Source: Candidatus Latescibacterota bacterium (lineage in GTDB: Bacteria; Latescibacterota; UBA2968; UBA8231). From it: a stretch of 64,000 nucleotides of DNA. A model generated the notes under the pieces. It was not told where the DNA came from. It ran no database searches and was given only the letters and a program-made list of their open reading frames with translations. The stretch covers positions 17,368-81,367 of the forward strand of contig SLHA01000013.1 of the NCBI GenBank assembly GCA_007136405.1, in the 5' to 3' direction. The position numbers and the translations under genes are program-made. This document shows positions 1-64,000 of this stretch, piece by piece. How positions within the stretch are numbered: the stretch's first letter is position 1; each line of letters begins with the position of its first letter.

Positions 1-1
1 C

Positions 2-427
2 TGGATGACCGGTTTGGAGGTGGAGACGGTACAGGCCAACATCGAGAACTTCGCGTCGGAGGTGGACATCAACTCCGCCCTGTCCCTGCGGTTCCGCAAC
101 GGAGCCTTGGGCAACCTCTCTATCGTGGGCAACTCCCCGGTGCGCGGCATGTGGGAGGATATCACCATCTGGGGGTCCAAGGCGGTGGCGTACATGCGCC
201 AGGGGAAAGTCCTCATGAAGGTGGCGGGATCGAACGATACGTACGAGCCCAGCGGTCTACCCGGGGGCAGCACGCCGGATCAGAATTTCGTCGACGCGCT
301 TCTGGGCCGGGACGAGGTCCAGGTGCCGCCCATCTGCGGTCTTCGGGTTATCGAACTCACGGAGGCAGCCTGGAAGTCGGCGCAGAGCGGGCGTCCGTCC
401 AGGGTGAGGCGGAGTCGCGTCCGGTAG
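2..427 (+). CDS. Gfo/Idh/MocA-family oxidoreductase, C-terminal part (5' end lies upstream of the window)
   Basis: ORF-track frame 5..427 is open to the window edge. The sequence has the C-terminal alpha/beta-domain flavour of Gfo/Idh/MocA proteins. The real start is not in the window. Confidence 0.55.
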   Translation, partial: WMTGLEVETVQANIENFASEVDINSALSLRFRNGALGNLSIVGNSPVRGMWEDITIWGSKAVAYMRQGKVLMKVAGSNDTYEPSGLPGGSTPDQNFVDALLGRDEVQVPPICGLRVIELTEAAWKSAQSGRPSRVRRSRVR

Positions 428-698
428 GTACCCGCCACCGCATTGCGCCCTATGGAACGCGACTTGTTCCGCCTGCACCCGGCCGATCCTGGTACATCCC
501 GCTTGACGCTGCGCGTAATGGGGTGTATCTTCGAGATGGAAGCCAGTGGACCGGCTTCCGATCAATCGCCAGGGAGCCCGGGAAACATCGGACGGGCTCG
601 GCTGGGGCGCCGGCTATAACGACGCGCAAGGAGTTGTTGTTATGGATGCGCGCGCAAAGAAAGGAGGTGGTCATTGTCTAGCAGTAGTAGTCCCACAG

Positions 699-723
699 GG
701 AGGTTGATCACCTGATCAACTCC
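699..723. other. near-perfect hairpin GGAGGTTGATCA-CC-TGATCAACTCC in a 700-bp non-coding tract
   Basis: Directly visible, followed by a GTGATC repeat. Lies between the partial Gfo gene and dapF. Confidence 0.5.
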
Positions 724-1127
724 CAGGTGATCGATAACCTGGATAGTGAAGGCCGGGCGTGTCCAGTCGACATGTCCGGCCTTCTGTATGTGACGGAAGC
801 CTGATGTGACAGCAGCCGGGGATTCCGGCAGGTTTCCAGGAAGGCATCTCCGGGCAACGCCACACCGGCGCGGACGAGTGGAGCCGCTAGCAACCTTCCT
901 GTGCGGGCCGGGGCCGGGCTGGAAGATCGCGGCATCCCGTCACCCGAACGGCGGTATTCGCGTGCGGGCCGGGGCCGTGGGCGCCGCCAGGCGGAGCGGG
1001 TTCTGCGTTGACCCGGATAGCCGGGCGGGCTACTTTTCCGTGCGTCTGCAGCACCAGGCCGGATGCGATGACCGCGGCGGTCGCGGCACAGGCATGCCAT
1101 CCAACCAGCACTGACGGGGCAACCAGT

Positions 1128-1997
1128 ATGCAGAACGAATTTTACAAGGGGCATGGACTGGGTAACGACTACATCGCCCTGGATCCGGCCGGGTTGACCT
1201 TCCAGCTCACGCCGGAACGCATTCGTATGATCTGCGACCGCCATCGCGGTGTGGGCAGCGACGGTATCCTGGCCCTGACCGAACCTGACGGTGCGGATTA
1301 TGGGGTGCGCATCTACAACCCGGACGGCAGCGAGGCAGAAAAATCCGGCAACGGTCTGCGTATTTTTGCCCGCTACCTGTATTCCACCGGCCGTTGCACC
1401 CGCGAACACTTCACCGTGGATACCGCAGGTGGCAGGGTCTCTGTGGCGCTTCACCTGGACGAAAACCGGGAAGCGGCCGCGGCAACGGTGGAGATGGGCA
1501 AAGCCACGTTTCGGCCGCAGGCTCTGCCCTGCACCCTGACGGTGGAGGAGTTGATCGAGCAACCTGTAAGCGTAGCCGGCCATTCCCTGCGGTTCACCGG
1601 TGTCAGCGTCGGCAATCCGCATTGCGTCGTCTTCCGGCCCCAGGGTGCGCGTTGGAGCCGGGAGGAACTGCTGCAGCTCGGTCCGGCGCTGGAGCGACAC
1701 CCCATCTTCCCCCGCCGGACCAACGTGCAACTGGCGGTACCCATCGGCGCCCAACAGCTGTTCATACTGATCTGGGAACGCGGTGCCGGCGAGACGGAAG
1801 CCTCGGGGTCGTCAGCCTGCGCTGCCGCCACCGCAGGGGTACGGCTGGGGCTGGTTCGGAGTCCGGTGACGGTATCGGCTCCCGGGGGCGACCTGCAGAT
1901 CGAGGTCGCCGACGATCTGGATCTGACCATGCGGGGAGAGGTCGCCGAAGTCGCCCTCGGCACGCTCAGTGATGCCTTCATACGCGCCCTGCCCTGA
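1128..1997 (+). CDS. dapF: diaminopimelate epimerase
   Basis: MQNEFYKGHGLGNDYIALD... has the DapF N-terminal signature (GxGNDF/Y), and GNPHCVVF is the second catalytic-Cys region. The ATG at 1128 matches the family N-terminus; the longer ORF from 1008 is an upstream extension. Confidence 0.85.
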   Translation: MQNEFYKGHGLGNDYIALDPAGLTFQLTPERIRMICDRHRGVGSDGILALTEPDGADYGVRIYNPDGSEAEKSGNGLRIFARYLYSTGRCTREHFTVDTAGGRVSVALHLDENREAAAATVEMGKATFRPQALPCTLTVEELIEQPVSVAGHSLRFTGVSVGNPHCVVFRPQGARWSREELLQLGPALERHPIFPRRTNVQLAVPIGAQQLFILIWERGAGETEASGSSACAAATAGVRLGLVRSPVTVSAPGGDLQIEVADDLDLTMRGEVAEVALGTLSDAFIRALP

Positions 1998-3093
1998 GGC
2001 CGCGGGCGGAAGTGCGCAGATCGGCGCGGAACTGCGCGCCGCCTGGAACGAGCGGCTGTATTACTGGTGGCACTACTACAACCAGGAATATGCCGGCGGT
2101 GCACTCAAAGCTCCCACCATACACCTGGGACAGAGCCTGTCGCGCCTGGGCCACTGGGAACGCCACAGCCGTCGCCTCGTCATATCAGTACACCACATAG
2201 AGCGTGATCCATGGGTGGCCGTTCTGGCCACCCTGCGACACGAGATGGCGCATCAGTACGCTCATGAAGTGCTGCGCGCAGAGGCCGAATCGGCGCATGG
2301 CGATGCGTTTGCCAGCGCCTGCCATCGGTTGCGTTGTGAAACCGGCAGCACGGTTACCGGGCGTGGGTGTACCGTCGCCGGTGGTGAGGACGCATCGCCG
2401 CAGGAGCGTATCCTGGAACGGCTCCAGAAGGTTCTGTCGCTGGCGGCCGGTACCACCGAGCACGAGGCAGCGGCAGCGGTCAAGCAGGCGCGCCGGATGC
2501 TGCTCAGGTACAACATCACCGCTGCACAACTGCTCCGGAACCGGGTTTACGAACACCGGCATCTGGGGAAAGTCAAGGCCCGCCGGGCCTCGTACGAGCT
2601 CTGGCTGGCCCAGATACTACGAGAATTTTTCTTCACGGAAGTCATATGGGTGGAAAGCTATGACGCGCCGCAGAACCGGGTCGGCACGGTTCTGCGGATC
2701 TGCGGCTCACGACAGAACGTGGAACTGGCACAGCATGCCTACGAATACCTAACCGCGCTGATCGAGCGGCTCTGGTCTGGTTACCGGCGGCAACGCGGGT
2801 TGCCGGGCAACCGTGAACGACAGCGGTATTACGCCGGGGTGCTGGAGGGTTTCTGTACCCGCCTGCGCGAACAGGAACGTCGTATCCAGGCGGAAGGCCT
2901 GGTTTGGCTGGGAGACGGACAGCTAGTGGAGTACCATCGCTACCTGCATCCCCGCGTACGGAAGCGCCGCGGGCAAGGGGTCAGGGTTACCACAGCGTAC
3001 CGGGACGGACTCGAAGACGGGCGCCATGTGATCATTCATCATCCCCTGACGGCCACCAGCCGGGGGTTCGGCGGTTATCTGACCAGTGCATAG
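1969..3093 (+). CDS. SprT-like zinc-metallopeptidase-domain protein with a DUF2786-like C-terminal region
   Basis: HEMAHQYAHE is an HExxH motif in an SprT-like context. It overlaps the dapF end by 29 nt and the next gene by 8 nt, so translational coupling is likely. The start is uncertain. Confidence 0.6.
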   Translation: MMPSYAPCPEAAGGSAQIGAELRAAWNERLYYWWHYYNQEYAGGALKAPTIHLGQSLSRLGHWERHSRRLVISVHHIERDPWVAVLATLRHEMAHQYAHEVLRAEAESAHGDAFASACHRLRCETGSTVTGRGCTVAGGEDASPQERILERLQKVLSLAAGTTEHEAAAAVKQARRMLLRYNITAAQLLRNRVYEHRHLGKVKARRASYELWLAQILREFFFTEVIWVESYDAPQNRVGTVLRICGSRQNVELAQHAYEYLTALIERLWSGYRRQRGLPGNRERQRYYAGVLEGFCTRLREQERRIQAEGLVWLGDGQLVEYHRYLHPRVRKRRGQGVRVTTAYRDGLEDGRHVIIHHPLTATSRGFGGYLTSA

Positions 3094-5911
3094 ACGTGTA
3101 AACATCCTTCTGGCGGTGAGCGTACTGCTGTCTATCCTTCCAGCAGTGCAACCCGCCTGGCCGCAGTTCTCCCGGTTCGGCGTGAACAAAGTCCAGTTTA
3201 CCGAGTTCACGTGGCAGAAGCTGGAGACGCCCAATTTCGATCTCTACTTCTACGTGGAGGAGGAACTGCTGGCCGGCATCGCGGCAGAGATGGCCGAGGC
3301 GCAGTACGAGCGCCTGGAGCGGCTGTTCGGCCATAGCGTGGAACGGCGCATTCCTCTGATCGTGTACTCATCCCACATCTATTTCGAGCAGACTAATATC
3401 ATCCCCGGCATCCTGCCCGAGGGCGTAGGCGGTTTCATGGAATTCCTCAAGGGCAGGGTTGCGTTACCGCTGAGCGGCTCGCTCCCTGAATTCGAGCGCG
3501 TACTCGCCCATGAGCTGATCCACGTATTCACCTTTGACCGGATCCGTCAGGTACTCGGACGGCATGGAACCAGTAGAATCCGGATCCCTCCTCTGTGGTT
3601 GACCGAAGGGCTGGCCGAATACTGGGCTGGTCCATGGGATACGGAGGCCGACATGATCCTGCGTGATGCGATATTCGCGCAGCGCTTGATCTCGATCGAA
3701 CATATGCACCACATCGATGGCTCGTACCTCATGTACAAGAAGGGCCAGTCCATCTGCGCTTACATGGCCGAAACCTACGGAGAGGATATCTTCGAACGGC
3801 TGTTTACCAACTGGTGGCGCGGCGATGACTTCGCCGCCATCTTCGAGGCGGTGACCGGAGATCCGCTGTCGAAACTGGACACCAACTGGCAATACGCGCA
3901 ACGCAAACGATATCTGCCGGACATCACGCGGGGCGATCTCCCCTCCCATGCGGCCCGCCAGCTGACCACAGAAGGTTTCAACACCAAGCCTGCCGTCCTC
4001 ACGGGGACGGACAGCACGGCGTTTCTGTATTTTCGCAACACCCGGGGGTATACCCACATCGCCAGAACGACGCTTCCGGACGGAGAGACACGGGTAGTCG
4101 ACGCGGGTGAAAGGTCGCCCGCCATCGAATCGCTGCATCCGATGCGGTCCAGGCTGGCTATCGATGCAGAGGGCACCCGGCTGGCGTTTGCGGCCAAGCA
4201 ACGGGGCCGTGACCGGTTGTTCATCCAGGATCTGGGTACCGGCGAAACCGTCCATGACCTGGCCTTCGATTCTGTCATTGCCATCACTTCGCCCTCCTGG
4301 TCTCCGGACGGCCGCCGTCTTGCGTTCTCAGGAGCGGATTCCGGCGGCAAGACGGATCTCTACCTTTACGATCTCGATACCGGCACTCTGCGGCGGCTCA
4401 CGCATGATTTGTACCACGATCACGATCTCGTCTGGTCTCCGGCCGGCGATCATCTGGTATTCGTCTCGGATCGCTGTGTACACGGCAGGACGGGGCAATA
4501 CAGTCTCTTCCTCATGGAGCTGCCCGGGGGGCGTATCCTGCAGCTGACCAGGGGCGAGCACAGCGACATCCATCCTGCCTGGTCCGTCGACGGCCGCTAC
4601 ATCGCCTTCAGTTCGGACCGCAACGGCATCCACAACATCCATGCGCTGCGTCTTGAGACCGCGGAGGACAGCGGCGATCTGTGGCGCAGTGAACCGGAAC
4701 GTCTGACCCGGGTGTTGACCGGTGCATTCGCTCCTGCATGGCTCGACAACGGCCAGGGATTGTTGTATACCGGGTACGAGAACGGGTCGTTCCAGATTTT
4801 CACTGCGGAGGTGGAGCCAGAGGCCCTCGACCGTCTGGCAGCCGTGCACAGTATCCCCGCCGCACCCGACTCGGCCTGGCTGGCAGGCATCGTGGCGCCA
4901 CAGCCTGCGTACAATCGTCAGGACTACGAGCGCCAGCTCTCTCTGGACATCGCCCAGAGTCAGATTTCGCAGGATCCACAACTGGGCACCTCCGGGGGTA
5001 TTCAACTGGCGCTGAGTGATATCCTGGGCAACGAGCACTACTATTTCGTGCTCGCGCACGTGGCCGGGAGCCAGACCGGCATACTCGATGGCCTCAATGT
5101 AGCCATGGCTCATCTGCAGCAGGGTAGCCGGATCAACCGGATCTGGGGCCTTTACCGATATAACGAACGCCTGAACAGCCGGTACGGACGGTATGTCCGG
5201 GAGAAGCGTACGGGGGGGTTCCTGGAGCTGGAATATCCGTTCTCGCGGCATGACCGCCTCGAGGTCCGCCTGTCGCTGCGGCAGGCCAGAATAGACCGCG
5301 AACTCGAAGGCCGGCGCCTGGACGGATGGCTGGTGTCCAACATGATCAGTTATACCCACGACAACAGTCTCTGGATACCCACGGGGCCGCTGGAAGGGCA
5401 GCGCTACAGTATGGGTCTGGCGCAGACGGTGGATTTGCGGACGTCGCGCCGGTACAATACGACGATTTTCGGTGATTATCGCCGTTACTTCCGTCTGTCG
5501 CGCCGCAGCGCGCTGGCCACCCGGATCATGGCACGCCGAAGCCACGGGGACGTTCCGGAGTATTTCGCCCTCGGGGGCAGCTGGACCTTGCGCGGATACC
5601 CGTGGTTGTCTATCTGGGGCAACAAGATGATCCTGGCCAACACGGAGTTGCGATTTCCCCTGGTCGATCAGCTGGCCATACGCTTTCCGTTCGGGACCAT
5701 GGACTTCCGGGCGCTCCGGGGGGCTATGTTCGTAGATGCTGGCAATGCCTGGGAAAACGAGTTCGGCAGCTGGCGCGGCAGTGTCGGTGCGGGGGTTCGA
5801 CTGGCGCTGGGGGGTGCATTCGTGTTCAGGCTGGACGGCGCCCGTCGAACTGATTTCCGTTCTCTGGGGCGGGAGACGCACTGGGATTTCTTCTTCGGTT
5901 GGGACTTCTGA
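3086..5911 (+). CDS. secreted multidomain protein: peptidase-MA-like (HExxH) N-domain + TolB/PD40-like beta-propeller + Omp85/surface-antigen (D15) C-terminal beta-barrel
   Basis: N-terminal signal peptide (ILLAVSVLLSILPAVQPA). AHELIHVF is a zinc-protease motif in a Peptidase_MA-like context. PD40 repeats: SWSPDGRRLAF, WSPAGDHLVFVSDR, PAWSVDGRYIAFSSDR. The C-terminus has FVDAGNAW ... FFFGWDF, typical of Omp85-family barrels ending in an aromatic residue. Confidence 0.8.
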   Translation: MHRRVNILLAVSVLLSILPAVQPAWPQFSRFGVNKVQFTEFTWQKLETPNFDLYFYVEEELLAGIAAEMAEAQYERLERLFGHSVERRIPLIVYSSHIYFEQTNIIPGILPEGVGGFMEFLKGRVALPLSGSLPEFERVLAHELIHVFTFDRIRQVLGRHGTSRIRIPPLWLTEGLAEYWAGPWDTEADMILRDAIFAQRLISIEHMHHIDGSYLMYKKGQSICAYMAETYGEDIFERLFTNWWRGDDFAAIFEAVTGDPLSKLDTNWQYAQRKRYLPDITRGDLPSHAARQLTTEGFNTKPAVLTGTDSTAFLYFRNTRGYTHIARTTLPDGETRVVDAGERSPAIESLHPMRSRLAIDAEGTRLAFAAKQRGRDRLFIQDLGTGETVHDLAFDSVIAITSPSWSPDGRRLAFSGADSGGKTDLYLYDLDTGTLRRLTHDLYHDHDLVWSPAGDHLVFVSDRCVHGRTGQYSLFLMELPGGRILQLTRGEHSDIHPAWSVDGRYIAFSSDRNGIHNIHALRLETAEDSGDLWRSEPERLTRVLTGAFAPAWLDNGQGLLYTGYENGSFQIFTAEVEPEALDRLAAVHSIPAAPDSAWLAGIVAPQPAYNRQDYERQLSLDIAQSQISQDPQLGTSGGIQLALSDILGNEHYYFVLAHVAGSQTGILDGLNVAMAHLQQGSRINRIWGLYRYNERLNSRYGRYVREKRTGGFLELEYPFSRHDRLEVRLSLRQARIDRELEGRRLDGWLVSNMISYTHDNSLWIPTGPLEGQRYSMGLAQTVDLRTSRRYNTTIFGDYRRYFRLSRRSALATRIMARRSHGDVPEYFALGGSWTLRGYPWLSIWGNKMILANTELRFPLVDQLAIRFPFGTMDFRALRGAMFVDAGNAWENEFGSWRGSVGAGVRLALGGAFVFRLDGARRTDFRSLGRETHWDFFFGWDF

Positions 5912-7005
5912 TGGTCTTCCTCGCGGTGCCATTCACCTGGCTGCTCCTGCTGGCAGGCTGCGCGTCTCCATTGCTGTACCTTCCCAGCGAAGACGGCGAA
6001 GCGCGGTGCCGGCAGGATGACCGGCTGGAGGTCCCGGAGCCGCCGCTGCGCCAGTTGTGGCGGGTGGATCTCGGACGACCCACGATGGGCGCTCCCGTAG
6101 TGGCAGGCCCTGTCATACTGCTGTCCACTACCCATCCCGAACTGGTCGCCCTGGAACGGGCCACCGGGGAAAGATTGGGGGCGTTGAGCTACACCGGCGC
6201 ATTGGCGTCGCCTCCTGTGCACCATGGTCACCAGGTCATGGCGCCGATCCTGGGCACGGAGGGGCGGTTGCAGGTTCTGGACCGGCGTTCCGCGCAACTC
6301 GTGTGGGAGTCCAAAGGGCGGTTCAGCGCGCTGCTGGTCGTGTCCGCCGATACGCTGCTGGCTGCCCGGGAAGATGGCACGCTGCTGGCTCTGCGCCTGC
6401 AAGACGGCCAACAGTACTGGCGCGCGGATCTCCAGGACCGTGTCTGGGGCGGTCTCGCCGCGGACGCGACGACGGTGTACGCGGGAACCGCGCACGGCAA
6501 GCTGTGGGCGCTCGATCGGCACGATGGCCGTAAACGCTGGCAGGCGGACGTGGAGTCGGCGGTGCGAACACGACCTCTGCTGCTGGATTCGCTCGTCTAT
6601 GTGGGAACGGGCGCGGGTAACCTGGTTGCCGTGCACCAGTCCACCGGCAAACCGGGCTGGAGCACGGCGCTGGGAGCTCTGCCTGCGCCGGAACTCGTCG
6701 CTGGCGGTGAGGTGATCGTGGCCGGTGCCGCGGATCGCCGGCTGTATGCCATCGAGCCAGCCGATGGCAGGCTCAGATGGCGGTTCGAAACGGGTGGAGT
6801 GATCCGGGGCGGGGCGGCTGTAACACCCCGGACAGCGTATGTCGGCAGCAGCGACGGATACCTGTATGCTGTCGATCTGAACTCCGGCGCCCGGGTGTGG
6901 AGTCAGCGTCTGGATGGTCCGGTGCTCGTTCCGGTGACGCTGACTGCCGGTATGCTCGTGGCCGTATCGGAAAGAGGATCGGTCTATGCCTTTACCGCAG
7001 AATGA
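5899..7005 (+). CDS. BamB-like PQQ-repeat beta-propeller lipoprotein
   Basis: Lipobox LLLAGCAS. Repeated G-x-VY-x-G/DG-x-L-x-A-x-D-x-x-xG-x-x-W units (LWALDRHDGRKRWQ, LYAIEPADGRLRWRF, LYAVDLNSGARVWSQ). Overlaps the upstream gene's stop. Confidence 0.7.
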   Translation: MGLLMVFLAVPFTWLLLLAGCASPLLYLPSEDGEARCRQDDRLEVPEPPLRQLWRVDLGRPTMGAPVVAGPVILLSTTHPELVALERATGERLGALSYTGALASPPVHHGHQVMAPILGTEGRLQVLDRRSAQLVWESKGRFSALLVVSADTLLAAREDGTLLALRLQDGQQYWRADLQDRVWGGLAADATTVYAGTAHGKLWALDRHDGRKRWQADVESAVRTRPLLLDSLVYVGTGAGNLVAVHQSTGKPGWSTALGALPAPELVAGGEVIVAGAADRRLYAIEPADGRLRWRFETGGVIRGGAAVTPRTAYVGSSDGYLYAVDLNSGARVWSQRLDGPVLVPVTLTAGMLVAVSERGSVYAFTAE

Positions 7006-7561
7006 GCCTGTGGGGTGGGGGCGTCGCGTGTGCACATGCCTGCTGGTCTGCATGACTGTTGTCGCGCCAATAGCGGGGATTGCCGCGCCGGTGCCGGGGA
7101 TTGCCGCGCCGATGCTGGTGATTGCCCCGCCGATGCTGACGATCGCAGGACCCATGCGGTCGACAGAGCCGAATGCGGGGCCATGGGCGCATCTCCGGGC
7201 AGGGGATCGGCGTTGGCCTCTGATGGCGCCTGGTGACGGGCTCCATGCCCGTCCTTCACCTTCACTCACGCTGCCACGCCTTGCGTCCGGCAATGACAGG
7301 GCAGAACGGCAGCAGGGCACCATCATACCGCGTTCTCGGTGGTTCTACCTCGGTCTGGCGGTGTCCGCGGGCACCGCACTCTCGGCCTGGTGGAGCGAAC
7401 AACGCGCCAACGATGCCTATGACCGGTACATGCGTTCGGCGGGCCTGGCCCGGCAACAGCGAGCCTTCGCCCGGGCGGAACGGTACGACCGGCTGACCGG
7501 GGCCAGCCTGCTGGGTATGCAATTGGGTCTGATCTACACGGCCTATGTGTACTTCTACTGA
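6986..7561 (+). CDS. hypothetical protein; N-terminal region encoded by short tandem DNA repeats, C-terminal hydrophobic segment
   Basis: Long ORF. The N-terminus (IAGIAAPVPGIAAPMLVIAPPMLTIAGPM) comes from repeated GGGGATTGCCGCGCCG units. The C-terminal 70 aa look protein-like with a TM helix. Start is uncertain. Confidence 0.3.
   Translation: MPLPQNEPVGWGRRVCTCLLVCMTVVAPIAGIAAPVPGIAAPMLVIAPPMLTIAGPMRSTEPNAGPWAHLRAGDRRWPLMAPGDGLHARPSPSLTLPRLASGNDRAERQQGTIIPRSRWFYLGLAVSAGTALSAWWSEQRANDAYDRYMRSAGLARQQRAFARAERYDRLTGASLLGMQLGLIYTAYVYFY
7073..7150. repeat. short tandem repeats (GGGGATTGCCGCGCCG x2, GATGCTGxxGAT(T/C)GC x2)
   Basis: Directly visible. Encodes the IAGIAAPVPGIAAPMLVIAPPMLTIAGP tract of the 6986..7561 ORF. 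Confidence 0.8.
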
Positions 7562-8168
7562 GATACCTGTCCAGGCCTATCGTCGACCGTTGCCCCTGAT
7601 CGCCGGAGCGCTGCTGCTGTTGTTGCCGGGGCTCCTGGCCTGCGCGGATCGCACCCGGCAAAACCCGCTGGATCCCGAGGCGGACGCGCCTGACCGGTGG
7701 GTAGTCAGGCCGCTGCAGGCGCTGGCGGGTGACGGCGAGGTCCGTCTCACCTGGGATTACACCTACTACAGGGATATCAGCGGATACTACCTTTATCGTC
7801 GCGAGACCGGTGCGAATTTTCGCCGCCATCCGGACCGCCGGCTGGCGGCGGATACCACGGAGTATACCGACCTCGAGGTGAGTAACGGGGTGGAGTACGA
7901 ATACCGGCTGGATCTGGTCGTCGAGGGGGAAGGTCAGCGTTCGCTGGAGATCACCGCACGCGCTACACCTGCGCCGGCGCCGGAAGATGACGATAAACAA
8001 GATCACGATGAACGGGATGACGATGATCAAGATCACGATGATCAAGATCACGATGAACAGGATGACGATGATCAGGTAGAGGGCTCGCGGCTTCGCAGTG
8101 ACTTGCTGCCGTCCGGGTTGCATCGTACCATCACTCTTTTCCGCCCCATCGACAGGAACCGTACATGA
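7545..8168 (+). CDS. lipoprotein with FN3-like region and acidic His/Asp-rich repeat tail
   Basis: Signal peptide + lipobox (LLLLPGLLACAD). Central beta-rich region (RLTWDYTYYRDISGYYLYRR...EYEYRL). C-terminal DDDKQDHDERDDDDQDHDDQDHDEQDDDDQ tail. Preferred over the antisense all-Ile/Val/Leu ORF. Confidence 0.5.
   Translation: MCTSTEIPVQAYRRPLPLIAGALLLLLPGLLACADRTRQNPLDPEADAPDRWVVRPLQALAGDGEVRLTWDYTYYRDISGYYLYRRETGANFRRHPDRRLAADTTEYTDLEVSNGVEYEYRLDLVVEGEGQRSLEITARATPAPAPEDDDKQDHDERDDDDQDHDDQDHDEQDDDDQVEGSRLRSDLLPSGLHRTITLFRPIDRNRT
7986..8075. repeat. tandem GAT/GAC-rich repeats (units like GATCACGATGAAC(G/A)GGATGACGATGATCAA)
   Basis: Directly visible. Encodes a D/H/Q/E tail on the + strand and a poly-Ile/Val/Leu tract on the - strand. 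Confidence 0.85.
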
Positions 8169-9043
8169 TCACCAGCATGACCGGCTTCGGCCGGGGCACC
8201 GCCACAGACAACGGCCTTCAGGTGCGTGTCGAGTTGCGCTCGGTAAACAGCCGTTTCTTCGATCTCCAGGTACGTGCCGCGAACGGGTTGCAGGCATGCG
8301 AGGCTGCGGTGCGGGAGAGGTTGCAGGATCACCTGAGGCGCGGCAAGGTGGTGGCGCAGATCGATTGGGACCAGGGCCAGGCAGATGCCGGGATGCCGCT
8401 TCTGGATGAGGACGCAGCGCGGCACTATGTCCGTGAGCTGGCCCGTCTGCGAGCGATCGCCGGACTGGAGCAGCAACCGGACTGGAACACCTGGGCGCAG
8501 TTGCCGGGACTGTTTTCCGCCGAGGCGGCGCACCCGGACAGCGCGCTCGTGGAACGCCTCGTGCTGGTGGCCTTGGACCGGGCCCTGGAGGCCTTTGCCA
8601 GCATGCGCGAGAACGAAGGCCGGGCTCTGGAACGGGATCTGCGCGACCGGGTGGCGGCCATACAGGCGAATCTGGTGTCGATAAGCGGGTTGGCAGATGC
8701 CCAGCGTGATCGGATCAGAGAACGGCTGCAGGAACGGGTGCAGGCCCTGCTGGCGCCTGGGCAGGTGGACCCGAACCGCCTGACCATGGAGGTGATGCTG
8801 CTGGCCGAACGATGCGATATGACCGAGGAGATCGTACGTTTCCAGAGTCACAATACCCAGTTTCTGGCCACCCTGGACCAGGGCGGAGAGACGGGGCGCC
8901 GGTTGAACTTCCTGCTGCAGGAGATGAACCGGGAAGCGAATACCATAGCCTCCAAGACCGTGAGTGCGGAGATCAGCCACCAGGCGGTGAGCATCAAGGA
9001 AGAGGTAGAGAAGCTGCGTGAGCAAGTCCAGAATCTGGTGTGA
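8165..9043 (+). CDS. yicC: YicC-family stress-induced protein
   Basis: Begins MITSMTGFGRG, the canonical YicC N-terminus, followed by a coiled region. About 290 aa. Confidence 0.85.
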   Translation: MITSMTGFGRGTATDNGLQVRVELRSVNSRFFDLQVRAANGLQACEAAVRERLQDHLRRGKVVAQIDWDQGQADAGMPLLDEDAARHYVRELARLRAIAGLEQQPDWNTWAQLPGLFSAEAAHPDSALVERLVLVALDRALEAFASMRENEGRALERDLRDRVAAIQANLVSISGLADAQRDRIRERLQERVQALLAPGQVDPNRLTMEVMLLAERCDMTEEIVRFQSHNTQFLATLDQGGETGRRLNFLLQEMNREANTIASKTVSAEISHQAVSIKEEVEKLREQVQNLV

Positions 9044-9050
9044 CAGCGGT

Positions 9051-9602
9051 ATGGACAACAACCCGTCCATGGTGACGGTGAGTGGTTTACCCGGTAGTGG
9101 AACCACCACGGTCTGCGGCGTGCTGCAGCGACACCTGGGATGGGTTCATCTCAATGCCGGCGCCATCTTTCGACAGCTGGCGGCAGAGGCCGGATTGGAC
9201 CTGGCCACCTACGGCAGGCGCGCCGAACTGGACGGCTCCATAGACTGCCGTCTCGACGCGCGCATGGTGGCCATGGCCCGCCAGGAGGGTCATGCCATCC
9301 TGGAAGGACGGCTTACCGGCTGGATGGCCAAGCGGCACCAGCTGCCGGCGTTGCGCTGCTGGGTGGATGCCCCGATTTCGGTTCGTGCGGCCCGGGTCAG
9401 TCAGCGCGACCAGCAGCCCCTGGATGAGGCGATCACAGGCATGCAACAGCGGGAGGCGTCGGAAGCGCAGCGATACAAGGCCTTTCATTCGATCGACATC
9501 ACGGAGTATTCCGTATACCACGTGGTTCTGGACTCCGAGCATCGATCCGCGGACCAGATCGCGGACCACATCATATCCTGTTTGAGGGAGGCCGGAGCAT
9601 GA
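9051..9602 (+). CDS. archaeal-type (family 2) cytidylate-kinase-like NMP kinase
   Basis: P-loop VTVSGLPGSGTTTV followed by LEGRLTGWM, matching archaeal/short Cmk. ATG at 9051 avoids overlap with yicC; the longer ORF from 9018 is possible. Confidence 0.7.
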   Translation: MDNNPSMVTVSGLPGSGTTTVCGVLQRHLGWVHLNAGAIFRQLAAEAGLDLATYGRRAELDGSIDCRLDARMVAMARQEGHAILEGRLTGWMAKRHQLPALRCWVDAPISVRAARVSQRDQQPLDEAITGMQQREASEAQRYKAFHSIDITEYSVYHVVLDSEHRSADQIADHIISCLREAGA

Positions 9603-10846
9603 GCCTGCATAACCGGAGTGTGCTTCTGGGTATCTCCGGAGGTATTGCCGCCTACAAGGCACCGCTGATTCTGCGCGGACTGCAGGCCGAAGGCGCCGAC
9701 GTTCGCGTGGTGCTGACGGAGAACGCCCACAGGTTCGTGGCGCCGGTACCGCTGGAGGTGCTGTCCCGCCATCCTGTGCACACCGGCATGTTCGAAACGG
9801 ACGCGGAATTCGCCGTCCTGCATGTAGGGCTGGCCGCGTGGGCAGACCTGGTTCTGGTTGCGCCCGCTACCGCGCAGTTGCTGGCCAGAATGGCCCATGG
9901 TCTGGCGGATGACCTGCTTTCCGGTGTGCTGCTGGGCACCACGGCGCGGATCGTACTGGCACCCTCCATGGAGGAGCACATGCTGGACCATCCGGCCACT
10001 CAGGCGAACCTGGACATCCTGCGCCGCCGGGGGTGCTGTATCATAGAGCCGGACAGCGGTGCGCTGGCCTCCGGCGGTTCGGGGCGCGGCAGACTGCCGG
10101 AACCGGATCAGATCGTGCGCCAGGTTGATGACTTGCTGGCGGCAACGGGTGATCTGGGCGGTCTCCGGGTGCTGGTGACCGCTGGTCCCACGTACGAGGA
10201 TATCGACCCGGTGCGGTATATCGGCAATCGCTCCAGCGGCAAGATGGGGTACGCCCTCGCGCGCCGGGCACGTGCCCGCGGAGCCGCCGTGCACCTGATC
10301 TCGGGGCCCACAGCTCTCCGCGTTCCCTCAGGGGTGAAGGCTGATTTCGTGCGCAGCACATGCCAGATGCAGGCCGCCGCCGAAGCCGTTTTCGACCAGG
10401 TGGATGTGGCCATCATGGCGGCCGCACCCAGTGATTTTCGGCCGCGGTCTCCGGCCGCCACCAAGATACGGCGGGAAGCCGGAGAGATGAGTATCGAACT
10501 GCTACCCAATCCGGACATCGCCGCAGCCCTGGGGCAGCGCAAGCGCACTGATCAGCAGCTCGTGGTGTTCGCGTTGGAGACGGGTGACGGTGAGCGAAAT
10601 GCCCGGGAGAAAATGGCCAGGAAAAAGGCGGACCTGGTGGTATTGAACAGCCTGGACGACGCGGGCGCTGGTTTCGAGGTGGATACCAACGTCGTCACCC
10701 TCATCAGCCGGGATGGTATACCCGAGCGTCTGCCTTGTCTGGACAAGGAGGTTGTGGCGGACCGGATCCTGGACCGGGTCGCACCGCAGCGGTCAGCCAC
10801 TGCAACCGCGGGCAGGCAACAGACCGAAGGCGACAAGGATACCTGA
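9599..10846 (+). CDS. coaBC: bifunctional phosphopantothenoylcysteine decarboxylase / phosphopantothenate--cysteine ligase
   Basis: N-terminal flavoprotein domain (LLGISGGIAAYKAPLILRGL) and C-terminal CoaB domain (GNRSSGKMGYALA, DFRP). ATGA overlap with the upstream stop. Confidence 0.9.
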   Translation: MSLHNRSVLLGISGGIAAYKAPLILRGLQAEGADVRVVLTENAHRFVAPVPLEVLSRHPVHTGMFETDAEFAVLHVGLAAWADLVLVAPATAQLLARMAHGLADDLLSGVLLGTTARIVLAPSMEEHMLDHPATQANLDILRRRGCCIIEPDSGALASGGSGRGRLPEPDQIVRQVDDLLAATGDLGGLRVLVTAGPTYEDIDPVRYIGNRSSGKMGYALARRARARGAAVHLISGPTALRVPSGVKADFVRSTCQMQAAAEAVFDQVDVAIMAAAPSDFRPRSPAATKIRREAGEMSIELLPNPDIAAALGQRKRTDQQLVVFALETGDGERNAREKMARKKADLVVLNSLDDAGAGFEVDTNVVTLISRDGIPERLPCLDKEVVADRILDRVAPQRSATATAGRQQTEGDKDT

Positions 10847-10850
10847 GCCC

Positions 10851-11744
10851 ATGACCGAGAGCGGAACAGAGAACGCGGTACAGGTTCTGGCCGGCGCGCG
10901 GCGTTTCCTCGAGGATCTGGCCGCTATGGAAGGCAACCTTCTCCTGGTTCCGGCGGGCGCTCCGGACAGCGCTCAGTATGCTGCAAATCCGGTGGGCACT
11001 TCGGACAGCGCCCAGTCTGACGATCTGCCGGTGGGCGCTCCGGACAGCGTCCAGTCTGACGCACAGCCCCCGGGTGCTTCGGGGCCTGATCGGCTCCAGG
11101 ATCTGGCGGCGGACGTCCCGGAGCGCGGCAATACGGCAGATCGGTCCGCAGGCAAGCCGGGTGCCGGTACGCCAGGTGCCGGCAAGACCGGGGAACTGGA
11201 GGTGTTGCGCCGGACCATCACCCGGTGCGAGCGCTGCGGGCTCTGCCACGTGCGGAACCGGCTGGTCTTCGGGAGCGGTGCCGTGGATGCCGGGATCCTG
11301 TTCGTCGGCGAGGCCCCGGGTGTCGACGAGGACCGTCAGGGCGAGCCCTTCGTGGGGGCCGCCGGGCAGTTGCTGACCCGGATCATCCAGTCCATGCAGC
11401 TGCGCCGTGACGAAGTCTATATCGCCAATGTGCTGAAATGCCATCCGCCGGGAAACCGGGATCCTAAACCGGAGGAAATCGCTGCGTGCGAGCCTTTTCT
11501 GCAGCAGCAGGTGCAGATCGTTCAGCCGCGCATCATCTGCGCCCTCGGCCGGATTGCTGCCCAGTCGCTGCTGCAGACGGACGCGTCCCTGACGCAGCTG
11601 CGCGGATCCCTGCATGAATACGCCGGTATTCCGGTCATCTGTACTTATCATCCATCCGCGCTGCTGCGCGATGCCACGCACAAGCGTCCTACATGGGAAG
11701 ACGTCAAGTGGCTGCGTCGCGAGTACGACGGTACGGAACTGTAG
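10851..11744 (+). CDS. uracil-DNA glycosylase family 4 with low-complexity N-terminal extension
   Basis: CERCGLC...GEAPG...ANVLKCHPPGNRDP...HPSALLR are the family-4 UDG Fe-S and catalytic motifs. The N-terminal ~130 aa are repeat-rich. Start at MTESG. Confidence 0.8.
   Translation: MTESGTENAVQVLAGARRFLEDLAAMEGNLLLVPAGAPDSAQYAANPVGTSDSAQSDDLPVGAPDSVQSDAQPPGASGPDRLQDLAADVPERGNTADRSAGKPGAGTPGAGKTGELEVLRRTITRCERCGLCHVRNRLVFGSGAVDAGILFVGEAPGVDEDRQGEPFVGAAGQLLTRIIQSMQLRRDEVYIANVLKCHPPGNRDPKPEEIAACEPFLQQQVQIVQPRIICALGRIAAQSLLQTDASLTQLRGSLHEYAGIPVICTYHPSALLRDATHKRPTWEDVKWLRREYDGTEL
10953..11062. repeat. three imperfect copies of GGTGGGCGCTCCGGACAGCG(C/T)CCAGTCTGACG
   Basis: Directly visible within the N-terminal extension of the UDG gene (PAGAPDSAQY / PVGTSDSAQSDD / PVGAPDSVQSDA). 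Confidence 0.8.
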
Positions 11745-11845
11745 CACCCCGGTGCAACCTGCCGCTGTAAGGTCTCGCACCCCGGACCGCGGCGACGACA
11801 CCCGCAGAAGAACCCGTTTCTCCATACCAGGGCAGACAGGAAGCG

Positions 11846-13240
11846 ATGAACGAAGCAGGCGGAGGCAACGGACAGAGCCTTGAGCGCATGCCGCCGCAGG
11901 CGGTGGACGTGGAGCAGGCCGTATTGGGCGCCATGCTGATCGACCAACGCGCCATCGGGCGAGCGGTGGAACTCCTGGATGAAGGTTGTTTCTACTACAG
12001 TCCACACAGCCGGATCTTCCGGGCCATTCTGGCGCTGTACGAGCGCGGTGAAGCCGTCGATCAACTGACTCTGGCAGAGGAGCTGAAACGTCACTCGAAA
12101 CTGGAAGAGGCCGGGGGGGTGGTCTATCTGGCCCGGTTGGCCACCGAAGTGGCGACCGGTGCCAACATCGAACACCATGCGCGCATCGTCCTGGAAAAAT
12201 CCCTGAGTCGCAAACTCATCGAGACGGCCTCGGAGGTCAGTGAGGCCGCGTACGAGGGCCGTCGCAACGTGCAGGAACTGGTGGACTGGGCCGAACAGCG
12301 CATCTTCGGCCTGTCTGAACGCGGCATGAGCGACGGTTTCGAAGCGCTCGAGCATGTCATGAGCGCAACGCTCGAGCAGATAGAGCGAGCGCACAACCGG
12401 GTCAGTACGGTGTCCGGTGTCGACACGGGGTTTACGGAGTTGAATGACCTCACTTCCGGTTTCCAGCCCGGTGACGTCATCATCCTGGCGGCCCGGCCTT
12501 CGGTGGGCAAGACGGCCTTGGCCCTGACGCTGGCCCGGAACGCGGCGGTGGATTCAGGCGTGGGCGTGGCCATCTTCAGTCTGGAGATGTCCAAGATGCA
12601 GCTGGCGCAACGCCTGCTGAGCGCGGAAACGCGGGTCGATCTGCACCGGTTGCGCACCGGGCGTCTCAGTGACGAGGACTGGCTGCACCTGACCCGCAAT
12701 GTGGGGCGTCTGGCCCAAGCTCCCATCTTCGTGGATGACACACCGGGGCTCTCCGTGCTGGAGGCGCGGGCCAAGGCGCGCCGCCTGCAGCGAGAACACG
12801 GTATCGGCCTGGTCATCATCGACTATCTGCAGCTGATGAGTGCCCATGAGCGGGTTAACAGCCGGGAGCAGGAGATATCACGTATCTCGCGGGGGCTGAA
12901 GGGGATGGCCAAGGAGCTCAATGTCCCGGTTCTGGCTCTGTCGCAGTTGTCGCGTGCCGTGGAGGGGCGAACCGACCGTCGTCCGCAGCTGTCCGATCTG
13001 CGCGAAAGCGGCAGTATCGAACAGGATGCCGATGTCGTGATGTTCATCTACCGGCCGGAAATATACGGACTCCAGGGACCGGATGGAGCCAGTCTGGAGG
13101 GCATTGCCGAGATCATCATCGGCAAGCAACGCAACGGTCCGATAGGATCCGTTCGACTGCAGTGGAATGCGGAGAGCGCTACCTACGAGCAGCTCGCCCC
13201 GGAGTGGCGTCTCGAGCCGGACGAGGAAGAACCCTACTGA
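11846..13240 (+). CDS. dnaB: replicative DNA helicase
   Basis: N-terminal DnaB domain (PPQAVDVEQAVLGAML). Walker A ARPSVGKTALAL, then IIDYLQLM and SQLSR motifs. 464 aa with no intein. Confidence 0.9.
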   Translation: MNEAGGGNGQSLERMPPQAVDVEQAVLGAMLIDQRAIGRAVELLDEGCFYYSPHSRIFRAILALYERGEAVDQLTLAEELKRHSKLEEAGGVVYLARLATEVATGANIEHHARIVLEKSLSRKLIETASEVSEAAYEGRRNVQELVDWAEQRIFGLSERGMSDGFEALEHVMSATLEQIERAHNRVSTVSGVDTGFTELNDLTSGFQPGDVIILAARPSVGKTALALTLARNAAVDSGVGVAIFSLEMSKMQLAQRLLSAETRVDLHRLRTGRLSDEDWLHLTRNVGRLAQAPIFVDDTPGLSVLEARAKARRLQREHGIGLVIIDYLQLMSAHERVNSREQEISRISRGLKGMAKELNVPVLALSQLSRAVEGRTDRRPQLSDLRESGSIEQDADVVMFIYRPEIYGLQGPDGASLEGIAEIIIGKQRNGPIGSVRLQWNAESATYEQLAPEWRLEPDEEEPY

Positions 13241-13354
13241 ACGCTCCCTCCCGGCCCGCTGCGCCGGCGTGCAACCCCGGTCACCGGCGCCGGTCGAGGC
13301 AGATGCCTGACCGGGCCGCGTAGCGGGTGCGCACCTCGGGTGGCAGGAGGATCC

Positions 13355-13963
13355 ATGTCGGGTTACTCAATCCCTGACGGCGAGACTACAGTAGAGCTGT
13401 TGGTCAAAAACTCCCGTTTCATCGGCACGGTGGGCCACGCGGATACGGTAGACCGCGCCAGATCCTGTATCGACCGCGTTCGCGCCCGCTATCCGGATGC
13501 GTCCCATCATGTATACGCCTTTGCCGTAGGTTACGGAGCCTCGGTAATCCATGGTATGAGCGACGCCGGGGAACCGTCCGGAACCGCGGGTCGGCCGACG
13601 CTGGCCGTGGTGCAGGGTGTCGGTTTGGGCGACGTGGTGGTCGTGACCTCGCGATATTTCGGGGGCACCAGACTGGGCACCGGAGGCCTGGTCCGCGCGT
13701 ACACCGCCACGGCGCAGAAAGCTCTGGCGGCTGCGCCGACGCGCTTAAGGGTGATATGGGCGCGGTTCGGGCTGGAGGTGGCCTACCCGCTCTATCCCGT
13801 CTGTCGGAGGCTTCTCGACGACCATGGTGTCCGCATCGAGGCAGAGGATTTCGCTGCCTCGGTATCGGTCCGGGCTGCATGCCCCCGGGAAAAGCTGCCC
13901 CGGGTACGCGCCGCGCTGCGCGAGGTCAGCTCTGGCCGGGTCACCGTACGCGTGCTGGCCTGA
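13355..13963 (+). CDS. yigZ: YigZ/IMPACT-family protein
   Basis: VKNSRFIG...HHVYAF...DDGEPSGTAG matches UPF0029/YigZ. ATG 13355 is preceded by an AGGAGG Shine-Dalgarno sequence; the GTG at 13340 is the ORF-track start. Confidence 0.75.
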   Translation: MSGYSIPDGETTVELLVKNSRFIGTVGHADTVDRARSCIDRVRARYPDASHHVYAFAVGYGASVIHGMSDAGEPSGTAGRPTLAVVQGVGLGDVVVVTSRYFGGTRLGTGGLVRAYTATAQKALAAAPTRLRVIWARFGLEVAYPLYPVCRRLLDDHGVRIEAEDFAASVSVRAACPREKLPRVRAALREVSSGRVTVRVLA

Positions 13964-13997
13964 TCACTCCGGGTCGGCCCTCACTCCGGGTCGGCCC
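13964..13997. repeat. perfect 17-bp tandem duplication TCACTCCGGGTCGGCCC x2
   Basis: Directly visible at the convergent junction; copy 1 abuts the yigZ stop and copy 2 contains the glgP stop. Confidence 0.9.
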
Positions 13998-16539
13998 AGT
14001 GCACCAGGCCCAGGCGGAGCGGATTCCTCAGATCCTCGTGCCATGGGATGACGCGTACCGTGAAACCATGGGAACCGGGACTGGAGCAGGGAAACTCGCC
14101 CCGGTAAAGGTGCAACCCGTTCCCGGTTTCCGTCACGTGTTCGAGCACCATGGTGATGGGATCTTCGATGTCATTCTGGGCGTTCAGTCTGCCGGAGTAC
14201 AGCTCCACCCGAACGTCCTTCGGGCGCAGTTCGCCGAGGTGCAGCGCGGCGCGGACCGGCACGGTCATGCCCACCTTCAGCATCTGCGCCTTGTCCGACT
14301 CCACCTTCTCTATGCGCACCGCCGGCCACTGCGCATCCATGTAGGACTGCCATTCGGTCAGGCGGATCACCCGTTCGGGGTCACGGTTCAATTCGATCCA
14401 ATGAGCGTGGTTGGGCAGGTACAGGCACTGGCTGTACTCGCGCACCATGCGATTGGTGTTGAAATACGGCGCCAGACTGGCAATGCTCTCCTTCATTCGA
14501 CCGATCCAGTCCTGCGGAATTCCATCCCCGTCGCGCCGGTAAAACAGCGGCACCACTTCGGATTCCAGCAGGTCATACAGCGAGTTCGATTCCACCTCGT
14601 CCTGGTACTCGCTGTCCTCGTATTCCTCGCCGCGGCCGATGGTCCAGCCCGAATGCATGGTGCACGCCTCGGCCCACCAGCCGTCCATGACGCTGACGTT
14701 CAGCACGCCGTTCAACGCTGCCTTCATGCCGGAGGTGCCACTGGCTTCCTGTGGGCGACGCGGGTTGTTCAACCAAACATCGCATCCCTGCACCATGAAA
14801 CGTGCCACGTTGATGTCATAGTCCTGCAGGAAAAAGACTCTGCCGTTGAACGGTTCCTGTCGGGCCAGGTGGACGATATCCCGGATCAGTTCCTTTCCCG
14901 GGTTGTCGCGGGGATGCGCCTTGCCGGAAAACAGGATCTGTAGAGGACGCCGGCTGTTCTGAAACATCGCCGCCAGCCTGTCTATGTCGCGGAACAAAAG
15001 ATTCCCGCGTTTGTACGTGGCGAACCGGCGGGCAAAGCCGATGGTCAACGCTTCCGGGTCCAGCGTCTGCAGCTGCTGGTCAATGCGCGCCGGGGGCAGT
15101 CCCTGACGGCTGAGTTGATTGCGCAGATGGAAACGGGCGTATTCGACCAGGCGCTGGCGACGGTACTGGTGCGTGGTCCACAGTTCCCGAGGCGGTATCT
15201 CGTGGGCGCGGTGCCACACCTGACCGTTGCGGTCGGCGTATCGCCAATCCGGGGTCAGGTACCGGTCATACAGCCCGGCGATTTCCAGTGACGCCCAAGA
15301 TTGCAGGTGGACACCGTTGGTGATGGCGCCTATGGGTGACTCCTCGGCCTCGATAGCCGGCCACAACCCTGCCCACATGCGCCGCGAAACCTGGCCGTGC
15401 AGTCTGCTGACGCCGTTGGCCTGCGCTGACAACCGCAGAGCGAGCACCGTCATGCAGAAGTCGCTGCTGGTGTCGGCCGGATTCTCGCGACCGAGCCCGA
15501 GCAGCTCCTCCCGGCTGAGTCCCAGCTCCTGGCGCAGGGGCTCCAGACAGCGCGCCGCCAGGTCCGGGGGGAACCAGTCGTTGCCAGCCGCTACAGGGGT
15601 ATGGGTGGTGAAAACATTGCCGGCGGTGCTGGCTTCACGCGCGGCAGCGAAGTTCAGCCCGTGCGTCTGCATCAACACGCGGATGCGCTCCAATGCCAGG
15701 AACGCGGAATGGCCCTCATTCATGTGGCATATCGTCGGTTGCACCCCCACCGCTTCCAGCGCCCGCAGACCGCCCACGCCCAGGAGCATTTCCTGGCGGA
15801 TTCGCATCTCCCTGTCGCCTCCGTACAGACGGGCGGTCAGTTCCCGGTCTTCCGGACGGTTCTGTTCCAGGTTTGTTTCCAGGAGATATAGCGGCACCCG
15901 TCCAACCTGTACGGACCATATCTGGGCGTAGACCGGACCATGCTCGCCAGGCACCTGGATGATCACAGGGCGGCCGTCCGTGTCACGGACCGGTTGCACG
16001 GCCATGTGATCGAAGTTGCTGTGCGGATAATACTCAGCCTGCCAGCCATCCGGATTCAGAGCCTGGTGGAAGTATCCCTGCCGGTATAACAGTCCAACTC
16101 CGACCAGGGGCACACCGAGGTCCGATGCGGCCTTCAGATGATCTCCGGCCAATACGCCGAGTCCACCGGAATAGATCCGCAGGCTCTCGGTCAGACCGAA
16201 TTCGAAAGAGAAATAAGCCACCTGCAGTTGGTGTTCCGGGTAGTTGGAAGGAAACCAGCTCGGTTGCGCCATGTACTCCTCGAACTGGCGCACGAGGTCG
16301 GTGGCCACGGCACTCATCTGCTCGTCCCGGGCCAACTGATCCAGCTGCTGCTGGTTGAGGGAAGACAGGAAACGCAGCGGGTTGCGTTCACAGGCGTCCC
16401 ACAGGTGGTTGTCGATCCGTTGCAGTGTCGCCTGCGCATCCTGGTTCCAGGTCCACCAGAGGTTGTAGTAAAGATTCCACAGGGGGGCCAGACGTTCAGG
16501 CAGGTCGGGTACGATGTGCAAGCGCGAGACAGGTTTCAT
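13981..16539 (-). CDS. glgP: alpha-glucan phosphorylase (GT35, alpha-glucan family)
   Basis: 852 aa. The N-terminal domain is like DUF3417 and the EASGTSGMK pyridoxal-phosphate lysine motif is present. Confidence 0.85.
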   Translation of the reverse strand: MKPVSRLHIVPDLPERLAPLWNLYYNLWWTWNQDAQATLQRIDNHLWDACERNPLRFLSSLNQQQLDQLARDEQMSAVATDLVRQFEEYMAQPSWFPSNYPEHQLQVAYFSFEFGLTESLRIYSGGLGVLAGDHLKAASDLGVPLVGVGLLYRQGYFHQALNPDGWQAEYYPHSNFDHMAVQPVRDTDGRPVIIQVPGEHGPVYAQIWSVQVGRVPLYLLETNLEQNRPEDRELTARLYGGDREMRIRQEMLLGVGGLRALEAVGVQPTICHMNEGHSAFLALERIRVLMQTHGLNFAAAREASTAGNVFTTHTPVAAGNDWFPPDLAARCLEPLRQELGLSREELLGLGRENPADTSSDFCMTVLALRLSAQANGVSRLHGQVSRRMWAGLWPAIEAEESPIGAITNGVHLQSWASLEIAGLYDRYLTPDWRYADRNGQVWHRAHEIPPRELWTTHQYRRQRLVEYARFHLRNQLSRQGLPPARIDQQLQTLDPEALTIGFARRFATYKRGNLLFRDIDRLAAMFQNSRRPLQILFSGKAHPRDNPGKELIRDIVHLARQEPFNGRVFFLQDYDINVARFMVQGCDVWLNNPRRPQEASGTSGMKAALNGVLNVSVMDGWWAEACTMHSGWTIGRGEEYEDSEYQDEVESNSLYDLLESEVVPLFYRRDGDGIPQDWIGRMKESIASLAPYFNTNRMVREYSQCLYLPNHAHWIELNRDPERVIRLTEWQSYMDAQWPAVRIEKVESDKAQMLKVGMTVPVRAALHLGELRPKDVRVELYSGRLNAQNDIEDPITMVLEHVTETGNGLHLYRGEFPCSSPGSHGFTVRVIPWHEDLRNPLRLGLVHWADPE

Positions 16540-16713
16540 ATTCCTCTTGATTTATAATAGGCCAACATACGAGGCGCCAACATGCTGGTGCTAAGAAAAA
16601 AACGGAACCTGCGGTGTCAAGACGGCCCCGGGGGGCGCCTTGTGTCGGATATCGTGCCGCGTATATTTGCTCCCATCTTGATGAAACGCCGAAAAAAGAG
16701 GAGACAGGCAGAT

Positions 16714-17727
16714 ATGGCCACGGAAGCCAAAGTGATCATCAGCGGTTTTGCGGACGAAGGGCCGGAGGACAAGAAGGCCGAGTCGCAACTCGTCATGTTG
16801 TCGGCATTGGGCTTGTCGTACTACAGCCTGCGCTTCGTCGATGTGGGGGACGGGGTCAAGAACGTCATGCAACTGGACGACGGCGAGATCCGGCACCTGC
16901 GGCAGCTCCACGCGGACTATGGCATCAAGGTGTCCTCCATCGGTTCGCCCATCGGCAAGGTCAAGTTGATGGACAGGGAAGACGGCACCGCGAACAGATA
17001 CGTGGATTTCGGACGGTACCTGCAGGAAGACGTGCAGCGGGCCATCGATCTGGCCGGAACCTTCGATACCAGGCTGATTCGGGGATTTTCGTTCTACCAT
17101 CCCAAAGGTGAAGATCCGGCCGCCTATGTGGACCAGGCGGCAGAACGGCTGGCAGACATCGCGGCGGCTTGCCAGCGCCACGGTGTGTTTTTCGGGCTGG
17201 AGGTAGAGGCCAATCTGGTCGGGCAGAACGGCCGGCTGCTGGCGGAGTTGCATCGCAAAGTGGACAATCCCCATTTGCTGCTGGTGTTCGATGGCGGCAA
17301 TCTGGCCTGTCAGAATCTGACACCGGCTCAGACTTTTACCGAATACGAGGCCATGAAGCAAGGTATAGGCTGGGTTCATATAAAGGACTACCGGATCGAT
17401 ACCTCCTTGGAATGGCAGGGGCACGTCGATGAAGGCCGCTTGCGCAATTTCGTGCCGGCGGACCGGGGAGATGCAGGGCATGAGGCTATCCTGCGGGATT
17501 TCGCCACCCAGGTTCCGGATCTGACTGCCCGGCTGTCAAAATTGGGTGTCCCCGGGGTGTTCCTGGATCTGGAGCCGCACCTAAAAGGCGGCGGTCAGTT
17601 CGGCGGTTTCAGCGGCATCGATGGTTTCGGTGTGGCGCTACGCTGCCTGCTGCGTCTGCTGGACTATGTCGGCCTGGAGTATGACCTGACTTCCTACGCG
17701 AATATTGCCGCGCAGAAGCAGGACTGA
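16714..17727 (+). CDS. sugar phosphate isomerase/epimerase (xylose-isomerase-like TIM barrel)
   Basis: Family-like pattern throughout (FGLEVEAN..., VHIKDY). Start at MATEAKVIISGF fits the family length; the upstream extension is Arg/Lys-rich and unlikely to be real. Confidence 0.7.
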   Translation: MATEAKVIISGFADEGPEDKKAESQLVMLSALGLSYYSLRFVDVGDGVKNVMQLDDGEIRHLRQLHADYGIKVSSIGSPIGKVKLMDREDGTANRYVDFGRYLQEDVQRAIDLAGTFDTRLIRGFSFYHPKGEDPAAYVDQAAERLADIAAACQRHGVFFGLEVEANLVGQNGRLLAELHRKVDNPHLLLVFDGGNLACQNLTPAQTFTEYEAMKQGIGWVHIKDYRIDTSLEWQGHVDEGRLRNFVPADRGDAGHEAILRDFATQVPDLTARLSKLGVPGVFLDLEPHLKGGGQFGGFSGIDGFGVALRCLLRLLDYVGLEYDLTSYANIAAQKQD

Positions 17728-17962
17728 CCGGGCCTTGCCTACCGGCGTCACCGCAGGCTCTGTAGAAGACGCGCCAGCCGAAGATGGGTTCTGGTGGTAC
17801 GGAATTTGCGGGGCGGCAGCTTTCCGTACCGCCAATACCGAACCGACCTGGCGCTGGACGCCTCAGCCAGTCAGCGAGGCCGGCCGCAGACCGGGTCAGA
17901 GGCGTGAGGCTCTCGCTCACCCCGAGCCCGCCGGTGCTTCCGGGCGCCACCGCAGACCGAAG

Positions 17963-18961
17963 TCAGCCTGTCCGTAGCGCCATGTAGTCGACGAAGTCCA
18001 CGACGGTGCCTTGATCGGAGGCTGCGCCCAGGCCTTCCACCAGCGCCATGGTCACCAGGTTGCGGGTACCGCTTGATTCGGGTTCGACACCGTGACGGAT
18101 CGCCTCGCTGAAGCCGTCCAGCAGCCTCTCTTCCGGTGCCGGCACGGCTTCCACCGGCAGCTCCTCCGGTTCCGTGCCAGCCGCTGTCCGGGCGATCAGC
18201 CGGCCGCCGATCAATTCGATGGCGGCTTCGTCGCATTCTATGTGCAGTGATCCACCTTTGGTGCGCGAGGCAAAGGTGCATAGCAGACCAAAGGAGACGC
18301 CGCCGTCGAACTCGACCCAACCGTGGAAAGCCGCACCGCCGGCGTAGGGGCTCCATGGTGGGTTGAAGCTGTGCGCCCAGAGCCGCCGCGGTTGGGCATC
18401 CAGGAGAAAGTGGAGCGTGTCCAGGTCATGGATGCCGCGCTCCCACAGATAGGAGTGACGATCGACGCCCGAATGATGCACGCCGGGGCGCCATCCGTAC
18501 GTGGTCATCAGACCGAAGCGCGGTACTCCGAAGCGTCCGCTCTGCAATACACGGCGCAGAGCCTGGTACGGCGCTCCAAAGCGCTTGTTCTGACACACGG
18601 CGATCTGCAAGCCGGCGGCGGCAGCCTGTTGTGCCAATGCGTGTGCGCTGGGCAGGTCCTTGGTAAACGGCTTTTCCACCAGCACATGCTTGCCGGCCTG
18701 GATGGCCATGTGACAGTGCCTGGCGTGGAAATCCGGTGGAGTGATGACGACGACGGCGTCCGCCTCCACCGCATCCAGGGCGTGCTCCAGAGCCGAAAAG
18801 CAGTCTCCTTCTCCCAGTCCGGTGAGCTCGCGGCCAGCGGCCAGGTGGTCCGGCCGCACATCGACCAGGGCCACGGGCTGGAAATCCTGGCGGCCTGGCA
18901 TGGCGCGCAGGGGCCACACGCCGCGGCCGCCGACGCCGATATGGATGGTCCTGATGGGCAT
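17963..18961 (-). CDS. Gfo/Idh/MocA-family oxidoreductase
   Basis: MPIRTIHIGVGGRG Rossmann start and EKP motif. Shine-Dalgarno GGAGA lies upstream of the ATG at 18961. The ORF-track N-terminal extension was rejected. Confidence 0.75.
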   Translation of the reverse strand: MPIRTIHIGVGGRGVWPLRAMPGRQDFQPVALVDVRPDHLAAGRELTGLGEGDCFSALEHALDAVEADAVVVITPPDFHARHCHMAIQAGKHVLVEKPFTKDLPSAHALAQQAAAAGLQIAVCQNKRFGAPYQALRRVLQSGRFGVPRFGLMTTYGWRPGVHHSGVDRHSYLWERGIHDLDTLHFLLDAQPRRLWAHSFNPPWSPYAGGAAFHGWVEFDGGVSFGLLCTFASRTKGGSLHIECDEAAIELIGGRLIARTAAGTEPEELPVEAVPAPEERLLDGFSEAIRHGVEPESSGTRNLVTMALVEGLGAASDQGTVVDFVDYMALRTG

Positions 18962-19353
18962 GGTCCGTATCTCCGTATTCTGGGTATTCTGGGATGCAGC
19001 TGCACGACTGGTTGACGCGGGGGCCAGGCGAGTTTTGTTTAGGACACCCGCCGGCGAATTGCCCGTTGAATGTCGACGCTGGCGGGCAGCCAACCCAAGA
19101 GGCAGCAGAGGCGTGACAGGAAGAGATGGAGGGTGCCGGTGTCACCACACGGGGGGCAACAGGGGAGCCCGCGGCGCCGACGCCAGAAGCGCGGAGCATA
19201 ATAGCCTGATACGTGCATGGTGTCAAGGGTCGGCGACGAGACTGGCCTGATTCAGGGCAATTCCGGAATTACGCCTCTTCAGCGGTCGCCGGAGATGCCT
19301 CTGCCGCTGCGCCACCCCAACCTGCTCGATCACCTTCCGGAGGAGCTGCGTAC

Positions 19354-20769
19354 ATGAGCCGGACACCCCAGGAACCGCAATCCGTAAGCGCCGGAGTCAA
19401 GGACCTGCTGCCGCGTCTGCGCAGCTTGCTGGGAAAGGATCGGGTGCTTACGGAGCCAGAGGATCTCAGTGTCTATGCCTTCGACGGAACCGCCATGCTG
19501 CATGAGCTCCCCGCCTGCGTGGTGCTGCCGGAATCCGTCGACGAAGTTTCCGGCATCCTGTCGCTGGCTTCGGAAGGGGGCGTACCCGTGGTTCCCCGCG
19601 GCTCGGGCAGCGGACTCTCCGGTGGATCGGTGCCCTCTCCCGGGTGCATCGTGCTGTGTCTGGTGCGCCTGAACCGTATCGAGGCGGTGGATACCGACAA
19701 TCTGACCATGACCGTCCAGGCCGGCGTCCTGACCCAGGCCGTGGCGGACCGGGCAGTGGCCGCCGGCCTGTTCTATCCGCCGGATCCGGGCTCGATCGCC
19801 ATCTCCACCATAGGAGGCAACGTAGCCAATAATTCCGGGGGATTGCGTGGACTCAAGTACGGGGTCACACGGGACTACGTCATGGCCCTGCAGGTGGTTC
19901 TGGCCGACGGCCAGGTACTGGAAACCGGGAGCCAGTGCGTCAAGGATGTGGCGGGGTTCGGGCTCAAGGATCTGTTCATCGGTTCGGAAGGGGCGCTCGG
20001 GGTCATTACCGGGATCACTCTGAGACTGACACCGCCACCAGCCAGCAAGAAAACCCTGCTGGCGCTCTTCGACCGGATGACCGATGCAGCAGACAGCATA
20101 TCGAGGATCATCTCACGTCAGATCATCCCCTGTACGCTGGAATTCCTGGACCGGGTGACCATCGAGTGCGTGGAGGGCTATGCCCGGATCGGGCTGCCTC
20201 TGGACTGCGAAGCCATCGTACTCATGGAGGCGGATGGGCATCCGGCTCAGGTGGCGGAAGAGGCGGAAGAGATGGCGCGCATAGCGTCAGAGACCGGGGC
20301 GCGCGAGGTGAGAACTGCTTCATCCGAGGAGGAGGCAACCCGGCTGGCCGCCGCCCGCCGGACCGCCTTCAGCGCCCTGGCGCGCCTGGCCCCCACTGTC
20401 CTGCTCGAGGATGTGACCGTACCGCGCAGCGAACTGGCGCGCATGGTGAAATTCATACAGGAAACCGGTGAGCGCCACGGCGTGCGCGTGGGAACCTTCG
20501 GGCATATGGGGGATGGCAACCTGCATCCCACATTCCTCACCAATGAGCGCGAACCTGAGGCGTTGCGCAGGGCCGAACAAGCCATGCGTGAGGTGTTTAC
20601 CGAGACCATCCGTCTGGGTGGGACGATCACCGGCGAACACGGGGTGGGGCTGGCCAAGAAGCCCTATCTGCAGCAGCAGATAGGGCCAGTGGGCATGGAG
20701 GTGATGCGGCGGCTCAAGTCGACCTTTGATCCGCAGGGAATTCTCAATCCGGGGAAGGTGTTCGATTGA
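19354..20769 (+). CDS. glcD: FAD-linked oxidase, glycolate oxidase subunit GlcD-like
   Basis: FAD-binding PCMH domain (VVPRGSGSGLSGGSVP) and C-terminal FAD-oxidase domain (GTITGEHGVGLAK). Start at MSRTPQ is preceded by GGAGGAG. Confidence 0.8.
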   Translation: MSRTPQEPQSVSAGVKDLLPRLRSLLGKDRVLTEPEDLSVYAFDGTAMLHELPACVVLPESVDEVSGILSLASEGGVPVVPRGSGSGLSGGSVPSPGCIVLCLVRLNRIEAVDTDNLTMTVQAGVLTQAVADRAVAAGLFYPPDPGSIAISTIGGNVANNSGGLRGLKYGVTRDYVMALQVVLADGQVLETGSQCVKDVAGFGLKDLFIGSEGALGVITGITLRLTPPPASKKTLLALFDRMTDAADSISRIISRQIIPCTLEFLDRVTIECVEGYARIGLPLDCEAIVLMEADGHPAQVAEEAEEMARIASETGAREVRTASSEEEATRLAAARRTAFSALARLAPTVLLEDVTVPRSELARMVKFIQETGERHGVRVGTFGHMGDGNLHPTFLTNEREPEALRRAEQAMREVFTETIRLGGTITGEHGVGLAKKPYLQQQIGPVGMEVMRRLKSTFDPQGILNPGKVFD

Positions 20770-22115
20770 CCTGTGCGCAAACGGCAACGCCAAGCGGCCC
20801 GGCCGGCGCCGACGGCAATCTGCTGAAAGGACTGGACTACTCGGTCCTGCAACAGTGCATGCATTGCGGCATGTGTCTGCCGGCTTGTCCCACGTACGTG
20901 GCCACGTTGCGCGAACGATCCTCACCGCGCGGACGCATCGCCATGATGCGGGCCATCGCCGACGACCGCCTGGAAGTGAGTCGCACCTTTGCCGAGGAAA
21001 TCTATTTCTGTCTGGGATGCCTGGCCTGTGTCAGCGCCTGCCCGGCCGGGGTGGATTACACTACGCTCTTCGAGCATGCCCGGGCCGAGGTGGAGCGCAG
21101 CCGCGTGCTCGCGGCTCCCAAGCGGAACATCATCCGGTCCTTGCTGGTGAATACGGTTTTCATGTCGCGGCGGCGGTTGCGCACCATGGGGCGGGCGATG
21201 CGTCTGTACCAGCGCTCCGGGCTGCAATGGCTGGTTCGCCGCGGCGGCTTGCGCTATCTTCTGCCACGCTCGCTGCGTCAGCTTGAACCCCTGGCTCCGG
21301 CCATCAGCCGGCGATTCACCGAGGCCGTCTTCTGCCGGCTGTATGACAGGCGCAATCCGCCGCAACCCCGGTTCCGCGTCGGTCTGCTGGTGGGCTGCGT
21401 GCAGGACCTGGCCTTTGCCGACACCAACCTGGACACCATCTATGTCCTGCAGCAGAACGGCTGTCACGTGGCCGTGCCCAGGGCGCAGGAGTGTTGCGGC
21501 TCGCTGCATGCGCACAACGGCGAACTGGAGAGTGCGCGGCGGCTGGCGCGGGCCAACATCGACGCTTTCGTGCCGGAATCCCTGGATGCCATCATCACCA
21601 ACGCCGGCGGATGCGGCTCCCACATGAAGCGGTACGACCATCTGCTCGCTGACGACCCCGACTATGCCGATCGGGCACGCATATGGAGCGCCCGGGTCAA
21701 GGATATCCATGAGTTTCTGCTGGAGATCGGTTTCCGGCGACCACAGAGCCCACCGTTGCAACAGCGGGTGACCTACCATGAGTCGTGCCACCTGCGCCAC
21801 GGTCAGCAGGTTTCGGCGCAGCCCAGGGAAATCCTGCGTTCCATTCCCGGCGTCGAGCTCGTGGAACTCAACCGGGCGGACTGGTGCTGTGGCAGTGCCG
21901 GCATCTACAACATCACCCAGCCCGAAATGGCCATGCAATTGCTGGACCAGAAGATGGTCGACATACAGGCCACCGGCGCGCACCTGGTGGCCAGTGCCAA
22001 CACCGGTTGCAACATTCAACTGGAATGCGGCCGCCACCGAAGCGGCGCCACCGTCATGGTCACCCACCCCGTGACGTTGCTGGCCGCAGCCTACAGGAGA
22101 GAAACCGCCCGCTGA
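20766..22115 (+). CDS. glcF: (Fe-S)-binding protein, glycolate oxidase iron-sulfur subunit GlcF-like
   Basis: Two CxxCxxCxxxCP ferredoxin motifs (CMHCGMCLPACP, CLGCLACVSACP) plus CCG-domain cysteines. TTG start overlaps the glcD stop (TTGA). Confidence 0.75.
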   Translation: MTCAQTATPSGPAGADGNLLKGLDYSVLQQCMHCGMCLPACPTYVATLRERSSPRGRIAMMRAIADDRLEVSRTFAEEIYFCLGCLACVSACPAGVDYTTLFEHARAEVERSRVLAAPKRNIIRSLLVNTVFMSRRRLRTMGRAMRLYQRSGLQWLVRRGGLRYLLPRSLRQLEPLAPAISRRFTEAVFCRLYDRRNPPQPRFRVGLLVGCVQDLAFADTNLDTIYVLQQNGCHVAVPRAQECCGSLHAHNGELESARRLARANIDAFVPESLDAIITNAGGCGSHMKRYDHLLADDPDYADRARIWSARVKDIHEFLLEIGFRRPQSPPLQQRVTYHESCHLRHGQQVSAQPREILRSIPGVELVELNRADWCCGSAGIYNITQPEMAMQLLDQKMVDIQATGAHLVASANTGCNIQLECGRHRSGATVMVTHPVTLLAAAYRRETAR

Positions 22116-22175
22116 CCGTTCCGGAATGCTTGCGTCCGGGAGCCCATCCCGCTGTTAGCAGAGGAGGATACACCG

Positions 22176-23345
22176 ATGACCCCAAAGCCACCCCGGCCTC
22201 GACCCGAACGTCGGCCGCAGTCTGCCTGTTTTTCATCAGGCCCTTGTGCCAAGCGTCCAGGCTGGTCCCTGTCAGCCCTGCAGGAAGCCGCCACCGGCCG
22301 TTCGCACCGCTCCAGCCTGGGGCGATCCAAACTCGGTGAGGTCATCTCGCGCACGCGGAATCTGCTGGAGCTGCCTGCCGGATATCGCGTGGCGGTGGTC
22401 CCGGCGTCGGACACCGGCGCCGTGGAGATGGCGCTGTGGTCGCTGCTGGGTGCTCGCGGGGTCGATGTGCTGGCCTGGGAGAGCTTCGGTCAAGGATGGG
22501 TGACCGATATCACGCGGCAGTTGCGTCTGCCGGACGTGCGGGTGCTGGAGGCTGACTACGGCGAACTGCCGGCCTTACAGGAGGTGGATCCTGAGCGGGA
22601 TGTGGTCTTCACCTGGAACGGCACCACGTCCGGTGTCTGCGTTCCCAACGGGGATTGGATAGCGGCGGATCGTACCGGGCTGACCCTGTGCGACGCCACT
22701 TCGGCCATCTTCGCCATGGAACTCCCCTTCGACAAACTGGACGTCGTGACCTATTCGTGGCAGAAAGTGATGGGAGGTGAGGCGGCACACGGAATGCTCA
22801 TCCTGTCGCCCCGCGCCGTGGAACGGCTGGAGAGTTATGTTCCGCCCTGGCCGTTGCCCAAGTTGTTCCGTATGACCAGGCAGGGCCGCCTCAACGAGGC
22901 GCTTTTCGAGGGCGACACGATCAACACGCCCTCCATGCTCTGCGTCGAGGACGCGCTGGACGCTCTGCGATGGATCGACGAAGTGGGCGGCGTCCAGGCG
23001 GTCATCGCCCGCTCGAGGGCCAATCTGAACGTGCTGGCACGCTGGGCGGCAAACACCTCGTGGGTTGATTTCCTGGCACGCGATCCGGCCACGCGTTCCA
23101 GCACGTCGATCTGTTTCCGCATGACTCCCAACGCGTCTGGCGATGATCCCAGTGCGGATCCGGCGGCTGTAGTCAAGCGGCTGGTGACCTTGCTGGCGGA
23201 CGAGCACGTTGCCTACGACATCAACGCGTACCGGGAGGCGCCTCCGGGCTTGCGGATCTGGGGTGGCGCCACGGTGAGTCCGGACGATCTGGCCTTGCTG
23301 ACGCCCTGGCTGGATTGGGCCTACGAGCAAGTCACCCAGCCATAG
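22176..23345 (+). CDS. serC: phosphoserine aminotransferase (long, SerC-type class V)
   Basis: [13 protein letters not shown]-terminal signature and [13 protein letters not shown]-lysine region. GAGGAGG Shine-Dalgarno upstream. Confidence 0.8.
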
Positions 23346-23372
23346 CCCAGCCATCCCAACGCTCGCCCGCTG

Positions 23373-23479
23373 TCCACGTAAACGCCGAATCGTTTGGCGC
23401 TGCCGCCTCTGGACCGGCCGGAGGGTGGTCTGGCTCGGATGCTCGTCCACGCAAACGCCGCATCGTTTGGCGCTGCCGC
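23373..23479. repeat. two 34-bp direct repeats (TCCACG(T/C)AAACGCCG(A/C)ATCGTTTGGCGCTGCCGC) 39 bp apart
   Basis: Directly visible in the convergent serC / Gfo intergenic region. Each has an internal imperfect palindrome AAACG...CGTTT. Confidence 0.85.
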
Positions 23480-23503
23480 ATTCCAGTGGTTCGGCTGGGT
23501 GCC

Positions 23504-24544
23504 TCAGCAGAACAGATGGTCTTCGAGCGGCAGTTGGACCTGTGCCCCGGTGGTCGCGGACCGCAGGCCCGCTTCCATGATCTGCTGGGCGTCGTAGGCC
23601 ACATCGGGCGACGTCTGGAACCCGGGTTCAGCCCCTGTCAGGACACAGTCGACGAAGTGTTCGGCGGCACAGCGCTGTCCGGCTGGCAGCGTGTCCAGCG
23701 GCACGGTTGCGGCGGTCTTTCCGCCGCGAGGGAACAGGCGCAGTTCCTGTCCGGCCACCAGGGTGCCCTCCGTGCCATACAAGACCAGATCGTGAGGCGG
23801 GAAGTGCGGTGCGGCTTCGGTCCACGTCATCTCCAGCCGGCACAAGGCGCGCGGGTAGCGCATCACCAGAATGCCGTTGTCGTCCACCGGCAGGTGCGTC
23901 TTGACCAGCCGTCCGGCCATGCCGAAAACGCTGGACGGAAGGCACCCCAGAAAGAGCACGCACAGGCTGGCGCCGTAGCCGCTGTAGTCATTGAAGGCTC
24001 CGGCACCGTTTTGCCGGGGGTCGAACAGAAAACCGCAGAATTCCGCCGAACAGCCCAGTTCATCGGGACCACAGTGACCGCCACGCCAGGTCATCTGCCA
24101 TATTCTGCCGAGTGCCCCTTCCTGCACCAGCCGATAGGCGGTCCGCAGCCGCGGTGACCAGGCGGTGGGCCAGTTGATCATGAGCGTGATGCTGTGACGC
24201 CGGGCCGCGGTCAGCATGCGGGAGGCTTGCGGCAGGGTGGCAGCCATGGGTTTCTCCGCCATGACCGGTACACCCTGCCGGGCGCAGAGTTCGACGATGT
24301 CTGCGTGCTGGTTGGTGGGTGAGAAGGCGAATACCGCATCCGGCTGATCGGCATCCAGCAGTTCCTGGTAACCGGCATAGACCCGCTTGCAGCCGGTTCG
24401 CTCGACGAAGCGCTGGCGCAGCGCGGGGTTGGCATCCGCGCCGGCCACCAGAGCGGCGCGATCCAATACGGCCAGATCGTCCAGGTTGCTCCACAGGTGG
24501 TCATGAGCCATGCCGAGTACGGCGATTTTCAGTTTGTCTGCCAT
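23504..24544 (-). CDS. Gfo/Idh/MocA-family oxidoreductase
   Basis: MADKLKIAVLGMAHDH Rossmann start and EKP motif. AGGAGA Shine-Dalgarno upstream. The ORF-track N-terminal extension was rejected. Confidence 0.75.
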   Translation of the reverse strand: MADKLKIAVLGMAHDHLWSNLDDLAVLDRAALVAGADANPALRQRFVERTGCKRVYAGYQELLDADQPDAVFAFSPTNQHADIVELCARQGVPVMAEKPMAATLPQASRMLTAARRHSITLMINWPTAWSPRLRTAYRLVQEGALGRIWQMTWRGGHCGPDELGCSAEFCGFLFDPRQNGAGAFNDYSGYGASLCVLFLGCLPSSVFGMAGRLVKTHLPVDDNGILVMRYPRALCRLEMTWTEAAPHFPPHDLVLYGTEGTLVAGQELRLFPRGGKTAATVPLDTLPAGQRCAAEHFVDCVLTGAEPGFQTSPDVAYDAQQIMEAGLRSATTGAQVQLPLEDHLFC

Positions 24545-24771
24545 TGCCCGGATCTCCTGGAAACAGGTGGGTTGAACCCCGGCCAATCTAGTGCCGCGGC
24601 ATCGGCTCGGCAAGGTGTCCGCCGGGTCGTGCTCTTCGACGCTCATGATGGCCGCGGATCGTCCGGACAGAGGCACGGAGGATGGGCGGGAAAGCGTTGA
24701 CGGAAAGTGTTTATGGCCACGGTCCGCACGGCGTGGCTGGGGCGCCCCTCTACCGCAGTACCAGGCGGCCG

Positions 24772-25923
24772 CTACTGGGTCAGGGCGACGCTGAAGCCGT
24801 CTGAATCCCGCAGGCCTTTGGCAAAGACATCCGCCTCCACGTCAAAGCCCGCCCCAGGTGTATCGGGCACCACAAGGCAGCCTTCGATCATTTTCCAGCC
24901 GTCCGTCACGAGACCCGGCACCCGTACCGGTGCCGCCTCCAGCAGGGCGTAGTTGGGGATGGCAGCGGCGAAATGGGCATGGTGGAATCGTTCGATGAAA
25001 CTGCCCCATGCGTGCGGGCCGCACAGGACTCCCCAGCCCTCCAGCCGGGCCGCGGTGCCGCGCCACCAGGTCAGGCCGGCCATGCGGAAGTCGTGCTGCA
25101 CAACATCGATGAGTCCCTCCTGTACCAGGTCGAAAAAGCAGGGTGGCGGGGCGAACTCGCCGTCGGCGACCAGGGTGTTCCATCCGTGGTCAACGATGAA
25201 CTGCTTCAGCGCCAGGTTGAGCGGCCGGTCTTCGTGAAAGGGTTCTTCGAACCAGTGAATGCGCGCTCCGGCACAGGCCTGAAGCAGCGCTTGCGCCGAG
25301 TTCAGCGTGTTGCCCATGTTGGCATCTATCATGATTTTCGCCGCGTCACCGGCTGCAGCGCGAACTGCGTGGACGACCAGGGCATCGCGGTGCAGGCCGG
25401 CCTCCGGGGTCATCCAACGGGCACCGCGCCCAACCTTGACCTTGAAATGGCGGTAGCCGTGCTCCTGGCCTGAGGCCACTTCCTCCGTGAAAATGCGTTC
25501 GGCTTCGCGGTCCGATGCTTCCAGGTCATCGATGTAGATGGAGCCATCGTAGATTTCCACCCGCCGATGCCCGCGTCCGCCCAGCAGACGGTATAAAGGC
25601 AGCTCCATAGCGCGAGCCACCAGATCCCAGAGGGGCAGGTCCATGCGGCGACCGGGCTCCAGCACCCCATCGGGCCACCGGAAGCACTCGCGCAATTCCC
25701 GCCCGAGCAGATTCCCGGCCTGATCGAGGCGGATGTCGGACCAACCCAGGCCGACGGCGCCACCGGAGGTATGCACCCGAACGACGGGATCGCGCAGGTG
25801 GGGGCCGTGCGTGGGAATTCTGGCGTTGTAGCCGATACTCCGCGGCCGTGTGCCGCGTAATACGGCTTTCTCGATACGGACGATGCGTTCCCGCAGGACG
25901 GGCTCTACGGCGCTTTCATCCAT
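24772..25923 (-). CDS. mandelate racemase / muconate-lactonizing-enzyme family (enolase superfamily) protein
   Basis: MR/MLE capping and barrel domains with KVKVG and IMIDANMG metal-ligand context; sugar-acid dehydratase-like. Specific substrate unknown. Confidence 0.75.
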   Translation of the reverse strand: MDESAVEPVLRERIVRIEKAVLRGTRPRSIGYNARIPTHGPHLRDPVVRVHTSGGAVGLGWSDIRLDQAGNLLGRELRECFRWPDGVLEPGRRMDLPLWDLVARAMELPLYRLLGGRGHRRVEIYDGSIYIDDLEASDREAERIFTEEVASGQEHGYRHFKVKVGRGARWMTPEAGLHRDALVVHAVRAAAGDAAKIMIDANMGNTLNSAQALLQACAGARIHWFEEPFHEDRPLNLALKQFIVDHGWNTLVADGEFAPPPCFFDLVQEGLIDVVQHDFRMAGLTWWRGTAARLEGWGVLCGPHAWGSFIERFHHAHFAAAIPNYALLEAAPVRVPGLVTDGWKMIEGCLVVPDTPGAGFDVEADVFAKGLRDSDGFSVALTQ

Positions 25924-26299
25924 CTGCCGTGCTCCATTTCAACTGCATCGGGGTTGACTGAACGAACGGGTGGCTGTATGCGGATCGGACGCCTTTGCTG
26001 TTCCAGAGCCGGTACCTGCGCGGCTGGATTTCAACCGTGGGTGCCTGGAAGGATGCCAAGGCGCCGGTGCAAGCCCCGGCTGCCGTCAATCGATGACCGG
26101 GGCATGCGCTTCGACAGCCGGACGGCAGACTGGGCCATACCCAACGATAGCCAATCCGCAGCGAGCAGGACAGCTGCAGACCAGGGCGACGGGTAGCCGC
26201 CGGGAGAAGGTCCGGTCAACCGGCACGCCGGTCTACACGTCCGTCACCGGCAGGATGCTATGCGAGGATACGATGAGCTTGCGTCCGAACGGGCTCATC

Positions 26300-26373
26300 G
26301 TAGACTTGCTGTAGACTTGCTGTTGGGTGCCCGGCCGTACACGCGCAGGCGCATCGTACACGCGCAGGCGCAT
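26300..26373. repeat. two adjacent tandem duplications: GTAGACTTGCT x2 and CGTACACGCGCAGGCGCAT x2
   Basis: Directly visible in the divergent region between the enolase-superfamily gene and dCMP deaminase. Confidence 0.9.
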
Positions 26374-26444
26374 GCGCGGGGCAGTGGCCGATGGACCACC
26401 ATGGCGCCCAGACGCATCGTGCCCTCGACGCGACAGAGGACGAT

Positions 26445-26999
26445 ATGGGAAACCACGCAGCAGGAAGACGGCCGGACTGGCCGGAGTACTATATGCGCAT
26501 CGCCATGGCGGTGCGGGCCCGGGCCAACTGCACGGGCAACCGGGTTGGTGCAATCCTGGTGCTGGACCGCCGCATCATCGCCACGGGGTACAATGGTACG
26601 CCGCATGGATTCCCCAATTGTCTGGACGGTGGCTGTAACCGCTGCGCAGAAAGATCCACGGCCCAGTCCGGTAAGGACTACGACCTGTGCATCTGCGTTC
26701 ACGCCGAGCAGAACACCCTGCTGCAGGCGGCGCGCTTCGGGATTGCGGCTGCGGATGCGGAGCTGTACTCCACAATGCAACCGTGCTTCGGATGCACCAA
26801 GGAGCTGCTCCAGGCCGGGGTCCGGAAAGTGTACTATCTGCACCCATGGCGTTATCCGGATGCAGCGAAGCAATACGAATACGAACGCCTGCAGAACCAT
26901 TTTCCGGAAGGTGTGCACGCGCTGCCGCTGGACGATCCGGACGCGCGCTGGGCCGTATCCAGTCTGAGGCAGTCTGGATCGGAGGCGGAATGCGCCTAA
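26445..26999 (+). CDS. dCMP deaminase (cytidine/deoxycytidylate deaminase zinc-binding family)
   Basis: CVHAEQN and PCFGCTKEL zinc motifs. Start at MGNH gives the family-typical N-terminus RPDWPEYYMRIAMAV. Confidence 0.75.
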   Translation: MGNHAAGRRPDWPEYYMRIAMAVRARANCTGNRVGAILVLDRRIIATGYNGTPHGFPNCLDGGCNRCAERSTAQSGKDYDLCICVHAEQNTLLQAARFGIAAADAELYSTMQPCFGCTKELLQAGVRKVYYLHPWRYPDAAKQYEYERLQNHFPEGVHALPLDDPDARWAVSSLRQSGSEAECA

Positions 27000-27322
27000 C
27001 TGCAGGCTGCAGACCAACCGTGCTTTTGACGTTACGCTTTGCTGCGTTGTTAATTGGGGCGTCGTCTACCGGCGGCGTGGCTGCGGCCCTGGAGGGTGCT
27101 GTTCAGGGTACACGCCGCAACCCGGCCAGGGGTAGGCCAACAACCGTGCCACGGATGATCGGGCTGTGAAACGGGTGCCGGGATGGAGGTCAAGCCGATA
27201 TCCGTATACCGAATGAGGACCGCGGTGCCGGATCTGTCGGGCTGATGCTAAGAGGACGGAGAGGTCACGGTAGGATGCCGCTATGGCGGTTTGGCGCACT
27301 GCGATTGCGCCGGAGGGCTGCG

Positions 27323-28300
27323 ATGAAGCGTATGCAGGCCGGACTCCTCGTCCGGATGGGTGCCGGCATGCTGCAATGTGCCGGAGCTGCGCCGCAGGTC
27401 GCTCATCGGGTGACCCGGCTTCTGGTGGACGCTGAGCTGGCCGGACACCCCCGGCATGGCATCGAACGGCTGTCGTATTACCTGGAACAGATCGTCCAGG
27501 GCAGGCTGGTACCGGATGCGACAGCGGTCGTCGTCAGCCAGACGCCGGCCAGCGTCGTGCTGGACGGCTGCCAGGGGTTCGGTGAGCTGGCACTGGACCA
27601 GGCGGTGGCGCTGGCGGCAGGCAAGGCTGTCGATCAGGGCGTGGCCGCGGTAGTCATCCGCCGGGCTCATGGGGTAGGGCGTCTCAGTCCCTTTGTCGAA
27701 CAACTGGCGGAACAGGGACAGGTGGCGCTGCTGATGGCCAATGGCATGAGCCGGCAGCCGGTGGTGGTGCCGTACGGCGCCGCCGCTCCCTGTCTGGGCG
27801 CCAATCCAGTCGCTATGGCTGTGCCGCGCCGCACGGGCTGTCTGGCGCTCGACATGGCCACCTGCACCACCAGATCCGGGCAGGATCCAACCGCCATCCA
27901 GCATCCGTTCGGAGGGGTCTCGGCCCACAAGGGCTACGGCCTGAACCTGGTCGTCGAACTGCTGGCCGGAGCGCTGACCGGAGCCGGCTGCGCCGGGCAG
28001 AGCGAGCGCCCGGGCCATGGAGCCTTGTTGCTCAGCGTGCAAGTGGCGGACTTCGTGGCCTATGATGCATTCGTGGCGGAGGTGGAGGACCTGCTGGCTT
28101 TCGTGCGTTCCACCCGGATGGTTGACGCGGCCGGTGATGGGGCGCTGCTGCTGCCGGGTGAGCCGGAGCGGATGCGCCGCGCGGAGAGCCTCGCCCGGGG
28201 ATTGCCAGTGGATCCGACAACCTGGGAACGGCTGATGGCCGCCGGGCGCCGGGTTGGCTGGGAACCGGAATCCGAGAGTAGGGGGCCGGCATCGGACTGA
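27323..28300 (+). CDS. Ldh_2-family (malate/L-lactate/ureidoglycolate dehydrogenase-like) oxidoreductase
   Basis: LLVDAELAGHPRHGIERLSYY matches the Ldh_2 pattern (…G..sHG..rl..Y). Shine-Dalgarno GGAGGG upstream of ATG 27323; the start is otherwise ambiguous among nearby Met codons. Confidence 0.65.
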   Translation: MKRMQAGLLVRMGAGMLQCAGAAPQVAHRVTRLLVDAELAGHPRHGIERLSYYLEQIVQGRLVPDATAVVVSQTPASVVLDGCQGFGELALDQAVALAAGKAVDQGVAAVVIRRAHGVGRLSPFVEQLAEQGQVALLMANGMSRQPVVVPYGAAAPCLGANPVAMAVPRRTGCLALDMATCTTRSGQDPTAIQHPFGGVSAHKGYGLNLVVELLAGALTGAGCAGQSERPGHGALLLSVQVADFVAYDAFVAEVEDLLAFVRSTRMVDAAGDGALLLPGEPERMRRAESLARGLPVDPTTWERLMAAGRRVGWEPESESRGPASD

Positions 28301-28365
28301 CGCAGGACTGACCCGCTGTCCACGGTGTGCGAAGAGCGGGAGACGGAACCGGAGATGAGGCAGGT

Positions 28366-29739
28366 ATGGGCAAGCGCGTAGTCGTGGTCGGGGGAGATGC
28401 GGCCGGTATGAGTGCGGCGAGTCAGATTCGCCGGGCCAATCCCGAACTGGCAGTTACGGTATACGAACAGGGGGCGTATGCCGCGTACGGCGCCTGCGGT
28501 ATACCGTATCTGATCAGCGGTGAGGTCGATTCGTACGAAAGCCTGCTGGCGCTGGGTGCGGATGATTTCGCCAGACGCGGCATCGAGGTCTGTCTGCAGC
28601 ACCAGGTCGTGGCGGTCAAGCCGGGTGCGCGCGTCGTCGAGGTGCGCCATGGCGCGGGGGCTGTCCGATCGGTGCGCTACGACTACCTGGTGCTGGCGAC
28701 CGGCGCGGTGCCCGTGGCTCCCGCCTGGATGGAGGTCTCGGTGGCTCAGGTGCACGGGCTGCGCGGGCTGTCAGACGGCATGACCGTACGCCGGATCATC
28801 GACAGTGGCCAGGTGGCACGGGCCGTCATCGTGGGCACCGGTCTCATCGGTATGGAGATGGCCGAGGCGTTGAGCAAACGGGGCCTCCAGGTCACCGTGA
28901 TAGGCCGTTCCCAGCGCATGATTTTTGGCCTGGACCGCGTTTTTCTGGAACCCGTCGTCCGCAGCCTGAGCGACAGAGGTATCGAATTGCTGCAGGATCA
29001 GACCGTGACCGGCCTGCAGAGCCAGGCCGGACGAGTAAGCGCGGTCGTGCTGCTGGACCGGCGCATCCCGGCGGACCTGGTGATCGTCGCTACTGGTGTG
29101 CGACCGTCGACAGCGCTGGCCCGTGAGGCGGGGATCGGTGTGGGCCGGAGCGGTGGCATCGCGGTATCGGATCGCCTGAAGACGGAGGTTCCGGGCGTGT
29201 ATGCGGCGGGAGACTGCGTCGAACTGACCCACATCGTGACTGGCGCCCGCGTCGTCGCGCCCCTGGCGCTTACCGCCAACCGCACCGGCCGGATCGCCGG
29301 AGACAACCTGGCCGCGGAGAGTCTGGGCCGGTTGTCGGCTCAGCGTTTCCGGGGTACTGCCGGCACCGCGGTGACCCGGGTTTTCGACCACAGTGTGGCC
29401 TGTGCCGGTCTGGACGAAGAACAGGCCCGGGCAGCCGGTTTCGCCCCGGCCGTATTCGAGCGCGAGAGCCGGTCGCGGGCTTCGTACTATCCGGGAGGAA
29501 CCCCGGTGTATACGCGCATCGTCGTGGACCGGCGGACACAGCGTCTGCTGGGTGCGCAGATACTCGGTCAGGAGGGGGTGGCAGGCCGCATCGACGTGGT
29601 GGCCGCGGCACTGTTCAACCGCATGACGGTGCAGCAGGTATACGACCTCGAACTGGCCTACGCGCCGCCCTTCGGGCCGGTGTACGACCCGCTCATCGAG
29701 GTGTGCGGCCGGGCGGCGCTGGAGCTCGGGACGCTGTGA
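28366..29739 (+). CDS. FAD-dependent pyridine nucleotide-disulfide oxidoreductase (CoA-disulfide reductase/NADH oxidase-like)
   Basis: KRVVVVGGDAAGMSAA dinucleotide fold, redox-Cys region YGACGIPY, second Rossmann VIVGTGLIGMEMA, AAGDC motif. Confidence 0.8.
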   Translation: MGKRVVVVGGDAAGMSAASQIRRANPELAVTVYEQGAYAAYGACGIPYLISGEVDSYESLLALGADDFARRGIEVCLQHQVVAVKPGARVVEVRHGAGAVRSVRYDYLVLATGAVPVAPAWMEVSVAQVHGLRGLSDGMTVRRIIDSGQVARAVIVGTGLIGMEMAEALSKRGLQVTVIGRSQRMIFGLDRVFLEPVVRSLSDRGIELLQDQTVTGLQSQAGRVSAVVLLDRRIPADLVIVATGVRPSTALAREAGIGVGRSGGIAVSDRLKTEVPGVYAAGDCVELTHIVTGARVVAPLALTANRTGRIAGDNLAAESLGRLSAQRFRGTAGTAVTRVFDHSVACAGLDEEQARAAGFAPAVFERESRSRASYYPGGTPVYTRIVVDRRTQRLLGAQILGQEGVAGRIDVVAAALFNRMTVQQVYDLELAYAPPFGPVYDPLIEVCGRAALELGTL

Positions 29740-30035
29740 GAACGCGCGTCCACGTCCTGGGCAACAGTGTCGTCGACATCCTGGTTCCTGGAGTCTGGCC
29801 GGAGGGACAGGCGGGCGATGCCTGGGCGGGCAACGTGAGTGTGCTGCGGCAACCGGTCCGGGCCACGCTGGGCGGTTGCGGCGCGGCCCCGGCGTACGTG
29901 CTCGGGCGCCTGGTGTACGGTCTGGCTGCAGGTGAACCGGTGCCGAAGGCGGTGCAGGCCGCCGTCGAGCTGGCGTCGGCGGCCGTGCGGTCCGGCTGCG
30001 GCGTGCTCGGGGCCTTCGTCCAGGTTCCTCCTTGA
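29703..30035 (+). pseudogene. PfkB/ribokinase-family kinase remnant (N- and C-terminal segments only; internal in-frame deletion suspected)
   Basis: VHVLGNSVVDILV...LGGCGAAPAYVLGRL is the PfkB N-terminal sheet and GG motif. It runs directly into GEPVPKAVQAAVELASAAVRSGCGV, which looks like the PfkB C-terminal anion-hole region. About 200 aa of central domain are absent. Confidence 0.35.
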
Positions 30036-30282
30036 CATTGAAGCGGGGCCAGACTTATACTCCCTGTCCTATCCGTCCTACTCGAAAACAGGAGCTGTAC
30101 CTGGATGTCTACCCTGATTCCGGCTGTGCCCGGCCCCATCGGGCACGAGGTCAGCTGCCCGGCAGGGGTGACGTCCGCCCCGTCGACCGCTGGTTGCGGC
30201 CAACCACGCTGAAGACAGACGGTGGAGTAGCAAGCGCACAGCTTCATTCGGAATCGAGAGCTTCTGCTTAGTGACTTGCCAG

Positions 30283-30316
30283 TCCACTGTTGCTTCCCGA
30301 CAGTGGGCTTTTTTAT
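30283..30316 (+). terminator. intrinsic-terminator-like hairpin + U-tract about 35 nt upstream of thrS
   Basis: TCCACTGT-(9 nt loop)-ACAGTGGG followed by CTTTTTTAT. A smaller GGCAC-CATAG-GTGCC hairpin follows immediately. Confidence 0.6.
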
Positions 30317-30351
30317 AGGCACCATAGTGCCTCTGCGGAGAGAAGAGAACG

Positions 30352-32358
30352 ATGGAAATCCTGTTTCCCGACGGATCATCCCACCAGCATGAGGGCGGCG
30401 GAGCGCTGAAGGATATCCTGGGCGCCCTGGATCGCAAACTACTGAGACAGTTCGTCGCTGCCCGGCACCAGGACGAGATGGTCGATCTGCATACGGTTCT
30501 GCCCGCCGGAGCCCGGCCTGAACTCATCGCCTGGGAATCGCCGGACGCGCCGCTGGTGTACCGGCACAGTCTGTCTCATATCATGGCACAGGCGGTCAAG
30601 CGGTTGTTCCCGGCCGCTCAGCTTGCCATCGGGCCCGCCACGGAAGACGGTTTCTACTATGACTTCGACGTTCCGGAGCCATTTACCGCGGATGACCTCC
30701 AGCGCATCGAAGCGGAGATGAAGCGGATCGTCAAGCAGAACCAGCGGTTCGAACGTCTTGAGGTTTCCCGGCAGGAAGCCCTGGAAATGATGGAAGATGC
30801 TCCTTACAAGATGGAACTACTCCGGGAAATCCCCGAAAACGAAATCATCACGTTCTATCGCGACGGTGATTTCATCGATCTCTGCCGGGGTCCGCACATG
30901 CTGAATACAGGACAGATCAGGCATTTCAAACTGCTCAGCATCGCAGCAGCGTACTGGCGCGGTGACGAGAACCGTACCATGCTGCAGCGCATATACGGAA
31001 CGGGCTTTACGCAGCGCCAGGAGCTGGAAGCCTACCTGCGCCGGCTGGAAGAAGCCCGCAAGCGGGATCACCGTCTGCTGGGGCGACAGCTGCAACTCTT
31101 TCACCTGGACGATCAGGTCGGCCCCGGGCTGGTCCTGTGGACGCCGAACGGCACGGTGGTGCGGCAGGAATTGCAAACGTTTATCATGGGAGAACTGGTC
31201 CGGCAGGGGTACCAGCAGGTCGTCACGCCGCATATCGGCAAGCTGGACCTGTTTCGCACCAGCGGTCACTTCCCGTATTACCAGGACAGCCAGTTCCCGC
31301 CGGTGATTCAGCGTGAGCACCTGACGTCGCTGGCGCAGGAGGGTGTCAGCTGCGCCGAACTCACCCAACGCATGGCCGAGGGCGACATCGAAGGGTTCCT
31401 GCTGAAGCCCATGAACTGCCCGTTCCATGTCAAGCTCTATGCTTCACAACCGCGCTCCTATCGTGATCTGCCGCTTCGCCTGGCGGAATTCGGTGCGGTG
31501 TACCGCTGGGAACAGTCGGGCGAAATTGGCGGGTTGACCCGCGTCCGCGGATTTACCCAGGATGACGCCCACATCTTCTGCATGGAGGAGCAACTGCCTG
31601 CCGAATTGGACGGTTGCCTGGAACTGGTCAATACCATTTTCCGCACGTTGGGTATGCAGGATTATCGCGTTCGTATCGGTTTGCGTGATCCGCACGACAG
31701 CAAATACGTGGGTGATCCGCAGCACTGGGACCGGGCGGAGACCGTGTTGCGCCAGGCGGCGCATTCGCTGGGGGTGCCGTTCGTCGAAGAGCCTGGAGAG
31801 GCGGCGTTCTATGGTCCCAAGATCGATTTCGTGGTCAAAGACGTCGTCGGACGCGAGTGGCAGCTGGGTACCATTCAGGTGGATTACAGCCTGCCGGAAC
31901 GCTTCGGACTGGAATACACGGGGAAAGACGGCCAGGCGCATCGTCCGGTCATGGTTCATCGCGCCCCCTTCGGTTCACTGGAGCGTTTCGTCGGGGTGTT
32001 GATCGAGCACTTCGCCGGAGCGTTTCCCGTCTGGCTGGCGCCGGTGCAGGCCGTGGTGCTGCCTATCGCGGATCGCCACGCGGAGTATGCCGGCGGCGTC
32101 TATGACAGACTGCGTGCCGCCGGCCTGCGCGCCGCGCTGAACGATGACAACCAGACGCTGAACTACCGGATCCGGCAGGCTCAGCGTGAGAAGATACCGT
32201 ACATGCTCATCTGCGGGGACCGCGAGGTGGAGGAAGGCCGGATGGCCATCCGGTTGCGTACCGGTGAGAATCTGGAACCCGCTCAGGTAGAAGAGGTTGT
32301 GGAGATGATCCGCCGCCAGCGCGATACCCGCGCCCTGGAGCTCAAACCCCAAAGTTGA
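30352..32358 (+). CDS. thrS: threonine--tRNA ligase
   Basis: TGS N-domain, editing domain, class II core (FRTSGHF, HRAPFGSLERF) and C-terminal anticodon-binding domain. 668 aa. Confidence 0.9.
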   Translation: MEILFPDGSSHQHEGGGALKDILGALDRKLLRQFVAARHQDEMVDLHTVLPAGARPELIAWESPDAPLVYRHSLSHIMAQAVKRLFPAAQLAIGPATEDGFYYDFDVPEPFTADDLQRIEAEMKRIVKQNQRFERLEVSRQEALEMMEDAPYKMELLREIPENEIITFYRDGDFIDLCRGPHMLNTGQIRHFKLLSIAAAYWRGDENRTMLQRIYGTGFTQRQELEAYLRRLEEARKRDHRLLGRQLQLFHLDDQVGPGLVLWTPNGTVVRQELQTFIMGELVRQGYQQVVTPHIGKLDLFRTSGHFPYYQDSQFPPVIQREHLTSLAQEGVSCAELTQRMAEGDIEGFLLKPMNCPFHVKLYASQPRSYRDLPLRLAEFGAVYRWEQSGEIGGLTRVRGFTQDDAHIFCMEEQLPAELDGCLELVNTIFRTLGMQDYRVRIGLRDPHDSKYVGDPQHWDRAETVLRQAAHSLGVPFVEEPGEAAFYGPKIDFVVKDVVGREWQLGTIQVDYSLPERFGLEYTGKDGQAHRPVMVHRAPFGSLERFVGVLIEHFAGAFPVWLAPVQAVVLPIADRHAEYAGGVYDRLRAAGLRAALNDDNQTLNYRIRQAQREKIPYMLICGDREVEEGRMAIRLRTGENLEPAQVEEVVEMIRRQRDTRALELKPQS

Positions 32359-32588
32359 CGGACGGGCCGTTTCGGTCCCGCCGGTTACGAGCAGTGTTGT
32401 GCCGTTCGGGGCGCCGGCCGGATGCGAGCGCGCTGCAGGCGGATACGCTGGCGGCTGGACAGCATGCGCCTCCGTCTGGTCGCTCTCGCGGGCGAATCGC
32501 TGTGCCGGTTGACGCCCGTCAGCCCGGTCATGGCAACCGTGTTTCCGGCCAGGAGCGCCGGTCCATCGTATCGAGGAGAAACTGAAGC

Positions 32589-34358
32589 ATGCGTATGAGT
32601 CAACTGTTCAGCCAGACTCTGCGGGAGGCGGCCGCTGATGCGGACGTGGCCAGCCATCGATTGCTGCTGCGGGCGGGTTTCATCCGGCAGCTGGCCAGCG
32701 GCATATTCTGCTACCTGCCTCTGGCCCGCAGAGCCATGGACCGTGTCGAGACCATCATTCGCGAGGAGATGGCGGGAATCGGCGGTCAGGAGATCACCAT
32801 GCCGGTGGTGCATCCGGCTGACATCTGGAAGGCCACGGGCCGCTGGTACGAGATCGGCACGGAGATGGGCCGGTTCCAGGACAAGTCGAACCGCGATATG
32901 GTGCTGGCCATGACGCACGAGGAGGTTACGGCGTTTCTGGTCAGCCGGCTGATCAAGTCCTACCGTCAGCTGCCGCAGCTGGTGTATCATATCCAGACCA
33001 AATGGCGCGATGATCCGCGGCCGCGGTCCGGGCTGATCCGCGTGCGCGAGTTCACCATGAAGGACAGCTACAGTCTGGACACGGACTGGGACGGACTGGA
33101 GAAGCAGTATAGAGCCCACTACCAGGCCTATTTCAATATCTTCGAACGGTGCGGTCTGGACACGATCGCGGTGAAGTCGGACGTCGGTATGATGGGAGGA
33201 CGGGTGGCCCACGAGTACATGTACCTCAACTCCATCGGTGAGGACACGCTGATGCTGTGCGATCAGTGTCAGTACGCGGCCAACCGGCAAATCGCCACTT
33301 TTCGCCAACCGGTTGTGCCGCAAGCCCAGCCCGCGCCCCTGGAAAAGGTGTCCACTCCGGACACCCAGACCATAGAAGAGCTGACACGGCTGCTCGGTAT
33401 TCCCGCCAGTGCCACCGCCAAGGCAGTTTTCCTGGTGGCACGGCTGCTGCGGGACGGAGAAGAGCGGGATCAGTTCGTGCTGGCCGTGGTGCGCGGTGAC
33501 ATGGAACTCAACGAGACCAAACTGACCAACGCGTTGCAGGCACGCGAGCTTCGCCCGGCCCATGAGGACGAGATCCGCGCCGTGGGCGCGGAACCGGGAT
33601 ACGGTTCGCCGCTGCGGGTCCAGGGCGCCATGGTGGTCGTCGATGCGGCCGTGCCCTCGTCACCCAATCTGGTGGCCGGCGCCAACGAATCGGGTTACCA
33701 CATGCTCAACGTGAACTGCGGCCGGGACTACGAACCTGACCTGGTCGTCGATTTGGCCGCGGCTCAGGAGGGTGACGGTTGTCCCGTGTGTGGCGCCCCG
33801 TTGCGGGCCCGGCGCGGTGTCGAGGTGGGCAACATTTTCCAGCTTGGCACCAAGTACACGGAGGCCCTGGGGGGATATTTCCTGGATGCCGCGGGCGCCA
33901 ACAGGCCCGTCGTGATGGGTTCGTACGGTATCGGGGTTGGGCGTCTGCTGGCCTGTATTGCCGAGGAATACCATGATGATCAGGGGCTGGTATGGCCGGT
34001 GAGCGTGGCGCCCTTCGATGTGCACATCGTCGCCCTGGCCAGAAAACCAGGACCCGCGCTGCAGGAAGCCGAAAGGCTGTACCGGGAACTCACGGAGGCC
34101 GGACTGGCGGTCCTGCTCGACGACCGGGGTGAGAACGCGGGTGTAAAGTTCAACGACGCCGACCTGATCGGCGTTCCGGCGCGGCTGACGGTGGGGGACC
34201 GCTCGCTGAAAAACGGCCTGGTGGAGTTCAAGCTGCGACGGGAGGACGAGCGCCTGGAGGTGCCGCTGGCCGAGGTCGTTCAGCATGTCGTACAGGCTGT
34301 CGATCGTCTTCGTGGCGAACTGCTGGCCCGCGTCGGGCCGGTCGAGTACAGGGCCTGA
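32589..34358 (+). CDS. proS: proline--tRNA ligase (bacterial type with INS editing domain)
   Basis: MRMSQLFSQTLRE N-terminus and class II motifs. Insertion domain present. 589 aa. Confidence 0.9.
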   Translation: MRMSQLFSQTLREAAADADVASHRLLLRAGFIRQLASGIFCYLPLARRAMDRVETIIREEMAGIGGQEITMPVVHPADIWKATGRWYEIGTEMGRFQDKSNRDMVLAMTHEEVTAFLVSRLIKSYRQLPQLVYHIQTKWRDDPRPRSGLIRVREFTMKDSYSLDTDWDGLEKQYRAHYQAYFNIFERCGLDTIAVKSDVGMMGGRVAHEYMYLNSIGEDTLMLCDQCQYAANRQIATFRQPVVPQAQPAPLEKVSTPDTQTIEELTRLLGIPASATAKAVFLVARLLRDGEERDQFVLAVVRGDMELNETKLTNALQARELRPAHEDEIRAVGAEPGYGSPLRVQGAMVVVDAAVPSSPNLVAGANESGYHMLNVNCGRDYEPDLVVDLAAAQEGDGCPVCGAPLRARRGVEVGNIFQLGTKYTEALGGYFLDAAGANRPVVMGSYGIGVGRLLACIAEEYHDDQGLVWPVSVAPFDVHIVALARKPGPALQEAERLYRELTEAGLAVLLDDRGENAGVKFNDADLIGVPARLTVGDRSLKNGLVEFKLRREDERLEVPLAEVVQHVVQAVDRLRGELLARVGPVEYRA

Positions 34359-34416
34359 TCGGCCGTATCAACGGCTATGACGCGGCCATCGTTGGCTGCG
34401 TTTCACCACACAAGCC

Positions 34417-35586
34417 ATGGAGTCCATCATGCCTGATCCATCTGCGCACGCCGTGACCCGCGGTCCTGCTCATCATCATTTTGGTTACTATGACAAGTTT
34501 CCCTGGAACCGGAGTGGCCGCTTCCTGCTGGGGCTGGAGACCGCTTTCATGGATCGACCGCCCACGGCCAGCGACCGCGCCACCATCGGCATGGTGGATC
34601 TTGCGGCGGGCAACCAGTGGCAGCCCATCGACTCCACCCATGCCTGGAACTGGCAGCAGGGCTGCATGCTGCAGTGGCTGGGCAGTGACCCGGAGCGCTC
34701 GGTGATCTACAATGTGTGCGCGGGCGATCACTTCGCGGCGCGCATAGCGGATGTAGAGAATGGTCGACAGCGCCAGTTGGATCGGCCGGTATATGCGCTC
34801 AGCCGGGATGGCCGGCAGGCGGTCAGCGTCAACTTCGCCCGCATCGCCACCACCCGGCCCGGATACGGCTACCAGGGCCCTCCGGATCCCTGGGCCGATG
34901 ACCCTCATCCGGATGCCGACGGCATCTACTGGATGGATGTGGAGAGCGGCGAACACCGGCTGATCGTCTCTCTGGACCAGGTCGTGGGCATCGGTCATAC
35001 GGCCGGCATGGACGGGGTCACCCACTGGTTCAATCATCTGCAGTTCAACCCTTCGGGTACCCGGTTCCTGTTCCTGCATCGATGGGTCGACAGTCAGCAC
35101 GGGCGGCAGACCCGCCTGTTCACCGCCGATCCGGACGGCTCCGGACTGGCCTGTGTGGCAGACCATGGCATGGTGTCGCATTTCGACTGGCGCGATGATC
35201 GCCATATCCTGGCCTGGGCCCGGCAACACGGTGTGGGTGACCGTTACTTCGTGTTCGCGGATCCGGGCGGCCAGGCGGAAGTCCTGGCCGACGGTGTGCT
35301 GACGCAGGATGGGCACTGCTCCTACAGCCCGGACGGGCGCTGGCTGTTGACGGATACCTATCCGGATGCGCAGGGGTTCCGGACGCTGATCCTGTACGAC
35401 TTGCAGGAACAGCGCCGCATCGACCTGGGCCGGTTCTACGCCATGCCGGACCGGGCCAGTGGGGAAATCCGTTGCGATCTGCATCCACGCTGGAGCCGGG
35501 ACGGGCGCAGCATCTGTTTCGACTCGGTGCATGAAGGCAGCCGTCAGATCTACGTCATGGAGGTCGCTGACATCGTCGCGTCCTAG
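34417..35586 (+). CDS. beta-propeller protein, oligogalacturonide-lyase (Ogl/PF14583)-like
   Basis: Repeated ...SPDG/RDGR... blades. The C-terminal HPRWSRDGRSICFDSVHEGSRQIY resembles the Ogl family end. Functional call is weak. Confidence 0.45.
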   Translation: MESIMPDPSAHAVTRGPAHHHFGYYDKFPWNRSGRFLLGLETAFMDRPPTASDRATIGMVDLAAGNQWQPIDSTHAWNWQQGCMLQWLGSDPERSVIYNVCAGDHFAARIADVENGRQRQLDRPVYALSRDGRQAVSVNFARIATTRPGYGYQGPPDPWADDPHPDADGIYWMDVESGEHRLIVSLDQVVGIGHTAGMDGVTHWFNHLQFNPSGTRFLFLHRWVDSQHGRQTRLFTADPDGSGLACVADHGMVSHFDWRDDRHILAWARQHGVGDRYFVFADPGGQAEVLADGVLTQDGHCSYSPDGRWLLTDTYPDAQGFRTLILYDLQEQRRIDLGRFYAMPDRASGEIRCDLHPRWSRDGRSICFDSVHEGSRQIYVMEVADIVAS

Positions 35587-35806
35587 TGCAGGATCCACGT
35601 AGTATGCCGGGTGCGAGTAACATAGGGGGCCATCGGGGGGAAAGCCCGCCGCTCGTTTTCGCACGCCGGGTGGACCGGGTGCCTCGACGCTTCTGGTGCC
35701 CCTGCTCATCGGCGGGACAGGGCGCCAGGACGTTGGTACCGCAGACGCCTGGCGCAGTCCGGTTACTCCGGAGCCCATATCAGCCACAGAAAAGGAGAAT
35801 AGTCAG

Positions 35807-36820
35807 ATGAACGAGCAGGAGATCATACGCTGCGGCGTCGTCGGATATGGTGGTGCTTTCAACATGGGGCATCGCCATCTGACTTCCATGGAACGGAATC
35901 CGGGAATGACTGCAGCGGCGATCTGCGAACCGGATGCGTCTCGTCGTCAGGTGGCGCAGGAGGAATGGCCCCAGGCCAGGGTCTATGCCCGGCTTGACGA
36001 CATGCTGGCGGCCGAGGATCTGGGGCTGGTGGCAATCATCACGCCGCACGATACCCATGGGGAACTGGCGGTTCAGTGCCTCAACGCCGGCGTGTCCGTG
36101 GTCTGCGAGAAGCCCATGGCCATCACCACAGACGAAGTCAAGGCCATGATCCAGGCGGCAGAACGCAATAAGGTGGTTCTGTCCACCTTTCACAACCGGC
36201 GCTGGGACGGAGACTTCATGGCGCTGCGAGAGTTGATCTGCACTGAGCAACTGATCGGTCGCGTTTTTCGCATCGAAGCGGCCATCGGCGGGTACGGACC
36301 CCAGGGCAAGTGGTGGCGAGCGAATCGCCGCATATCGGGTGGGTCAATCTACGACTGGGGAGCTCACTTCACGGACTGGATTCTCAACCTGGTGCCTGAG
36401 AAAGTCGATTGGGTCAGCGGATACCAGGTCAAGAACCCTGCCTGGGATGAGTATACCAACGAAGACCATTCGGAATATACCCTGCAGTTTTCCGGCGGCT
36501 GCGTAGCCACGCTGACCGTCTCCAACCTGTCGATGCTCGGCAAGCCGCGCTGGCGGATTCTGGGGGAATGGGGAGCGATCGAGGACACCGGTGGCAAGTT
36601 CATGGTGAAGACGCTGGTCAAGAGCCGTCAGCTGGGCGCCGAGATCGCCTTTCAGAACTCGGACTGGGATGCATACTATCGCAACATCCACGAGCACCTG
36701 ACCAAAGGGGCGGACCTGGTCATCACGCCGGAATCCGCCGCCCGTGTCATTGCCGTGCTGGAGGCTGCCAACGCTTCCGCCTCCAGCGGATCGAAACCGG
36801 TCAAACCGGTATTCACCTGA
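35807..36820 (+). CDS. Gfo/Idh/MocA-family oxidoreductase
   Basis: Start MNEQEIIRCGVVGYGG is preceded by AAAAGGAGAA; EKP motif present. The ORF-track upstream extension was rejected. Confidence 0.8.
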   Translation: MNEQEIIRCGVVGYGGAFNMGHRHLTSMERNPGMTAAAICEPDASRRQVAQEEWPQARVYARLDDMLAAEDLGLVAIITPHDTHGELAVQCLNAGVSVVCEKPMAITTDEVKAMIQAAERNKVVLSTFHNRRWDGDFMALRELICTEQLIGRVFRIEAAIGGYGPQGKWWRANRRISGGSIYDWGAHFTDWILNLVPEKVDWVSGYQVKNPAWDEYTNEDHSEYTLQFSGGCVATLTVSNLSMLGKPRWRILGEWGAIEDTGGKFMVKTLVKSRQLGAEIAFQNSDWDAYYRNIHEHLTKGADLVITPESAARVIAVLEAANASASSGSKPVKPVFT

Positions 36821-37234
36821 GGCGCAGGATGCACACCACCGAGCCGCTGCTCGAGCTCGATGCGCCAGCGCTGGAGCGGGCTGCCCCGCTGGCCGGGATC
36901 GGCAGAAAGTCCGGCGACCTTGTCGTCGGGCTTTCCGCCGTACGGCGCACCCAGGATCTGGCTCTGATCGTGCTCGAGTCAAGCATATCGCACCACACAC
37001 ACACCGAACTGGCGCGGCGCCGGCGGGCAGGCGTTCTGGTTTTTCAGGTAGATTCGCTGTCGCCTCTGACTGCGGCCATCGGCAGGCAGGATGCTCGGGT
37101 TGTCGGCGTCAAGCGCGGCCCCCTGGCGGAGGGCATGATCGCCCGGCTGCAGGACGGCTGAACCAACAACCTCGGTCCGGCTGTCGATCCGCCTCGGCCG
37201 GCAGGGCGCCTGATCGCGGATACATGCTTCCCTG

Positions 37235-38101
37235 TCAGGACTGGATGCTCACCCGCATGCTCAGATCCAGCGCCGGAGCGGAATGGGTGAGAGCACCGAT
37301 GGAGACGAGGTCCACCCCGGTGCTGGCAATGTTCCGGATGTTGCCGAGGGTGATCCCTCCGGTGGCTTCGATTTCCGTTTCCGGCAGGGAGCGGCGGATC
37401 AGGGATACGGCCTGGGTCATGGTTTCCAGCGGCATGTTATCCAGCATGATCCGGTCCGGTCCGGCCGACAGCAGTTGCCGTACTTCGCTCAGGGTCTCGG
37501 CTTCCGCATAGACCGGAACCTGCCGGCCCGCGGCCATGGCTGCCTTCCGGGCCTGCACCACGGCGGCGTCCACCCCGCCCGCACAGATCGCATGGTTTTC
37601 CTTGATCAACACGGCATCGAACAGGCCCATGCGGTGGTTGACGCCCCCCCCCAGGCGAACGGCGTATTTCTCCAGCTCACGCCAGCCCGGAGTCGTCTTG
37701 CGCGTGTCGGTTATTCGGCACCGGGTTGCCGCCACGGCGTCCACGTATGCCCGCGTCAAAGTGCTGATGCCGCTGAGACGCTGCAGGAAATTCAGTGCAG
37801 TGCGTTCGGCCGCCAGTAAAGCTGCGGCACTACCGTAGACCCGCGCTACGGTGGCGCCGGCCACGACCCGGCCGCCGTCGGCCGTACAGGCTTCGAAACA
37901 CGTCTCTGCGTCCAGTTGCCTGAACACATGCCCCGCGAGCTCCATGCCCGCCATGACGCCATCCTGGCGGGACACGATAACCGCCGTGGCCCGGGCCCCG
38001 GCCGGCACCGTCCACGTCGTGGTGATATCGAGATCGAGGTCCGGCTCCGTGCTTCCCAGATCCTCCCGCAAGGCTGCGCAGATCAACTCCTGGGCGTTCA
38101 T
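37235..38101 (-). CDS. nadC: nicotinate-nucleotide pyrophosphorylase (carboxylating) / quinolinate phosphoribosyltransferase
   Basis: LDITT N-terminal region, TRKTTPG and LDNM motifs. Start at MNAQELI. Confidence 0.85.
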   Translation of the reverse strand: MNAQELICAALREDLGSTEPDLDLDITTTWTVPAGARATAVIVSRQDGVMAGMELAGHVFRQLDAETCFEACTADGGRVVAGATVARVYGSAAALLAAERTALNFLQRLSGISTLTRAYVDAVAATRCRITDTRKTTPGWRELEKYAVRLGGGVNHRMGLFDAVLIKENHAICAGGVDAAVVQARKAAMAAGRQVPVYAEAETLSEVRQLLSAGPDRIMLDNMPLETMTQAVSLIRRSLPETEIEATGGITLGNIRNIASTGVDLVSIGALTHSAPALDLSMRVSIQS

Positions 38102-38685
38102 CGCTCCTCCTGATGGTGTCAAGCATCCCTCCGGCGGTTGGCCGGCCCGCACCTCATGGAAACACAACGGGGTTTTCCCGGAAGCTACCGGCGCATGCAG
38201 GTCCGGGCTGCAGGTGCCCGGAGCGAGCGGCGAGCCGGGGGATGCCTGCTGCTACGGTCACTGGCGCCGGGCCGACACCCTTATAGTTCATGAATGGGTC
38301 TTGCCAACTCGGGCATGGTCGTATTGTTCCAGCAATGAAAGGGATGCGGGAAGGTACGGCCAGGGCGTCGCTTCGACAAGGCGGACTGTGAACGAATGCA
38401 ACCCAAATATAAACATGACGTTAGAGGTAAATGGACAGAATGGAGATGGGACCATACCTTATTCCCGGTTGGTCCGCGGAAGCCTTGCAACGGCTGCGGT
38501 TGAGCGGTTAAGGGTGCGGCTGGTGATGGACGCGGTTATGGATACTGCTGTGGTTCTGCCGTCGTGTGTTGCCTTCCTGCTCCTGATGCTGCAGGATGGG
38601 ATGGTGAGGGCGATGGCGATGCGGCGTGGCTGTGTCCGGTCGCGTCGCAGGGATTTCGGATGCCAGGTAAACGGAGGAGGGTACC

Positions 38686-40401
38686 ATGGTCGCGTGTGTG
38701 CATGTGACCCATGAGGCGGTACGGCAATCCGGCGGGATCGGCACGGTGCTGCGCGGCCTGCTGACCACGGGCTCATACCGTCAGCGGGTCGGCCGAACGC
38801 TTTTGCTGGGACCACTGGAGGACAGCGGCGCCAGGGAGCTGTCGGCGCCGGACAACTCCTTGCTGTACGACAGTGCCCGCCAGGTGCGGTATGCCGACGC
38901 ATCGGCGGCGCTGGACCGGGTGGCGGCGGCTCATGGCGTGCGCCTGGTATATGGCGTACGCCAGTTGCGGGATCAATACGGCGAAACCGCGGTGGAAGTT
39001 CTGCTGGTCGATGTCGAAGCGCCGGGTCTGCACGTCGATGCGTTCAAGTACTATCTGTCCGAGCACTTCGGCCTGGATTCGCGCCGGTACGAGGTCACCC
39101 CGGAGTATGAACGGTACCTTCGGCTGGCCGAACCCGGTTTCGAAGGAATTCGCGCTCTCCTCGGCTCATCGGACGAATTGTGCTGGCTCATCGGCCATGA
39201 ATTCATGGGGGTGTGCACCCTGCTCAAATCCATGCTGGCGGGTGACCAGCGGTTTCGAACGGCTTTCTATGCGCATGAAGTGGCCACAGTGCGCATGCTG
39301 GTAGAGGACACGCCGGGGCGCGACATCATGTTCTACAATGTGTTGCGCCTGGCCCGGCGTGAAGGGGGATACCTGACCGACCATTTCGGGCCCCAGGAAT
39401 GGTATCACAAACACGCACTGATCAGCCAGGCCTGGCGCTGTGATGCCTTGCTGGCGGTGGGTGACTGGGTGGTGGAGGAGCTGCGTTTTCTGGGACCGGA
39501 TTTCGACCGGCATGACATTTCTCTGGTATACAATGGGATACCTTCCTCTGCGGTGCCGCGGGAGGCGCGGGCAGAATCGCGCCAGCGACTGGAACGCTAT
39601 GTAGAGGCGCTGCTCGGGTACCGGCCGGACTGGATTTTCACCCATGTGACCCGGTTGGTGTCCAGCAAGGCGCTCTGGCGTGATCTGCTCGTGTTGCGTG
39701 GCATGGACAACGCGTTGGTGCAGCGGGGCCAGCGCGCGGTGTTGCTGATGCTGGCTACGGAAGTGGGCCGGCGGCAACCCGAGGCGGTGTGGCGTATGGC
39801 GGCGGAGTATGGTTGGCCGCTGGTACACCGGGAAGGGTATCCGGACCTGACGCCTGGTGAACTCCAGTTCGACTTTCAGGTCAGGGCGCTGAATGCGGCG
39901 TGCCAGGCAGTCTCCGTGATCTACATCAACCAGTTCGGTTTTGACCAGAGCAGTTGCGGACCGGCCATGCCGGCGGACATGTCTTTCGCCGATATCCGGC
40001 AGGGCACCGACGCCGAGTTCGGCCAGTCCATTTATGAACCTTTCGGGATCGCCATGCTCGAGCCGTTGAATGCCGGCGCCATCAGCGTGATCAGCGATGC
40101 CTGTGGATGTCTGGGATTTCTCGAGCGCACGGTCGGGCGGGATTTCGCTGCATTGGTCGAAGGGCAGTACACGCGTCTGGAAGACACGCTGGATATCCGC
40201 ATGGCGCGCAACCTGGGCGCCGAGGAACGCGATCGCGCCGAGGTCGCCGAGAGCCACAGAGTAGCCGAGTTGCTGCTGGAACGGTTGTCCGCTGATCCCG
40301 AAACCCGGGACCGGTTGCTGCGTCAGGGCCATGAGGCGGCGCAGCTGATGAGCTGGGAATGCGTCGCCGAGCAGATGTTTCTTCCGGCCCTGGGAATATA
40401 G
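38686..40401 (+). CDS. GT-B fold glycosyltransferase (glycogen/starch-synthase-like GG[IL]G N-motif; GT4/GT5-like)
   Basis: N-terminal VTHEAVRQSGGIGTV resembles the KTGGLGDV motif of glucan synthases. C-terminal EPFGIAMLEPLNAG is the E-x7-E region. GGAGGAGGG Shine-Dalgarno upstream of the ATG. Confidence 0.65.
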   Translation: MVACVHVTHEAVRQSGGIGTVLRGLLTTGSYRQRVGRTLLLGPLEDSGARELSAPDNSLLYDSARQVRYADASAALDRVAAAHGVRLVYGVRQLRDQYGETAVEVLLVDVEAPGLHVDAFKYYLSEHFGLDSRRYEVTPEYERYLRLAEPGFEGIRALLGSSDELCWLIGHEFMGVCTLLKSMLAGDQRFRTAFYAHEVATVRMLVEDTPGRDIMFYNVLRLARREGGYLTDHFGPQEWYHKHALISQAWRCDALLAVGDWVVEELRFLGPDFDRHDISLVYNGIPSSAVPREARAESRQRLERYVEALLGYRPDWIFTHVTRLVSSKALWRDLLVLRGMDNALVQRGQRAVLLMLATEVGRRQPEAVWRMAAEYGWPLVHREGYPDLTPGELQFDFQVRALNAACQAVSVIYINQFGFDQSSCGPAMPADMSFADIRQGTDAEFGQSIYEPFGIAMLEPLNAGAISVISDACGCLGFLERTVGRDFAALVEGQYTRLEDTLDIRMARNLGAEERDRAEVAESHRVAELLLERLSADPETRDRLLRQGHEAAQLMSWECVAEQMFLPALGI

Positions 40402-40416
40402 GGTTCGGTTCGACAA

Positions 40417-40436
40417 ATACGCACATTCGTGCGTAT
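40417..40436. promoter_or_regulatory. perfect 8-4-8 palindrome ATACGCAC-ATTC-GTGCGTAT (candidate operator)
   Basis: Directly visible about 150 bp upstream of the lipoprotein/iscS gene pair. Confidence 0.4.
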
Positions 40437-40583
40437 GACACCGCATGGATCAAGTCTTATATTCGCTAGTGCGCTACGCCGTCGGAACAGAACATCGGTG
40501 CCGGATTTGCTGGTGTCGCCAGGATCTGCCCCGGCTCGACTGTCATGATCCTGAAGCCAGCATCCTGCGCCACGGGAGCATAT

Positions 40584-41696
40584 ATGAGGCGACCAGCAGC
40601 ATATTGGATGATCGCGGTGAGTATCCTGATCCTCACCGGCTGCGGCAGGCCGGCGGTCAGACGCGGTGCGCCTGCGGATGCTCAGGGTGCTGTGGTCGCG
40701 GCGGAGATGGTGGCGGCCATGGTGCCGTCGCTGGGTGATGCGGAGGTAGCCTGGCTGGGCGTGCGCAACGAGCAAGGCCTGCGAGCAACGGCCGGGGACG
40801 CGGTTGGCGAACACATTCTCTCGGCCATGTTGCGCCAGGGGATCGTGGTCAGCAGTGTAGATACCACCGAAACCCGCTGGCGCGGCGAGCTGCCGGTCCC
40901 GGCCGCAGCCTGGGAATCGGTCAGCGCTCCGGTGGTCGTCGGGGGCAGAATGCATCAGGGCGGAGAATGGGCCTACCTGCGTCTGCTGGCGGTCGAAACG
41001 CAAGATGGCCGGGTGCGGAGCACCAGCCGCGGGAGGCTGCCGCTTCAGGTTCTGGAGCAACTGGCCGTTTCCGGTCCGGTGCCGGAGCTCGATCCGGTTG
41101 AACCCCTCTCGCTGGAACTCAGCGTGCAGCTGGTGGTCACGCGGGTAGAGAGCGGCACCACCCGGCAGCTCGATCTGGAAGAGGGGGGCAGCCTGTTGGC
41201 CGGAGACCGTTTGCAGTTGCGTCTCACGGTATCCCGGGCCAGCGAAGTCTACGCTTTTCTCGTGGATTCGGACGGCGAGCGGCAGCCGGTTTTCGACAGC
41301 GACATGGTCTACTCGGGGAGAGAGGTATACGGCCCGGGCCGGGAGAGCTGGGTGACACTGCAGGAGCAAGACCGGGTGTACACGCTCTATGTGGTGGCCG
41401 GCAGCAGGCTCAGTGCAGACCGGAGCGATGTGTGGCGGCAGATTACCGAGCTCATCGAGCAGGGACGGGTGGACCGGTTCGAGGGTCTCGAGCTCCAGGA
41501 TCAGTTGCTGGAAGACTATGTGCGACGCGAGCTGCCCGCGGATGCCCGGGTTACCGCGGTGCGCGGCACCGAGCATACCGAACGCGGGCAGCCGCGGAAC
41601 ATCATCCTTGGGGACGGCACGCGCCTGGTCGTGCGTCCGCATATCATCCCGGCTCAGGATGCCCTGGTTTGGGCGACCAGCTTTCTCGTTCAGTAG
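40584..41696 (+). CDS. hypothetical lipoprotein
   Basis: MRRPAAYWMIAVSILILTGC signal + lipobox. No recognised domain. Its stop is immediately followed by the Shine-Dalgarno of the next gene. Confidence 0.5.
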   Translation: MRRPAAYWMIAVSILILTGCGRPAVRRGAPADAQGAVVAAEMVAAMVPSLGDAEVAWLGVRNEQGLRATAGDAVGEHILSAMLRQGIVVSSVDTTETRWRGELPVPAAAWESVSAPVVVGGRMHQGGEWAYLRLLAVETQDGRVRSTSRGRLPLQVLEQLAVSGPVPELDPVEPLSLELSVQLVVTRVESGTTRQLDLEEGGSLLAGDRLQLRLTVSRASEVYAFLVDSDGERQPVFDSDMVYSGREVYGPGRESWVTLQEQDRVYTLYVVAGSRLSADRSDVWRQITELIEQGRVDRFEGLELQDQLLEDYVRRELPADARVTAVRGTEHTERGQPRNIILGDGTRLVVRPHIIPAQDALVWATSFLVQ

Positions 41697-41704
41697 GAGA
41701 CGCG

Positions 41705-42889
41705 GTGCAAGACGCCGGACCAGATCTGACCGGAACCCGTGTAGCGTCCGTTTACATGGATCACAACGCCACCAGCCCGGTGCGTCCGGAGATCCGGGAG
41801 GCGATGGCTCCGTATGTGGACCCAGGGCTGGGCAATGCCTCCAGTCTGCACCGCTGGGGGCGTTCGGCTCGCGCCGGAATCGAGCGTGCCCGGGATTGCG
41901 TCGCCCAGGCTCTGGGGTGTTCGCCGGCTGAGGTGTTCTTTACCAGTGGCGGAACAGAAGCGTGCAATTGGGCGCTCAAGGGCGTTCTGCTGACAGCTCA
42001 CCGGCAGCATCGACGCATCGTGACCACAGCCATAGAGCATTACGCCGTGCTGCGTGTCTGCACCTATCTGGAGGCGCACGGCGTCGAGGTGGTGCGGGTG
42101 CCGGCGGACAGCAGCGGCTGCGTCGATCCGGACGCGGTGGCGTCTGCTGTGAACGAGCGCACGACCTTGATCTCGGTCATGCACGCCAACAACGAGACGG
42201 GTTGCCTGCAACCGATAGCGGCCATCGGCGAACTGGCCTGGCGCCGTGGCGTGCCTCTGCATGTCGACGCGGTGCAGACGTTCGGCAAGGAACCGGTTCA
42301 TGTCGAGGACCTCAACGCGGATTTGCTGTCGATTTCCGCGCACAAGGCCAATGGTCCCAAGGGAGTTGGTGCATTGTACGTGCGCCGGGGCATGATCGTG
42401 GATCCGCTGCTGCATGGTGGAGGGCAGGAAAGCGGGATGCGGGCCGGTACGGAAAATGTCGCTGCAATCGTGGGATTCGGCCGAGCAGCCGCGTTGATGC
42501 GTACGGGCGGCCATGGTTGGCCGGAGCCGTTGCGCTTGCTGCGGGATCGGCTGGAGTCCGGTATTTGTAGCCGTATACCCGATGTCCAGGTCAACGGCCG
42601 GTCTCAGGCGCGGCTGGCGAACACGGTGAACCTGTCCTTTACCGGGGTGTCATCCGAGGTTCTGGTTCGCGCCCTGGATGAACACGGCATTGCGGTGTCC
42701 AGCGGTTCCGCCTGCGCGGCCGGCGAATCGGAACCTTCGCATGTGCTTCTGGGCATGGGATTAGACCGGGCCCGGGCACAATCCGCGGTTCGTTTCAGTC
42801 TGGGTTGGGGTAGCACACAGGCGGATGTGACCAGGGTGCTGGAGGTGCTGCCGGGATTGGTGCACCGCTTGCGGGAGCGGACCCGTTGA
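41705..42889 (+). CDS. iscS: cysteine desulfurase (IscS/NifS family)
   Basis: VYMDHNATSPV (as in IYLDYSATTPV), SGGTEACN, SISAHKANGPKGVGALYV (PLP-lysine), SSGSAC. GTG at 41705 lies 5 nt after a TAGGAGA Shine-Dalgarno; ATG 41756 is the alternative start. Confidence 0.85.
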   Translation: MQDAGPDLTGTRVASVYMDHNATSPVRPEIREAMAPYVDPGLGNASSLHRWGRSARAGIERARDCVAQALGCSPAEVFFTSGGTEACNWALKGVLLTAHRQHRRIVTTAIEHYAVLRVCTYLEAHGVEVVRVPADSSGCVDPDAVASAVNERTTLISVMHANNETGCLQPIAAIGELAWRRGVPLHVDAVQTFGKEPVHVEDLNADLLSISAHKANGPKGVGALYVRRGMIVDPLLHGGGQESGMRAGTENVAAIVGFGRAAALMRTGGHGWPEPLRLLRDRLESGICSRIPDVQVNGRSQARLANTVNLSFTGVSSEVLVRALDEHGIAVSSGSACAAGESEPSHVLLGMGLDRARAQSAVRFSLGWGSTQADVTRVLEVLPGLVHRLRERTR

Positions 42890-43116
42890 CGCGCTTTGGG
42901 TGCGTTTGTAACGGCGCCGGTGGAGCCGGCCATGCCGGACCCGTCAAACCGTAAGGCCAACCCGGCGAGTAAGCGCCCAGAGCAGCGGTTAGCCGGCTAT
43001 TCCGGCATAATGGCGCACCGGCATGCCAATATACCGGAGCGGTTCCGACGGCAGGCGGTTGGGATTGCCGGCAGGTTAAAGGTGAACCGATCCGCTCCGG
43101 TATGGCGTTCGACGGG

Positions 43117-44307
43117 TCAGAGCACCGCGGCCACGGCCTGACAGAGCCGGTCCATGTTCCCTGTGGTCATCCCGGCCACATTGATTCGCCCCGATCCGAC
43201 CATATAGATGGAATATTCATCCCGCAGGCGCTGCACCTGATCCGGCGTCAGGCCGGAAAACGAGAACATGCCGCGCTGCTTCTGGATGAACGAGAAATCG
43301 CGCTTGACCCCCTTGGCCTGCAGGGTCTCCACGAAGAGTGTGCGCATGCCCTGAATGCGGTTGCGCATGGCCTCGACTTCGTCCTCCCAGGCGCGCCGCA
43401 GGGTAGTATCGGTCAGCACCTGGGTCACGATAGCTCCGCCATGTGCCGGCGGGTTGGAATAGTTGGTACGGACCGTGATTTTCAGGTGGCTCAGGGCGCG
43501 CTCGGCTGTATCGGCGTTGGCGGCGACCAGCGTCAGGGCGCCAACGCGTTCGTTGTACAGGCCGAAGTTCTTCGAAAACGAGCTGGCCACCAGAATCTCC
43601 TCCTGGCGGTCGCAAAGGGCTTCCAGCCCCCGGGCATCTGTCCGTAAACCATCCCCCAATCCCTGGTAGGCGAAGTCCACCAGGGGAAGTATACCGCGCT
43701 CCCGGATGGTTCCGGCCAATTCCTCCCACGTCTCCGGAGACGGGTCAACGCCCGTGGGGTTGTGGCAACACCCGTGTACCAGCAGGACATCACCGGCGGG
43801 TATCTGTCGAACCGCAGCCAACATAGCCTCCGAAGCCAGATCCCGGGAGCCGGCGTCGTAGTAGGGGTACGTTTTGACCGGCACACCGGCGGATTCAAAG
43901 ACCTTGGGATGATTGGCCCAAGTCGGTTCGCTGAGCCATAGTGTGGCCCCGGGGCAGTGCTGACGGATGAAGTCGCCGGCTACGCGCAGGCCGCCGGTGC
44001 CACCGGGTGTCTGCAAGGTCACGGCACGGCCGGAAGACACCACGGGATGATCCTCACCCAGCAGCAACTCCTGGACGGCACGGCCATACTCGGGTTGACC
44101 GTCGATGGGCAGGTAGTTTTTGGACGTCTCTGTCGCCAGGATCCGTTCCTCCGCTTGCCTGACTGCGTCCAGTACGGGTGTGCGACCCTGATCGTCCTGG
44201 TATACGCCCACTCCCAGGTTGATCTTGCCGGGATTGGGATCGGCCTTGAAAGCAGCGGTCAGTCCCAGTATGGGGTCCGGGGGCGCCATATCCAGCCGTT
44301 CGAGCAT
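43117..44307 (-). CDS. aspC: aspartate/aromatic amino acid aminotransferase (class I, AspC-type)
   Basis: Near-collinear with E. coli AspC: PDPILGL, GKINLGVGVY, SSFSKNFGLYNERVGA (PLP-lysine), NPPAHG. Start at MLERLDMAPPDP by alignment to MFENITAAPADP. Confidence 0.85.
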   Translation of the reverse strand: MLERLDMAPPDPILGLTAAFKADPNPGKINLGVGVYQDDQGRTPVLDAVRQAEERILATETSKNYLPIDGQPEYGRAVQELLLGEDHPVVSSGRAVTLQTPGGTGGLRVAGDFIRQHCPGATLWLSEPTWANHPKVFESAGVPVKTYPYYDAGSRDLASEAMLAAVRQIPAGDVLLVHGCCHNPTGVDPSPETWEELAGTIRERGILPLVDFAYQGLGDGLRTDARGLEALCDRQEEILVASSFSKNFGLYNERVGALTLVAANADTAERALSHLKITVRTNYSNPPAHGGAIVTQVLTDTTLRRAWEDEVEAMRNRIQGMRTLFVETLQAKGVKRDFSFIQKQRGMFSFSGLTPDQVQRLRDEYSIYMVGSGRINVAGMTTGNMDRLCQAVAAVL

Positions 44308-44455
44308 CGAGCTTTCTGCTTTCTTTTGGAAGGTTGACAAAAAGGTTACAGCATATTGCCGTCATGGCAGGCGACGGACAATGCGGTAGACGATCAAACA
44401 ATATTCTGCGGCCATGCGCTGTCAACGTTGCCGCCGCAACCCGGCACCTGTGCCG

Positions 44456-45208
44456 TCAGCTGCCGGCTTCGGGTGCGTCCGGATGGAAAAAGCGCTGCAT
44501 GACTGGGTCGGTACTGGTGGTGGCTGCCTCGAGTCCGCCGTCAAAGATGCCTCTGCCCTGATCGAGCATGTAAATCCTGCCGGCCAGCCGCCTGATGCTG
44601 AGCAGTTCGTGGGTGATGATCACCAGCGCCATACCCTGACTGCGGTTCAGCGCCAGAAGAAGATGGTCGATACCGGCAGCGGTTACCGGATCCAGCCCGG
44701 ATCCCGGTTCGTCACAGAGCAGGACTTCCGGTTCCAGGGCCATACAACGGGCCAGCGCCGCGCGTTTGCGCATGCCGCCGGACAACTCCTCCGGATACAG
44801 ATCGAAGGCTCCGCCCAGACCGACCAATTCCAGACGGGCGCGGGCCAGGGCCTCGCGGAAGCTCGGAGCCAGGTCAGTATGCATCTCCAGAGGCAAGATG
44901 ACGTTTTCGCCGACCGTCAGCGAATTGAGCAGGGCGCCGTACTGAAACATGACGCCGCAGCGACGCAGCAGAGGCCCCCGTTCGGCCGGATCCAGGCCAT
45001 GACTCGTACGACCGAAAAGCGAGATGCGCCCGGCTCTGGGTGGCACGAGTCCGATCAGGGTTTTCAACAGGGTGCTTTTACCGCAACCGCTGTTGCCGAC
45101 CACGAGTACCACTTCGCCGGCATGCAGGTGGAAATCCAGGCCATCCAATACCGTATGGCGGTTGTACCCTACCTCCAGGCCGGTAGCCTCGATCACGGTG
45201 TCAGCCAC
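44456..45208 (-). CDS. ABC transporter ATP-binding protein, MlaF/Mkl-like
   Basis: Walker A GNSGCGKST, signature LSGGMRKR, Walker B LLCDEP, H-loop ITHEL. Confidence 0.8.
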   Translation of the reverse strand: MADTVIEATGLEVGYNRHTVLDGLDFHLHAGEVVLVVGNSGCGKSTLLKTLIGLVPPRAGRISLFGRTSHGLDPAERGPLLRRCGVMFQYGALLNSLTVGENVILPLEMHTDLAPSFREALARARLELVGLGGAFDLYPEELSGGMRKRAALARCMALEPEVLLCDEPGSGLDPVTAAGIDHLLLALNRSQGMALVIITHELLSIRRLAGRIYMLDQGRGIFDGGLEAATTSTDPVMQRFFHPDAPEAGS

Positions 45209-45215
45209 GGCAGCC

Positions 45216-46313
45216 TCATTGCACGTAGAAAACGATACCCCAGAAAAGGTTGACTGCGATGATCAGGAAGATCGACGAGACGACAGCCGCGGTGGTGGCG
45301 CGGCCGACGCCGGGGGCGCCACCGCTGTAGGAGAGGCCATGGTAGACGCTCACCACGACGATCACCCAGGCAAACGAGACGCTTTTTACCAGTCCGCTGA
45401 CGATGTCCCGCATGAACAGGGCCTCGATCAACTGGCTGGTGAACGCCTGAGGCGAGAGGCCGATGACCGTCGTGCTGGCGACGAGTCCGCCGAGGATGCC
45501 GCAGAAATTCGCCATGACGGTGAGCATGGGCATACACAGCAGCATGGCCCACAGTTTGGGCGCGACCACGAACCGCAGCGGGTCCACCGACATGGTCTGC
45601 AGCGCATCCAGTTCCTCGGTGAATCGCATGGTAGCCACTTCAGCGGCGGTGGAAGATCCGCTGCGGCCGGCCACGATGATGGCGGCCATCAGCGGCCCGA
45701 TCTCGCGGGTGATACCGATACCAACCAGTTCGGCGACGAAGACTTCGGCGCCGAACTGGCGCAACTGCTCTGCGGCCTGCAAAGCCGTGACGGCCCCGAC
45801 CAGGAACAGGATGAGTGCCACCACGGGCACTGCGGAAGATCCGAGGGCAACGCACTGTTCCACCAGCGAACCGCGCCGTACCCCGGAACGCCGCGGCACG
45901 GCCAGGATGGCGGCCCAGGTCACCTCCGACGCGACGAAGGCGAAGTTGGCCACGATTCCGCTCCATTGCAGGACGCGTTCACCCAGGTTCTCCCACCACC
46001 CTATAGCGGCTGCAGCCGCCTCGTCTTGCGGCTGTCTGCGCTTCGCCACGAACTGGAAAAAAGCCTGGAAACGGGCCGGGACCGGTTCCAGGTGTACCTG
46101 CCGGTCGAGTTCGGCTCCGACTAACGGCATGCGTTGAAGAAAGATGACGCCGGCCGTATCCAGCGCGGTTATACCGTCGAGACCGATGTGCACGGTGCCG
46201 GGTTGTGTTTCTCGCAGCAAGGCACGAAACTGAAGCTCCAGCTGGCTCAGATGGGGGATGGTCAGAGGACCGGAAATGACGATTGCGTTCGCCTGCCGCG
46301 TGGCCCGGGCCAT
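45216..46313 (-). CDS. MlaE/YrbE-family ABC permease with N-terminal STAS (MlaB-like) domain
   Basis: The C-terminal 250 aa form multi-TM MlaE-like segments. The N-terminal ~100 aa (IVISGPLTIPHLSQLELQFRALL...GLDGITALDTAGV) look like a STAS/anti-sigma-antagonist fold. Confidence 0.75.
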   Translation of the reverse strand: MARATRQANAIVISGPLTIPHLSQLELQFRALLRETQPGTVHIGLDGITALDTAGVIFLQRMPLVGAELDRQVHLEPVPARFQAFFQFVAKRRQPQDEAAAAAIGWWENLGERVLQWSGIVANFAFVASEVTWAAILAVPRRSGVRRGSLVEQCVALGSSAVPVVALILFLVGAVTALQAAEQLRQFGAEVFVAELVGIGITREIGPLMAAIIVAGRSGSSTAAEVATMRFTEELDALQTMSVDPLRFVVAPKLWAMLLCMPMLTVMANFCGILGGLVASTTVIGLSPQAFTSQLIEALFMRDIVSGLVKSVSFAWVIVVVSVYHGLSYSGGAPGVGRATTAAVVSSIFLIIAVNLFWGIVFYVQ

Positions 46314-46319
46314 GAGACC

Positions 46320-47825
46320 TCAGATGAACTTGACCAGCCGGAGCAGTACCTGCTGGGCGGACTGCAGCCTTCTGAGCGGTTTTTTGCGTTCCAGGTTCAA
46401 TACGACATCCATGTTGATGAATGGCGTCAGGAAGGTTCGTATCCGGTTCTCGAAACTGAACTCCCAGGTATCCACGCGCGCAGAGGGAATCAACACATCC
46501 AGCTCCGAGTCCAGGCTGATGTAGTCGCTGAGACGGGCGTCCATGATGAGCAGGGCTTCCAGCCCCGTGCTGGTGGAGGTACTGAGTTGGGTGGCGGTGC
46601 GCCGATCCTGGCTGAGCTCGTAGCTGTCGACATAGATGGACTGGCGCGCGCCGACTCCCAGACGCAGATCCACGTTGAGGGGTACACTCTGGTACAGCTG
46701 CGAGTTGATACCGGCTCCCTGGCGCAGATGCAGGGGATACAGGGACGGCTCCAGGGTGAACCGGGTGACATTGGAGCGGGTCTCGATCAGTTGACCCGAC
46801 GAATCCCGCAGCATCAGCTCCTGCGGAGTGTCGAAACGAACGTTGGTAGGGAAGAGCTTGGTGTTGGCCACACCGCGCAGGTACGGGCCCAGGCGGATTC
46901 CCAGTCGCATGAGGTACGTGCTGCGTATCACGACCTCATCGACGGATTTGCGCAGATAATCCCCGCTTTCCTTGGTGAAACCCTCCTCCAGGATGAATCG
47001 TAGATCGAAGAAGTGACGGGTGCCGGTATACCGGGTTCGGTTGCGAATCTGTCCGGCAAATGACAGACTGGCTCTGTCTTCTCCGGCCGTATTCTGCGTG
47101 GTGGTGAACTGGGGCGACATGCTGAGTTCCCAGCGACTGTTCCACCGGGATACCGCTTCACGAGCTTCTTCCAGGTAACCGGGTGGGAAAAATCCCACGA
47201 ACTGACCATTGCTGCCGACTACCAGATTGCGCTGAACCAGTTCTCCAGGCATCAGACGAACGCTGAAACGGCGCGGGGTAGCGATGGTCTCGCCTAATCG
47301 CACGATGGTGTAAGTGCCGGGTTCCAGCAACCAGGTGTTGACCGCCTCCCCCCGTTCCTCCTCGATGCCGTACTGCACACCGAAGTTCTCCTGCGCGGCA
47401 TCGAACAGTTCGTACGGTTCCTTGACCGAGGTGCGGGTTTCGTCGATGACGTCGATGATCAGTCCGGCCCACCAGGGCCGAATCAGCGTGGTGTGGCCTT
47501 CCTGGATCTCGAATGGGCGCCGCATCATCTGGGCGCTGGTGCCGGAGCCGATGAGAACCTCGTATTGGCCCGGATCCAGCAGAACTCCGGAACCCGTGCC
47601 GGCTTCCGCCACCCGGCTTCCGTCCCGGAGAACCTGAAACTTGGGCTCGCGATGACCCGAGGTCATGGCCGGGATGAACAACAGCCCCTTGCCCTTGGGG
47701 ATCAGGGTGGGATCCATGGCCAACTGGGCCCGGGCGCGCCGGTTCAACCAGGTTTCCTCGTCCGCACGTACGGTTGACCCGGCAAGGACCAGCAGACCGG
47801 CGCAGATGCATAACAGACGTTTCAT
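46320..47825 (-). CDS. secreted protein, predicted outer-membrane beta-barrel (DUF3078-like), embedded in Mce operon
   Basis: Signal peptide MKRLLCICAGLLVLAGSTVRA. The C-terminal half has alternating hydrophobic beta-strand pattern and ends ...LRLVKFI. No confident family call. Confidence 0.55.
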   Translation of the reverse strand: MKRLLCICAGLLVLAGSTVRADEETWLNRRARAQLAMDPTLIPKGKGLLFIPAMTSGHREPKFQVLRDGSRVAEAGTGSGVLLDPGQYEVLIGSGTSAQMMRRPFEIQEGHTTLIRPWWAGLIIDVIDETRTSVKEPYELFDAAQENFGVQYGIEEERGEAVNTWLLEPGTYTIVRLGETIATPRRFSVRLMPGELVQRNLVVGSNGQFVGFFPPGYLEEAREAVSRWNSRWELSMSPQFTTTQNTAGEDRASLSFAGQIRNRTRYTGTRHFFDLRFILEEGFTKESGDYLRKSVDEVVIRSTYLMRLGIRLGPYLRGVANTKLFPTNVRFDTPQELMLRDSSGQLIETRSNVTRFTLEPSLYPLHLRQGAGINSQLYQSVPLNVDLRLGVGARQSIYVDSYELSQDRRTATQLSTSTSTGLEALLIMDARLSDYISLDSELDVLIPSARVDTWEFSFENRIRTFLTPFINMDVVLNLERKKPLRRLQSAQQVLLRLVKFI

Positions 47826-47847
47826 GGTATTCGTGCTCCGCGAAGTT

Positions 47848-48681
47848 TCACGGGGCCAGCTTGCCCGGGATGAGCTCGTAGTAATCCGGAACCTGGACCG
47901 TGTCGGCGCCGCTTTCTTCGGTCTCGGGCCGGATGATACTTTCCTGCCACCTGGTCAGCTCGGCAGCCGGTTCACCGTTGCTGGTCAGGCGCATGAACAG
48001 GGTGTCCAATTCGTAGACGAAGAGCTCCATGTTACGCCGCAGGATCTCGCTCAGGGCCTGAACGGTGTGTTCCATGTCGGCGGCGAAAACCTCGATTTCG
48101 TCGTCCCGGGTGATATCGCCGCGCCACAACACCTGTCCATCCGTCTGTCGTGACAGCTGCAGGTTCAGAACGAGACGGGCGAACCAGCGGTCGCCGCTGT
48201 CGAACCGCTCCAGGGCGCTGATGGATCCGCTGAGCACATAGTCCGGCCGGCGATCCAGTAGTTCACGGTCCGTGGTCAGGCGTTCGAACAATTGGCCCCG
48301 CTGCAGGTATTCGGCAATGACCTGGGTGAGCATTTCCCGGGGACGCAGCCCCCAGACGTGCAGGCGATCGCGCCGGAGTTCGTAAGGCGAACTGCGGCTG
48401 AGGATCTCCAGCTGATTGTAATGGGTGGCTATATCCAGCGTTTTGAGTTGGACCGTGACCGGATAGGGCCGCATCGAACGCTCCGGCTCATGGCGGATGG
48501 GTTCGGCGACTATGGTGAAGCGCCGCCTTTGCTGGATTTCCGGGCCGCTGCCGACCAGGTATGCGCAGCCGGTCAACAGCAGTAGTGTGGGCAGCAGGCA
48601 GGTCCGAAGGAGCTTGCCGTGTGACGAAGGCGCAGCCACTGGATTGATGGGTGGATCAGCTGCCATCGGGTCGGGTCCCAC
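47848..48681 (-). CDS. ABC-type transport auxiliary lipoprotein (PqiC/YmbA-like, PF03886)
   Basis: Lipobox LLLLTGCAY followed by a ~200-aa domain with the PF03886 pattern. Start uncertain (MGPDPM or MAADPP). Confidence 0.65.
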   Translation of the reverse strand: MGPDPMAADPPINPVAAPSSHGKLLRTCLLPTLLLLTGCAYLVGSGPEIQQRRRFTIVAEPIRHEPERSMRPYPVTVQLKTLDIATHYNQLEILSRSSPYELRRDRLHVWGLRPREMLTQVIAEYLQRGQLFERLTTDRELLDRRPDYVLSGSISALERFDSGDRWFARLVLNLQLSRQTDGQVLWRGDITRDDEIEVFAADMEHTVQALSEILRRNMELFVYELDTLFMRLTSNGEPAAELTRWQESIIRPETEESGADTVQVPDYYELIPGKLAP

Positions 48682-49639
48682 CGCGGATTAGAAGGGAGGG
48701 GTTGTCGCGGACCAATTCCGACAATTCTCGGAGGTTTTGCAGGGTTTCCTCCAGATCGCGCATGGCATTGAGCACGCTGGAACGGCTTTGCAGTACCGTC
48801 TGGTCCACATGGAGAACAGTCTGGTCCATGTTTCGGGTCAGTTCGTCGATGCTGTGGATCAGGTCCGGTAACGGTCCCTGAACGGTCTGGTTGATGGACC
48901 GGGCAGACTCCTGTACGTCCGCCAGAAAACGCTGCGTGGACTCACTGACCAGCATGGCATGCAACGAGTCCATGGTGGCCTGCATGGTCACCGCGGTTCC
49001 CGCCAGCGCTCCGGAGGCCAGGGCCATGTTGGCCAGCACGGTGTCCACTTGCGGCTGGCTGCCGGCGACCAGGGCGTTGGCGGTCTCCGTCAGCTGGCTG
49101 GTGGACTCGAGGGTGCTGGCCAGGTGCCGCTGGTTTTGAGGGCCCAGCAGTATGCTGGCCCGGTCCAGCAGAATCTCCAATTTGCTGGTCAGAACCTCGG
49201 CCTGACGGTCGATGTCCGATAGAAAGGTCTCGCTGGACGGAATGAGTGATCCCGGTGGCAGCGGTTCGCTGGCACTGGATCCCGGCAGCAGTTCCAGATA
49301 CTTGAGCCCGGTGATACCGAGGTGGTAGATCACTGCCCGGGTGTCCTCACGGATGGCCTGATGTACCCGGCCCGGTTCCACGCTGATCTTGACCACGACC
49401 ACGCCGATGGCTTCCGGCGATATGTATATGTCCTCCACCCGGCCGACCGTGATGCCCTGGTATTTGACCTGGGCGCCTATATGCAGACCGCTGACTGAAA
49501 CACCTTCGAATTCGATGAAGTAGACATCCCGCTGCTGCACGAAGTGCATTCCCGCGATGGCGAGGACGAAGGCGGTCAGCATGCCACTGGCTACGACAAA
49601 AAAAACAGCGAGCCGTATCTTCTGGGTTCTGGATGCCAT
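48656..49639 (-). CDS. MCE-domain protein (MlaD/PqiB-like substrate-binding component)
   Basis: N-terminal TM helix, MCE domain (YFIEFEGVSVSGLHIGAQVKYQGITVGRVEDI), long Ser/Thr/Gln-rich helical C-terminus. Confidence 0.8.
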   Translation of the reverse strand: MASRTQKIRLAVFFVVASGMLTAFVLAIAGMHFVQQRDVYFIEFEGVSVSGLHIGAQVKYQGITVGRVEDIYISPEAIGVVVVKISVEPGRVHQAIREDTRAVIYHLGITGLKYLELLPGSSASEPLPPGSLIPSSETFLSDIDRQAEVLTSKLEILLDRASILLGPQNQRHLASTLESTSQLTETANALVAGSQPQVDTVLANMALASGALAGTAVTMQATMDSLHAMLVSESTQRFLADVQESARSINQTVQGPLPDLIHSIDELTRNMDQTVLHVDQTVLQSRSSVLNAMRDLEETLQNLRELSELVRDNPSLLIRGGTRPDGS

Positions 49640-50156
49640 GAAAACAAAGTTGAATCAGGATGGGCGCATGTCGCGCATGAGAATCACTATCCACAGAATA
49701 TGGCCCGATGCATCAACAGAGGCAAGCAGTGCACATCTGATGGGCGGCAACCGGGTGTTTACTTCTGGCCGCTGTACAGGGCGTGTCCTATTTTCTATGA
49801 GGTTGCTGCCGCCGTGCCGGGCAGACGGCCTGTGCTGTCCCGGCGCCCGTCAACCGCCACCTTCGTCGTTGTGATCCGTATCTGATGACCCGTATGAGGC
49901 CCGGTGTGTTCCCGGCACTGTCCGGCGACTGCCTGCGTGCATCCGGCTATGGCCGGTGTCCAGCTCTTGTACCTGGCCAGAATGGCGCGGCCATTCCGGC
50001 GGGTGCCGGTCTGGGTCCGGACGCTGGAAAGGCTTACATCGACGCATATGCAGCCCGCCTCGTGGTGCAATCGGCGGGTATGCCTGGAGACAGCCCAACG
50101 GCGGTCAGTCATGCGGTGTCTGGACACGCATGCTGTCCGGGGAAAGTGTGGCGTTC

Positions 50157-53100
50157 ATGATCACGGAGTTCTACCAGGGTCGTACCATTCTGCTGACCGG
50201 AGGCAGCGGTTTTCTGGGCCAGGGACTGGCAGCCAAGATATTGCGCGATCTGCCGGGCATCGAACGGCTGTACCTGCTGCTCCGCAGCCGGCGCCAGACG
50301 GACGGTAGTCTGCTGACCGCAGCCGAACGCCTGGAGTCGGAGATTTTTCGGGCGGACGTCTTCGATCGCTTTCGCCGCGAAGAACCGGAGCCGTTCGCGG
50401 CGGCCAAAGCCCGGACCCGCGCCATCGAGTTCGACATGGGCGCTCCCGGACTGGGCCTCGCTGACGCGGACCGGGATGAACTGGTGCGGCATGTGGACTG
50501 CGTCATCGGTGCCGCCGCGACAGTCGTCTTCGACGAGCCTCTGGACCTGGCGGTGCAGGTCAATACGCTCGGACCACAGCAGCTGCTGGAACTGGCCCGG
50601 CAGTGTGACAAGCAGGTTGTCTTCGTGCACGTGTCGACGGCGTATGTCAGCGGGCAGTTGCAGGGCCAGATCGTCGAGGCGCCCTTGCCGGAGGATCGGA
50701 CGGTACGTCAGTTGATGGCGCGATCGCAGCCGGCGGCTAGCTTCGATCCAGCAGCGGAGGTAACGGCCTGCCTCGAGTACGGCAGACAGGTGCGCGAACT
50801 GGCCGAAACTCCGGCAAAAGAGGCTGAATTCAGCCGGCAGATTCTGTCACAGCATCACAACCACAGCCTGTCGCCGTCCCGCCTCGCCAAACTGGTCGAA
50901 GACCGGCGCAAGCGCTGGATCGAACGTCAACTCACCCGCGAAGGCGTCCGGCGGGCTCAGGCGCATGGGTGGAATGACGTCTACACGTTCACCAAGGCGA
51001 TGGGCGAGCAGCTGCTGACGCGCGAGCGCGGTGATGTGCCTCTGGTGATCGTGCGGCCCAGTATCGTGGAGAGCAGCCTGTCGGATCCGCAACCGGGCTG
51101 GGTTTTCGGGCTCAAGGTGGCTGATCCGTTGATCGTCGGATACGGCCGCGGTTTGGTACCGGATTTCCCCACGCCACGGAACGTGGTCATGGATCTGGTT
51201 CCGGTGGACGTCGTAGTCAACACCATCCTCGCCGCCGCCACGCAAGCAAGCTCTACAACGGTGCAGGTGTACCACGCCGCCACCAGCGGCGTGTGCCCGT
51301 TGACCATGCAGCAGATGTACGACTATGTGCGCAGCTATTTTCAGGAGTATCCCATGCGTGGCCGGGACGGTTCCACTCCGGAACTGCCCGAATGGACCTT
51401 TCCCAGCCCATGGCTGTTCAAGCTCCGTTTCAAACTGCGGTATTTCTATCCGTTGCGGGCGCAGCAGTGGCTCCTGGCCAGGCTTCCCACCAGACTGGCG
51501 CCTGTGGCCCAGAAAAGGCGGCTGGCCGCGCTGGAAAAACGTCTGCTGCGTGTCCTGTATTACACCGAGTTGTTCGGACCCTATACCCGGTTGAGCTGTC
51601 GCTATGTGACCACGCGGGCGCAAGCCCTGTTCGAATCACTCCCGGCCGACGACAAACTGCGTTTCAACATGGATATCCGGCGCCTCGAATGGCGCAGCTA
51701 CATCCGTGAGGTCCATATCCCGGGTCTGCGCCGTCATGTCCTGCGCGAGGAACAGACCGAAGAAACGCTTCTCAGAGAGGCTCCGGAAGAGCTGGGTGAC
51801 GAAGAAGAGCAGTGGCGTATCGAAGAGAGCATCCGGACCATTCCTGACCTGATTCGCTGGTCCTGTGCCCGTTACGGAGACGCCGTGGCCCTGCGCGCCA
51901 CGGGGAAGACGCAAGGTGCGCGCCAGTACACCTATACTCAGCTGCAACAGGCCATAAGCGACATGGGGGCATATTGGGAATCCAGCGGATTGGCTACCGG
52001 GCAGCGCGTCCTGCTGTGCGCTGAAAACAGCCCGGAGTGGGTCATCGCCTATATGGCGGCCTCATGCCTGGGGTTGGTGGTGGTGCCTGTTGACCCGCAG
52101 ACCCCAGGCCGTGAAGTGTGGGCCCTGGCAGCGTTCACCGGCGCTCGCGCCTTACTGGTGTCGGTTTCGGTCTGGGACGGACTGGCACCCACGTTGACGG
52201 ATGCTTCGCCTGCCGTATTCGGGTTATCGGACGGCGGGCTGCGGCTGCACGGCGCCGAACCGTCTCCTGCCGGCGCTCGCAAGGGAGACTGGCATCCGCC
52301 TGCGGTCGAGCCGGATCAACTCGCCTCGATCGCCTTTGTCTCCGGGACCCTGGTCAGCCCCCGCGGGGCCATGCTCAGTCACCGCAACTTCATCTCCGAC
52401 GTCATGGCGCTGGCGGAAATACACCGGCTGGGAGCTGATGACCGCGTCCTTTCGCTCCTGCCGTTGCACCACTGCCTGGAGTTCACCGGCGGAATGTTGT
52501 TGCCCTTGCTGGGCGGCGCCTCCATCACTTATCCGGGTGAACCCAACAGCAGGATCATTCTGGACGCATTGCGGCAACACGGCATCACGGCCGTTTTGAC
52601 GGTCCCGCGTCTGCTGAAGATCCTGGTGGACCGGATCGGCCGGTTGGTGGCCACGGCCGGACGCGGGGAGAGTATCCCTGAACTGGACGCCCTCCGGTCC
52701 GTTCGGCTGCTGGTGAGCGGCGGAGCGCCGTTGCCGCCGGTCGTTTTCCGGGAATTCGAGCGTCTGGGGATTCTGGTGCATGAGGGATACGGGCTGACCG
52801 AAGCCGCACCCATCGTCACGGTGTCACCGCCGGGAGAACCGCGGGCGGGATCGGCAGGCAAAGCCATACCCGGCGTCGAACTGCGAATTCGCCACCCGGA
52901 TGAACAGGGCATCGGTGAGATTCTGGTGCGTGGCCCCATGGTGATGCAAGGCTATCTGAACCAGCCGGAACTGACGGCATCCGTTCTGCGGGATGGCTGG
53001 CTGCATACGGGTGACCTGGGACGAGTCGACGCGGATGGTTACCTGTGGATCACCGGTCGCACCAAGCAGCTGGTGGTGACCGGTGCCGGTAAAAACGTCT

Positions 53101-54401
53101 ACCCCGAGGAAGTGGAGATTCTTTATGCGGATCTACCCCACGTGGTCGAACTGGCCGTAGTCGGAGTGCCTTCCCCGCGAACGCTCAGTGAGGAAGTCCA
53201 GGCGGTGGCCGTGGTGCGCAGGACGGAAAGCGATGATTGGCAGACGGTGGAGACCGAGGTCAGGGCTGCGACCCAGCGTCTGGCCATCTCCATCCCGTCT
53301 CATCAGCGCATTCAACGGCTGCACCTGTGGCAGCGGCCTCTTCCCAGGCTGGACAATGGTGCAGTGGACCGCGCTGCTGTGCAGCTGGAGCTGGAGTACG
53401 AGACCGAAGCAGCGGTTTCCGGCACAGCGCTCCCGGAGCTGGCGGACTGGGAACTGGGGGTGTGTGACCGCATTGCCAGAATGACCGGGCTGACCCGGGA
53501 GCATGTCGCGGCGCACGCGGATGCACCCCTGGACACCCTCATGGATTCGTTGATGGCCATCGAGTTTGCGTCTGTCCTGGAAAACCAGGTGGACGGGCGC
53601 AAGCTGCGCATCGATCGCGCCCAGATGACGCTGCGGCAGCTGCTGGATCATCTGAAACCGCAACTGAAGGACGGGAAGCACGGCCATTGGAGCGCAGCCG
53701 GAGCGCCGGACTCGGTGCGATACTGGTCGCAAGTGCTGGCCGATGCGGACCGGAAATCACCCCGGGACACCGTGCCACCGGGCCACACCGGCGGCTGGAA
53801 TTCCACCCAGAACGCGCTTTGGCGGGCACTGGGACTGGTGTTTGCCAAGCGGCTGCAGGTAGTTGTCAGTGGCGCCGAGGAACTGCCGGATACCGGGCCC
53901 TATCTGCTGGCTGCCAGTCCTTGCCGAGCCATGGATGCGCTGGCTCTCGTGGCGGCGGTTCGGCCCCATATCGAGCATTGCCACCTGCTGGCCATCAATG
54001 ACATCCAGGTAAAAGCGCGATGGCAGGACTGGCTGGTACGGTACCTGTTGAATGGCGCCGCCCTGGACCACGCCGAAGAGATGCGGGATACGCTCATGCT
54101 GGCCCGGGAGCGGGTGGGAGTCCGGCGTCCTCTGCTGGTTTTTTCCGGGGAGGGCCGCGCGGGCACCAGTCAACCGCAGCCGTACCGGGCAACGGTGGGG
54201 CTGCTGGCGTGCGAACTCGACCTGCCGGTGGTGCCGGTGTACATAGATCTGTCCCGGCGGCGGCGCAGCCTGCGTATAGGTCCACCGCTCCATCCCGCAC
54301 CGTTCAGGGACCGTGCCGACCTGCTCACCCCCTATGAAGTGTACCAGGAAATAGCCGCATCCCTGCAGCGCCGGATCCGGATGCTGCAGGAATCAGCCTG
54401 A
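50157..54401 (+). CDS. multidomain lipid-biosynthesis enzyme: fatty-acyl reductase (NAD_binding_4/FAR) + AMP-dependent acyl-CoA ligase + carrier-protein-like motif + PlsC/LPLAT-like acyltransferase (ElbD-like architecture)
   Basis: N-terminus ILLTGGSGFLGQ...YTFTKAMGE (Rossmann + YxxxK) followed by a FAR_C-like region. Middle: SGTLVSPRGAMLSHRN (degenerate A3 motif), YGLTEAAP, GWLHTGDLG. LDTLMDSLMAIEFAS is a phosphopantetheine-site-like DSL motif. The C-terminal ~210 aa are acyltransferase-like. Start at MITEFYQG; GTG 50148 is the alternative. Confidence 0.8.
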   Translation: MITEFYQGRTILLTGGSGFLGQGLAAKILRDLPGIERLYLLLRSRRQTDGSLLTAAERLESEIFRADVFDRFRREEPEPFAAAKARTRAIEFDMGAPGLGLADADRDELVRHVDCVIGAAATVVFDEPLDLAVQVNTLGPQQLLELARQCDKQVVFVHVSTAYVSGQLQGQIVEAPLPEDRTVRQLMARSQPAASFDPAAEVTACLEYGRQVRELAETPAKEAEFSRQILSQHHNHSLSPSRLAKLVEDRRKRWIERQLTREGVRRAQAHGWNDVYTFTKAMGEQLLTRERGDVPLVIVRPSIVESSLSDPQPGWVFGLKVADPLIVGYGRGLVPDFPTPRNVVMDLVPVDVVVNTILAAATQASSTTVQVYHAATSGVCPLTMQQMYDYVRSYFQEYPMRGRDGSTPELPEWTFPSPWLFKLRFKLRYFYPLRAQQWLLARLPTRLAPVAQKRRLAALEKRLLRVLYYTELFGPYTRLSCRYVTTRAQALFESLPADDKLRFNMDIRRLEWRSYIREVHIPGLRRHVLREEQTEETLLREAPEELGDEEEQWRIEESIRTIPDLIRWSCARYGDAVALRATGKTQGARQYTYTQLQQAISDMGAYWESSGLATGQRVLLCAENSPEWVIAYMAASCLGLVVVPVDPQTPGREVWALAAFTGARALLVSVSVWDGLAPTLTDASPAVFGLSDGGLRLHGAEPSPAGARKGDWHPPAVEPDQLASIAFVSGTLVSPRGAMLSHRNFISDVMALAEIHRLGADDRVLSLLPLHHCLEFTGGMLLPLLGGASITYPGEPNSRIILDALRQHGITAVLTVPRLLKILVDRIGRLVATAGRGESIPELDALRSVRLLVSGGAPLPPVVFREFERLGILVHEGYGLTEAAPIVTVSPPGEPRAGSAGKAIPGVELRIRHPDEQGIGEILVRGPMVMQGYLNQPELTASVLRDGWLHTGDLGRVDADGYLWITGRTKQLVVTGAGKNVYPEEVEILYADLPHVVELAVVGVPSPRTLSEEVQAVAVVRRTESDDWQTVETEVRAATQRLAISIPSHQRIQRLHLWQRPLPRLDNGAVDRAAVQLELEYETEAAVSGTALPELADWELGVCDRIARMTGLTREHVAAHADAPLDTLMDSLMAIEFASVLENQVDGRKLRIDRAQMTLRQLLDHLKPQLKDGKHGHWSAAGAPDSVRYWSQVLADADRKSPRDTVPPGHTGGWNSTQNALWRALGLVFAKRLQVVVSGAEELPDTGPYLLAASPCRAMDALALVAAVRPHIEHCHLLAINDIQVKARWQDWLVRYLLNGAALDHAEEMRDTLMLARERVGVRRPLLVFSGEGRAGTSQPQPYRATVGLLACELDLPVVPVYIDLSRRRRSLRIGPPLHPAPFRDRADLLTPYEVYQEIAASLQRRIRMLQESA

Positions 54402-54497
54402 TCGCTGCGCGCCGGGCCGGAACCGGCGAACGGCTTGCGGGTTGCTGCTCCGCCTTTGCCTCCAGACGCGGAGCAAGCAGGAACGGGTGTCCGGAGT

Positions 54498-55358
54498 TCA
54501 CCTGGCCATGGCGTCTGTCCGGGAGGCCCAGTGTGCCGCTGCCAGACGCTTCCAGTCATCGCAACCGGTCACCGTGCACTGGGGAAACGCTCCTGCCGGC
54601 AGCGCCGGAGCCTCTGCTCTGGCCGCAACGGGCAGCACGCCATCTCTTTCCTGCCACCAATGCGGTGCAGCAACGCTGCCCTCGTAGCAGTACAACAGGT
54701 GCAGCGGCTCGCTGGCATGAAGGTTGGTAACCTGGTGCCACTGATCCCCGGGGACGAAGACAGCTGCCGGAGGCGCTATCTCGCGCACCTGGTCTCCGAT
54801 GCACATCTCAGCGCGGCCGCCGAGCAGCAGGTATACCTCGTTCTGTCGGTCCGGATGATTGTGCCAGGGCACCTGACCACCGCGTGGCGACAGGATGGAC
54901 AGGCCCGCCGTGAAACCCGCAGCTTTGACCGGAGATCCTCCGTTGGTGATGGAGCGTCCCCAGCGGCATGCCGGAAAACGGATCCCTTCCATGCTGCCGA
55001 GATCGGCTGTGTCCGCTTCGCTGGATGGCGGCCGCTGCGGGCTGGCCAGATACAGGAATTCGATGGGGCCTTCGTCTTCCGCTGCCAACCTCAGGGCACC
55101 GGCCGACGGCAGGCTTCGGGTGAGGAGCGGCGTCAGCGCCGCGGATCCGGCCCGGTCAATCAGCCGGCCATGGCCCGAGACCCCGTACAGGACCTGTTCC
55201 CGGGCGTCGGCCGGCGGGACCAGTTGCACAGGTGCGGAGCCCTGAACACGACACAGCCACAGGTAGAAACCCGCCTGGCTGTTGGGGCTGCCCGGTCCGG
55301 CCACGGAACGCGTGACGATGCCTTCCAGCGCGGCGGTATGTAGATCCAGTACTTGCAC
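54498..55358 (-). CDS. bicupin-domain protein
   Basis: Two cupin-like segments; the second has WHNHPDRQNEVYLLLGGRAEMCIGDQ...PGDQWHQ. 12-bp gap from the upstream gene. Confidence 0.6.
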   Translation of the reverse strand: MQVLDLHTAALEGIVTRSVAGPGSPNSQAGFYLWLCRVQGSAPVQLVPPADAREQVLYGVSGHGRLIDRAGSAALTPLLTRSLPSAGALRLAAEDEGPIEFLYLASPQRPPSSEADTADLGSMEGIRFPACRWGRSITNGGSPVKAAGFTAGLSILSPRGGQVPWHNHPDRQNEVYLLLGGRAEMCIGDQVREIAPPAAVFVPGDQWHQVTNLHASEPLHLLYCYEGSVAAPHWWQERDGVLPVAARAEAPALPAGAFPQCTVTGCDDWKRLAAAHWASRTDAMAR

Positions 55359-55370
55359 TGTGTGCCTCCA

Positions 55371-56534
55371 TTACAGCAGGGAACGAACGTTGCGGATGGT
55401 CGCGGGCGTACCCATGGCAGCAGCCGATGCCGCCGTCTGGTTGGCTGTTTCGACCCCCTGGGCGCCATCCAGCAACGAGGCGGGATTCTCCGAACCCGTG
55501 ACCACGTGACGCAGGAACAATTCCCACTGGTGCCGGAAGGCATTTTCGGGGACGGCGGCCTGTTCGTACAGCTCCCATCCCTCCGGAAAATCCTCCCGGC
55601 TGGCCGTGTCGGGGTCCCAGGCTATGGACGGTGTGCGCTCATTGGAGATCCAGTAGCAGCGATCCAGGTATACTTCGGCCGCGCCCTCTGTGCCCTGGAT
55701 ACGAATTTCCAGCAGGCCGCGTTTGCGCGGACGACGGCACCAGGAAGATACGGTGGTACAGACGACCGGTTCCGGGCTCAGGGCGCTGTCCGCTTCAAAG
55801 GTGGCATAGACGGAGTCCTCGGCCGTGGTAGGCACGGGCTGGCCATTGCGTGTCCGTTGCTTGATATGCAATGCCGCATGGGCGCTGACCCGGCTGGGCT
55901 GGCCGACCAGGTGCTTGAGCAGGTAATCCCAGTGGGACACCATGTCCAGTATGATGCCGCCACCCTCCGCCTTGTCGGCATTCCAGTCGGGACGCGTCCC
56001 GTCGTCGGGATGGACGAAGTAGCCGAAATCGAGGAGGACATGCAGGGGTTGACCGATCAGCCCGCGATCGATCAGATCCATGGCCTGAGCCGGTCCGCAC
56101 AGGTAGCGTTTGTCCTGCACCACACCGCCACACACGCCTCGCTGGCGGCAGCGGCGCACCAGATCCAGTGATTCGTCCACACTCAAGGTCAGCGGTTTTT
56201 CCGTGTACACATGCATGCCGCTGTCTATCGCTCTGGTCAGCCCCTCATGATGCAGTTTGGTAGGACTGCCTTCGAAATACACGGCATGATCCGGCGGGTT
56301 ACGAAATACAGCCTCTACATCCGTGCTGTAGGGATAGCCGAACTGACGGGCCAGCGGCGCCAGGGTTTCCTCGCGCCGCCCCAGCAGGAACGGTGCCGGC
56401 ATGATGCGGTCGCCGTTGTCCAGATTCACACCACCGGCTTGGATGATCGACGCCAGGGATCTCTCCAGGTGCTGCCGGCGGGTCATCCTGCCCGTGGCGG
56501 AACGCAGAAAAACGGGGATCTCGATGGTGGCCAT
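55371..56534 (-). CDS. Gfo/Idh/MocA-like oxidoreductase with divergent N-terminus (no GxGxxG)
   Basis: NPPDHAVYFEGSPTKLHHEGLTRAIDSGMHVYTEKP is the family helix/EKP region with C-terminal domain. The N-terminal 70 aa lack the glycine-rich loop. Confidence 0.6.
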   Translation of the reverse strand: MATIEIPVFLRSATGRMTRRQHLERSLASIIQAGGVNLDNGDRIMPAPFLLGRREETLAPLARQFGYPYSTDVEAVFRNPPDHAVYFEGSPTKLHHEGLTRAIDSGMHVYTEKPLTLSVDESLDLVRRCRQRGVCGGVVQDKRYLCGPAQAMDLIDRGLIGQPLHVLLDFGYFVHPDDGTRPDWNADKAEGGGIILDMVSHWDYLLKHLVGQPSRVSAHAALHIKQRTRNGQPVPTTAEDSVYATFEADSALSPEPVVCTTVSSWCRRPRKRGLLEIRIQGTEGAAEVYLDRCYWISNERTPSIAWDPDTASREDFPEGWELYEQAAVPENAFRHQWELFLRHVVTGSENPASLLDGAQGVETANQTAASAAAMGTPATIRNVRSLL

Positions 56535-56740
56535 GGGTGTCCTTTCTGTTGCTGCGACCGGCGGGCCGCGGTGGATAGTGCTCGAGGTTGAACTACGTTG
56601 TGCCGCCGGAGAGCATCCGGGGACGCCCCGACGCGGATTCGAAACGCCCGGGAACAGGACCGTGACAGGACGTCGCGCTTGCCGGGGTGCCCCAGGGGTG
56701 GCGCTCTATGCGGCCAGGTGCCGGTATCTGCCCTTCCGGG

Positions 56741-57820
56741 TCACGGGCTCCACCGGGCAATCCGGTCCAGCGCGGCAGCGGCGCTTTCCTGGTCGCTCAC
56801 GCCGCTCACCAGCAACCAGGCCCCTTCTGGACGCAAGGCCTGGAAAACCTCCGGCAGCTCCCGCACCGAAACGTTGAGACAGAACGACTTGCCGCGCTGC
56901 TGAATGCGGCGGTACACCGGCACCCACTGGCGCCAATGGTCCCGGCCCGCGCCGGGCACCCACTGGATCGCATGGATCTGAGGCAGATCGAGCAGTATAT
57001 CCAGGTAACGCAAGGCCTGGGGACCGTCGAGATGGTAGATGCACCGGTCCATGGGCTCGCATTCGCGCACGATCCCGGGTAGAAAGATGTCCTGGAACAT
57101 GCGGTCGGTGATCATGCAGGAGAAATCATTGGACGGCACGTGAAACTTGCCGCGGCAGGTAGCCGGCAGCCAGGTGGTGCTCGGCATCCCGGCGGCGCTC
57201 AATCGTCGATGGTAAAAGTCGTACACCTGAAGGAAATCCGTGGTGATCCGCTCTACCAGGGAGCGCACCTCCGCGGGATGTTCGATCATGTCCAGGCACA
57301 GTTGCTGTGGATCGCGGAACGCGGCGACGGCATCACCACCGCCGTGCAGATCCGTGTACCCCACGATGAACCGCCCCCGCCCGGCTTCGATCAGGGCGTC
57401 GGTCATCTCCGTGAGCTTGGCGCCGTACGGTCCCGTCAGGTCCAGTTGCAGTTGATCGAGGGCGGCCTGGCCCCAATCATGCAGGATAGGCAAGCTCCAG
57501 GAGGTGGTTTCTCCGAACTCCAGGGGACAGCCGTACAATGCGGAGAAAATCTCCGGTCCCAGATTGGGGTAGGTGACGGGCAGAGCATCGGCATGAAAGC
57601 AGGTGTTGGCCATGCGGGAACAGGCCTGCTCGACCACCCACTGGGTGTCCAGCCAGCGGTCGCGCAGCGTGGCATGGTGGCGCGGTGCGGGCGGGGGGAT
57701 CTGGTTCCGTTGCGGCCGAGGAAAGGTCATCGACACCAGGGGGCGATCGATGATCTGAGCGTCCCACCACGCTTCGTACCGGTCAAGTACCGCATCGAAA
57801 TCCGGTTTGCATTCGAACAT
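56741..57820 (-). CDS. hypothetical protein, possibly UroD-like (uroporphyrinogen decarboxylase/methyltransferase) fold
   Basis: Weak resemblance (…IYHLDGP..., length) to the UroD family. No strong motif. Confidence 0.4.
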   Translation of the reverse strand: MFECKPDFDAVLDRYEAWWDAQIIDRPLVSMTFPRPQRNQIPPPAPRHHATLRDRWLDTQWVVEQACSRMANTCFHADALPVTYPNLGPEIFSALYGCPLEFGETTSWSLPILHDWGQAALDQLQLDLTGPYGAKLTEMTDALIEAGRGRFIVGYTDLHGGGDAVAAFRDPQQLCLDMIEHPAEVRSLVERITTDFLQVYDFYHRRLSAAGMPSTTWLPATCRGKFHVPSNDFSCMITDRMFQDIFLPGIVRECEPMDRCIYHLDGPQALRYLDILLDLPQIHAIQWVPGAGRDHWRQWVPVYRRIQQRGKSFCLNVSVRELPEVFQALRPEGAWLLVSGVSDQESAAAALDRIARWSP

Positions 57821-57846
57821 GCGCTACGTTCCTTCGGTTGGCAAGA

Positions 57847-58986
57847 TTATGGGTGGGGCATGACGGGTTCGGCAGGTGATTTGAGACCGTGTCCCGTAAG
57901 TATACAGACGACGACCGCACCAGCCGGCAAAGGCATGTGGTGTTCCAGTCGCAGCAGACCGGGCCAGATGACGGCACTGGTGGGCTCGACGCCGAAGCCG
58001 GCCTGTGCCAGGGCGCGTTGGCCGGACAGGATATCGTCCTCATCTACGGTTACGACGGTTCCACGGGTACGGCGCAAGGCCTGCAGGACCTCTTTCCCGC
58101 GGGCGGGCGCCGGCAGGGCGATACCGGAGGCCACCGTAGGCCGCGAAGGAAACACCGGGGCAACCTGTTCGGCACCGGCGGTGAAGGCCCGGTACACGGC
58201 GTCCGCCAGACCGGACTGCACCGCCACCAGGCGCGGCAGGCGCGGTATTCGGCCAGCCCGGCGCAGGTCGCAGAAACCGCGGTACAGTCCCAGGAGTATA
58301 CTGCCCGCTCCTACCGGACAGACCACGGCAGCCGGCGCCACCCAACCGAGTTGCTCGGTGATCTCGAAGGCCATGGTTTTGACGCCGACCAGAAACAGGG
58401 GATGCCAGAGGTGCGAGGCATACACGGCGCCGGTGCGGGCGAGATATTCCCGCAGAGCCCGGGTGGCTTCTTGCCGCGGGCCCGGCACCCGTTCCAGGGC
58501 CGCTCCCGTGAGGGTGATCTGGGCCAGTTTGGCACCGGCGGTAGAGTCCGGACAGAAAACCCGCAGGTGGATGCCGGCACGGGCCGCATAGGCGGCCAGC
58601 GCGGCTCCGGCATTTCCCGACGAGTCCTCGACCGCGGCACGGACACCGGTCTGCCGCAGGTAGGACATCAGCACTGCCGCACCGCGATCCTTGTACGAAC
58701 CCGTCGGTAACTGGTATTCGCACTTGACCAGAACCTGCCGGCTGCCTGCCTGCAGCGGTAGAAGGGGGGTCATGAATTCCCCCAGCGACACCGGGGTGCC
58801 GACCTCTGGCAGGGCCTCCCGGTAGCGCCACATGGTCGGCGGCCGCCGGGCCAGATCGGTGGGCACGAATTCTGGCGTGGTGACCCCCTGATAGCTCAGC
58901 GGCCCGCGGCAGTCAGGACAACGGGGGTCGCGCGGAAGCTGGTCCAGTGTGGCGCCGCACACCTCACATGCGAAGGAACGGCTCAT
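57847..58986 (-). CDS. threonine-synthase-like PLP-dependent enzyme (TrpB/ThrC superfamily) with N-terminal Cys4 zinc ribbon
   Basis: CEVCGATL...CPDCRG zinc ribbon. PTGSYKDRGA (cf. TGSFKDRG, PLP-lysine). GNAGAALAAYAA glycine loop. Confidence 0.7.
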   Translation of the reverse strand: MSRSFACEVCGATLDQLPRDPRCPDCRGPLSYQGVTTPEFVPTDLARRPPTMWRYREALPEVGTPVSLGEFMTPLLPLQAGSRQVLVKCEYQLPTGSYKDRGAAVLMSYLRQTGVRAAVEDSSGNAGAALAAYAARAGIHLRVFCPDSTAGAKLAQITLTGAALERVPGPRQEATRALREYLARTGAVYASHLWHPLFLVGVKTMAFEITEQLGWVAPAAVVCPVGAGSILLGLYRGFCDLRRAGRIPRLPRLVAVQSGLADAVYRAFTAGAEQVAPVFPSRPTVASGIALPAPARGKEVLQALRRTRGTVVTVDEDDILSGQRALAQAGFGVEPTSAVIWPGLLRLEHHMPLPAGAVVVCILTGHGLKSPAEPVMPHP

Positions 58987-59022
58987 GATTCCTCCAGGAT
59001 GAGTTCCTGGCCGGCGGTGGTT

Positions 59023-59796
59023 TCAAGCTAGCGGTTTCAGCTGTTCCAGCACCCGGGTCACCAGGATCTCGTTGCCCGCTACCAGGCCGCCATGGAGAAC
59101 GATGTCCGGCTGATTGTAGGTGCGTGTCCGACCACCCGGAAACTGCAGGTCCCCCCCGGCCTCCCGTACCAGAAGATCGCCGGCGCACACGTCCCATTCG
59201 TTCCGATCCTGCCGGCACACGTACAGATCGCTCCGGCCTGCCGCTACCAGGGCGAGCTGGTACGCTGTATTGCGCGCCGGCCGGATGTCGCGAAAGACCG
59301 TTCGCATACGGTGGCAGATCCCCATGCCGTTACGACTGCGGCCGATACGGGCGACGGCACACCGGGTTTCAGTGATCTCCGTGCAGAAGATGCGGCGGCC
59401 GTTCAGGAAAGCACCTCCGTGACGCAGCGCGACGAACATCTCAGCGGTTGCCGGGTTGTGAACGGCGCCCAGAATGGGGTTGCCATGCCGGACCAGCGCC
59501 ACCGATAGCACGGGTACCGGTTCTGGCGTGCCCTGCACGAATGCGTCCGAACCGATCACCGGAGCGACGATCCAGACATGGTCACAGTGCAGGCGTTCAG
59601 CGGTGTTCGCTGTCTGCCAGGTCAACCAGCCGCAACCGGGATGGATGGGATGCAGCGACTCTCTCAGGCAGGTCAACGCATCGGCGCGGGCGGAAGTTGA
59701 CGGCAAGACCCCCATGCCGAGAACCCGGGGCTCCCCGCACAACACCTTACCCGCGATCTGTACCGCCTGGATTACCGCATCGAGGATGGCGCGCAC
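59023..59796 (-). CDS. inositol-monophosphatase/CysQ-family protein with substituted metal-ligand motifs (possible pseudoenzyme)
   Basis: Overall IMPase-family collinearity and an intact EWDVCAGDLLVREAGG motif. The DPIDGT motif reads APVIGS and the upstream GEE region is divergent. Confidence 0.6.
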   Translation of the reverse strand: MRAILDAVIQAVQIAGKVLCGEPRVLGMGVLPSTSARADALTCLRESLHPIHPGCGWLTWQTANTAERLHCDHVWIVAPVIGSDAFVQGTPEPVPVLSVALVRHGNPILGAVHNPATAEMFVALRHGGAFLNGRRIFCTEITETRCAVARIGRSRNGMGICHRMRTVFRDIRPARNTAYQLALVAAGRSDLYVCRQDRNEWDVCAGDLLVREAGGDLQFPGGRTRTYNQPDIVLHGGLVAGNEILVTRVLEQLKPLA

Positions 59797-59893
59797 GGAT
59801 TACCTGATGGAGATGGATCACCTGACGGAAGCCTTGTGCAGTACATCCGTTAACACCGCACAATCTACAGGCGGATTCACCTGCGGCCAACCC

Positions 59894-59926
59894 GTGGGAA
59901 AAAAAATCCCCACATCCCTGTGGGGA
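59894..59926. other. overlapping inverted repeats GTGGGA-A8-TCCCCAC and CCCCAC-ATCCCT-GTGGGG
   Basis: Directly visible in the divergent intergenic region 59797..60135. Confidence 0.5.
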
Positions 59927-60135
59927 AAACAACCGGACATCCGTGTCCGCGGGAAAGCCGGGCCGTTGCACCGGCACAACCTCCACTGGTCCCTTATATC
60001 GGCAGCACCAAGGCGTCCTTTAGGATTGACAGTCGCATGGAGGCCGGATAGATTCCGTGCGGTGCGGTGAAACAGCGGTATCTATTCGTATCCTCCCGGC
60101 TGGTGGGCCGCCAGCGAATATTGCGGAGATGCTTC

Positions 60136-60810
60136 ATGAGAAGCTTGTCAGCGGCGCTGTTCGTCGCCCTGGTGTGGTGCCCGGCCCGGATGGCGCTCGG
60201 GGATGTTTCGGTGGACAGCACACGCGCGGTGCTGCTGCAGATGCAGCAGCAGGCGATCCGGGGTGAAATCGTCCTGAGCAGCGGACAGCGGGCCATGGTT
60301 CGGGTGGACACGGTGCGCGCAGACAGTGTGGTGGTGCGCCAGCGGCTGGGGCCGCTGTACCAGCAGTATGCCGTGTACGCTCTGGCGGATGTGGATTCGG
60401 TCTACAGGCACCCTCTGTCGCCACGGCAGGTCGAGCCGCCGGCATCCAAGCTGTCCATGCCGACCGCACTGGGGCTCGAGCTTCTGGTTCCGGGAGCCGG
60501 ATACCTGTACGCCGGGGAGAAGGGTACGGCACTGAGCCTGGCAGGGATGTCGGTCGCTGCCGCCGTGACGGCTCTGGCCACGGGGACAGACGGCGCCGCC
60601 GCCTGGATCCCGGCGGTGGCCTGGATGAAGATCGCTGCCATCCTCGATGTGCGAGACCGGGTACGGGCCGTCAATCACAGCGGTACCGTGCACCATGGAC
60701 GGGCACACGCCTCGGCGCAACCGGACCTTTACCGGAACGGACTGCCTTCCGGTTATCCCGCCTTCCGGATACGGTGGTCGCTCAGCGTCGGTCGGCGCGG
60801 TCCGTTCTGA
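60136..60810 (+). CDS. hypothetical secreted/membrane protein
   Basis: Signal-like N-terminus MRSLSAALFVALVWCPARMALG and a hydrophobic region near residue 150. No domain recognised. Confidence 0.4.
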   Translation: MRSLSAALFVALVWCPARMALGDVSVDSTRAVLLQMQQQAIRGEIVLSSGQRAMVRVDTVRADSVVVRQRLGPLYQQYAVYALADVDSVYRHPLSPRQVEPPASKLSMPTALGLELLVPGAGYLYAGEKGTALSLAGMSVAAAVTALATGTDGAAAWIPAVAWMKIAAILDVRDRVRAVNHSGTVHHGRAHASAQPDLYRNGLPSGYPAFRIRWSLSVGRRGPF

Positions 60811-60868
60811 GCCTCAAAGACTGCGGTCACGGTCTCCGGGCTGAACAGTCGGTGTCGCCAGGACCGGA

Positions 60869-61996
60869 TCAGTCGCGCAGCGCCTCGGCATAGCGCACCC
60901 CTGCGTCGATATACAACAGCCAATTTCGGATCTCGGCCGGTGTCGGATCGACGTTTTCCATGTACCCCGAACTGGGGCACAGGATGAACCGCTGGCCCCG
61001 GCCCGCGTCCAGCGCCTGCCGGATCTTGTCCTGCAGCTCGGGTGCGCTCGCGGTCATCAGGTCGTGCGTCTCGATGTTGCCTTCCAGCCCCATCCGTCCC
61101 TGAACCGTATCGAAGGCTTCCGCCAGGCTGATATCACCCATGGGCGGGGGTTCGATCGGATTGAGCACATCGATACCCATGTCGGCGAACCGCTGCAGAA
61201 CGGCGCGCATGCGTCCGTGCGCGTGTACCCATACGCGTCCGCCCGCCTGGTGTATGCGCGTGATCAGCGGGGCATCGAGCTGGAAAACATAGCGCTCGAA
61301 GGCCGACGGGGGCATCAGCGGCGGAATGCACAATTCGGGTCCGACCCAGCCGAACACGCCGCGGATGCCTGCGTCGATGGCTGCCTGAGCGTGCGCCTGC
61401 AAGCGGTGGCTGAACAGCTCCATGGCTTCCAGCAACAGATCCTCTGCTTCCAGACTCCATAACGCCAAAGATTCCGAGCCCATCAGGCGCTGCAGTCCGT
61501 ACATGGCGTGGTCCAGGGAAAACACCGGCAGGCCCGCATCGCCGAGTTCGCGGTCGAGACGCCAGTGAGGCGAAGCGTCGAAGGGATGGGGCTCGTACGG
61601 CATGGAGAGCAGCCGGCGGATATCCGCCGGCTCTTTCAACAGGTGTTCCCGGATGTATCCCGGCCGGCGACAGGTGCTGGCACGAAAGACCTCCTGCAAG
61701 TCTCCTTCAGGGGTGTGATAGGTGGTGATGCGCAACTCCCAGGCAGGGTCTTCGGTGGGCTCTATGCGGGAGTCCACGAGCTGGGAAGCGAAACGGCCGC
61801 AGTACAGGTTGAACGGGGAGCCGGTATGACGAAACAGGTCCGTCATGTCCACCGCGCGGTCCCGAACCGGCTCGAAGGCCGGGTGTATGCAGGGATCCTG
61901 TCTGGAGCCCGCGCCCCAGACCTTGACAGCGGGGCGATCCGGCGTCCGGCCGTGGAATATGGCGGTCAGTCGCTCTCTGCGGGTCATCGATACCAT
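60869..61996 (-). CDS. uroporphyrinogen-decarboxylase (UroD)-family protein
   Basis: Start MVSMTRRERLTAIFHGRTPDRPAV matches the UroD-like N-terminus; C-terminal GIDVLNPIEPPPMGDISLAEAF. The ORF-track N-terminal Arg-rich extension was rejected. Confidence 0.6.
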   Translation of the reverse strand: MVSMTRRERLTAIFHGRTPDRPAVKVWGAGSRQDPCIHPAFEPVRDRAVDMTDLFRHTGSPFNLYCGRFASQLVDSRIEPTEDPAWELRITTYHTPEGDLQEVFRASTCRRPGYIREHLLKEPADIRRLLSMPYEPHPFDASPHWRLDRELGDAGLPVFSLDHAMYGLQRLMGSESLALWSLEAEDLLLEAMELFSHRLQAHAQAAIDAGIRGVFGWVGPELCIPPLMPPSAFERYVFQLDAPLITRIHQAGGRVWVHAHGRMRAVLQRFADMGIDVLNPIEPPPMGDISLAEAFDTVQGRMGLEGNIETHDLMTASAPELQDKIRQALDAGRGQRFILCPSSGYMENVDPTPAEIRNWLLYIDAGVRYAEALRD

Positions 61997-62052
61997 GGGT
62001 CTACATTCCTGTCGCCATCCAGGTTGCCTGCGCAGGGCGGCCATGCCGGCTT

Positions 62053-62820
62053 TCAGCCGTGGCGCGCGGCGTCCATATTGCGCTGCAGGCCCTGGATGAA
62101 GTGAGTGATGACGGCTCCAATGATTACCAGGTCGAAACCGGCCTTGAACCAGCGTCGGGCATCCTCGCCGCTGCCGGTCACCATGCCGGCCCAGCGCCCC
62201 CCGGCGTGAGCGGCGTCGCACACCCGTTGAATCGCTTCCAGATGAGCGGGTGCTTCCATGTACCGATCGACCAGTCCCATGGTATGTGCCAGGTCATAGG
62301 GCCCCACCATGAGTGCATCCAGCCATGCATGGGTGGCGGCTGTCGGCGCGAATTCAACGCCCTTGGGGGTCTCGATCTGGCCCATGAGAAACTGGTTGTC
62401 CTCCAGTTGCCGCCAGTCGGCGGAGCCGGTGCCATCCACGGCCATGATGGCTGGGCCGCCCATGCCATGGCGTCCTCTGGGCGGACAGAAGGCCGCGGCC
62501 TGCAAGGTGTCCAGTTGCTCCTGGTTTTCGACCCAGGGCACCATGAGTCCGCCGGCGCCCAGGTCCAGCGCCCGTTTGATCGGCGCCATGGCGCACCGCG
62601 CCGGACGAATCAACAACGGCAGGTCCAGCAGCCGTGCCGTGCGGCAGAGCTCCTCGCCGCGTTGCTGACCGGGAAAACCGTGCTCCAGGTCCAGTACCAG
62701 GAAATCCACACCCTGCTTGCGGCATATCTCCAGGTATCCGGGCCAGAAGTCGAAAGTCATCAGCAGTCCCACGGCCTGGTGGCCGCGGCGTAGTTTGTCC
62801 TTGAGCGAACTCGCCAGCAT
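62053..62820 (-). CDS. HpcH/HpaI-family aldolase (2-keto-3-deoxy sugar-acid aldolase-like)
   Basis: LKDKLRRGHQAVGLLM...DFLVLDLEHG...MVPWVEN...GQIETPKGV is the family pattern. Start at MLASSLKDKL. Confidence 0.7.
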   Translation of the reverse strand: MLASSLKDKLRRGHQAVGLLMTFDFWPGYLEICRKQGVDFLVLDLEHGFPGQQRGEELCRTARLLDLPLLIRPARCAMAPIKRALDLGAGGLMVPWVENQEQLDTLQAAAFCPPRGRHGMGGPAIMAVDGTGSADWRQLEDNQFLMGQIETPKGVEFAPTAATHAWLDALMVGPYDLAHTMGLVDRYMEAPAHLEAIQRVCDAAHAGGRWAGMVTGSGEDARRWFKAGFDLVIIGAVITHFIQGLQRNMDAARHG

Positions 62821-62921
62821 GATCTCCTCCTGCCGCGCTTGACCCCCGCCCGTGGTCCGCTGCATATTGGGATGCGTTGCAGTCTCTGATGCCAGCGATA
62901 AACACAAGGAGAGCCGGTGCC

Positions 62922-64000
62922 ATGCGCAAGGGCGAACAGGTGGTCATCTACCAGGATTCGGAGTATTACGCCGCTTTTCCATCCATCGTTTCCCGGCCTG
63001 ACGGCGAATTGCTGGTGGCCTTCCGCCGGGCACCGGACCGGCGTGCCTACGGTGCGCCAGGTTGCACGCACTGCGACCCCAACAGCTACCTGGTGCTGGT
63101 CCGCTCACGGGATTTAGGGCGCACCTGGTCCACCGAACCGGAGTCGATCTACGCGCATCCTCTAGGCGGATCGCAGGATCCATGCATGGTTCAGCTGGAT
63201 GACGGGTCACTGCTGGTCACCAGTTACGCCTGGATGCTGCTGCCGGCAGAGGGCGTCGAGCCGGCCCGAGGTAAGACGCCCGCGCCCTTTGGCTGGAATT
63301 TCACCTTTCTGGGCGGATATCTCATGCGGTCCTATGACGCCGGCATGAGCTGGGAAGGCCCCATCATTCCTCCGGAAGTGCAGGGGCAGGCCACCTCGTA
63401 TCCAGGCATCCCGCTGCCGGCGATGAATCGCGGCGCCATGGTGCAGGGCCAGGATGGCCGGCTATACTGGGCGGTGGCGGTGGATCCGGCCGAGGCTCCC
63501 GGGCGGACCCGCCTGGAACTGCTGGTGTCGGATACTTTTGGCGAGCAGTGGGACCCCGTCAGTCGCATAGCCGCTGACGACCAGGTCGTCTTCAACGAGA
63601 CCTCCCTGGTGGAGACCGCGGCCGGAGACCTGGTGGCCTTCGTGCGAACCGCCGACTACGACGATCACGGGGTGGTGGTCCGGTCGCGCGATCACGGTGC
63701 AACCTGGGAACGCTGGGAAGACATGGGTATCGTCGGACATCCGTACCATGCTCTGCGCCTGCCGGATGACCGGGTTTTTCTGCTGTACGGGTACCGGCAC
63801 CAGCCTTACGGCATACGTGCCCGGGTACTGGATCCGGATTGCACGAATTTCACCGGCGAGGAGCTGGTGCTGCGTGACGATGGCGGCAGCGGCGATCTGG
63901 GCTATCCCTGGGCCTGTATGACGTCCGACGGTCGCGTGCTGGCCGTGTACTACTTCAACGAGCAGGATGGTCCGCGTTACATCGGCGGCACGTTCCTGGA
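62922..64000 (+). CDS. BNR-repeat / exo-alpha-sialidase-like glycoside hydrolase (3' end beyond window)
   Basis: Hand-translated from ATG ~62922 (AAGGAGAG Shine-Dalgarno upstream): MRKGEQVVIYQDSEYYAAFPSIV... with BNR/Asp-box motifs SRDLGRTWS and SRDHGATWE. Open to the window end and not in the ORF track because it has no stop. Confidence 0.65.
   Translation, partial: MRKGEQVVIYQDSEYYAAFPSIVSRPDGELLVAFRRAPDRRAYGAPGCTHCDPNSYLVLVRSRDLGRTWSTEPESIYAHPLGGSQDPCMVQLDDGSLLVTSYAWMLLPAEGVEPARGKTPAPFGWNFTFLGGYLMRSYDAGMSWEGPIIPPEVQGQATSYPGIPLPAMNRGAMVQGQDGRLYWAVAVDPAEAPGRTRLELLVSDTFGEQWDPVSRIAADDQVVFNETSLVETAAGDLVAFVRTADYDDHGVVVRSRDHGATWERWEDMGIVGHPYHALRLPDDRVFLLYGYRHQPYGIRARVLDPDCTNFTGEELVLRDDGGSGDLGYPWACMTSDGRVLAVYYFNEQDGPRYIGGTFL

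Follow-up and report, generated by a model that had tools for sequence, protein, structure and literature searches.

A predicted zinc-peptidase, β-propeller and Omp85-barrel fusion protein from Latescibacterota and its conserved BamB-like lipoprotein neighbour

The window analyzed in this study, a 64,000-nucleotide stretch of contig SLHA01000013.1 (assembly GCA_007136405.1) from a Candidatus Latescibacterota bacterium, contains a closely packed series of genes on the plus strand, in which a fusion gene (ORF2) is preceded by a SprT-like gene (ORF1) and followed by a lipoprotein gene (ORF3) and two further genes, ORF4 and ORF5 (Table 1). A scan for promoters and terminators found nothing promoter-like, and its terminator-like matches were about as frequent as in the shuffled controls; tRNA and Rfam searches across the window were also empty.

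Table 1. Genes and features of the locus (positions count from the first nucleotide of the window).
Feature	Position	Strand	Description	Basis
ORF1	1972..3093	+	SprT-like (HEMAH), DUF2786 and DUF7168; 373 aa	Pfam, public gene call
ORF1 alternative GTG start	1969	+	longest frame 1969-3093, 374 aa	
ORF2, fusion gene	3086..5911	+	941 aa; signal peptide, gluzincin peptidase, six-bladed propeller, POTRA-less Omp85 barrel	
ORF2 alternative start	3116	+	gives 931 aa	public gene call
ORF2 signal peptide	3086..3166	+	residues 1-27, MHRRVNILLAVSVLLSILPAVQPAWPQ	read from sequence
ORF2 peptidase domain	3167..3955	+	residues 28-290; conserved N-terminal motif FGxNKVQYxxFxW and gluzincin zinc-peptidase domain	
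HExxH	3509-3523	+	H142/E143/H146	
Third zinc ligand	3605-3607	+	E174	
Invariant pair	3734-3739	+	Y217/K218	
ORF2 propeller	3968..4813	+	residues 295-576; six-bladed, PD40 / TolB- and Tricorn-like	PD40 Pfam match, TIGR02800, Foldseek
ORF2 linker	4814..4936	+	residues 577-617; weakly conserved, low model confidence, without POTRA	
ORF2 barrel	4937..5911	+	residues 618-941 and stop codon; 16-strand Omp85 barrel	PF01103, Foldseek, model
L6 motif	5591-5599	+	R836-G837-Y838	
β13 motif	5735-5743	+	D884-x-G886	
β-signal	C-terminal end of ORF2	+	FFFGWDF	
ORF3	5911..7005	+	PQQ-type BamB-like β-propeller lipoprotein, 364 aa	PQQ_2, lipobox, synteny
ORF3 lipobox	5950-5961	+	LAGC	
ORF4	6986..7561	+	third conserved module gene; signal-like N-terminus, C-terminal two-helix hydrophobic hairpin	clustering
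ORF4 hairpin	about 7337-7558	+	conserved two-helix hydrophobic hairpin	
ORF5	7590..8168	+	lipoprotein, lipobox LLAC, Asp/His-rich tail	public gene call
ORF5 tandem repeat	7984-8074	+		

ORF2 is predicted to encode a Sec-exported outer-membrane protein. The original prediction placed three modules on one 941-residue chain, which proved correct in Pfam, in Foldseek and in an AF2 model (pLDDT 78) with a well-defined peptidase and propeller; Pfam matches above the gathering score were Peptidase_MA_2 (residues 138–269), PD40 repeats and Omp85 (695–939). The signal-peptide stretch, modeled as a helix over residues 2–20, is variable among homologues in an alignment of 75 sequences, in which conservation is highest in the peptidase and, among the folded domains, lowest in the propeller. 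Searched against the PDB, the full-length profile matched only TolB-type propellers and, marginally, a BamA barrel.

The HELIH motif that had led to the N-terminal domain being called zinc-metallopeptidase-like is located at residues 142–146 and is conserved. Residues H142, E143, H146, E174, Y217, and K218 are 100% conserved in the 75 sequences, which represent about nine phyla. E174, as the third ligand, completes the metal-binding HExxH...E set, and this downstream Glu together with HExxH and a thermolysin-like fold places the domain among the gluzincins of clan MA(E), with a zinc-peptidase site that appears intact. A pseudo-peptidase reading was rejected because the catalytic residues are invariant. 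In the PDB, the N-domain profile matched only the zinc-ligand segment of an M9 collagenase, and that marginally (E 0.005); the nearest folds are those of secreted collagenases (M9) and M30 proteases.

The propeller (pLDDT about 85–95 in the AF2 model) has TolB as its top match in both PDB profile and Foldseek searches and carries the precomputed labels Tricorn_N and Tricorn_2nd. TolB comprises an N-terminal α/β domain and a six-bladed propeller and is encoded in the Tol-Pal operon. TIGR02800 (TolB) reached 120.5 bits on ORF2 against a cutoff of 343, with only the propeller matching and the TolB N-terminal domain absent, and a TolB identity was dropped; no tol or pal genes adjoin ORF2 in Pfam or the public gene calls. 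The affinity to TolB is consistent with a non-catalytic tether, whose propeller would, like TolB, bind peptidoglycan or Pal/OmpA-like proteins, with the barrel as its anchor and the peptidase-like domain as a binding module. Such a tether is very improbable given the full conservation of the gluzincin catalytic residues across phyla in the best-conserved domain, the low conservation of the propeller, and the missing TolB N-terminal domain and sub-cutoff TIGR02800 score.

Omp85 proteins are recognized by the hallmark motifs (V/I)RG(F/Y) in loop 6 and (F/G)xDxG on β13, and they typically, but not universally, carry one or more N-terminal POTRA domains. The C-terminus of ORF2 was assigned to the Omp85/TpsB superfamily by PF01103 (38.6 bits against a cutoff of 24, residues 695–939), in agreement with the original prediction of an Omp85-family barrel, and its Foldseek matches include Toc75 (7xzi) and F. 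nucleatum BamA (9ccg). Both motifs are present as TLRGY (RGY at 836–838) and FVDAG (882–886), with R836 and D884 conserved in 100%, G886 in 99%, and G837 in 95% of the 75 sequences, and the model has the canonical topology, with L6 between β11 and β12 and DxG on β13. The FFFGWDF ending noted earlier is likewise conserved, as FFFGW(D/N)(F/Y). The barrel had also been described as POTRA-less; indeed, PF07244 gave no match in ORF2, and the model contains no β-α-α-β-β element between the propeller end (576) and the barrel. The predicted structure is that of a 16-strand barrel that retains the Omp85 hallmark motifs in the absence of POTRA. Across the 75 sequences, many of its charged residues, set in alternating register, do not vary, nor does its β1 region, which suggests that the barrel does more than anchor the protein.

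BamA has five POTRA domains, and TamA has three together with the partner TamB (DUF490). ORF2 shares with them the 16-strand barrel, the L6 RG(Y/F/W) tip, the β13 DxG, the C-terminal aromatic β-signal, and a propeller lipoprotein as genetic neighbour or partner, but differs in its lack of POTRA, the absence of a nearby BamD or TamB partner and the presence of an enzyme domain. Consistent with the earlier view that it differs from canonical BamA and TamA, scores were far below the equivalog cutoffs (27.6 bits against 297.15 for TIGR03303, BamA), no TamB-like gene was found among the conserved neighbours of the fusion, and both identities were dropped.

ORF1 to ORF3 had been interpreted as an overlapping three-gene operon with 8-nt and 13-nt overlaps. 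All three lie on the plus strand, and these overlaps exist for the longest possible ORFs but not under the public gene calls, in which ORF2 starts at 3116, leaving a 22-nt gap after ORF1, and ORF3 starts at ATG 5911; the TTG start at 5899 (longest frame 5899–7005, 368 aa) is probably an over-extension. With ATG 5911, the ORF2/ORF3 junction is a 1-nt TGATG overlap, a form that is conserved across phyla: T[GA]ATG occurs in 28 of 72 fusion/BamB-like junctions and many more have gaps of 0–7 nt, indicating that the ORF3-type lipoprotein gene is likely translationally coupled to the fusion. Spacing is just as tight (−26 to +28 nt) at almost all junctions of the array that runs from dapF to coaBC, so overlap alone delimits no three-gene unit and such packing is not specific to these three genes.

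The upstream position and the SprT-like and DUF2786 domains described for ORF1 were both recovered: PF10263 (32.8 bits against a cutoff of 25.6, HEMAH motif) identifies a SprT-like, Spartan/Wss1-type protein, and DUF2786 and DUF7168 also exceed their gathering scores. Its membership of an outer-membrane machine did not hold up. ORF1 has neither a signal peptide nor a transmembrane segment and is therefore predicted to be cytoplasmic; it lies upstream of the fusion in four of 80 loci and is absent from the other 76, whereas the BamB-like lipoprotein gene is present in 64 of the 80. In close Latescibacterota relatives dapF directly abuts the fusion; in Planctomycetota and Acidobacteriota, homologues of ORF1 have unrelated neighbours and no fusion gene, and in one locus (L084) ORF1 follows dapF, again with no fusion gene. 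A three-protein machine of the SprT-like protein, the fusion and the lipoprotein could draw on the close spacing of ORF1 and ORF2 (8-nt overlap or 22-nt gap) and on its recurrence in the four closest ORF1-bearing relatives, but it is contradicted by this synteny, by the predicted cytoplasmic location and by tight packing being the rule for the whole dapF–coaBC array, and we regard it as extremely improbable. ORF1 is rejected as a component because of synteny and predicted location and appears to be a lineage-restricted neighbour, probably co-transcribed with the fusion in the window. As tblastn searches of phage and plasmid collections gave no matches to ORF1, a mobile-element origin was unsupported.

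The gene content around the fusion suggests instead that its conserved partner is the downstream BamB-like gene. As originally described, ORF3 encodes a PQQ-propeller lipoprotein of the BamB type linked to the fusion: PQQ_2 (PF13360) scored 158.9 bits, above its gathering score, ORF3 and at least 43 of 63 homologues have a lipobox, and the gene lies 3′ of the fusion in the 64 of 80 loci above, which span many phyla, or in 63 of 79 when counted by unbiased clustering. No BamB-like match was found by tblastn in 16 of the 80 loci, some of whose contigs stop shortly past the fusion gene. ORF3 resembles BamB (YfgL) in being a lipoprotein with a PQQ-type propeller and PF13360, but whereas BamB binds the POTRA domains of BamA, the partner of ORF3 offers no POTRA3 to bind. 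BamB is among the PDB matches (E 1e-22); archaeal and actinobacterial PQQ-like propellers match as well or better, and PQQ-type propellers are generic. TIGR03300 (BamB) reached 170.5 bits against a cutoff of 285.2, and canonical BamB identity was dropped; canonical BamA, TamA, TolB, and BamB identities are all rejected because their scores lie below the equivalog cutoffs.

ORF4, rather than ORF1, appears from gene clustering to be the conserved third gene of the module. Members of its family directly follow the BamB-like gene in 39 loci and, in other phyla, contain two PEGA domains besides the hairpin; PEGA matches were obtained in seven of eight distant members. The proposal of a dedicated outer-membrane machine is thus retained for the link between fusion and lipoprotein, with ORF4 in place of the SprT-like protein as the third member.

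Genomes of at least 582 species, most of them in the FCB superphylum, encode members of the fusion family, which comprises more than 2,300 database clusters; its sequence identity tracks taxonomy and its neighbours are housekeeping genes. An Omp85 subfamily termed WD40-like was listed by Heinz and Lithgow (2014, Front Microbiol 5:370, PMC4104836), whose supplement reports TolB as the best propeller match and an aminopeptidase/collagenase-like N-terminal match. Judged against the text and Tables S2/S3 of that paper, the window protein has every feature of the subfamily, including PF07676 (PD40) repeats, a PF01103 barrel and no POTRA, without structural difference, and the lineages overlap (Caldithrix, Rhodothermus, Salinibacter, Chlorobaculum, and others). 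We therefore assign ORF2 to this subfamily with high confidence, in architecture and family, as a new orthologue encoded by an uncultured Latescibacterota-like genome. No characterized example of this composition had been known to the original prediction, and our literature search for one turned up nothing beyond the 2014 catalogue and a single passing mention, with no experimental study; the architecture itself is not new. What the sequence comparison appears to add to the catalogue is the invariant catalytic site, the conserved, coupled BamB-like lipoprotein gene, and the conserved PEGA/hairpin gene after it.

The invariant catalytic site and the fixed small gene module point to a conserved housekeeping role for the WD40-like subfamily in hundreds of FCB species. 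The best explanation, to which we give nearly even chances, is a periplasm-facing housekeeping zinc protease complex of the outer membrane that acts in quality control or processing of envelope proteins. Its mechanism can be proposed only tentatively. By analogy with the N-terminal domains of characterized Omp85 proteins, peptidase and propeller would face the periplasm, where the propeller may filter or hold the substrates of the peptidase, much as it does in S9 peptidases and Tricorn protease; those enzymes, compared here together with the Tricorn-interacting factor F3 (M1), differ in being cytosolic or soluble, with serine-protease catalytic domains and no membrane barrel. The barrel would anchor the enzyme in the outer membrane, and its conserved β1/lateral-gate region may dock unfolded β-barrel or secretory polypeptides. 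The fusion would act with the ORF3-type PQQ/BamB-like propeller lipoprotein and, in most lineages, also with the PEGA-domain protein held by its C-terminal helical hairpin, forming a protease complex for outer-membrane-targeted proteins that might be a functional analogue of BepA with BAM. BepA is likewise a periplasmic HExxH zinc protease tied to an Omp85 barrel, with the outer-membrane protein quality control role proposed here, but it belongs to another peptidase family (M48), has a TPR domain and exists as a protein of its own, whereas the ORF2 protease is covalently fused to its barrel.

An unlikely alternative is a specialized Omp85 insertase or translocase, whose barrel would insert or export dedicated substrates while the peptidase trims, matures, or clears stalled ones; the lipoprotein would be a BamB-like scaffold, and the PEGA/hairpin protein would form a link to the inner membrane, loosely comparable to TamB with TamA. 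The L6 and β13 motifs, the β1 region and the many invariant lumen-register charged residues are consistent with this, as are the conserved lipoprotein and hairpin-protein partners and the likening of the WD40-like subfamily to a BamA-BamB fusion, with the propeller itself suggested as a BamB substitute (Heinz and Lithgow, 2014; PMC4104836). Against it, ORF2 lacks POTRA, the substrate-handling module of BamA, TamA, and FhaC; the BamA and TamA models score far under their cutoffs; no candidate cargo gene is conserved beside the module; and the most conserved domain is the peptidase, not the barrel.

A type V(d)-like autotransporter, which would export peptidase and propeller as a passenger through its own barrel, as PlpD does its patatin, to yield a surface or released nutrient protease, is decidedly unlikely. 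Like PlpD, ORF2 places an enzyme N-terminal to a 16-strand Omp85-type barrel, its nearest peptidase folds are those of secreted M9 collagenases and M30 proteases, and a long low-confidence linker lies ahead of the barrel; however, PlpD-type proteins have a patatin passenger and a POTRA, and neither gave a Pfam match in ORF2. We know of no precedent for a barrel of this kind exporting a folded six-bladed propeller of about 280 aa together with a peptidase of 260 aa, which also argues against this model. The housekeeping context and vertical-looking inheritance across phyla differ from the patchy, HGT-like distribution of other accessory Omp85/TpsB subfamilies, PlpD included (PMC4104836). A weak further argument is that ORF3-family lipoproteins show no obvious acidic surface-export signal after the Cys.

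Returning to the protease complex, a bolder version, which we regard as rather doubtful, is that fusion, coupled lipoprotein and PEGA/hairpin protein constitute an unrecognized FCB-wide envelope machine that joins a zinc protease directly to an Omp85 barrel. The lateral gate would receive the substrates, which would then pass through the propeller to the active site, and the helical-hairpin protein may connect the assembly with the inner membrane; if true, such a machine would be the proteolytic equivalent of BAM/TAM, one that Proteobacteria lack. Omp85 proteins form the core of outer-membrane biogenesis, and to our knowledge only BamA, TamA, TpsB, PlpD, and organellar forms have been studied so far. 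In E. coli, proteolysis and outer-membrane protein handling are coupled by separate proteins, BepA or DegP, and the fused protein may represent a natural experiment on such coupling. The module as redefined here, consisting of fusion, lipoprotein and PEGA/hairpin protein, has cultured hosts among its carriers.

Homologues of ORF5, the lipoprotein gene beyond ORF4, are present in 11 of the 80 fusion loci; it is a lineage-restricted neighbour and possibly an accessory component.

The fusion gene (ORF2) encodes an exported protein that carries an intact gluzincin site and combines it with a TolB/Tricorn-type propeller and a canonical, POTRA-less Omp85 barrel. The original prediction had placed three domains on one 941-aa chain, which is confirmed by the Pfam matches and by the presence of both the HELIH motif and the C-terminal FFFGWDF. 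Named NCBIfam equivalogs, judged against their own cutoffs, gave sub-threshold matches only: TolB TIGR02800 (120 bits vs cutoff 343), BamA TIGR03303 (27.6 vs 297) and BamB TIGR03300 (170 vs 285). GTG 3086 is the likely start of the fusion because the signal peptide that it yields is more typical, having a charged HRR n-region. In public gene calls for the identical contig, the fusion starts at 3116 (931 aa) and the downstream BamB-like lipoprotein gene (ORF3) at ATG 5911, so that the predicted overlap lengths, which vary with the start codon chosen, become a 22-nt gap after ORF1 and one base shared with the TGA of the fusion.

An AlphaFold2 model built from a 33-homologue alignment (mean pLDDT 78) resolves the chain into the elements listed in the table. 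The eleven strands ahead of a long barrel loop (residues 822-846) and the five behind it indicate a 16-strand barrel, with TLRGY (836-838) in the loop and FVDAG (882-886) on the second strand past it. In the canonical Omp85 arrangement, L6 lies between beta11 and beta12 and the DxG on beta13, which the modelled placement of the two motifs reproduces. The predicted lack of POTRA domains also holds, with neither a Pfam match nor a POTRA-like element of the model in the fusion. Foldseek searches against the PDB matched the barrel to Toc75 (7xzi) and Fusobacterium BamA (9ccg), and the propeller to TolB first (E about 5e-13), with S9 peptidases and Tricorn protease next. In precomputed annotation based on a more recent Pfam release, the propeller is Tricorn_N / Tricorn_2nd. 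Structure comparison of the peptidase domain scored highest with Grimontia M9 collagenase (14.3) and M30 lugdulysin (14.2), followed by M1 aminopeptidases (ERAP1, APN and F3; 11-13), thermolysin (8.2) and BepA (5.5).

Features of the window, with Pfam matches counted above gathering score unless otherwise given and protein elements taken from the AlphaFold2 model
Feature	Position (nt)	Residues	Strand	Description
Array	1068-13240			co-directional: dapF, ORF1, fusion, ORF3, ORF4, ORF5, yicC, cmk-like gene, coaBC; udg and dnaB follow on the same strand
dapF	1068-1997		+	start of array
ORF1	1969-3093		+	374 aa; SprT-like, DUF2786, DUF7168
ORF2 (fusion)	3086-5911		+	941 aa; Peptidase_MA_2 (138-269), PD40 repeats, Omp85 (695-939)
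Signal peptide		2-20		helix
Peptidase region		40-290		mainly helical domain
Propeller		298-575		about 22 strands, six blades; pLDDT 85-95
Linker		577-617		low confidence
Barrel		about 618-940		beta-barrel
Invariant segment	3167-3220	28-45		pLDDT <50
Invariant segment	3395-3457	104-124		pLDDT <50
Invariant segment	4940-4996	619-637		pLDDT <50
ORF3	5899-7005		+	368 aa; PQQ_2 (BamB-type propeller family)
Fusion/ORF3 junction	5907-5913			T[GA]ATG
ORF4	6986-7561		+	third conserved family of module
ORF4 repeat	7059-7138			21-bp tandem repeat
ORF5	7590-8168		+	lipoprotein, lipobox LLAC
ORF5 repeat	7984-8074			15-bp tandem repeat
coaBC	ends 10846		+	array gene
571-aa ORF	38686-40401			GC3 0.75
1,481-aa ORF	49956-54401			NAD_binding_4 + Sterile, AMP-binding, weak acyltransferase match
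483-aa ORF	57140-58591			GC3 0.69

The 75 full-length orthologues aligned to assess conservation come from species-level genomes and span about nine phyla. H142, E143, H146, E174, Y217 and K218 are identical throughout (100%), and E178 is kept in 99%. Of the domains, the peptidase is conserved best: 16% of its positions are kept in at least 97% of sequences, against 14% in the presumed beta1-beta2 region, 12% in the barrel and 5% in the propeller, the lowest value of any folded domain. Within the barrel, R836, D884 and G938 are invariant, as are charged residues in alternating register (D797/R799/Y801/R803, E854/R856 and R915/D917). From these conserved catalytic and barrel residues, activity of the enzyme is almost certain, and the barrel probably does more than anchor the protein passively. 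A non-catalytic, Tol-like tether, to which the TolB match of the propeller might point, is therefore highly improbable. A true insertase or translocase equipped with an editing protease, a role in keeping with the conserved barrel and its canonical L6 and DxG motifs, is an unlikely alternative, set beside the higher conservation of the peptidase. Three segments invariant across phyla fall in low-confidence parts of the model (table) and may be surfaces that contact partners or substrates, a mobile flap at the active site or the lateral-gate strand.

A conserved propeller lipoprotein is translationally coupled to the fusion. The link to a downstream BamB-like lipoprotein, part of the original prediction, is well founded: tblastn with the window proteins on 80 fetched fusion loci placed a BamB-like gene directly 3' of the fusion in 64, and an unbiased clustering of the flanking ORFs, all against all, agreed, with a 392-aa family coming next after the fusion at 63 of the 79 loci. 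Most of these partners have a lipobox. The two genes meet at T[GA]ATG in 28 of 72 junctions, that of the window included, and at many others lie 0-7 nt apart; this overlap explains the spurious MGFLM/MEFLM N-termini that naive ORF calling adds to the lipoprotein, which are the GW(D/N)F-stop codons of the fusion read in another frame. A PEGA/hairpin protein (ORF4 family) is also frequently conserved with the fusion, directly 3' of the BamB-like gene in 39/80 loci (e.g., L008:9968-10792, L014:9899-10705 and L029:10009-10779, among others). Members from lineages other than the window's combine a signal peptide and two PEGA domains with a conserved C-terminal hairpin, in which two hydrophobic helices flank a charged K..AD..YD.Y...RYDR loop; the PEGA part is absent from the window's lineage. 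Clustering revealed no conserved upstream gene besides lineage-specific housekeeping genes, and gene order thus points to a module of fusion, BamB-like lipoprotein and PEGA/hairpin protein. The tandem repeat of ORF4 encodes an Ala/Pro/Ile-rich stretch. That of ORF5, which has no Pfam or NCBIfam match, encodes an Asp/His-rich acidic C-terminal tail, and ORF5 homologues follow ORF4 in 11/80 loci, a few of them outside Latescibacterota.

By analogy, we tentatively favor a periplasm-facing, propeller-gated housekeeping envelope protease. The peptidase and propeller would face the periplasm, since the canonical topology has the chain entering beta1 from that side. A self-exported, type-Vd-like surface protease is a rather improbable alternative. 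In the favored periplasmic protease, the propeller would gate or hold unfolded substrates for the peptidase, as in Tricorn and S9 peptidases, and the complex would act at the outer membrane as a housekeeping protease for envelope proteins, in the manner of BepA with BAM.

The original prediction also counted the SprT-like gene (ORF1) as part of a three-gene machine, which the wider comparison did not bear out. ORF1 adjoins the fusion in the window, and a SprT-like gene lies 5' of the fusion in only four of 80 loci (L001, L004, L005 and L006); dapF directly abuts the fusion in three loci of close Latescibacterota relatives (L002, L003 and L011). ORF1 has no signal peptide, and its family, of fixed architecture (163 matches), occurs in Planctomycetota and Acidobacteriota loci without the fusion gene (L081 and L083). 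In an 8.4-Mb genome (L084:4863-6954), dapF is followed by a SprT-like/DUF2786/DUF7168 gene with no fusion at the locus, which indicates that ORF1 goes with dapF and not with the outer-membrane module. ORF1 was thus rejected as a component and appears to be a lineage-restricted neighbor, and the SprT-containing machine is very improbable. Tight overlaps had been taken as a sign of the three-gene unit; all junctions from dapF to coaBC are equally tight (-26 to +28 nt), so that packing alone does not define it, and udg and dnaB continue along the same strand. A consensus scan around the array found no promoter-like sites, and terminator-like sites were at shuffle level. Overall, the observation behind the original prediction stands, and its interpretation does so in part.

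Proteins of the same length and architecture form 2,356 clusters, and a genome scan identified the fusion in at least 582 species genomes. Lineages among the matches listed include Latescibacterota, Gemmatimonadota, Zixibacteria, Ignavibacteria, Calditrichota, KSB1, Marinimicrobia, Eisenbacteria and other Bacteroidota-labelled MAGs. Identity drops with taxonomic distance, from about 58% inside Latescibacterota to 35-43% outside, and housekeeping genes (dapF, pgi, ptsI, yicC and coaBC) flank the fusion, a pattern consistent with vertical inheritance. The architecture has been described before: Heinz and Lithgow (2014; PMC4104836) catalogued it as the "WD40-like" Omp85 subfamily, with PF07676 + PF01103 architectures in Table S2, a TolB match and "best aminopeptidase hit" (e.g., F3, APA, ERAP1 and ColT) per member in Table S3, and members that include Rhodothermus marinus D0MEQ5, Salinibacter ruber Q2RZZ9, Caldithrix abyssi H1XQ58, Chlorobaculum parvum B3QRX6 and Anaeromyxobacter B4UC98 as well as Sorangium. 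The window fusion is a further member, and the existence of the family will not surprise a specialist. In literature searches no member turned up as the subject of experimental work, and a PDB search yielded no solved structure of one; the function of the family is a genuine, testable gap in outer-membrane biology. The present analysis adds the catalytic-site invariance, the corrected module, the conserved stop/start overlap and the exclusion of the SprT-like gene.

Elsewhere, no tRNA, tmRNA or Rfam family (gathering score) was detected across the whole window (1-64000). Two long ORFs (571 and 483 aa) show GC3 values like those of coding sequence and no Pfam match at E <= 0.001. The multidomain 1,481-aa ORF combines a fatty-acyl reductase with the other domains listed in the table and might, as a guess, be an ether-lipid or wax-ester type enzyme.

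Follow-up and report, generated by a model that had tools for sequence, protein, structure and literature searches.

A needle-type MCE transporter operon with an outer-membrane barrel gene, divergent from an ElbD-family gene, in a Latescibacterota bacterium

Described MCE bridges and ElbD-type enzymes

The closest described systems to the transporter analyzed here are PA3211-PA3214 of Pseudomonas aeruginosa and MpcEFDA of Brucella abortus. Both are four-gene systems with an MlaE/MlaF ABC engine, a single-MCE MlaD protein of ~310-330 aa with a long helical needle (331 aa in Mpc) and a PqiC-like outer-membrane lipoprotein; both lack MlaA and MlaC and have no known barrel partner. The PA3213 needle and the PA3214 ring together span about 230 Å, and it is an openly acknowledged gap how lipid passes between needle-type MCE systems and the outer membrane. 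The Escherichia coli system (MlaFEDB-MlaC-MlaA) uses a short MlaD, the soluble shuttle MlaC and an MlaA-porin complex. In chloroplasts, the TGD1-5 MCE bridge ends in the barrel TGD4. In Veillonella parvula a barrel is fused to MlaD itself; in a published survey, MlaD carried no barrel in the FCB or PVC phyla.

ElbD of Myxococcus xanthus (MXAN_1528) consists of a FAR1-like reductase, an acyl-CoA synthetase, an ACP and an AGPAT-like domain, in this order (PMC9131029), and Latescibacterota homologues of elbD with 29-30% identity to it have been reported in a preprint supplement. FARAT (MXAN_1675 in M. xanthus; also in Tetrahymena and other protists) is likewise a single chain that begins with a fatty-acyl reductase (FAR) and ends with a glycerolipid acyltransferase, but it has no ligase or carrier insert and works with AGPS. 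Transporters have been noted near elb clusters in sponge symbionts; our literature search found no paper that names ElbD together with Mla/MCE genes.

The five-gene transporter operon

The window analyzed in this study, a 64,000-nt stretch of a Candidatus Latescibacterota contig, contains five minus-strand transporter genes that diverge from a plus-strand gene for an ElbD-like protein (Table 1). All six genes lie where the preliminary description had placed them, their coordinates coincide with ORFs, and all six products have numerous full-length homologues; thus, they are real genes and not chance ORFs of GC-rich DNA. The divergent layout is equally real, and the domain assignments made at that stage all hold.

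Table 1. Features of the divergent locus (positions in the window)
Feature	Position	Strand	Remarks
ABC ATPase in MlaF position	44456..45208	-	Pfam ABC_tran E 2e-28
MlaE permease with N-terminal STAS (MlaB-like) domain	45216..46313	-	MlaE E 2e-71; STAS_2 29.3 bits (cut-off 29.2)
Outer-membrane protein (OMP), 501 aa	46320..47825	-	Signal peptide; weak DUF3078 match
PqiC-like outer-membrane lipoprotein (ABC_trans_aux)	47848..48681	-	PF03886, 36.2 bits (cut-off 26), E 6e-9
MlaD-type MCE protein, 327 aa	48656..49639	-	Pfam PF02470, E 3e-15
Divergent intergenic region	49640..50156		517 bp
ElbD-like protein, 1414 aa	50157..54401	+	Pfam NAD_binding_4, Sterile, AMP-binding, weak Acyltransferase
FAR domain of ElbD-like protein (aa 1-530)	50157..51746	+	NAD_binding_4 E 8e-61; Sterile 3e-10
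Acyl-CoA-ligase-like domain (aa 566-1080)	51852..53396	+	AMP-binding E 1e-72
Carrier (ACP-like) region (aa 1095-1175)	53439..53681	+	DSL serine
Acyltransferase-like domain (aa 1236-1414)	53862..54398	+	Pfam Acyltransferase 20 bits, below cut-off 23

The AF2 model of the MlaD protein comprises an N-terminal transmembrane helix (residues 4-34), one MCE domain (38-135) and helices at 139-312. A single MCE domain followed by ~180 aa of C-terminal helices, in a protein of this length, is the needle-type arrangement, and the closest solved relative is indeed PA3213 (PDB 13hr_I; profile match, E 4.5e-30 over residues 1-262). The C-terminal peptide NPS(I/L)LIRG is kept in eight loci. The co-encoded PqiC-like protein, which may start either with the GTG at 48681 or with the ATG at 48666, carries the lipobox LLTGC with a cysteine kept in 8/8 orthologues examined; a PDB sequence search with it returned no match, PA3214 and PqiC included. 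The permease scores above the TIGR00056 cut-off and matches MlaE structures in the PDB at E 5e-36. The ATPase reaches 140 bits against the NCBIfam MlaF model, below the equivalog cut-off of 441, so that its designation as MlaF rests on its position in the operon.

The locus thus has homologues of the core of E. coli Mla, namely the MlaE permease, the ATPase in the MlaF position, the MlaD MCE domain and the STAS partner, but differs from it in the fusion of STAS to the permease, which is shared with Mpc, and in the lack of a short MlaD or an MlaA-porin complex. Among the ORFs of the window that were scanned with Pfam, those of the operon included, there was neither MlaC nor MlaA. This absence, already remarked upon in the preliminary description, is explained by the transporter type, since a needle-type MlaD with a PqiC-like lipoprotein does not need them. 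The locus also differs from PqiABC: the engine is an MlaE/MlaF ABC instead of PqiA, and there is one MCE domain as against three in PqiB. The transporter is of the needle type, like PA3211-14 and Brucella Mpc, from which it differs in a 501-aa barrel gene between lipoprotein and permease and, compared with E-F-D-A in mpcEFDA, in the gene order MlaD, PqiC-like, OMP, MlaE, MlaF (D-C-O-E-F). The latter had been taken for unusual; it is in fact the usual order of a widespread five-gene class, and the orders D-C-O-E-F, E-F-D-C-O and O-E-F-D-C found among 80 metagenome loci are cyclic permutations of one another.

In the OMP, two beta-rich periplasmic domains are predicted at about residues 47-213, where no Pfam family was found, followed by a beta-barrel with about 14 strands (residues 228-498). 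Its suggested DUF3078 membership stands in part: the window protein itself scores 20.9 bits against PF11276, below the cut-off of 25, but many of its orthologues pass, which makes it a distant DUF3078 member or a relative of that family. Matches of the barrel are generic, the best being Tsx. In all 11 Latescibacterota-type loci with the transporter operon (the window, L001, L002, L081-L084, L087, L089, L091 and L092), the OMP gene lies between the lipoprotein gene and mlaE, and across the 80 metagenome loci its relatives point the same way as MlaD, MlaE and MlaF wherever the flank is available. The family is always found within such transporter operons. Moreover, the OMP and the PqiC-like lipoprotein are fused in at least 22 of the 80 metagenome loci and in 38 of 150 family representatives, as a single ORF behind the lipobox cysteine; fusion polypeptides of this kind occur in Desulfobacterales and Myxococcales MAGs.

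This constant association and the frequent fusions make the OMP a candidate outer-membrane partner of PqiC-type systems, and operon structure and fusions together suggest a putative contact between the OMP and the lipoprotein. We give nearly even chances to the reading that the outer-membrane partner so far missing from PqiC-type MCE systems is the 501-aa barrel and that the window exemplifies a widespread five-component class, in which lipoprotein and barrel would act as one unit. Fusion implies a 1:1 stoichiometry, whereas PqiC forms octameric rings in known systems, and the two do not fit together easily. As in V. parvula, the MCE bridge would end in an outer-membrane beta-barrel, but here the barrel is separate, or fused to the PqiC-like lipoprotein in relatives, rather than to MlaD. 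In LptD-LptE and PelB-PelC, too, a hydrophobic or polymeric substrate passes by way of an outer-membrane barrel that is paired with a lipoprotein of PqiC-like alpha/beta fold; the window barrel is small, and the parallel lies in the putative interaction suggested by operon structure and fusions, not in barrel homology. Our literature search found neither a description of the five-component class (MlaD, PqiC-like, barrel, MlaE, MlaF) nor a mention of DUF3078 in a lipid-transport context. A barrel that is always co-operonic with, and often fused to, the PqiC-like lipoprotein is a concrete candidate for the handover step.

The ElbD-like enzyme

The Pfam matches of the ElbD-like protein lie at residues 80-424, 528-598, 634-1001 and 1302-1430 of a 1481-aa ORF, which correspond to the 1414-aa numbering used here after subtraction of 67. 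Its single chain has the ElbD-type order of reductase, ligase, carrier and acyltransferase. An N-terminal reductase had been viewed as a departure from ElbD, but the M. xanthus enzyme also begins with its FAR1-like domain, so that the order in the window is canonical. The protein is collinear, at 27-30% identity, with ElbD-type proteins of Anaeromyxobacter, Myxococcales and Bradymonadaceae (the comparison with MXAN_1528 itself being one of published domain order), and it also has collinear full-length matches to acidobacterial and planctomycete homologues.

The four domains are in very different states. The FAR domain retains intact GxxGxxG and YxxxK motifs (TGGSGFLGQ and YTFTKAMGE), and its best PDB match is the plant fatty acyl-CoA reductase 7eoz (E 1e-74). 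In the carrier region, D1130 and S1131 of the DSL motif are invariant among homologues (alignment A1); the expected PP-binding domain gave no significant Pfam match in the window protein, and PF00550 is present in distant homologues. The ligase-like domain, which matches FadD5 in the PDB, has a non-canonical A3 loop (VSGTLVSPRG; FTS--VLEPRG in most of the clade) and an alanine in place of the A10 lysine (NGAVDR). This non-canonical adenylation core is clade-wide, whereas motif comparison shows that myxobacterial homologues retain TSGTTGxPKG and the A10 lysine. Ligase activity may therefore be lost or non-canonical. In the acyltransferase-like domain, SPCRAMD replaces NHxSHLD (HX4D), FSGEGR replaces FPEGTR and ALDH replaces PFDR, and the domain is probably catalytically dead, as judged from these motifs. 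Thus, the four-domain ElbD set described for this locus is present, but it does not amount to a fully equipped enzyme with four activities. Latescibacterota homologues keep reductase and carrier, their ligase core is degenerate, and acyltransferase catalysis has presumably been lost repeatedly. This is relevant to the question of which activities ElbD really requires, and it calls for caution in deducing ether-lipid capacity from domain architecture alone.

The window also differs from M. xanthus in having no elbA, elbB, elbC or elbE neighbours, and from FARAT in having no AGPS. One gene at 19213-20769 with FAD_binding_4 and FAD-oxidase_C domains was considered as a possible AGPS and rejected; it encodes a GlcD-type glycolate or D-lactate oxidase (E 5e-102) and has a GlcF-like partner.

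Pairing of transporter and ElbD genes

Recurrence of the pairing in related genomes, which the preliminary description had asked about, is observed: ElbD adjoins the transporter in nine of 10 sampled Latescibacterota-type lineages, with ElbD proteins at least 43% identical. Individual loci depart from the pattern, with ElbD-LGT-OYE but no transporter in L090 and the transporter without ElbD in L091 and L092. Beyond the window's own lineage the pairing was not seen. None of 80 other metagenome loci of the transporter carries ElbD, DAG kinase (DAGK) or LGT, and there are no MCE genes at the ElbD loci of other phyla, which indicates that the transporter is not ElbD-specific. (When genomes were scanned with the ElbD alignment, generic acyl-CoA ligases made up most of the 80 loci, and ~12 were true ElbD-type.) In relatives, a DAG-kinase gene lies immediately upstream of mlaD on the strand of the transporter genes, and homologues of this kinase are immediate neighbours of elbD in Acidobacteriota and lie not far from it in Planctomycetota. 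Adjacency down to 43% ElbD identity, together with this position of the kinase, makes a real link between ElbD pathway and transporter possible. However, the conserved synteny also takes in DHFR and aminotransferase genes, so that inheritance alone can explain the adjacency.

The kinase gene occupies the divergent gap in most relatives and is absent from the window without remnant: no remnants of DAGK, LGT, OYE or DHFR were found there, and tblastn with DAGK, LGT and DHFR gave no match. The gap had been called a divergent promoter region. Its length is as described, but no promoter-like site was found inside it, no block is conserved with a relative of 65% identity (L081), and it holds no Rfam feature; a conserved regulatory element was thus rejected. 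No tRNA or Rfam features were found anywhere in the window.

On balance, we lean towards two separable modules set back to back, a general envelope glycerolipid transporter and an ElbD-family enzyme, which share a conserved membrane-lipid gene neighbourhood. For the transporter, we infer a (STAS-MlaE)2-MlaF2 ABC engine in the inner membrane and a presumably hexameric MlaD forming an MCE ring and a helical needle across the periplasm. MlaD would presumably dock by its conserved C-terminal peptide into the outer-membrane-anchored PqiC-like lipoprotein, which the N-terminal periplasmic domains of the barrel protein would contact, and lipid would enter or leave the outer membrane at the barrel. 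The cargo would most likely be glycerolipids in general and not an ElbD product destined for export. The ElbD-family enzyme, with its eukaryote-like reductase domain and carrier serine, would most likely supply alkyl (ether-type) lipids with a fatty aldehyde or alcohol derived from carrier or CoA; given a non-canonical ligase and a presumably dead acyltransferase, other enzymes would have to supply the further steps.

The coupling of synthesis and export proposed in the preliminary description, in which the whole locus would be one dedicated unit, appears unlikely. The divergent pairing kept across the lineage, the ElbD-associated kinase gene upstream of mlaD and the transporters near elb clusters of sponge symbionts all speak for it, and coupling as such is possible although unproven. 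But the same transporter class occurs at 80/80 other loci with no ElbD, DAGK or LGT nearby, no MCE genes adjoin the ElbD homologues of other phyla, one lineage has the two units apart, inheritance alone can explain the adjacency, and the window itself lacks DAGK and LGT and has acyltransferase motifs that suggest a dead domain. Export of an ElbD lipid, in particular, finds no support. To our knowledge, no characterised ABC-driven MCE system exports lipid. Those that have been characterised (Mla, Mce1/4 and TGD) carry it inward (see also PMC10665443). The same precedent favours uptake or retrograde salvage, in which barrel, lipoprotein, needle and ABC engine would bring fatty acids or glycerolipids inward for re-activation by the ligase and reductase of cytoplasmic ElbD and, in relatives, the DAG kinase. 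The analogue would be the mycobacterial mce1 operon, in which fadD5 comes first. A ligase-like domain and a lipid kinase do adjoin the transporter, and the ligase domain matches FadD5. Against this reading stands the degeneration of A3 and A10 in this very clade, which speaks against an efficient activation of fatty acids. In addition, the transporter class is widespread with no ligase nearby, and the matches of the barrel are generic, with Tsx as the best. We consider this reading quite improbable.

Very unlikely, finally, is a decaying elbD that no longer takes part in lipid synthesis, leaving the transporter as the functional unit. It would account for the lost acyltransferase motifs, the non-canonical ligase motifs, the missing partner genes (DAGK, LGT and OYE) and the faster divergence of the acyltransferase domain (39% versus 54-56% identity in comparable pairs). 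However, the ORF of 1414 codons is intact, the reductase motifs and the carrier serine are kept, and the FAR, ligase and carrier regions are 68-71% identical to those of the nearest relative. Four near-identical cluster sequences (P0001 and P0121-P0123) from different contigs and sources share the degenerate acyltransferase and A3 motifs that were checked. Moreover, the acyltransferase motifs have also been lost in other lineages, with all partner genes retained there, so that the enzyme can evidently do without an active acyltransferase. Additional recruitment of the Latescibacterota transporter to traffic alkyl glycerolipids derived from ElbD and DAG kinase is conceivable but doubtful. The neighbours of elbD in the window include cupin, GFO/IDH/MocA and PALP genes, among others, and neither an ElbB-type HAD nor an ElbE-type epimerase; a HAD gene lies downstream of a more distant Latescibacteria homologue (L088).

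Gene content and class of the transporter

The G+C content of the window is about 64%, so long spurious ORFs are plentiful; despite this background, the six genes of the preliminary description are genuine, with domain matches found at the coordinates tabulated below. The transporter genes are tightly packed, the mlaD and lipoprotein genes overlapping by 11 or 26 nt (depending on the lipoprotein start chosen) and the remaining gaps being 22, 6, and 7 nt. A gap of 517 bp separates this operon from elbD, whose start is annotated by NCBI nine codons upstream of 50157; the N-termini of homologues favour 50157. The locus would comprise two separable modules: an MCE lipid transporter of general type that would span the envelope with five components, probably with its own barrel, and an ElbD-family reductase plus carrier enzyme, whose catalytic equipment appears reduced.

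Features of the window and DAG-kinase genes of homologous loci (L-numbers)
Feature	Location	Strand	Domain evidence
MlaD/MCE protein, 327 aa	48656-49639	-	PF02470, E 3e-15
ABC_trans_aux / PqiC-like protein	47848-48681	-	PF03886, 36 bits
OMP, 501 aa	46320-47825	-	DUF3078, sub-threshold only
STAS_2 + MlaE	45216-46313	-	E 2e-71 (MlaE)
ABC ATPase	44456-45208	-	
ElbD-like protein, 1414 aa	50157-54401	+	NAD_binding_4 + Sterile, AMP-binding, DSL carrier motif, weak Acyltransferase
Omp85 protein, 941 aa	3086-5911	+	Peptidase_MA_2, PD40 (TolB-like) beta-propeller repeats, C-terminal Omp85 barrel
BamB-like propeller protein, directly after Omp85 protein	5899-7005	+	PQQ_2
FAD protein	19213-20769	+	FAD_binding_4 / FAD-oxidase_C
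Partner of FAD protein	20766-22115	+	Fe-S / CCG
ORFs without Pfam family, coding-like GC3	22176-23345, 38686-40401, 40545-41696, 60067-60810	+	
ORF without Pfam family, coding-like GC3	56741-57820	-	
Four oxidoreductase paralogues	17963-19093, 23504-24676, 35696-36820, 55371-56534		GFO/IDH/MocA
DAG-kinase genes	L003 9169-9936, L005 9165-9932, L006 16326-17111, L009 14243-15082		DAGK_cat / YegS_C

With a profile of the OMP, 775 relatives were recovered from 1.84 billion representatives, and 240 of these reach E <= 1e-30. An N-terminal PqiC-like domain lies within the same polypeptide in 38 of the best 150 relatives, and an invariant lipobox cysteine precedes this domain in the fusions; named examples, annotated merely as 'PqiC', belong to MAGs of Desulfobacterales, Deltaproteobacteria, and Myxococcales. 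MBF0101775.1 is one such natural fusion. In 80 metagenome loci containing OMP relatives (L093-L172), MlaD, MlaE, and MlaF are co-stranded with the OMP relative wherever flanking sequence exists. The gene orders are D-C-O-E-F, E-F-D-C-O, or O-E-F-D-C (D, MlaD; C, PqiC-like lipoprotein; O, OMP; E, MlaE; F, MlaF), all cyclic permutations of one module. Thus, the D-C-O-E-F order in the window, previously considered unusual, is the norm of a five-component class, to which the barrel belongs as an integral part. Some of these loci have the lipoprotein and barrel as separate genes, and at least 22 of the 80 have them fused at the ORF level.

In its AlphaFold2 model, the MCE protein has a TM helix, a single confidently modelled MCE domain, and some 180 helical residues. 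The lipoprotein carries an LTGC lipobox, whose cysteine is kept in all orthologues examined. Precedent in this family is for inward transport. Among solved relatives, the MlaD profile best matches P. aeruginosa PA3213 (PDB 13HR chain I, E 4.5e-30), whose helical needle and the octameric PqiC-like lipoprotein PA3214 together span ~230 Å. Brucella MpcEFDA has the same parts, among them a STAS-permease fusion and a 331-aa MlaD, and is also without MlaA and MlaC. Given these needle-type relatives, the absence of MlaA and MlaC, at first listed as an oddity, is expected and represents no anomaly. The C-terminus of MlaD carries a conserved NPS(I/L)LIRG motif, plausibly a docking peptide like that described for PA3213 and PqiB. 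According to the 2026 PA3213-PA3214 paper, PqiC-like proteins are not known as porin binders and may have unknown outer-membrane partners. No description of the barrel family in MCE systems was found in the literature searched, and the barrel as a putative partner of PqiC-like lipoproteins is the most valuable lead.

The ElbD-like enzyme

An N-terminal reductase had been taken to set this protein apart from ElbD, the myxobacterial ether-lipid synthase (MXAN_1528). However, M. xanthus ElbD has the identical published order, with a FAR1-like domain at the N-terminus and ACS, ACP, and AGPAT-like domains after it (PMC9131029), and the architecture in the window is therefore canonical. MAGs labelled Latescibacterota, Gemmatimonadota, Handelsmanbacteria, Planctomycetota, and Fervidibacterota contain many homologues of ~1400 aa, which are collinear with the myxobacterial and acidobacterial proteins on alignment; elbD matches in Latescibacterota, with 29-30% identity to MXAN_1528, are already given in a 2026 preprint.

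The reductase domain, which matches plant fatty acyl-CoA reductase (E 1e-74), is intact, with both GxxGxxG and YxxxK, and the carrier serine is invariant among the aligned homologues. In the ligase domain, the A3 loop is degenerate throughout the clade at >= 43% identity (FTS--VLEPRG in most members, VSGTLVSPRG in the window) and a variable residue stands in place of the A10 lysine, whereas myxobacterial and planctomycete homologues retain both TSGTTGxPKG and the lysine. The acyltransferase motifs of the window protein are also gone (HX4D to SPCRAMD, FPEGTR to FSGEGR, and the PFDR block), the same changes being common to four near-identical cluster members from different contigs and sources. 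Relative P0004 has intact motifs. This domain diverges faster than the rest of the protein, and its active site has been lost again in other lineages (homologues P0073-P0096). Such repeated loss, with the other domains kept, suggests from the alignment that acyltransferase activity may be dispensable in this clade. Among the variants are AASRPGPAAA and AASGTGRVSL, and homologue P0002 has HX3D; conservation persists in the reductase, ligase-like, and carrier parts.

Association of the transporter with elbD

The divergent arrangement of transporter and elbD is shared by the window and loci L001, L002, L081-L084, L087, and L089 of other genomes or metagenomes, at ElbD identities from 65% down to 43%; the pairing recurs in related genomes. 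In most relatives, a DAG-kinase gene lies directly upstream of mlaD (same strand, 50-196 bp away), and an Lgt-family gene and then an old-yellow-enzyme (OYE) gene directly follow elbD. All three are missing from the window and L081 (the closest relative), and no remnants of them were found in the window.

Coupling of lipid synthesis and export had been proposed for this pairing, whose recurrence in relatives would fit a dedicated, functionally linked unit. A functional link, its export and salvage versions combined, is possible but less likely than not, and several observations speak against dedicated coupling. One lineage splits the modules, with ElbD-LGT-OYE lacking the transporter (L090) and the DAGK-transporter set lacking ElbD (L091, L092); MCE genes are missing from ElbD loci at <= 41% identity; and ElbD, DAGK, and LGT are all missing from the 8 kb around each of the 80 other transporter loci. 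Moreover, the conserved block also takes in DHFR, a pair of aminotransferases, and what appear to be two uncharacterised proteins, which have counterparts of similar size and position in L091 and L092. Since the block reaches DHFR and the aminotransferases, synteny inertia suffices to explain the adjacency. Two separable modules are the best reading of the locus; the observation in the preliminary description is confirmed and its interpretation partly supported.

In two Acidobacteriota loci, elbD has a DAG-kinase homologue directly upstream, and in Phycisphaerae such homologues lie close by; this hints at a genuine ElbD-DAGK link. Such genes accompany elbD across phyla, and in Latescibacterota the gene remains with the transporter where elbD is elsewhere (L091, L092). 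Lgt-family (PF01790, ~255 aa) and Oxidored_FMN (~490 aa) genes follow elbD in L001, L002, L083, L084, L087, L089, and L090, the last without the transporter; L082 has only the LGT gene. It is pure speculation that their products might carry out glyceryl transfer and ene reduction in an ether route independent of AGPS.

Other genes in the window and its relatives

The FAD protein has the domain pair that AGPS screens look for. Assignment as AGPS was rejected in favour of a GlcD/GlcF-like identity (glycolate oxidase E 5e-102; AGPS E 1e-27 over the FAD domain only). A sponge preprint table contains comparable 512-aa 'agps' entries at 23% identity. The 941-aa protein has an unusual Omp85 architecture, and no POTRA match was reported in its domain scan.

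In L081 (470-2197), a 575-aa protein joins DHFR to the class I/II aminotransferase; in other relatives DHFR is a gene of its own after mlaF, and the window has the aminotransferase alone at 43117-44455, with DHFR absent there. L091 and L092 have apparent counterparts (587 and 344 aa), by size and position, of the ORFs at 38686-40401 and 40545-41696, and the 359-aa minus-strand ORF is kept in L082.

Follow-up and report, generated by a model that had tools for sequence, protein, structure and literature searches.

Class I threonine synthases (ThrC, EC 4.2.3.1) share the fold-type II PLP scaffold, and archaeal ThrC carries an N-terminal four-Cys ribbon. A loop of the SSGNAG type is found in mammalian serine dehydratase, and ilvD and ilvA are adjacent in E. 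coli. The MtaA/MetE superfamily fold is used in alkyl transfer to thiols, and the zinc motif of MtaA is HxC. MetM and cysteate synthase, which we compared by description only, are ThrC-derived enzymes that catalyze new reactions on phospho-ester substrates and are routinely annotated as threonine synthase. MetM, a homocysteine synthase whose substrates are O-phosphohomoserine and a thiocarboxylated carrier, is a ThrC homologue often misannotated as ThrC (bioRxiv 10.1101/2024.10.14.618325; PMC12172450), and a threonine-deaminase side activity has been reported for solved and cyanobacterial ThrCs (PMC12172450).

The window analyzed here, a 64,000-nucleotide stretch of DNA from a Candidatus Latescibacterota bacterium, contains a row of five maximal ORFs on the minus strand, listed here with its flanking genes.

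50130..54401, plus strand: giant fatty-acyl reductase/AMP-binding fusion, convergent to the row
54498..55358, minus strand: cupin protein, 286 aa (PF07883 at residues 156-222)
55371..56534, minus strand: Gfo/Idh/MocA oxidoreductase, 387 aa, of a small 3oqb-like subfamily (PF01408, PF02894, PF22725)
56535..56740, no strand: intergenic gap, 206 bp, a position occupied by an opposite-strand SDR gene in relatives
56741..57820, minus strand: protein with a UroD/MtaA fold, 359 aa, from a widespread family (AlphaFold and Foldseek)
57847..58986, minus strand: ThrC-like PLP enzyme with a zinc ribbon, 379 aa, non-canonical clade (PALP, 233 bits)
58375..58419, minus strand: loop ASHLWHPLFLVGVKT, residues 190-204 of the ThrC-like protein, in place of the ThrC loop NSvNPxRxEGQKT
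58909..58968, minus strand: N-terminal CxxC-x12-CxxC zinc ribbon, residues 7-26 of the ThrC-like protein (family alignment)
59023..59796, minus strand: IMPase/CysQ-family protein, 257 aa, metal-binding motifs lost (PF00459, 93 bits)
60136..60810, plus strand: divergent hypothetical gene, 224 aa, called on identical contigs, no Pfam match
60869..61996, minus strand: URO-D family gene, PF01208, 375 aa as called, upstream of the row (domain search and gene calls)
62053..62820, minus strand: HpcH/HpaI-type aldolase, 255 aa as called, upstream of the row (domain search and gene calls)

An ORF scan, with which the public gene calls on identical contigs agree, gave the five sets of coordinates and exactly the gaps of 36, 26, 206, and 12 bp reported in the earlier note, and the gene content that it described held in the domain calls, apart from a second cupin domain. 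With this tight same-strand spacing, and with no terminator-like site found within the window's row, the sequence is compatible with co-transcription, and co-regulation, of the five genes in this organism, which is plausible. We consider it somewhat probable that the row is a lineage-specific mosaic, in which three units were packed onto one strand by deletions, and not a dedicated five-enzyme pathway. These units would be a CysQ/IMPase-family gene whose catalytic metal ligands were lost in the window species, the ThrC-like and UroD-fold genes, and the Gfo and cupin genes, and we infer that they are independent of one another. The sole unusual piece of the row is the ThrC-like family, which is uncharacterized.

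The earlier description of a zinc-ribbon ThrC-like PLP enzyme was borne out by the PALP match and by four ribbon cysteines, C7, C10, C23, and C26, that are invariant across 31 family members. Threonine synthases are the top PDB and NCBIfam matches of this protein, but it falls under every NCBIfam thrC cut-off (130 versus 167 for TIGR00260 and 250 versus 303 for PRK08197). The loop ASHLWHPLFLVGVKT was aligned with five solved ThrCs of bacterial and plant origin (1uim, 2zsj, 6cgq, 2d1f, and 1e5x) and was also compared in a joint alignment that included 26 members of the family. The family reads EDSSGNAG, ASHxW(H/N)PxFxxGxKT, and PVG(A/H)GS where the solved enzymes read CASTGNT, NSvNPxRxEGQKT, and PVGNAGN, and the zinc-ribbon clade to which the protein belongs is large and distinct. 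The second of these loops lies at what we take, from T. thermophilus ThrC structures, to be the substrate-phosphate site. Because it is replaced family-wide, phospho-ester chemistry by the ThrC-like protein appears unlikely, and the PLP chemistry on phospho-esters that had been proposed for it is left with no basis.

The genes that accompany the ThrC-like gene in relatives suggest a different chemistry. A true IlvD (TIGR00110, cut-off 618; the three copies scanned score 699 to 713 bits) is found directly upstream of it in L088/89/93, L092, L094, and L090; in L090, the IlvD stop and the ThrC-like start overlap as TGATG, and HpcH, a DHDPS-like gene, and PfkB are also nearby. At one locus, L179, a true methylaspartate ammonia-lyase (TIGR01502, 429 bits versus 286) overlaps the ThrC-like start (ATGA). 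Of about 65 loci of distant family members, 9 have RidA 50 to 165 bp away on the same strand, on either side, an adjacency restricted to these distant members of 39 to 47% identity. Neither hom nor thrB was seen beside the gene in any locus examined. Taken together, the partners IlvD, methylaspartate ammonia-lyase, and RidA point to 2-oxobutanoate/isoleucine metabolism and, within it, to a deaminating lyase. The protein keeps the threonine-synthase scaffold, PLP lysine, and zinc ribbon. Its substrate would be a non-phosphorylated amino acid, either threonine or serine or an aspartate with a beta substituent (for example, 3-methylaspartate), from which elimination would release an enamine/imine that gives rise to a 2-oxo acid; 2-oxobutanoate, destined for isoleucine synthesis, is the most likely product. 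Formation of a 2-oxo acid would account for the coupling to these three partners in relatives.

Pfam, NCBIfam, and PDB sequence searches with the UroD-fold protein gave no match, including none to PF01208. Its AlphaFold (AF2) model (pLDDT 94), when searched with Foldseek, matched 4ay8/4ay7 (MtaA-like) and UROD with E values of 2e-8 to 1e-4 and a TM of ~0.6 over the whole protein; the label UroD-like therefore holds at the level of fold and not of sequence family. The protein belongs to a widespread, highly conserved family, with more than 1,800 homologues at 60 to 70% identity across phyla and a dN/dS of 0.06 between the window and the sister strain L174, and it has carbohydrate contexts in other phyla; in Anaerolineae, the flanking genes encode GH130, an MR/MLE dehydratase, and an NTP-transferase/PMM fusion. 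Among 80 UroD-fold loci in other genomes, the ThrC-like gene was present in two (L009 and L010) and Gfo or cupin in none.

The Gfo protein was rightly said to lack GxGxxG, since its glycine motif is degenerate (SATGRMT, compared to NGVTGRMG in both the subfamily consensus and 3oqb); EKP and D..H are conserved, and only 62 representative clusters make up the subfamily at E<=1e-30. In the cupin protein, called a bicupin in the earlier note, the C-terminal cupin stands, with a metal motif HxH..E..H and with PWHNHPDRQNE and GDQWHQ conserved in four orthologues. A second, N-terminal domain could not be confirmed, as conservation is poor over the first ~115 aa and a single-sequence structure model was unusable (pLDDT 36). 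In L095, an intact SDR gene, 10282-11037(-), sits between the UroD-fold and Gfo genes on the strand opposite to theirs, and an SDR fragment lies at the position of the window's 206-bp gap in L086. In the window, the gap yielded no SDR remnant and is ~80% identical to that of L174. In L176, a cupin adjoins the Gfo orthologue in the opposite order (cupin-Gfo). Because of this arrangement and the opposite-strand SDR in L095, we count Gfo and cupin as their own unit and infer that they are a pair separate from ThrC–UroD, possibly a Gfo-type oxidoreductase and a metal-binding cupin for sugar-type oxidation/isomerization.

Alignment with 12 relatives showed that the IMPase-like protein is indeed catalytically suspect, as had been suggested: it reads GWLTWQT and WIVAPVIGS where the relatives read GWLSEET and WIVDP(I/M)DG(T/S), and an N-terminal segment is deleted. 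WDVCAGD is retained, as in the relatives. The motif loss is confined to the window and L174, between which this gene has the highest dN/dS in the row (0.39), and the protein is likely a pseudoenzyme or the product of a decaying gene. The ORF is intact in the two strains and its dN/dS is below 1, so it may serve a non-catalytic role. In L175, whose ThrC-like protein is 69% identical, three to four genes stand between an intact IMPase homologue and the ThrC-like gene: those for a PRK-type kinase, CstA(-), and flavin reductase(-), the last two on the other strand, and a small unannotated ORF; in L086 and L009, flavin reductase(-) is immediately upstream of the ThrC-like gene. A recent deletion probably brought the two genes together in the window. 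A 226-aa gene with no Pfam match occupies the same divergent position beside the intact IMPase of L175 as the window's 224-aa gene, to which it is likened by position only.

The complete five-gene row is limited to the window's own species (L001-L005) and L174 (dS ~0.14 from the window). Of the co-occurrence of ThrC-, IMPase-, and UroD-like genes sought by genome context, what was found is synteny of four of the five genes: the same-strand order ThrC-like–UroD-fold–Gfo–cupin is kept in three related lineages only (window/L174, L086/L087, and L095), at ~55 to 70% protein identity. This order could reflect function, not shared ancestry, and it favors a reading in which these four genes, whether or not the dead IMPase is counted in, make up one operon for a catabolic or small-molecule pathway, for example of an amino sugar or of a conjugate between a sugar and an amino acid. 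That reading resembles the earlier note's proposal minus the phospho-substrate. The short gaps and terminator-free row agree with it, as do the HpcH, DHDPS-like, and PfkB genes of L090 and a neighborhood with many genes of the sugar-acid type (HpcH aldolase, URO-D, BNR_2, Amidohydro_2, and FBP aldolase). It nevertheless looks rather unlikely to us. All three lineages share FAR/Lgt flanking synteny, in which the fatty-acyl reductase/AMP-binding fusion is the conserved anchor of the ThrC-like gene, so the order can be inherited; the SDR breaks the row in L095, L009 has ThrC-UroD and no Gfo-cupin, the two pairs are found apart elsewhere, and IlvD or methylaspartate ammonia-lyase is the usual partner of the ThrC-like gene. 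The original proposal of a single pathway dedicated to a phosphorylated substrate is not supported, in view of the lost IMPase metal ligands, the missing ThrC loop, the differing partners, the rarity of the ThrC-like gene and lack of Gfo and cupin among the 80 UroD-fold loci, and the SDR that splits the row.

The ThrC-like protein could instead be the lineage's housekeeping threonine synthase, of the archaeal zinc-ribbon type with a divergent phosphate site, in a row of ordinary adjacent genes. Its top matches, its conserved PLP lysine and C-terminal motifs, the conserved chromosomal place of its gene beside RpiA, IlvD, and Lgt across the lineage, and the annotation of its relatives as threonine synthase by their sources all fit this identity. 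We consider it unlikely, given the scores under all thrC equivalog cut-offs, the family-wide replacement of the loop invariant in the solved ThrCs, with the STGNT and GNAGN loops also changed, the absence of a hom/thrB neighbor from the loci examined, and a RidA adjacency that suits eliminases and not ThrC. A beta/gamma-replacement synthase, kin to MetM, cysteate synthase, and CysK/SbnA, whose S- or N-substituted amino acid would then be modified by the UroD/MtaA-fold protein, seems very improbable. The EDSSGNAG loop is like those of CysK/SbnA, the neighboring protein has the fold of the MtaA/MetE superfamily, and MetM is a precedent for a ThrC homologue hidden under a ThrC annotation. However, no MetO carrier or ThiS-like small gene was found beside any family member examined, no SAM riboswitch or other Rfam match was found here, and the cysteate-synthase model is absent from the 25 best NCBIfam matches. 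MetM and cysteate synthase also need phospho-esters, whereas the presumed phosphate-site loop is replaced here, and the UroD-fold family differs from MtaA at the zinc motif and is housed in carbohydrate contexts elsewhere. The deaminating lyase is the identity that the partner genes favor.

Compared to UROD and MtaA (methylcobamide:CoM methyltransferase), the UroD-fold protein has the same TIM-barrel fold but only ~10 to 13% identity, no PF01208 match, HxD at the position of MtaA's zinc motif, and its carbohydrate gene contexts. The IMPase-like protein shares PF00459, WDVCAGD, and 45 to 50% identity to CysQ-annotated proteins of Latescibacterota and Gemmatimonadota with the IMPase/CysQ/SuhB family but lacks the EE(T) and DPxDGT metal-binding motifs; SuhB as a Nus factor, a molecule name among the PDB matches, is a precedent for non-enzymatic function by analogy only. 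The Gfo protein matches PDB 3oqb over its full length (E 5e-70), with EKP and the GGGxxxDxxxH region in common, but its clade pairs with a cupin, and homologues at 38% identity occur instead in Gfo-DUF993-AP_endonuc_2 clusters. With class I ThrC, the ThrC-like protein shares the scaffold, 30 to 35% identity throughout the catalytic domain, the lysine motif GS(F/Y)KDRG, and a C-terminal TGxGLK motif; it differs in having SSGNAG for STGNT, PVGAGS for PVGNAGN, and the replaced NSvNPxRxEGQKT loop, in scoring under the thrC equivalog cut-offs, and in having IlvD, methylaspartate ammonia-lyase, and RidA as neighbors rather than hom/thrB. Its matches to the serine/threonine dehydratases (IlvA, TdcB, and SDH) are significant but weaker (family-profile E values of 1e-16 to 1e-23) and far under all dehydratase equivalog cut-offs, and it is far nearer ThrC, has a zinc ribbon, and is without an ACT-like regulatory domain. 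With these dehydratases it nonetheless shares the fold type, the SSGNAG-type loop of the mammalian enzyme, the adjacent RidA in distant relatives, and a place beside ilvD like that of E. coli ilvA.

Maximal open reading frames and public gene calls both bore out the coordinates and spacing given in the earlier note for the five genes of this row, which are separated, in order, by 36, 26, 206, and 12 bp. Identical contigs in two MAG assemblies (GCA_007129025.1 and GCA_003562965.1) and in several metagenomes carry public calls for the same five genes. Four of the five proteins were assigned by Pfam and NCBIfam, the UroD-fold protein being the exception.

Genes of the row, as maximal ORFs
59023-59796, minus strand: IMPase-like ORF, PF00459
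57847-58986, minus strand: ThrC-like ORF, PALP fold
56741-57820, minus strand: UroD-fold ORF, 359 aa
55371-56534, minus strand: Gfo/Idh/MocA ORF, assigned by Pfam
54498-55358, minus strand: cupin ORF, one Cupin_2 domain

A promoter and terminator scan, in which site counts were not above those of shuffled sequence, placed no terminator-like site inside the row, and co-transcription in the window organism is therefore possible; if real, it would be a consequence of compaction. A GC-rich hairpin followed by T8 was found at 59907-59926 on the minus strand, between the IMPase-like gene and the divergent gene upstream of it; hairpin-type sites were no more numerous in the region than in shuffled sequence. 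The window contained neither tRNA genes nor Rfam matches.

The gene order of the row was compared with that of loci from related and other genomes. The proposal that the five genes form a single uncharacterised pathway acting on a phosphorylated substrate is not supported. The window species and its sister strain (L174) were the only ones to have all five genes together. Four of them were found together in two further related lineages, and neither the five-gene nor the four-gene set appeared beyond those lineages among 80 loci carrying the UroD-fold gene (L006-L085, from a one-genome-per-species collection) and 80 carrying the ThrC-like gene. Lack of synteny in relatives, which the earlier note had said would count against its idea, was thus seen for the full set of five and for the IMPase-like gene, and in part for the other four.

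Gene order around the ThrC-like gene; (-) marks genes on the opposite strand
L088, L092, L093, L094: RpiA ... IlvD-ThrC / OYE(-) Lgt(-) FAR(-)
L097: ThrC / SDR(-) OYE(-) Lgt(-)
L009: ThrC-UroD / OYE(-) Lgt(-) FAR(-)
L095: ThrC-UroD / SDR(-) / Gfo-cupin
L086: ThrC-UroD / SDR fragment / Gfo-cupin, then Lgt(-) FAR(-)
Window: IMPase (motifs altered)-ThrC-UroD-Gfo-cupin / FAR(-)

Within the lineage the ThrC-like gene occupies a fixed slot beside the opposite-strand OYE, Lgt, and FAR fusion genes, DAGK, and Mla genes. The 64-kb window held no IlvD, OYE, Lgt, or SDR genes or remnants of them, and its 206-bp gap lies at the position taken by the SDR gene in relatives. The simplest reading of these gene orders is that the UroD-fold gene and the Gfo-cupin pair would have been inserted stepwise into this conserved slot and that later deletions would have removed the opposite-strand genes. 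The FAR fusion itself, at 50130-54401 on the plus strand, is a giant protein joining a fatty-acyl reductase (NAD_binding_4 and Sterile) to an AMP-binding domain; its relatives also carry an acyltransferase domain and are kept beside Lgt, DAGK, and MlaD/ABC_trans_aux genes. These domains and conserved neighbours suggest an unusual lipid module, for a fatty alcohol, wax, or ether lipid.

The IMPase-like protein has the PF00459 fold (93 bits against a cut-off of 27) and lacks the metal-binding motifs EE(T) and DPxDGT, reading TWQT and APVIGS, whereas 12 relatives keep SEET and DP(I/M)DG(T/S). Relatives with 45 to 50% identity, found in MAGs of Latescibacterota and Gemmatimonadota and annotated there as CysQ or IMPase, retain GWLSEET, WIVDP(I/M)DG(T/S), and WDVCAGD. 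In the window protein, and in the L174 protein that is 88% identical to it, these read GWLTWQT, WIVAPVIGS, and WDVCAGD, and both proteins are missing an N-terminal segment. Judged by this alignment, the acidic metal ligands are gone, so that the protein was correctly described as catalytically suspect. Its dN/dS between the window and L174 was 0.39, the highest of nine neighbouring genes yet below 1. In the related lineage L175, where the ThrC-like protein is 69% identical to that of the window, its gene has an intact IMPase gene upstream; in between lie a PRK-type kinase gene, a small unannotated ORF, and, on the other strand, CstA and flavin reductase genes. In L086 and L009, too, a flavin reductase gene immediately precedes the ThrC-like gene. 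From these arrangements, the 36-bp junction of the window would be the product of a recent deletion and not a conserved pairing.

The UroD-fold protein had no Pfam match at an E value of 0.01, PF01208 included, and no NCBIfam match, and its family profile gave only chance matches (E about 1) against PDB sequences. An AlphaFold (AF2) model built with 28 homologues (pLDDT 94) has a (beta/alpha)8 fold of the URO-D type and resembled MtaA-type methyltransferase and uroporphyrinogen decarboxylase structures in Foldseek (4ay8, E of 2e-8; UROD, 1e-7 to 1e-4; TM of 0.52 to 0.64). The name UroD-like is therefore right at the level of the fold and finds no backing in the sequence. Its family numbers more than 1800 proteins, with 60 to 70% identity across Anaerolineae, Latescibacterota, the PVC group, and others, and the gene is the most constrained of the row (dN/dS of 0.06). 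In only 2 of the 80 UroD-fold loci does a ThrC-like gene adjoin it (L009, Latescibacterota; L010, Gemmatimonadaceae), and in none is the Gfo or the cupin gene nearby. In 13 to 15 Anaerolineae loci the neighbours are genes for a GH130 phosphorylase/hydrolase, an MR/MLE-type dehydratase, an NTP-transferase/phosphomannomutase fusion, and a CN-hydrolase, with the UroD-fold gene sitting between GH130 and the dehydratase (e.g., L018, 9011-14572). The protein looks like an enzyme of carbohydrate metabolism whose reaction is unassigned. The label "trimethylamine corrinoid protein 2," given to the family by some sources, looks like a misnomer. We also considered a core-MetE-type methionine synthase acting with a MetM-like partner, and rejected it given the lack of a Meth_synt_2 match, the absence of MetE among the Foldseek matches at an E value of 1e-3 or lower, and the carbohydrate contexts of the family elsewhere.

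The Gfo protein contains the N- and C-terminal domains of its family (PF01408, PF02894, and PF22725), a conserved EKP motif (E112, K113, P114), and the GGGxxxDxxxH region. The observation that it lacks GxGxxG was confirmed, since the glycine-rich dinucleotide-binding motif reads SATGRMT versus a subfamily consensus of NGVTGRMG; in L086 and L095 it reads PATSRMT. A close relative, PDB 3oqb (E of 5e-70), is a structural-genomics oxidoreductase of unassigned function, and the 3oqb-like proteins form a small subfamily of 62 representative clusters (E value of 1e-30 or lower). The cupin protein, described earlier as a bicupin, gave a single PF07883 match (residues 156 to 222) with an HxH..E..H motif; its C-terminal barrel is conserved, and its N-terminal half is poorly conserved, has no domain match, and reached a pLDDT of only 36 in a single-sequence model. 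L086, L095, and L174 also have the Gfo-cupin pair, and in L176 the order is reversed, with a 156-aa cupin gene 34 bp upstream of a gene for a 58%-identical Gfo. This recurrence makes it the best-supported functional pair within the row. Gfo homologues with 38% identity sit in tight Gfo-DUF993-AP_endonuc_2 clusters (L177, 287-3419; L178), which are another conserved, uncharacterised trio.

The view of the row as the operon of a new pathway does not hold up, and assays of the row with phospho-sugars and inositol phosphates can be spared. What the row does provide is three clean cases in which a canonical motif has been lost or changed: an apparently dead IMPase, a Gfo that lacks the glycine motif, and a ThrC homologue missing the loop that the solved threonine synthases share. 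Apart from the ThrC-like gene, nothing in the row stands out in a genome with so many sugar-acid genes. A second region of this type, at 16582-25923, contains AP_endonuc_2, two further Gfo/Idh/MocA genes, and an MR/MLE dehydratase gene, which illustrates the abundance of such families in the genome, and the window likewise contains URO-D and HpcH aldolase genes. The former region also holds a glycolate-oxidase-like pair of FAD-oxidase and CCG/Fe-S genes. On the minus strand at 60869-62907, the URO-D and HpcH aldolase genes have maximal ORFs (reaching 62221 and 62907, respectively) that overlap or run far past the publicly called starts (61996 and 62820), and the true starts are uncertain.

The part of the row worth pursuing is the ThrC-like family. 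The window protein has a fold-type II PLP domain (PF00291, 233 bits), its catalytic lysine motif GSYKDRG aligns with GSFKDRG of five solved threonine synthases, those of Thermus, Aquifex, Bacillus, Mycobacterium, and Arabidopsis, and the four Cys of its N-terminal ribbon are invariant across 31 family members. Its best PDB matches are threonine synthases. It fell below the cut-offs of TIGR00260 (130.2 versus 167.1), PRK08197 (249.7 versus 303), and all remaining thrC models of NCBIfam, and the best dehydratase equivalog model gave 97 bits against a cut-off of 331. Cysteate synthase was rejected as an identity, its model lying outside the 25 best NCBIfam matches.

Three loops set the family apart from the solved enzymes. 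NS(v)NPxRxEGQKT is replaced by ASHxW(H/N)PxFxxGxKT (ASHLWHPLFLVGVKT in the window), CASTGNT by EDSSGNAG, and PVGNAGN by PVG(A/H)GS. The ThrC forms NSxNPxRxEGQKT, STGNT, and GNAGN are invariant in 1uim, 2zsj, 6cgq, and 2d1f and nearly identical in 1e5x, and all three are replaced in the window protein and in all 26 aligned family members (38% to 100% identity). The Asn, Ser, and Arg of the first loop we take, from the T. thermophilus structures, to hold the phosphate of O-phosphohomoserine; if that is right, the family cannot bind a phospho-ester in the canonical way. Literature on ThrC phosphate-site residues or zinc-ribbon ThrC paralogues yielded nothing usable. Between the window (57847-58986) and L174 (5135-6274), the dN/dS of the ThrC-like gene was 0.315, nearly at the level of the IMPase-like gene and well above that of the neighbours (0.06 to 0.15), a hint that constraint is relaxed in the window species, where IlvD no longer adjoins.

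The gene directly upstream of the ThrC-like gene encodes, in four or more taxa, a bona fide dihydroxy-acid dehydratase (IlvD), and the three copies scanned scored 699 to 713 bits with TIGR00110 (cut-off, 618). The IlvD stop overlaps the ThrC-like start in L090 (8331-11119; TGATG). In L179 (4766-7128), the IlvD slot is filled by a bona fide methylaspartate ammonia-lyase gene (MAL; TIGR01502, 429 bits versus 286), which is preceded by TRAP transporter genes and whose stop also overlaps the ThrC-like start (ATGA). These overlaps suggest translational coupling of the ThrC-like protein with two different enzymes of branched C5/C6 acids. TRAP genes lie directly upstream of the ThrC-like gene in L097, and a Liv-type ABC transporter follows it in L098. 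Among about 65 distant loci from metagenomes (39 to 47% identity), nine have RidA (PF01042) in the same orientation at a distance of 50 to 165 bp, upstream in five loci and downstream in four (L100, L102, L118, L125, L132, L145, L149, L158, and L173). Coupling to isoleucine-pathway genes and RidA was found in relatives only and not in the window.

RidA is described (PMC3565831) as clearing enamine/imine products of PLP-dependent dehydratases, and a threonine-deaminase side activity has been reported for canonical and cyanobacterial ThrCs (PMC12172450). Together with the IlvD, MAL, and RidA neighbours, this side activity points to a putative deaminating lyase of 2-oxo-acid metabolism, probably that of 2-oxobutanoate and isoleucine. 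A fuller proposal, which we consider rather unlikely as it stands, is that the EDSSGNAG / ASHxW(H/N)PxF family comprises widespread, uncharacterised PLP enzymes that form 2-oxobutanoate from threonine or 3-methylaspartate, replacing IlvA or opening a mesaconate/methylaspartate route to isoleucine. The 2-oxobutanoate would arise from a non-phosphorylated precursor via a 2-aminocrotonate enamine, with any 3-methylaspartate supplied by methylaspartate ammonia-lyase, and the hosts would be Latescibacterota-like and other uncultured lineages.

Public sources label this large family threonine synthase or generic PLP enzyme; it is without the loop invariant in solved ThrCs and is apparently coupled in translation to IlvD or MAL. 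If its members are 2-oxobutanoate-forming lyases, amino-acid pathway reconstructions would change for many uncultured phyla, in which threonine synthase would have been over-called and the entry step to isoleucine under-called. No MetO-like small carrier gene lay beside the ThrC-like gene in any locus examined, nor did Rfam match within the window the SAM riboswitch looked for as a mark of MetM. A known precedent for mislabelled homologues of threonine synthase is MetM, which forms homocysteine from O-phosphohomoserine (bioRxiv 10.1101/2024.10.14.618325; PMC12172450).
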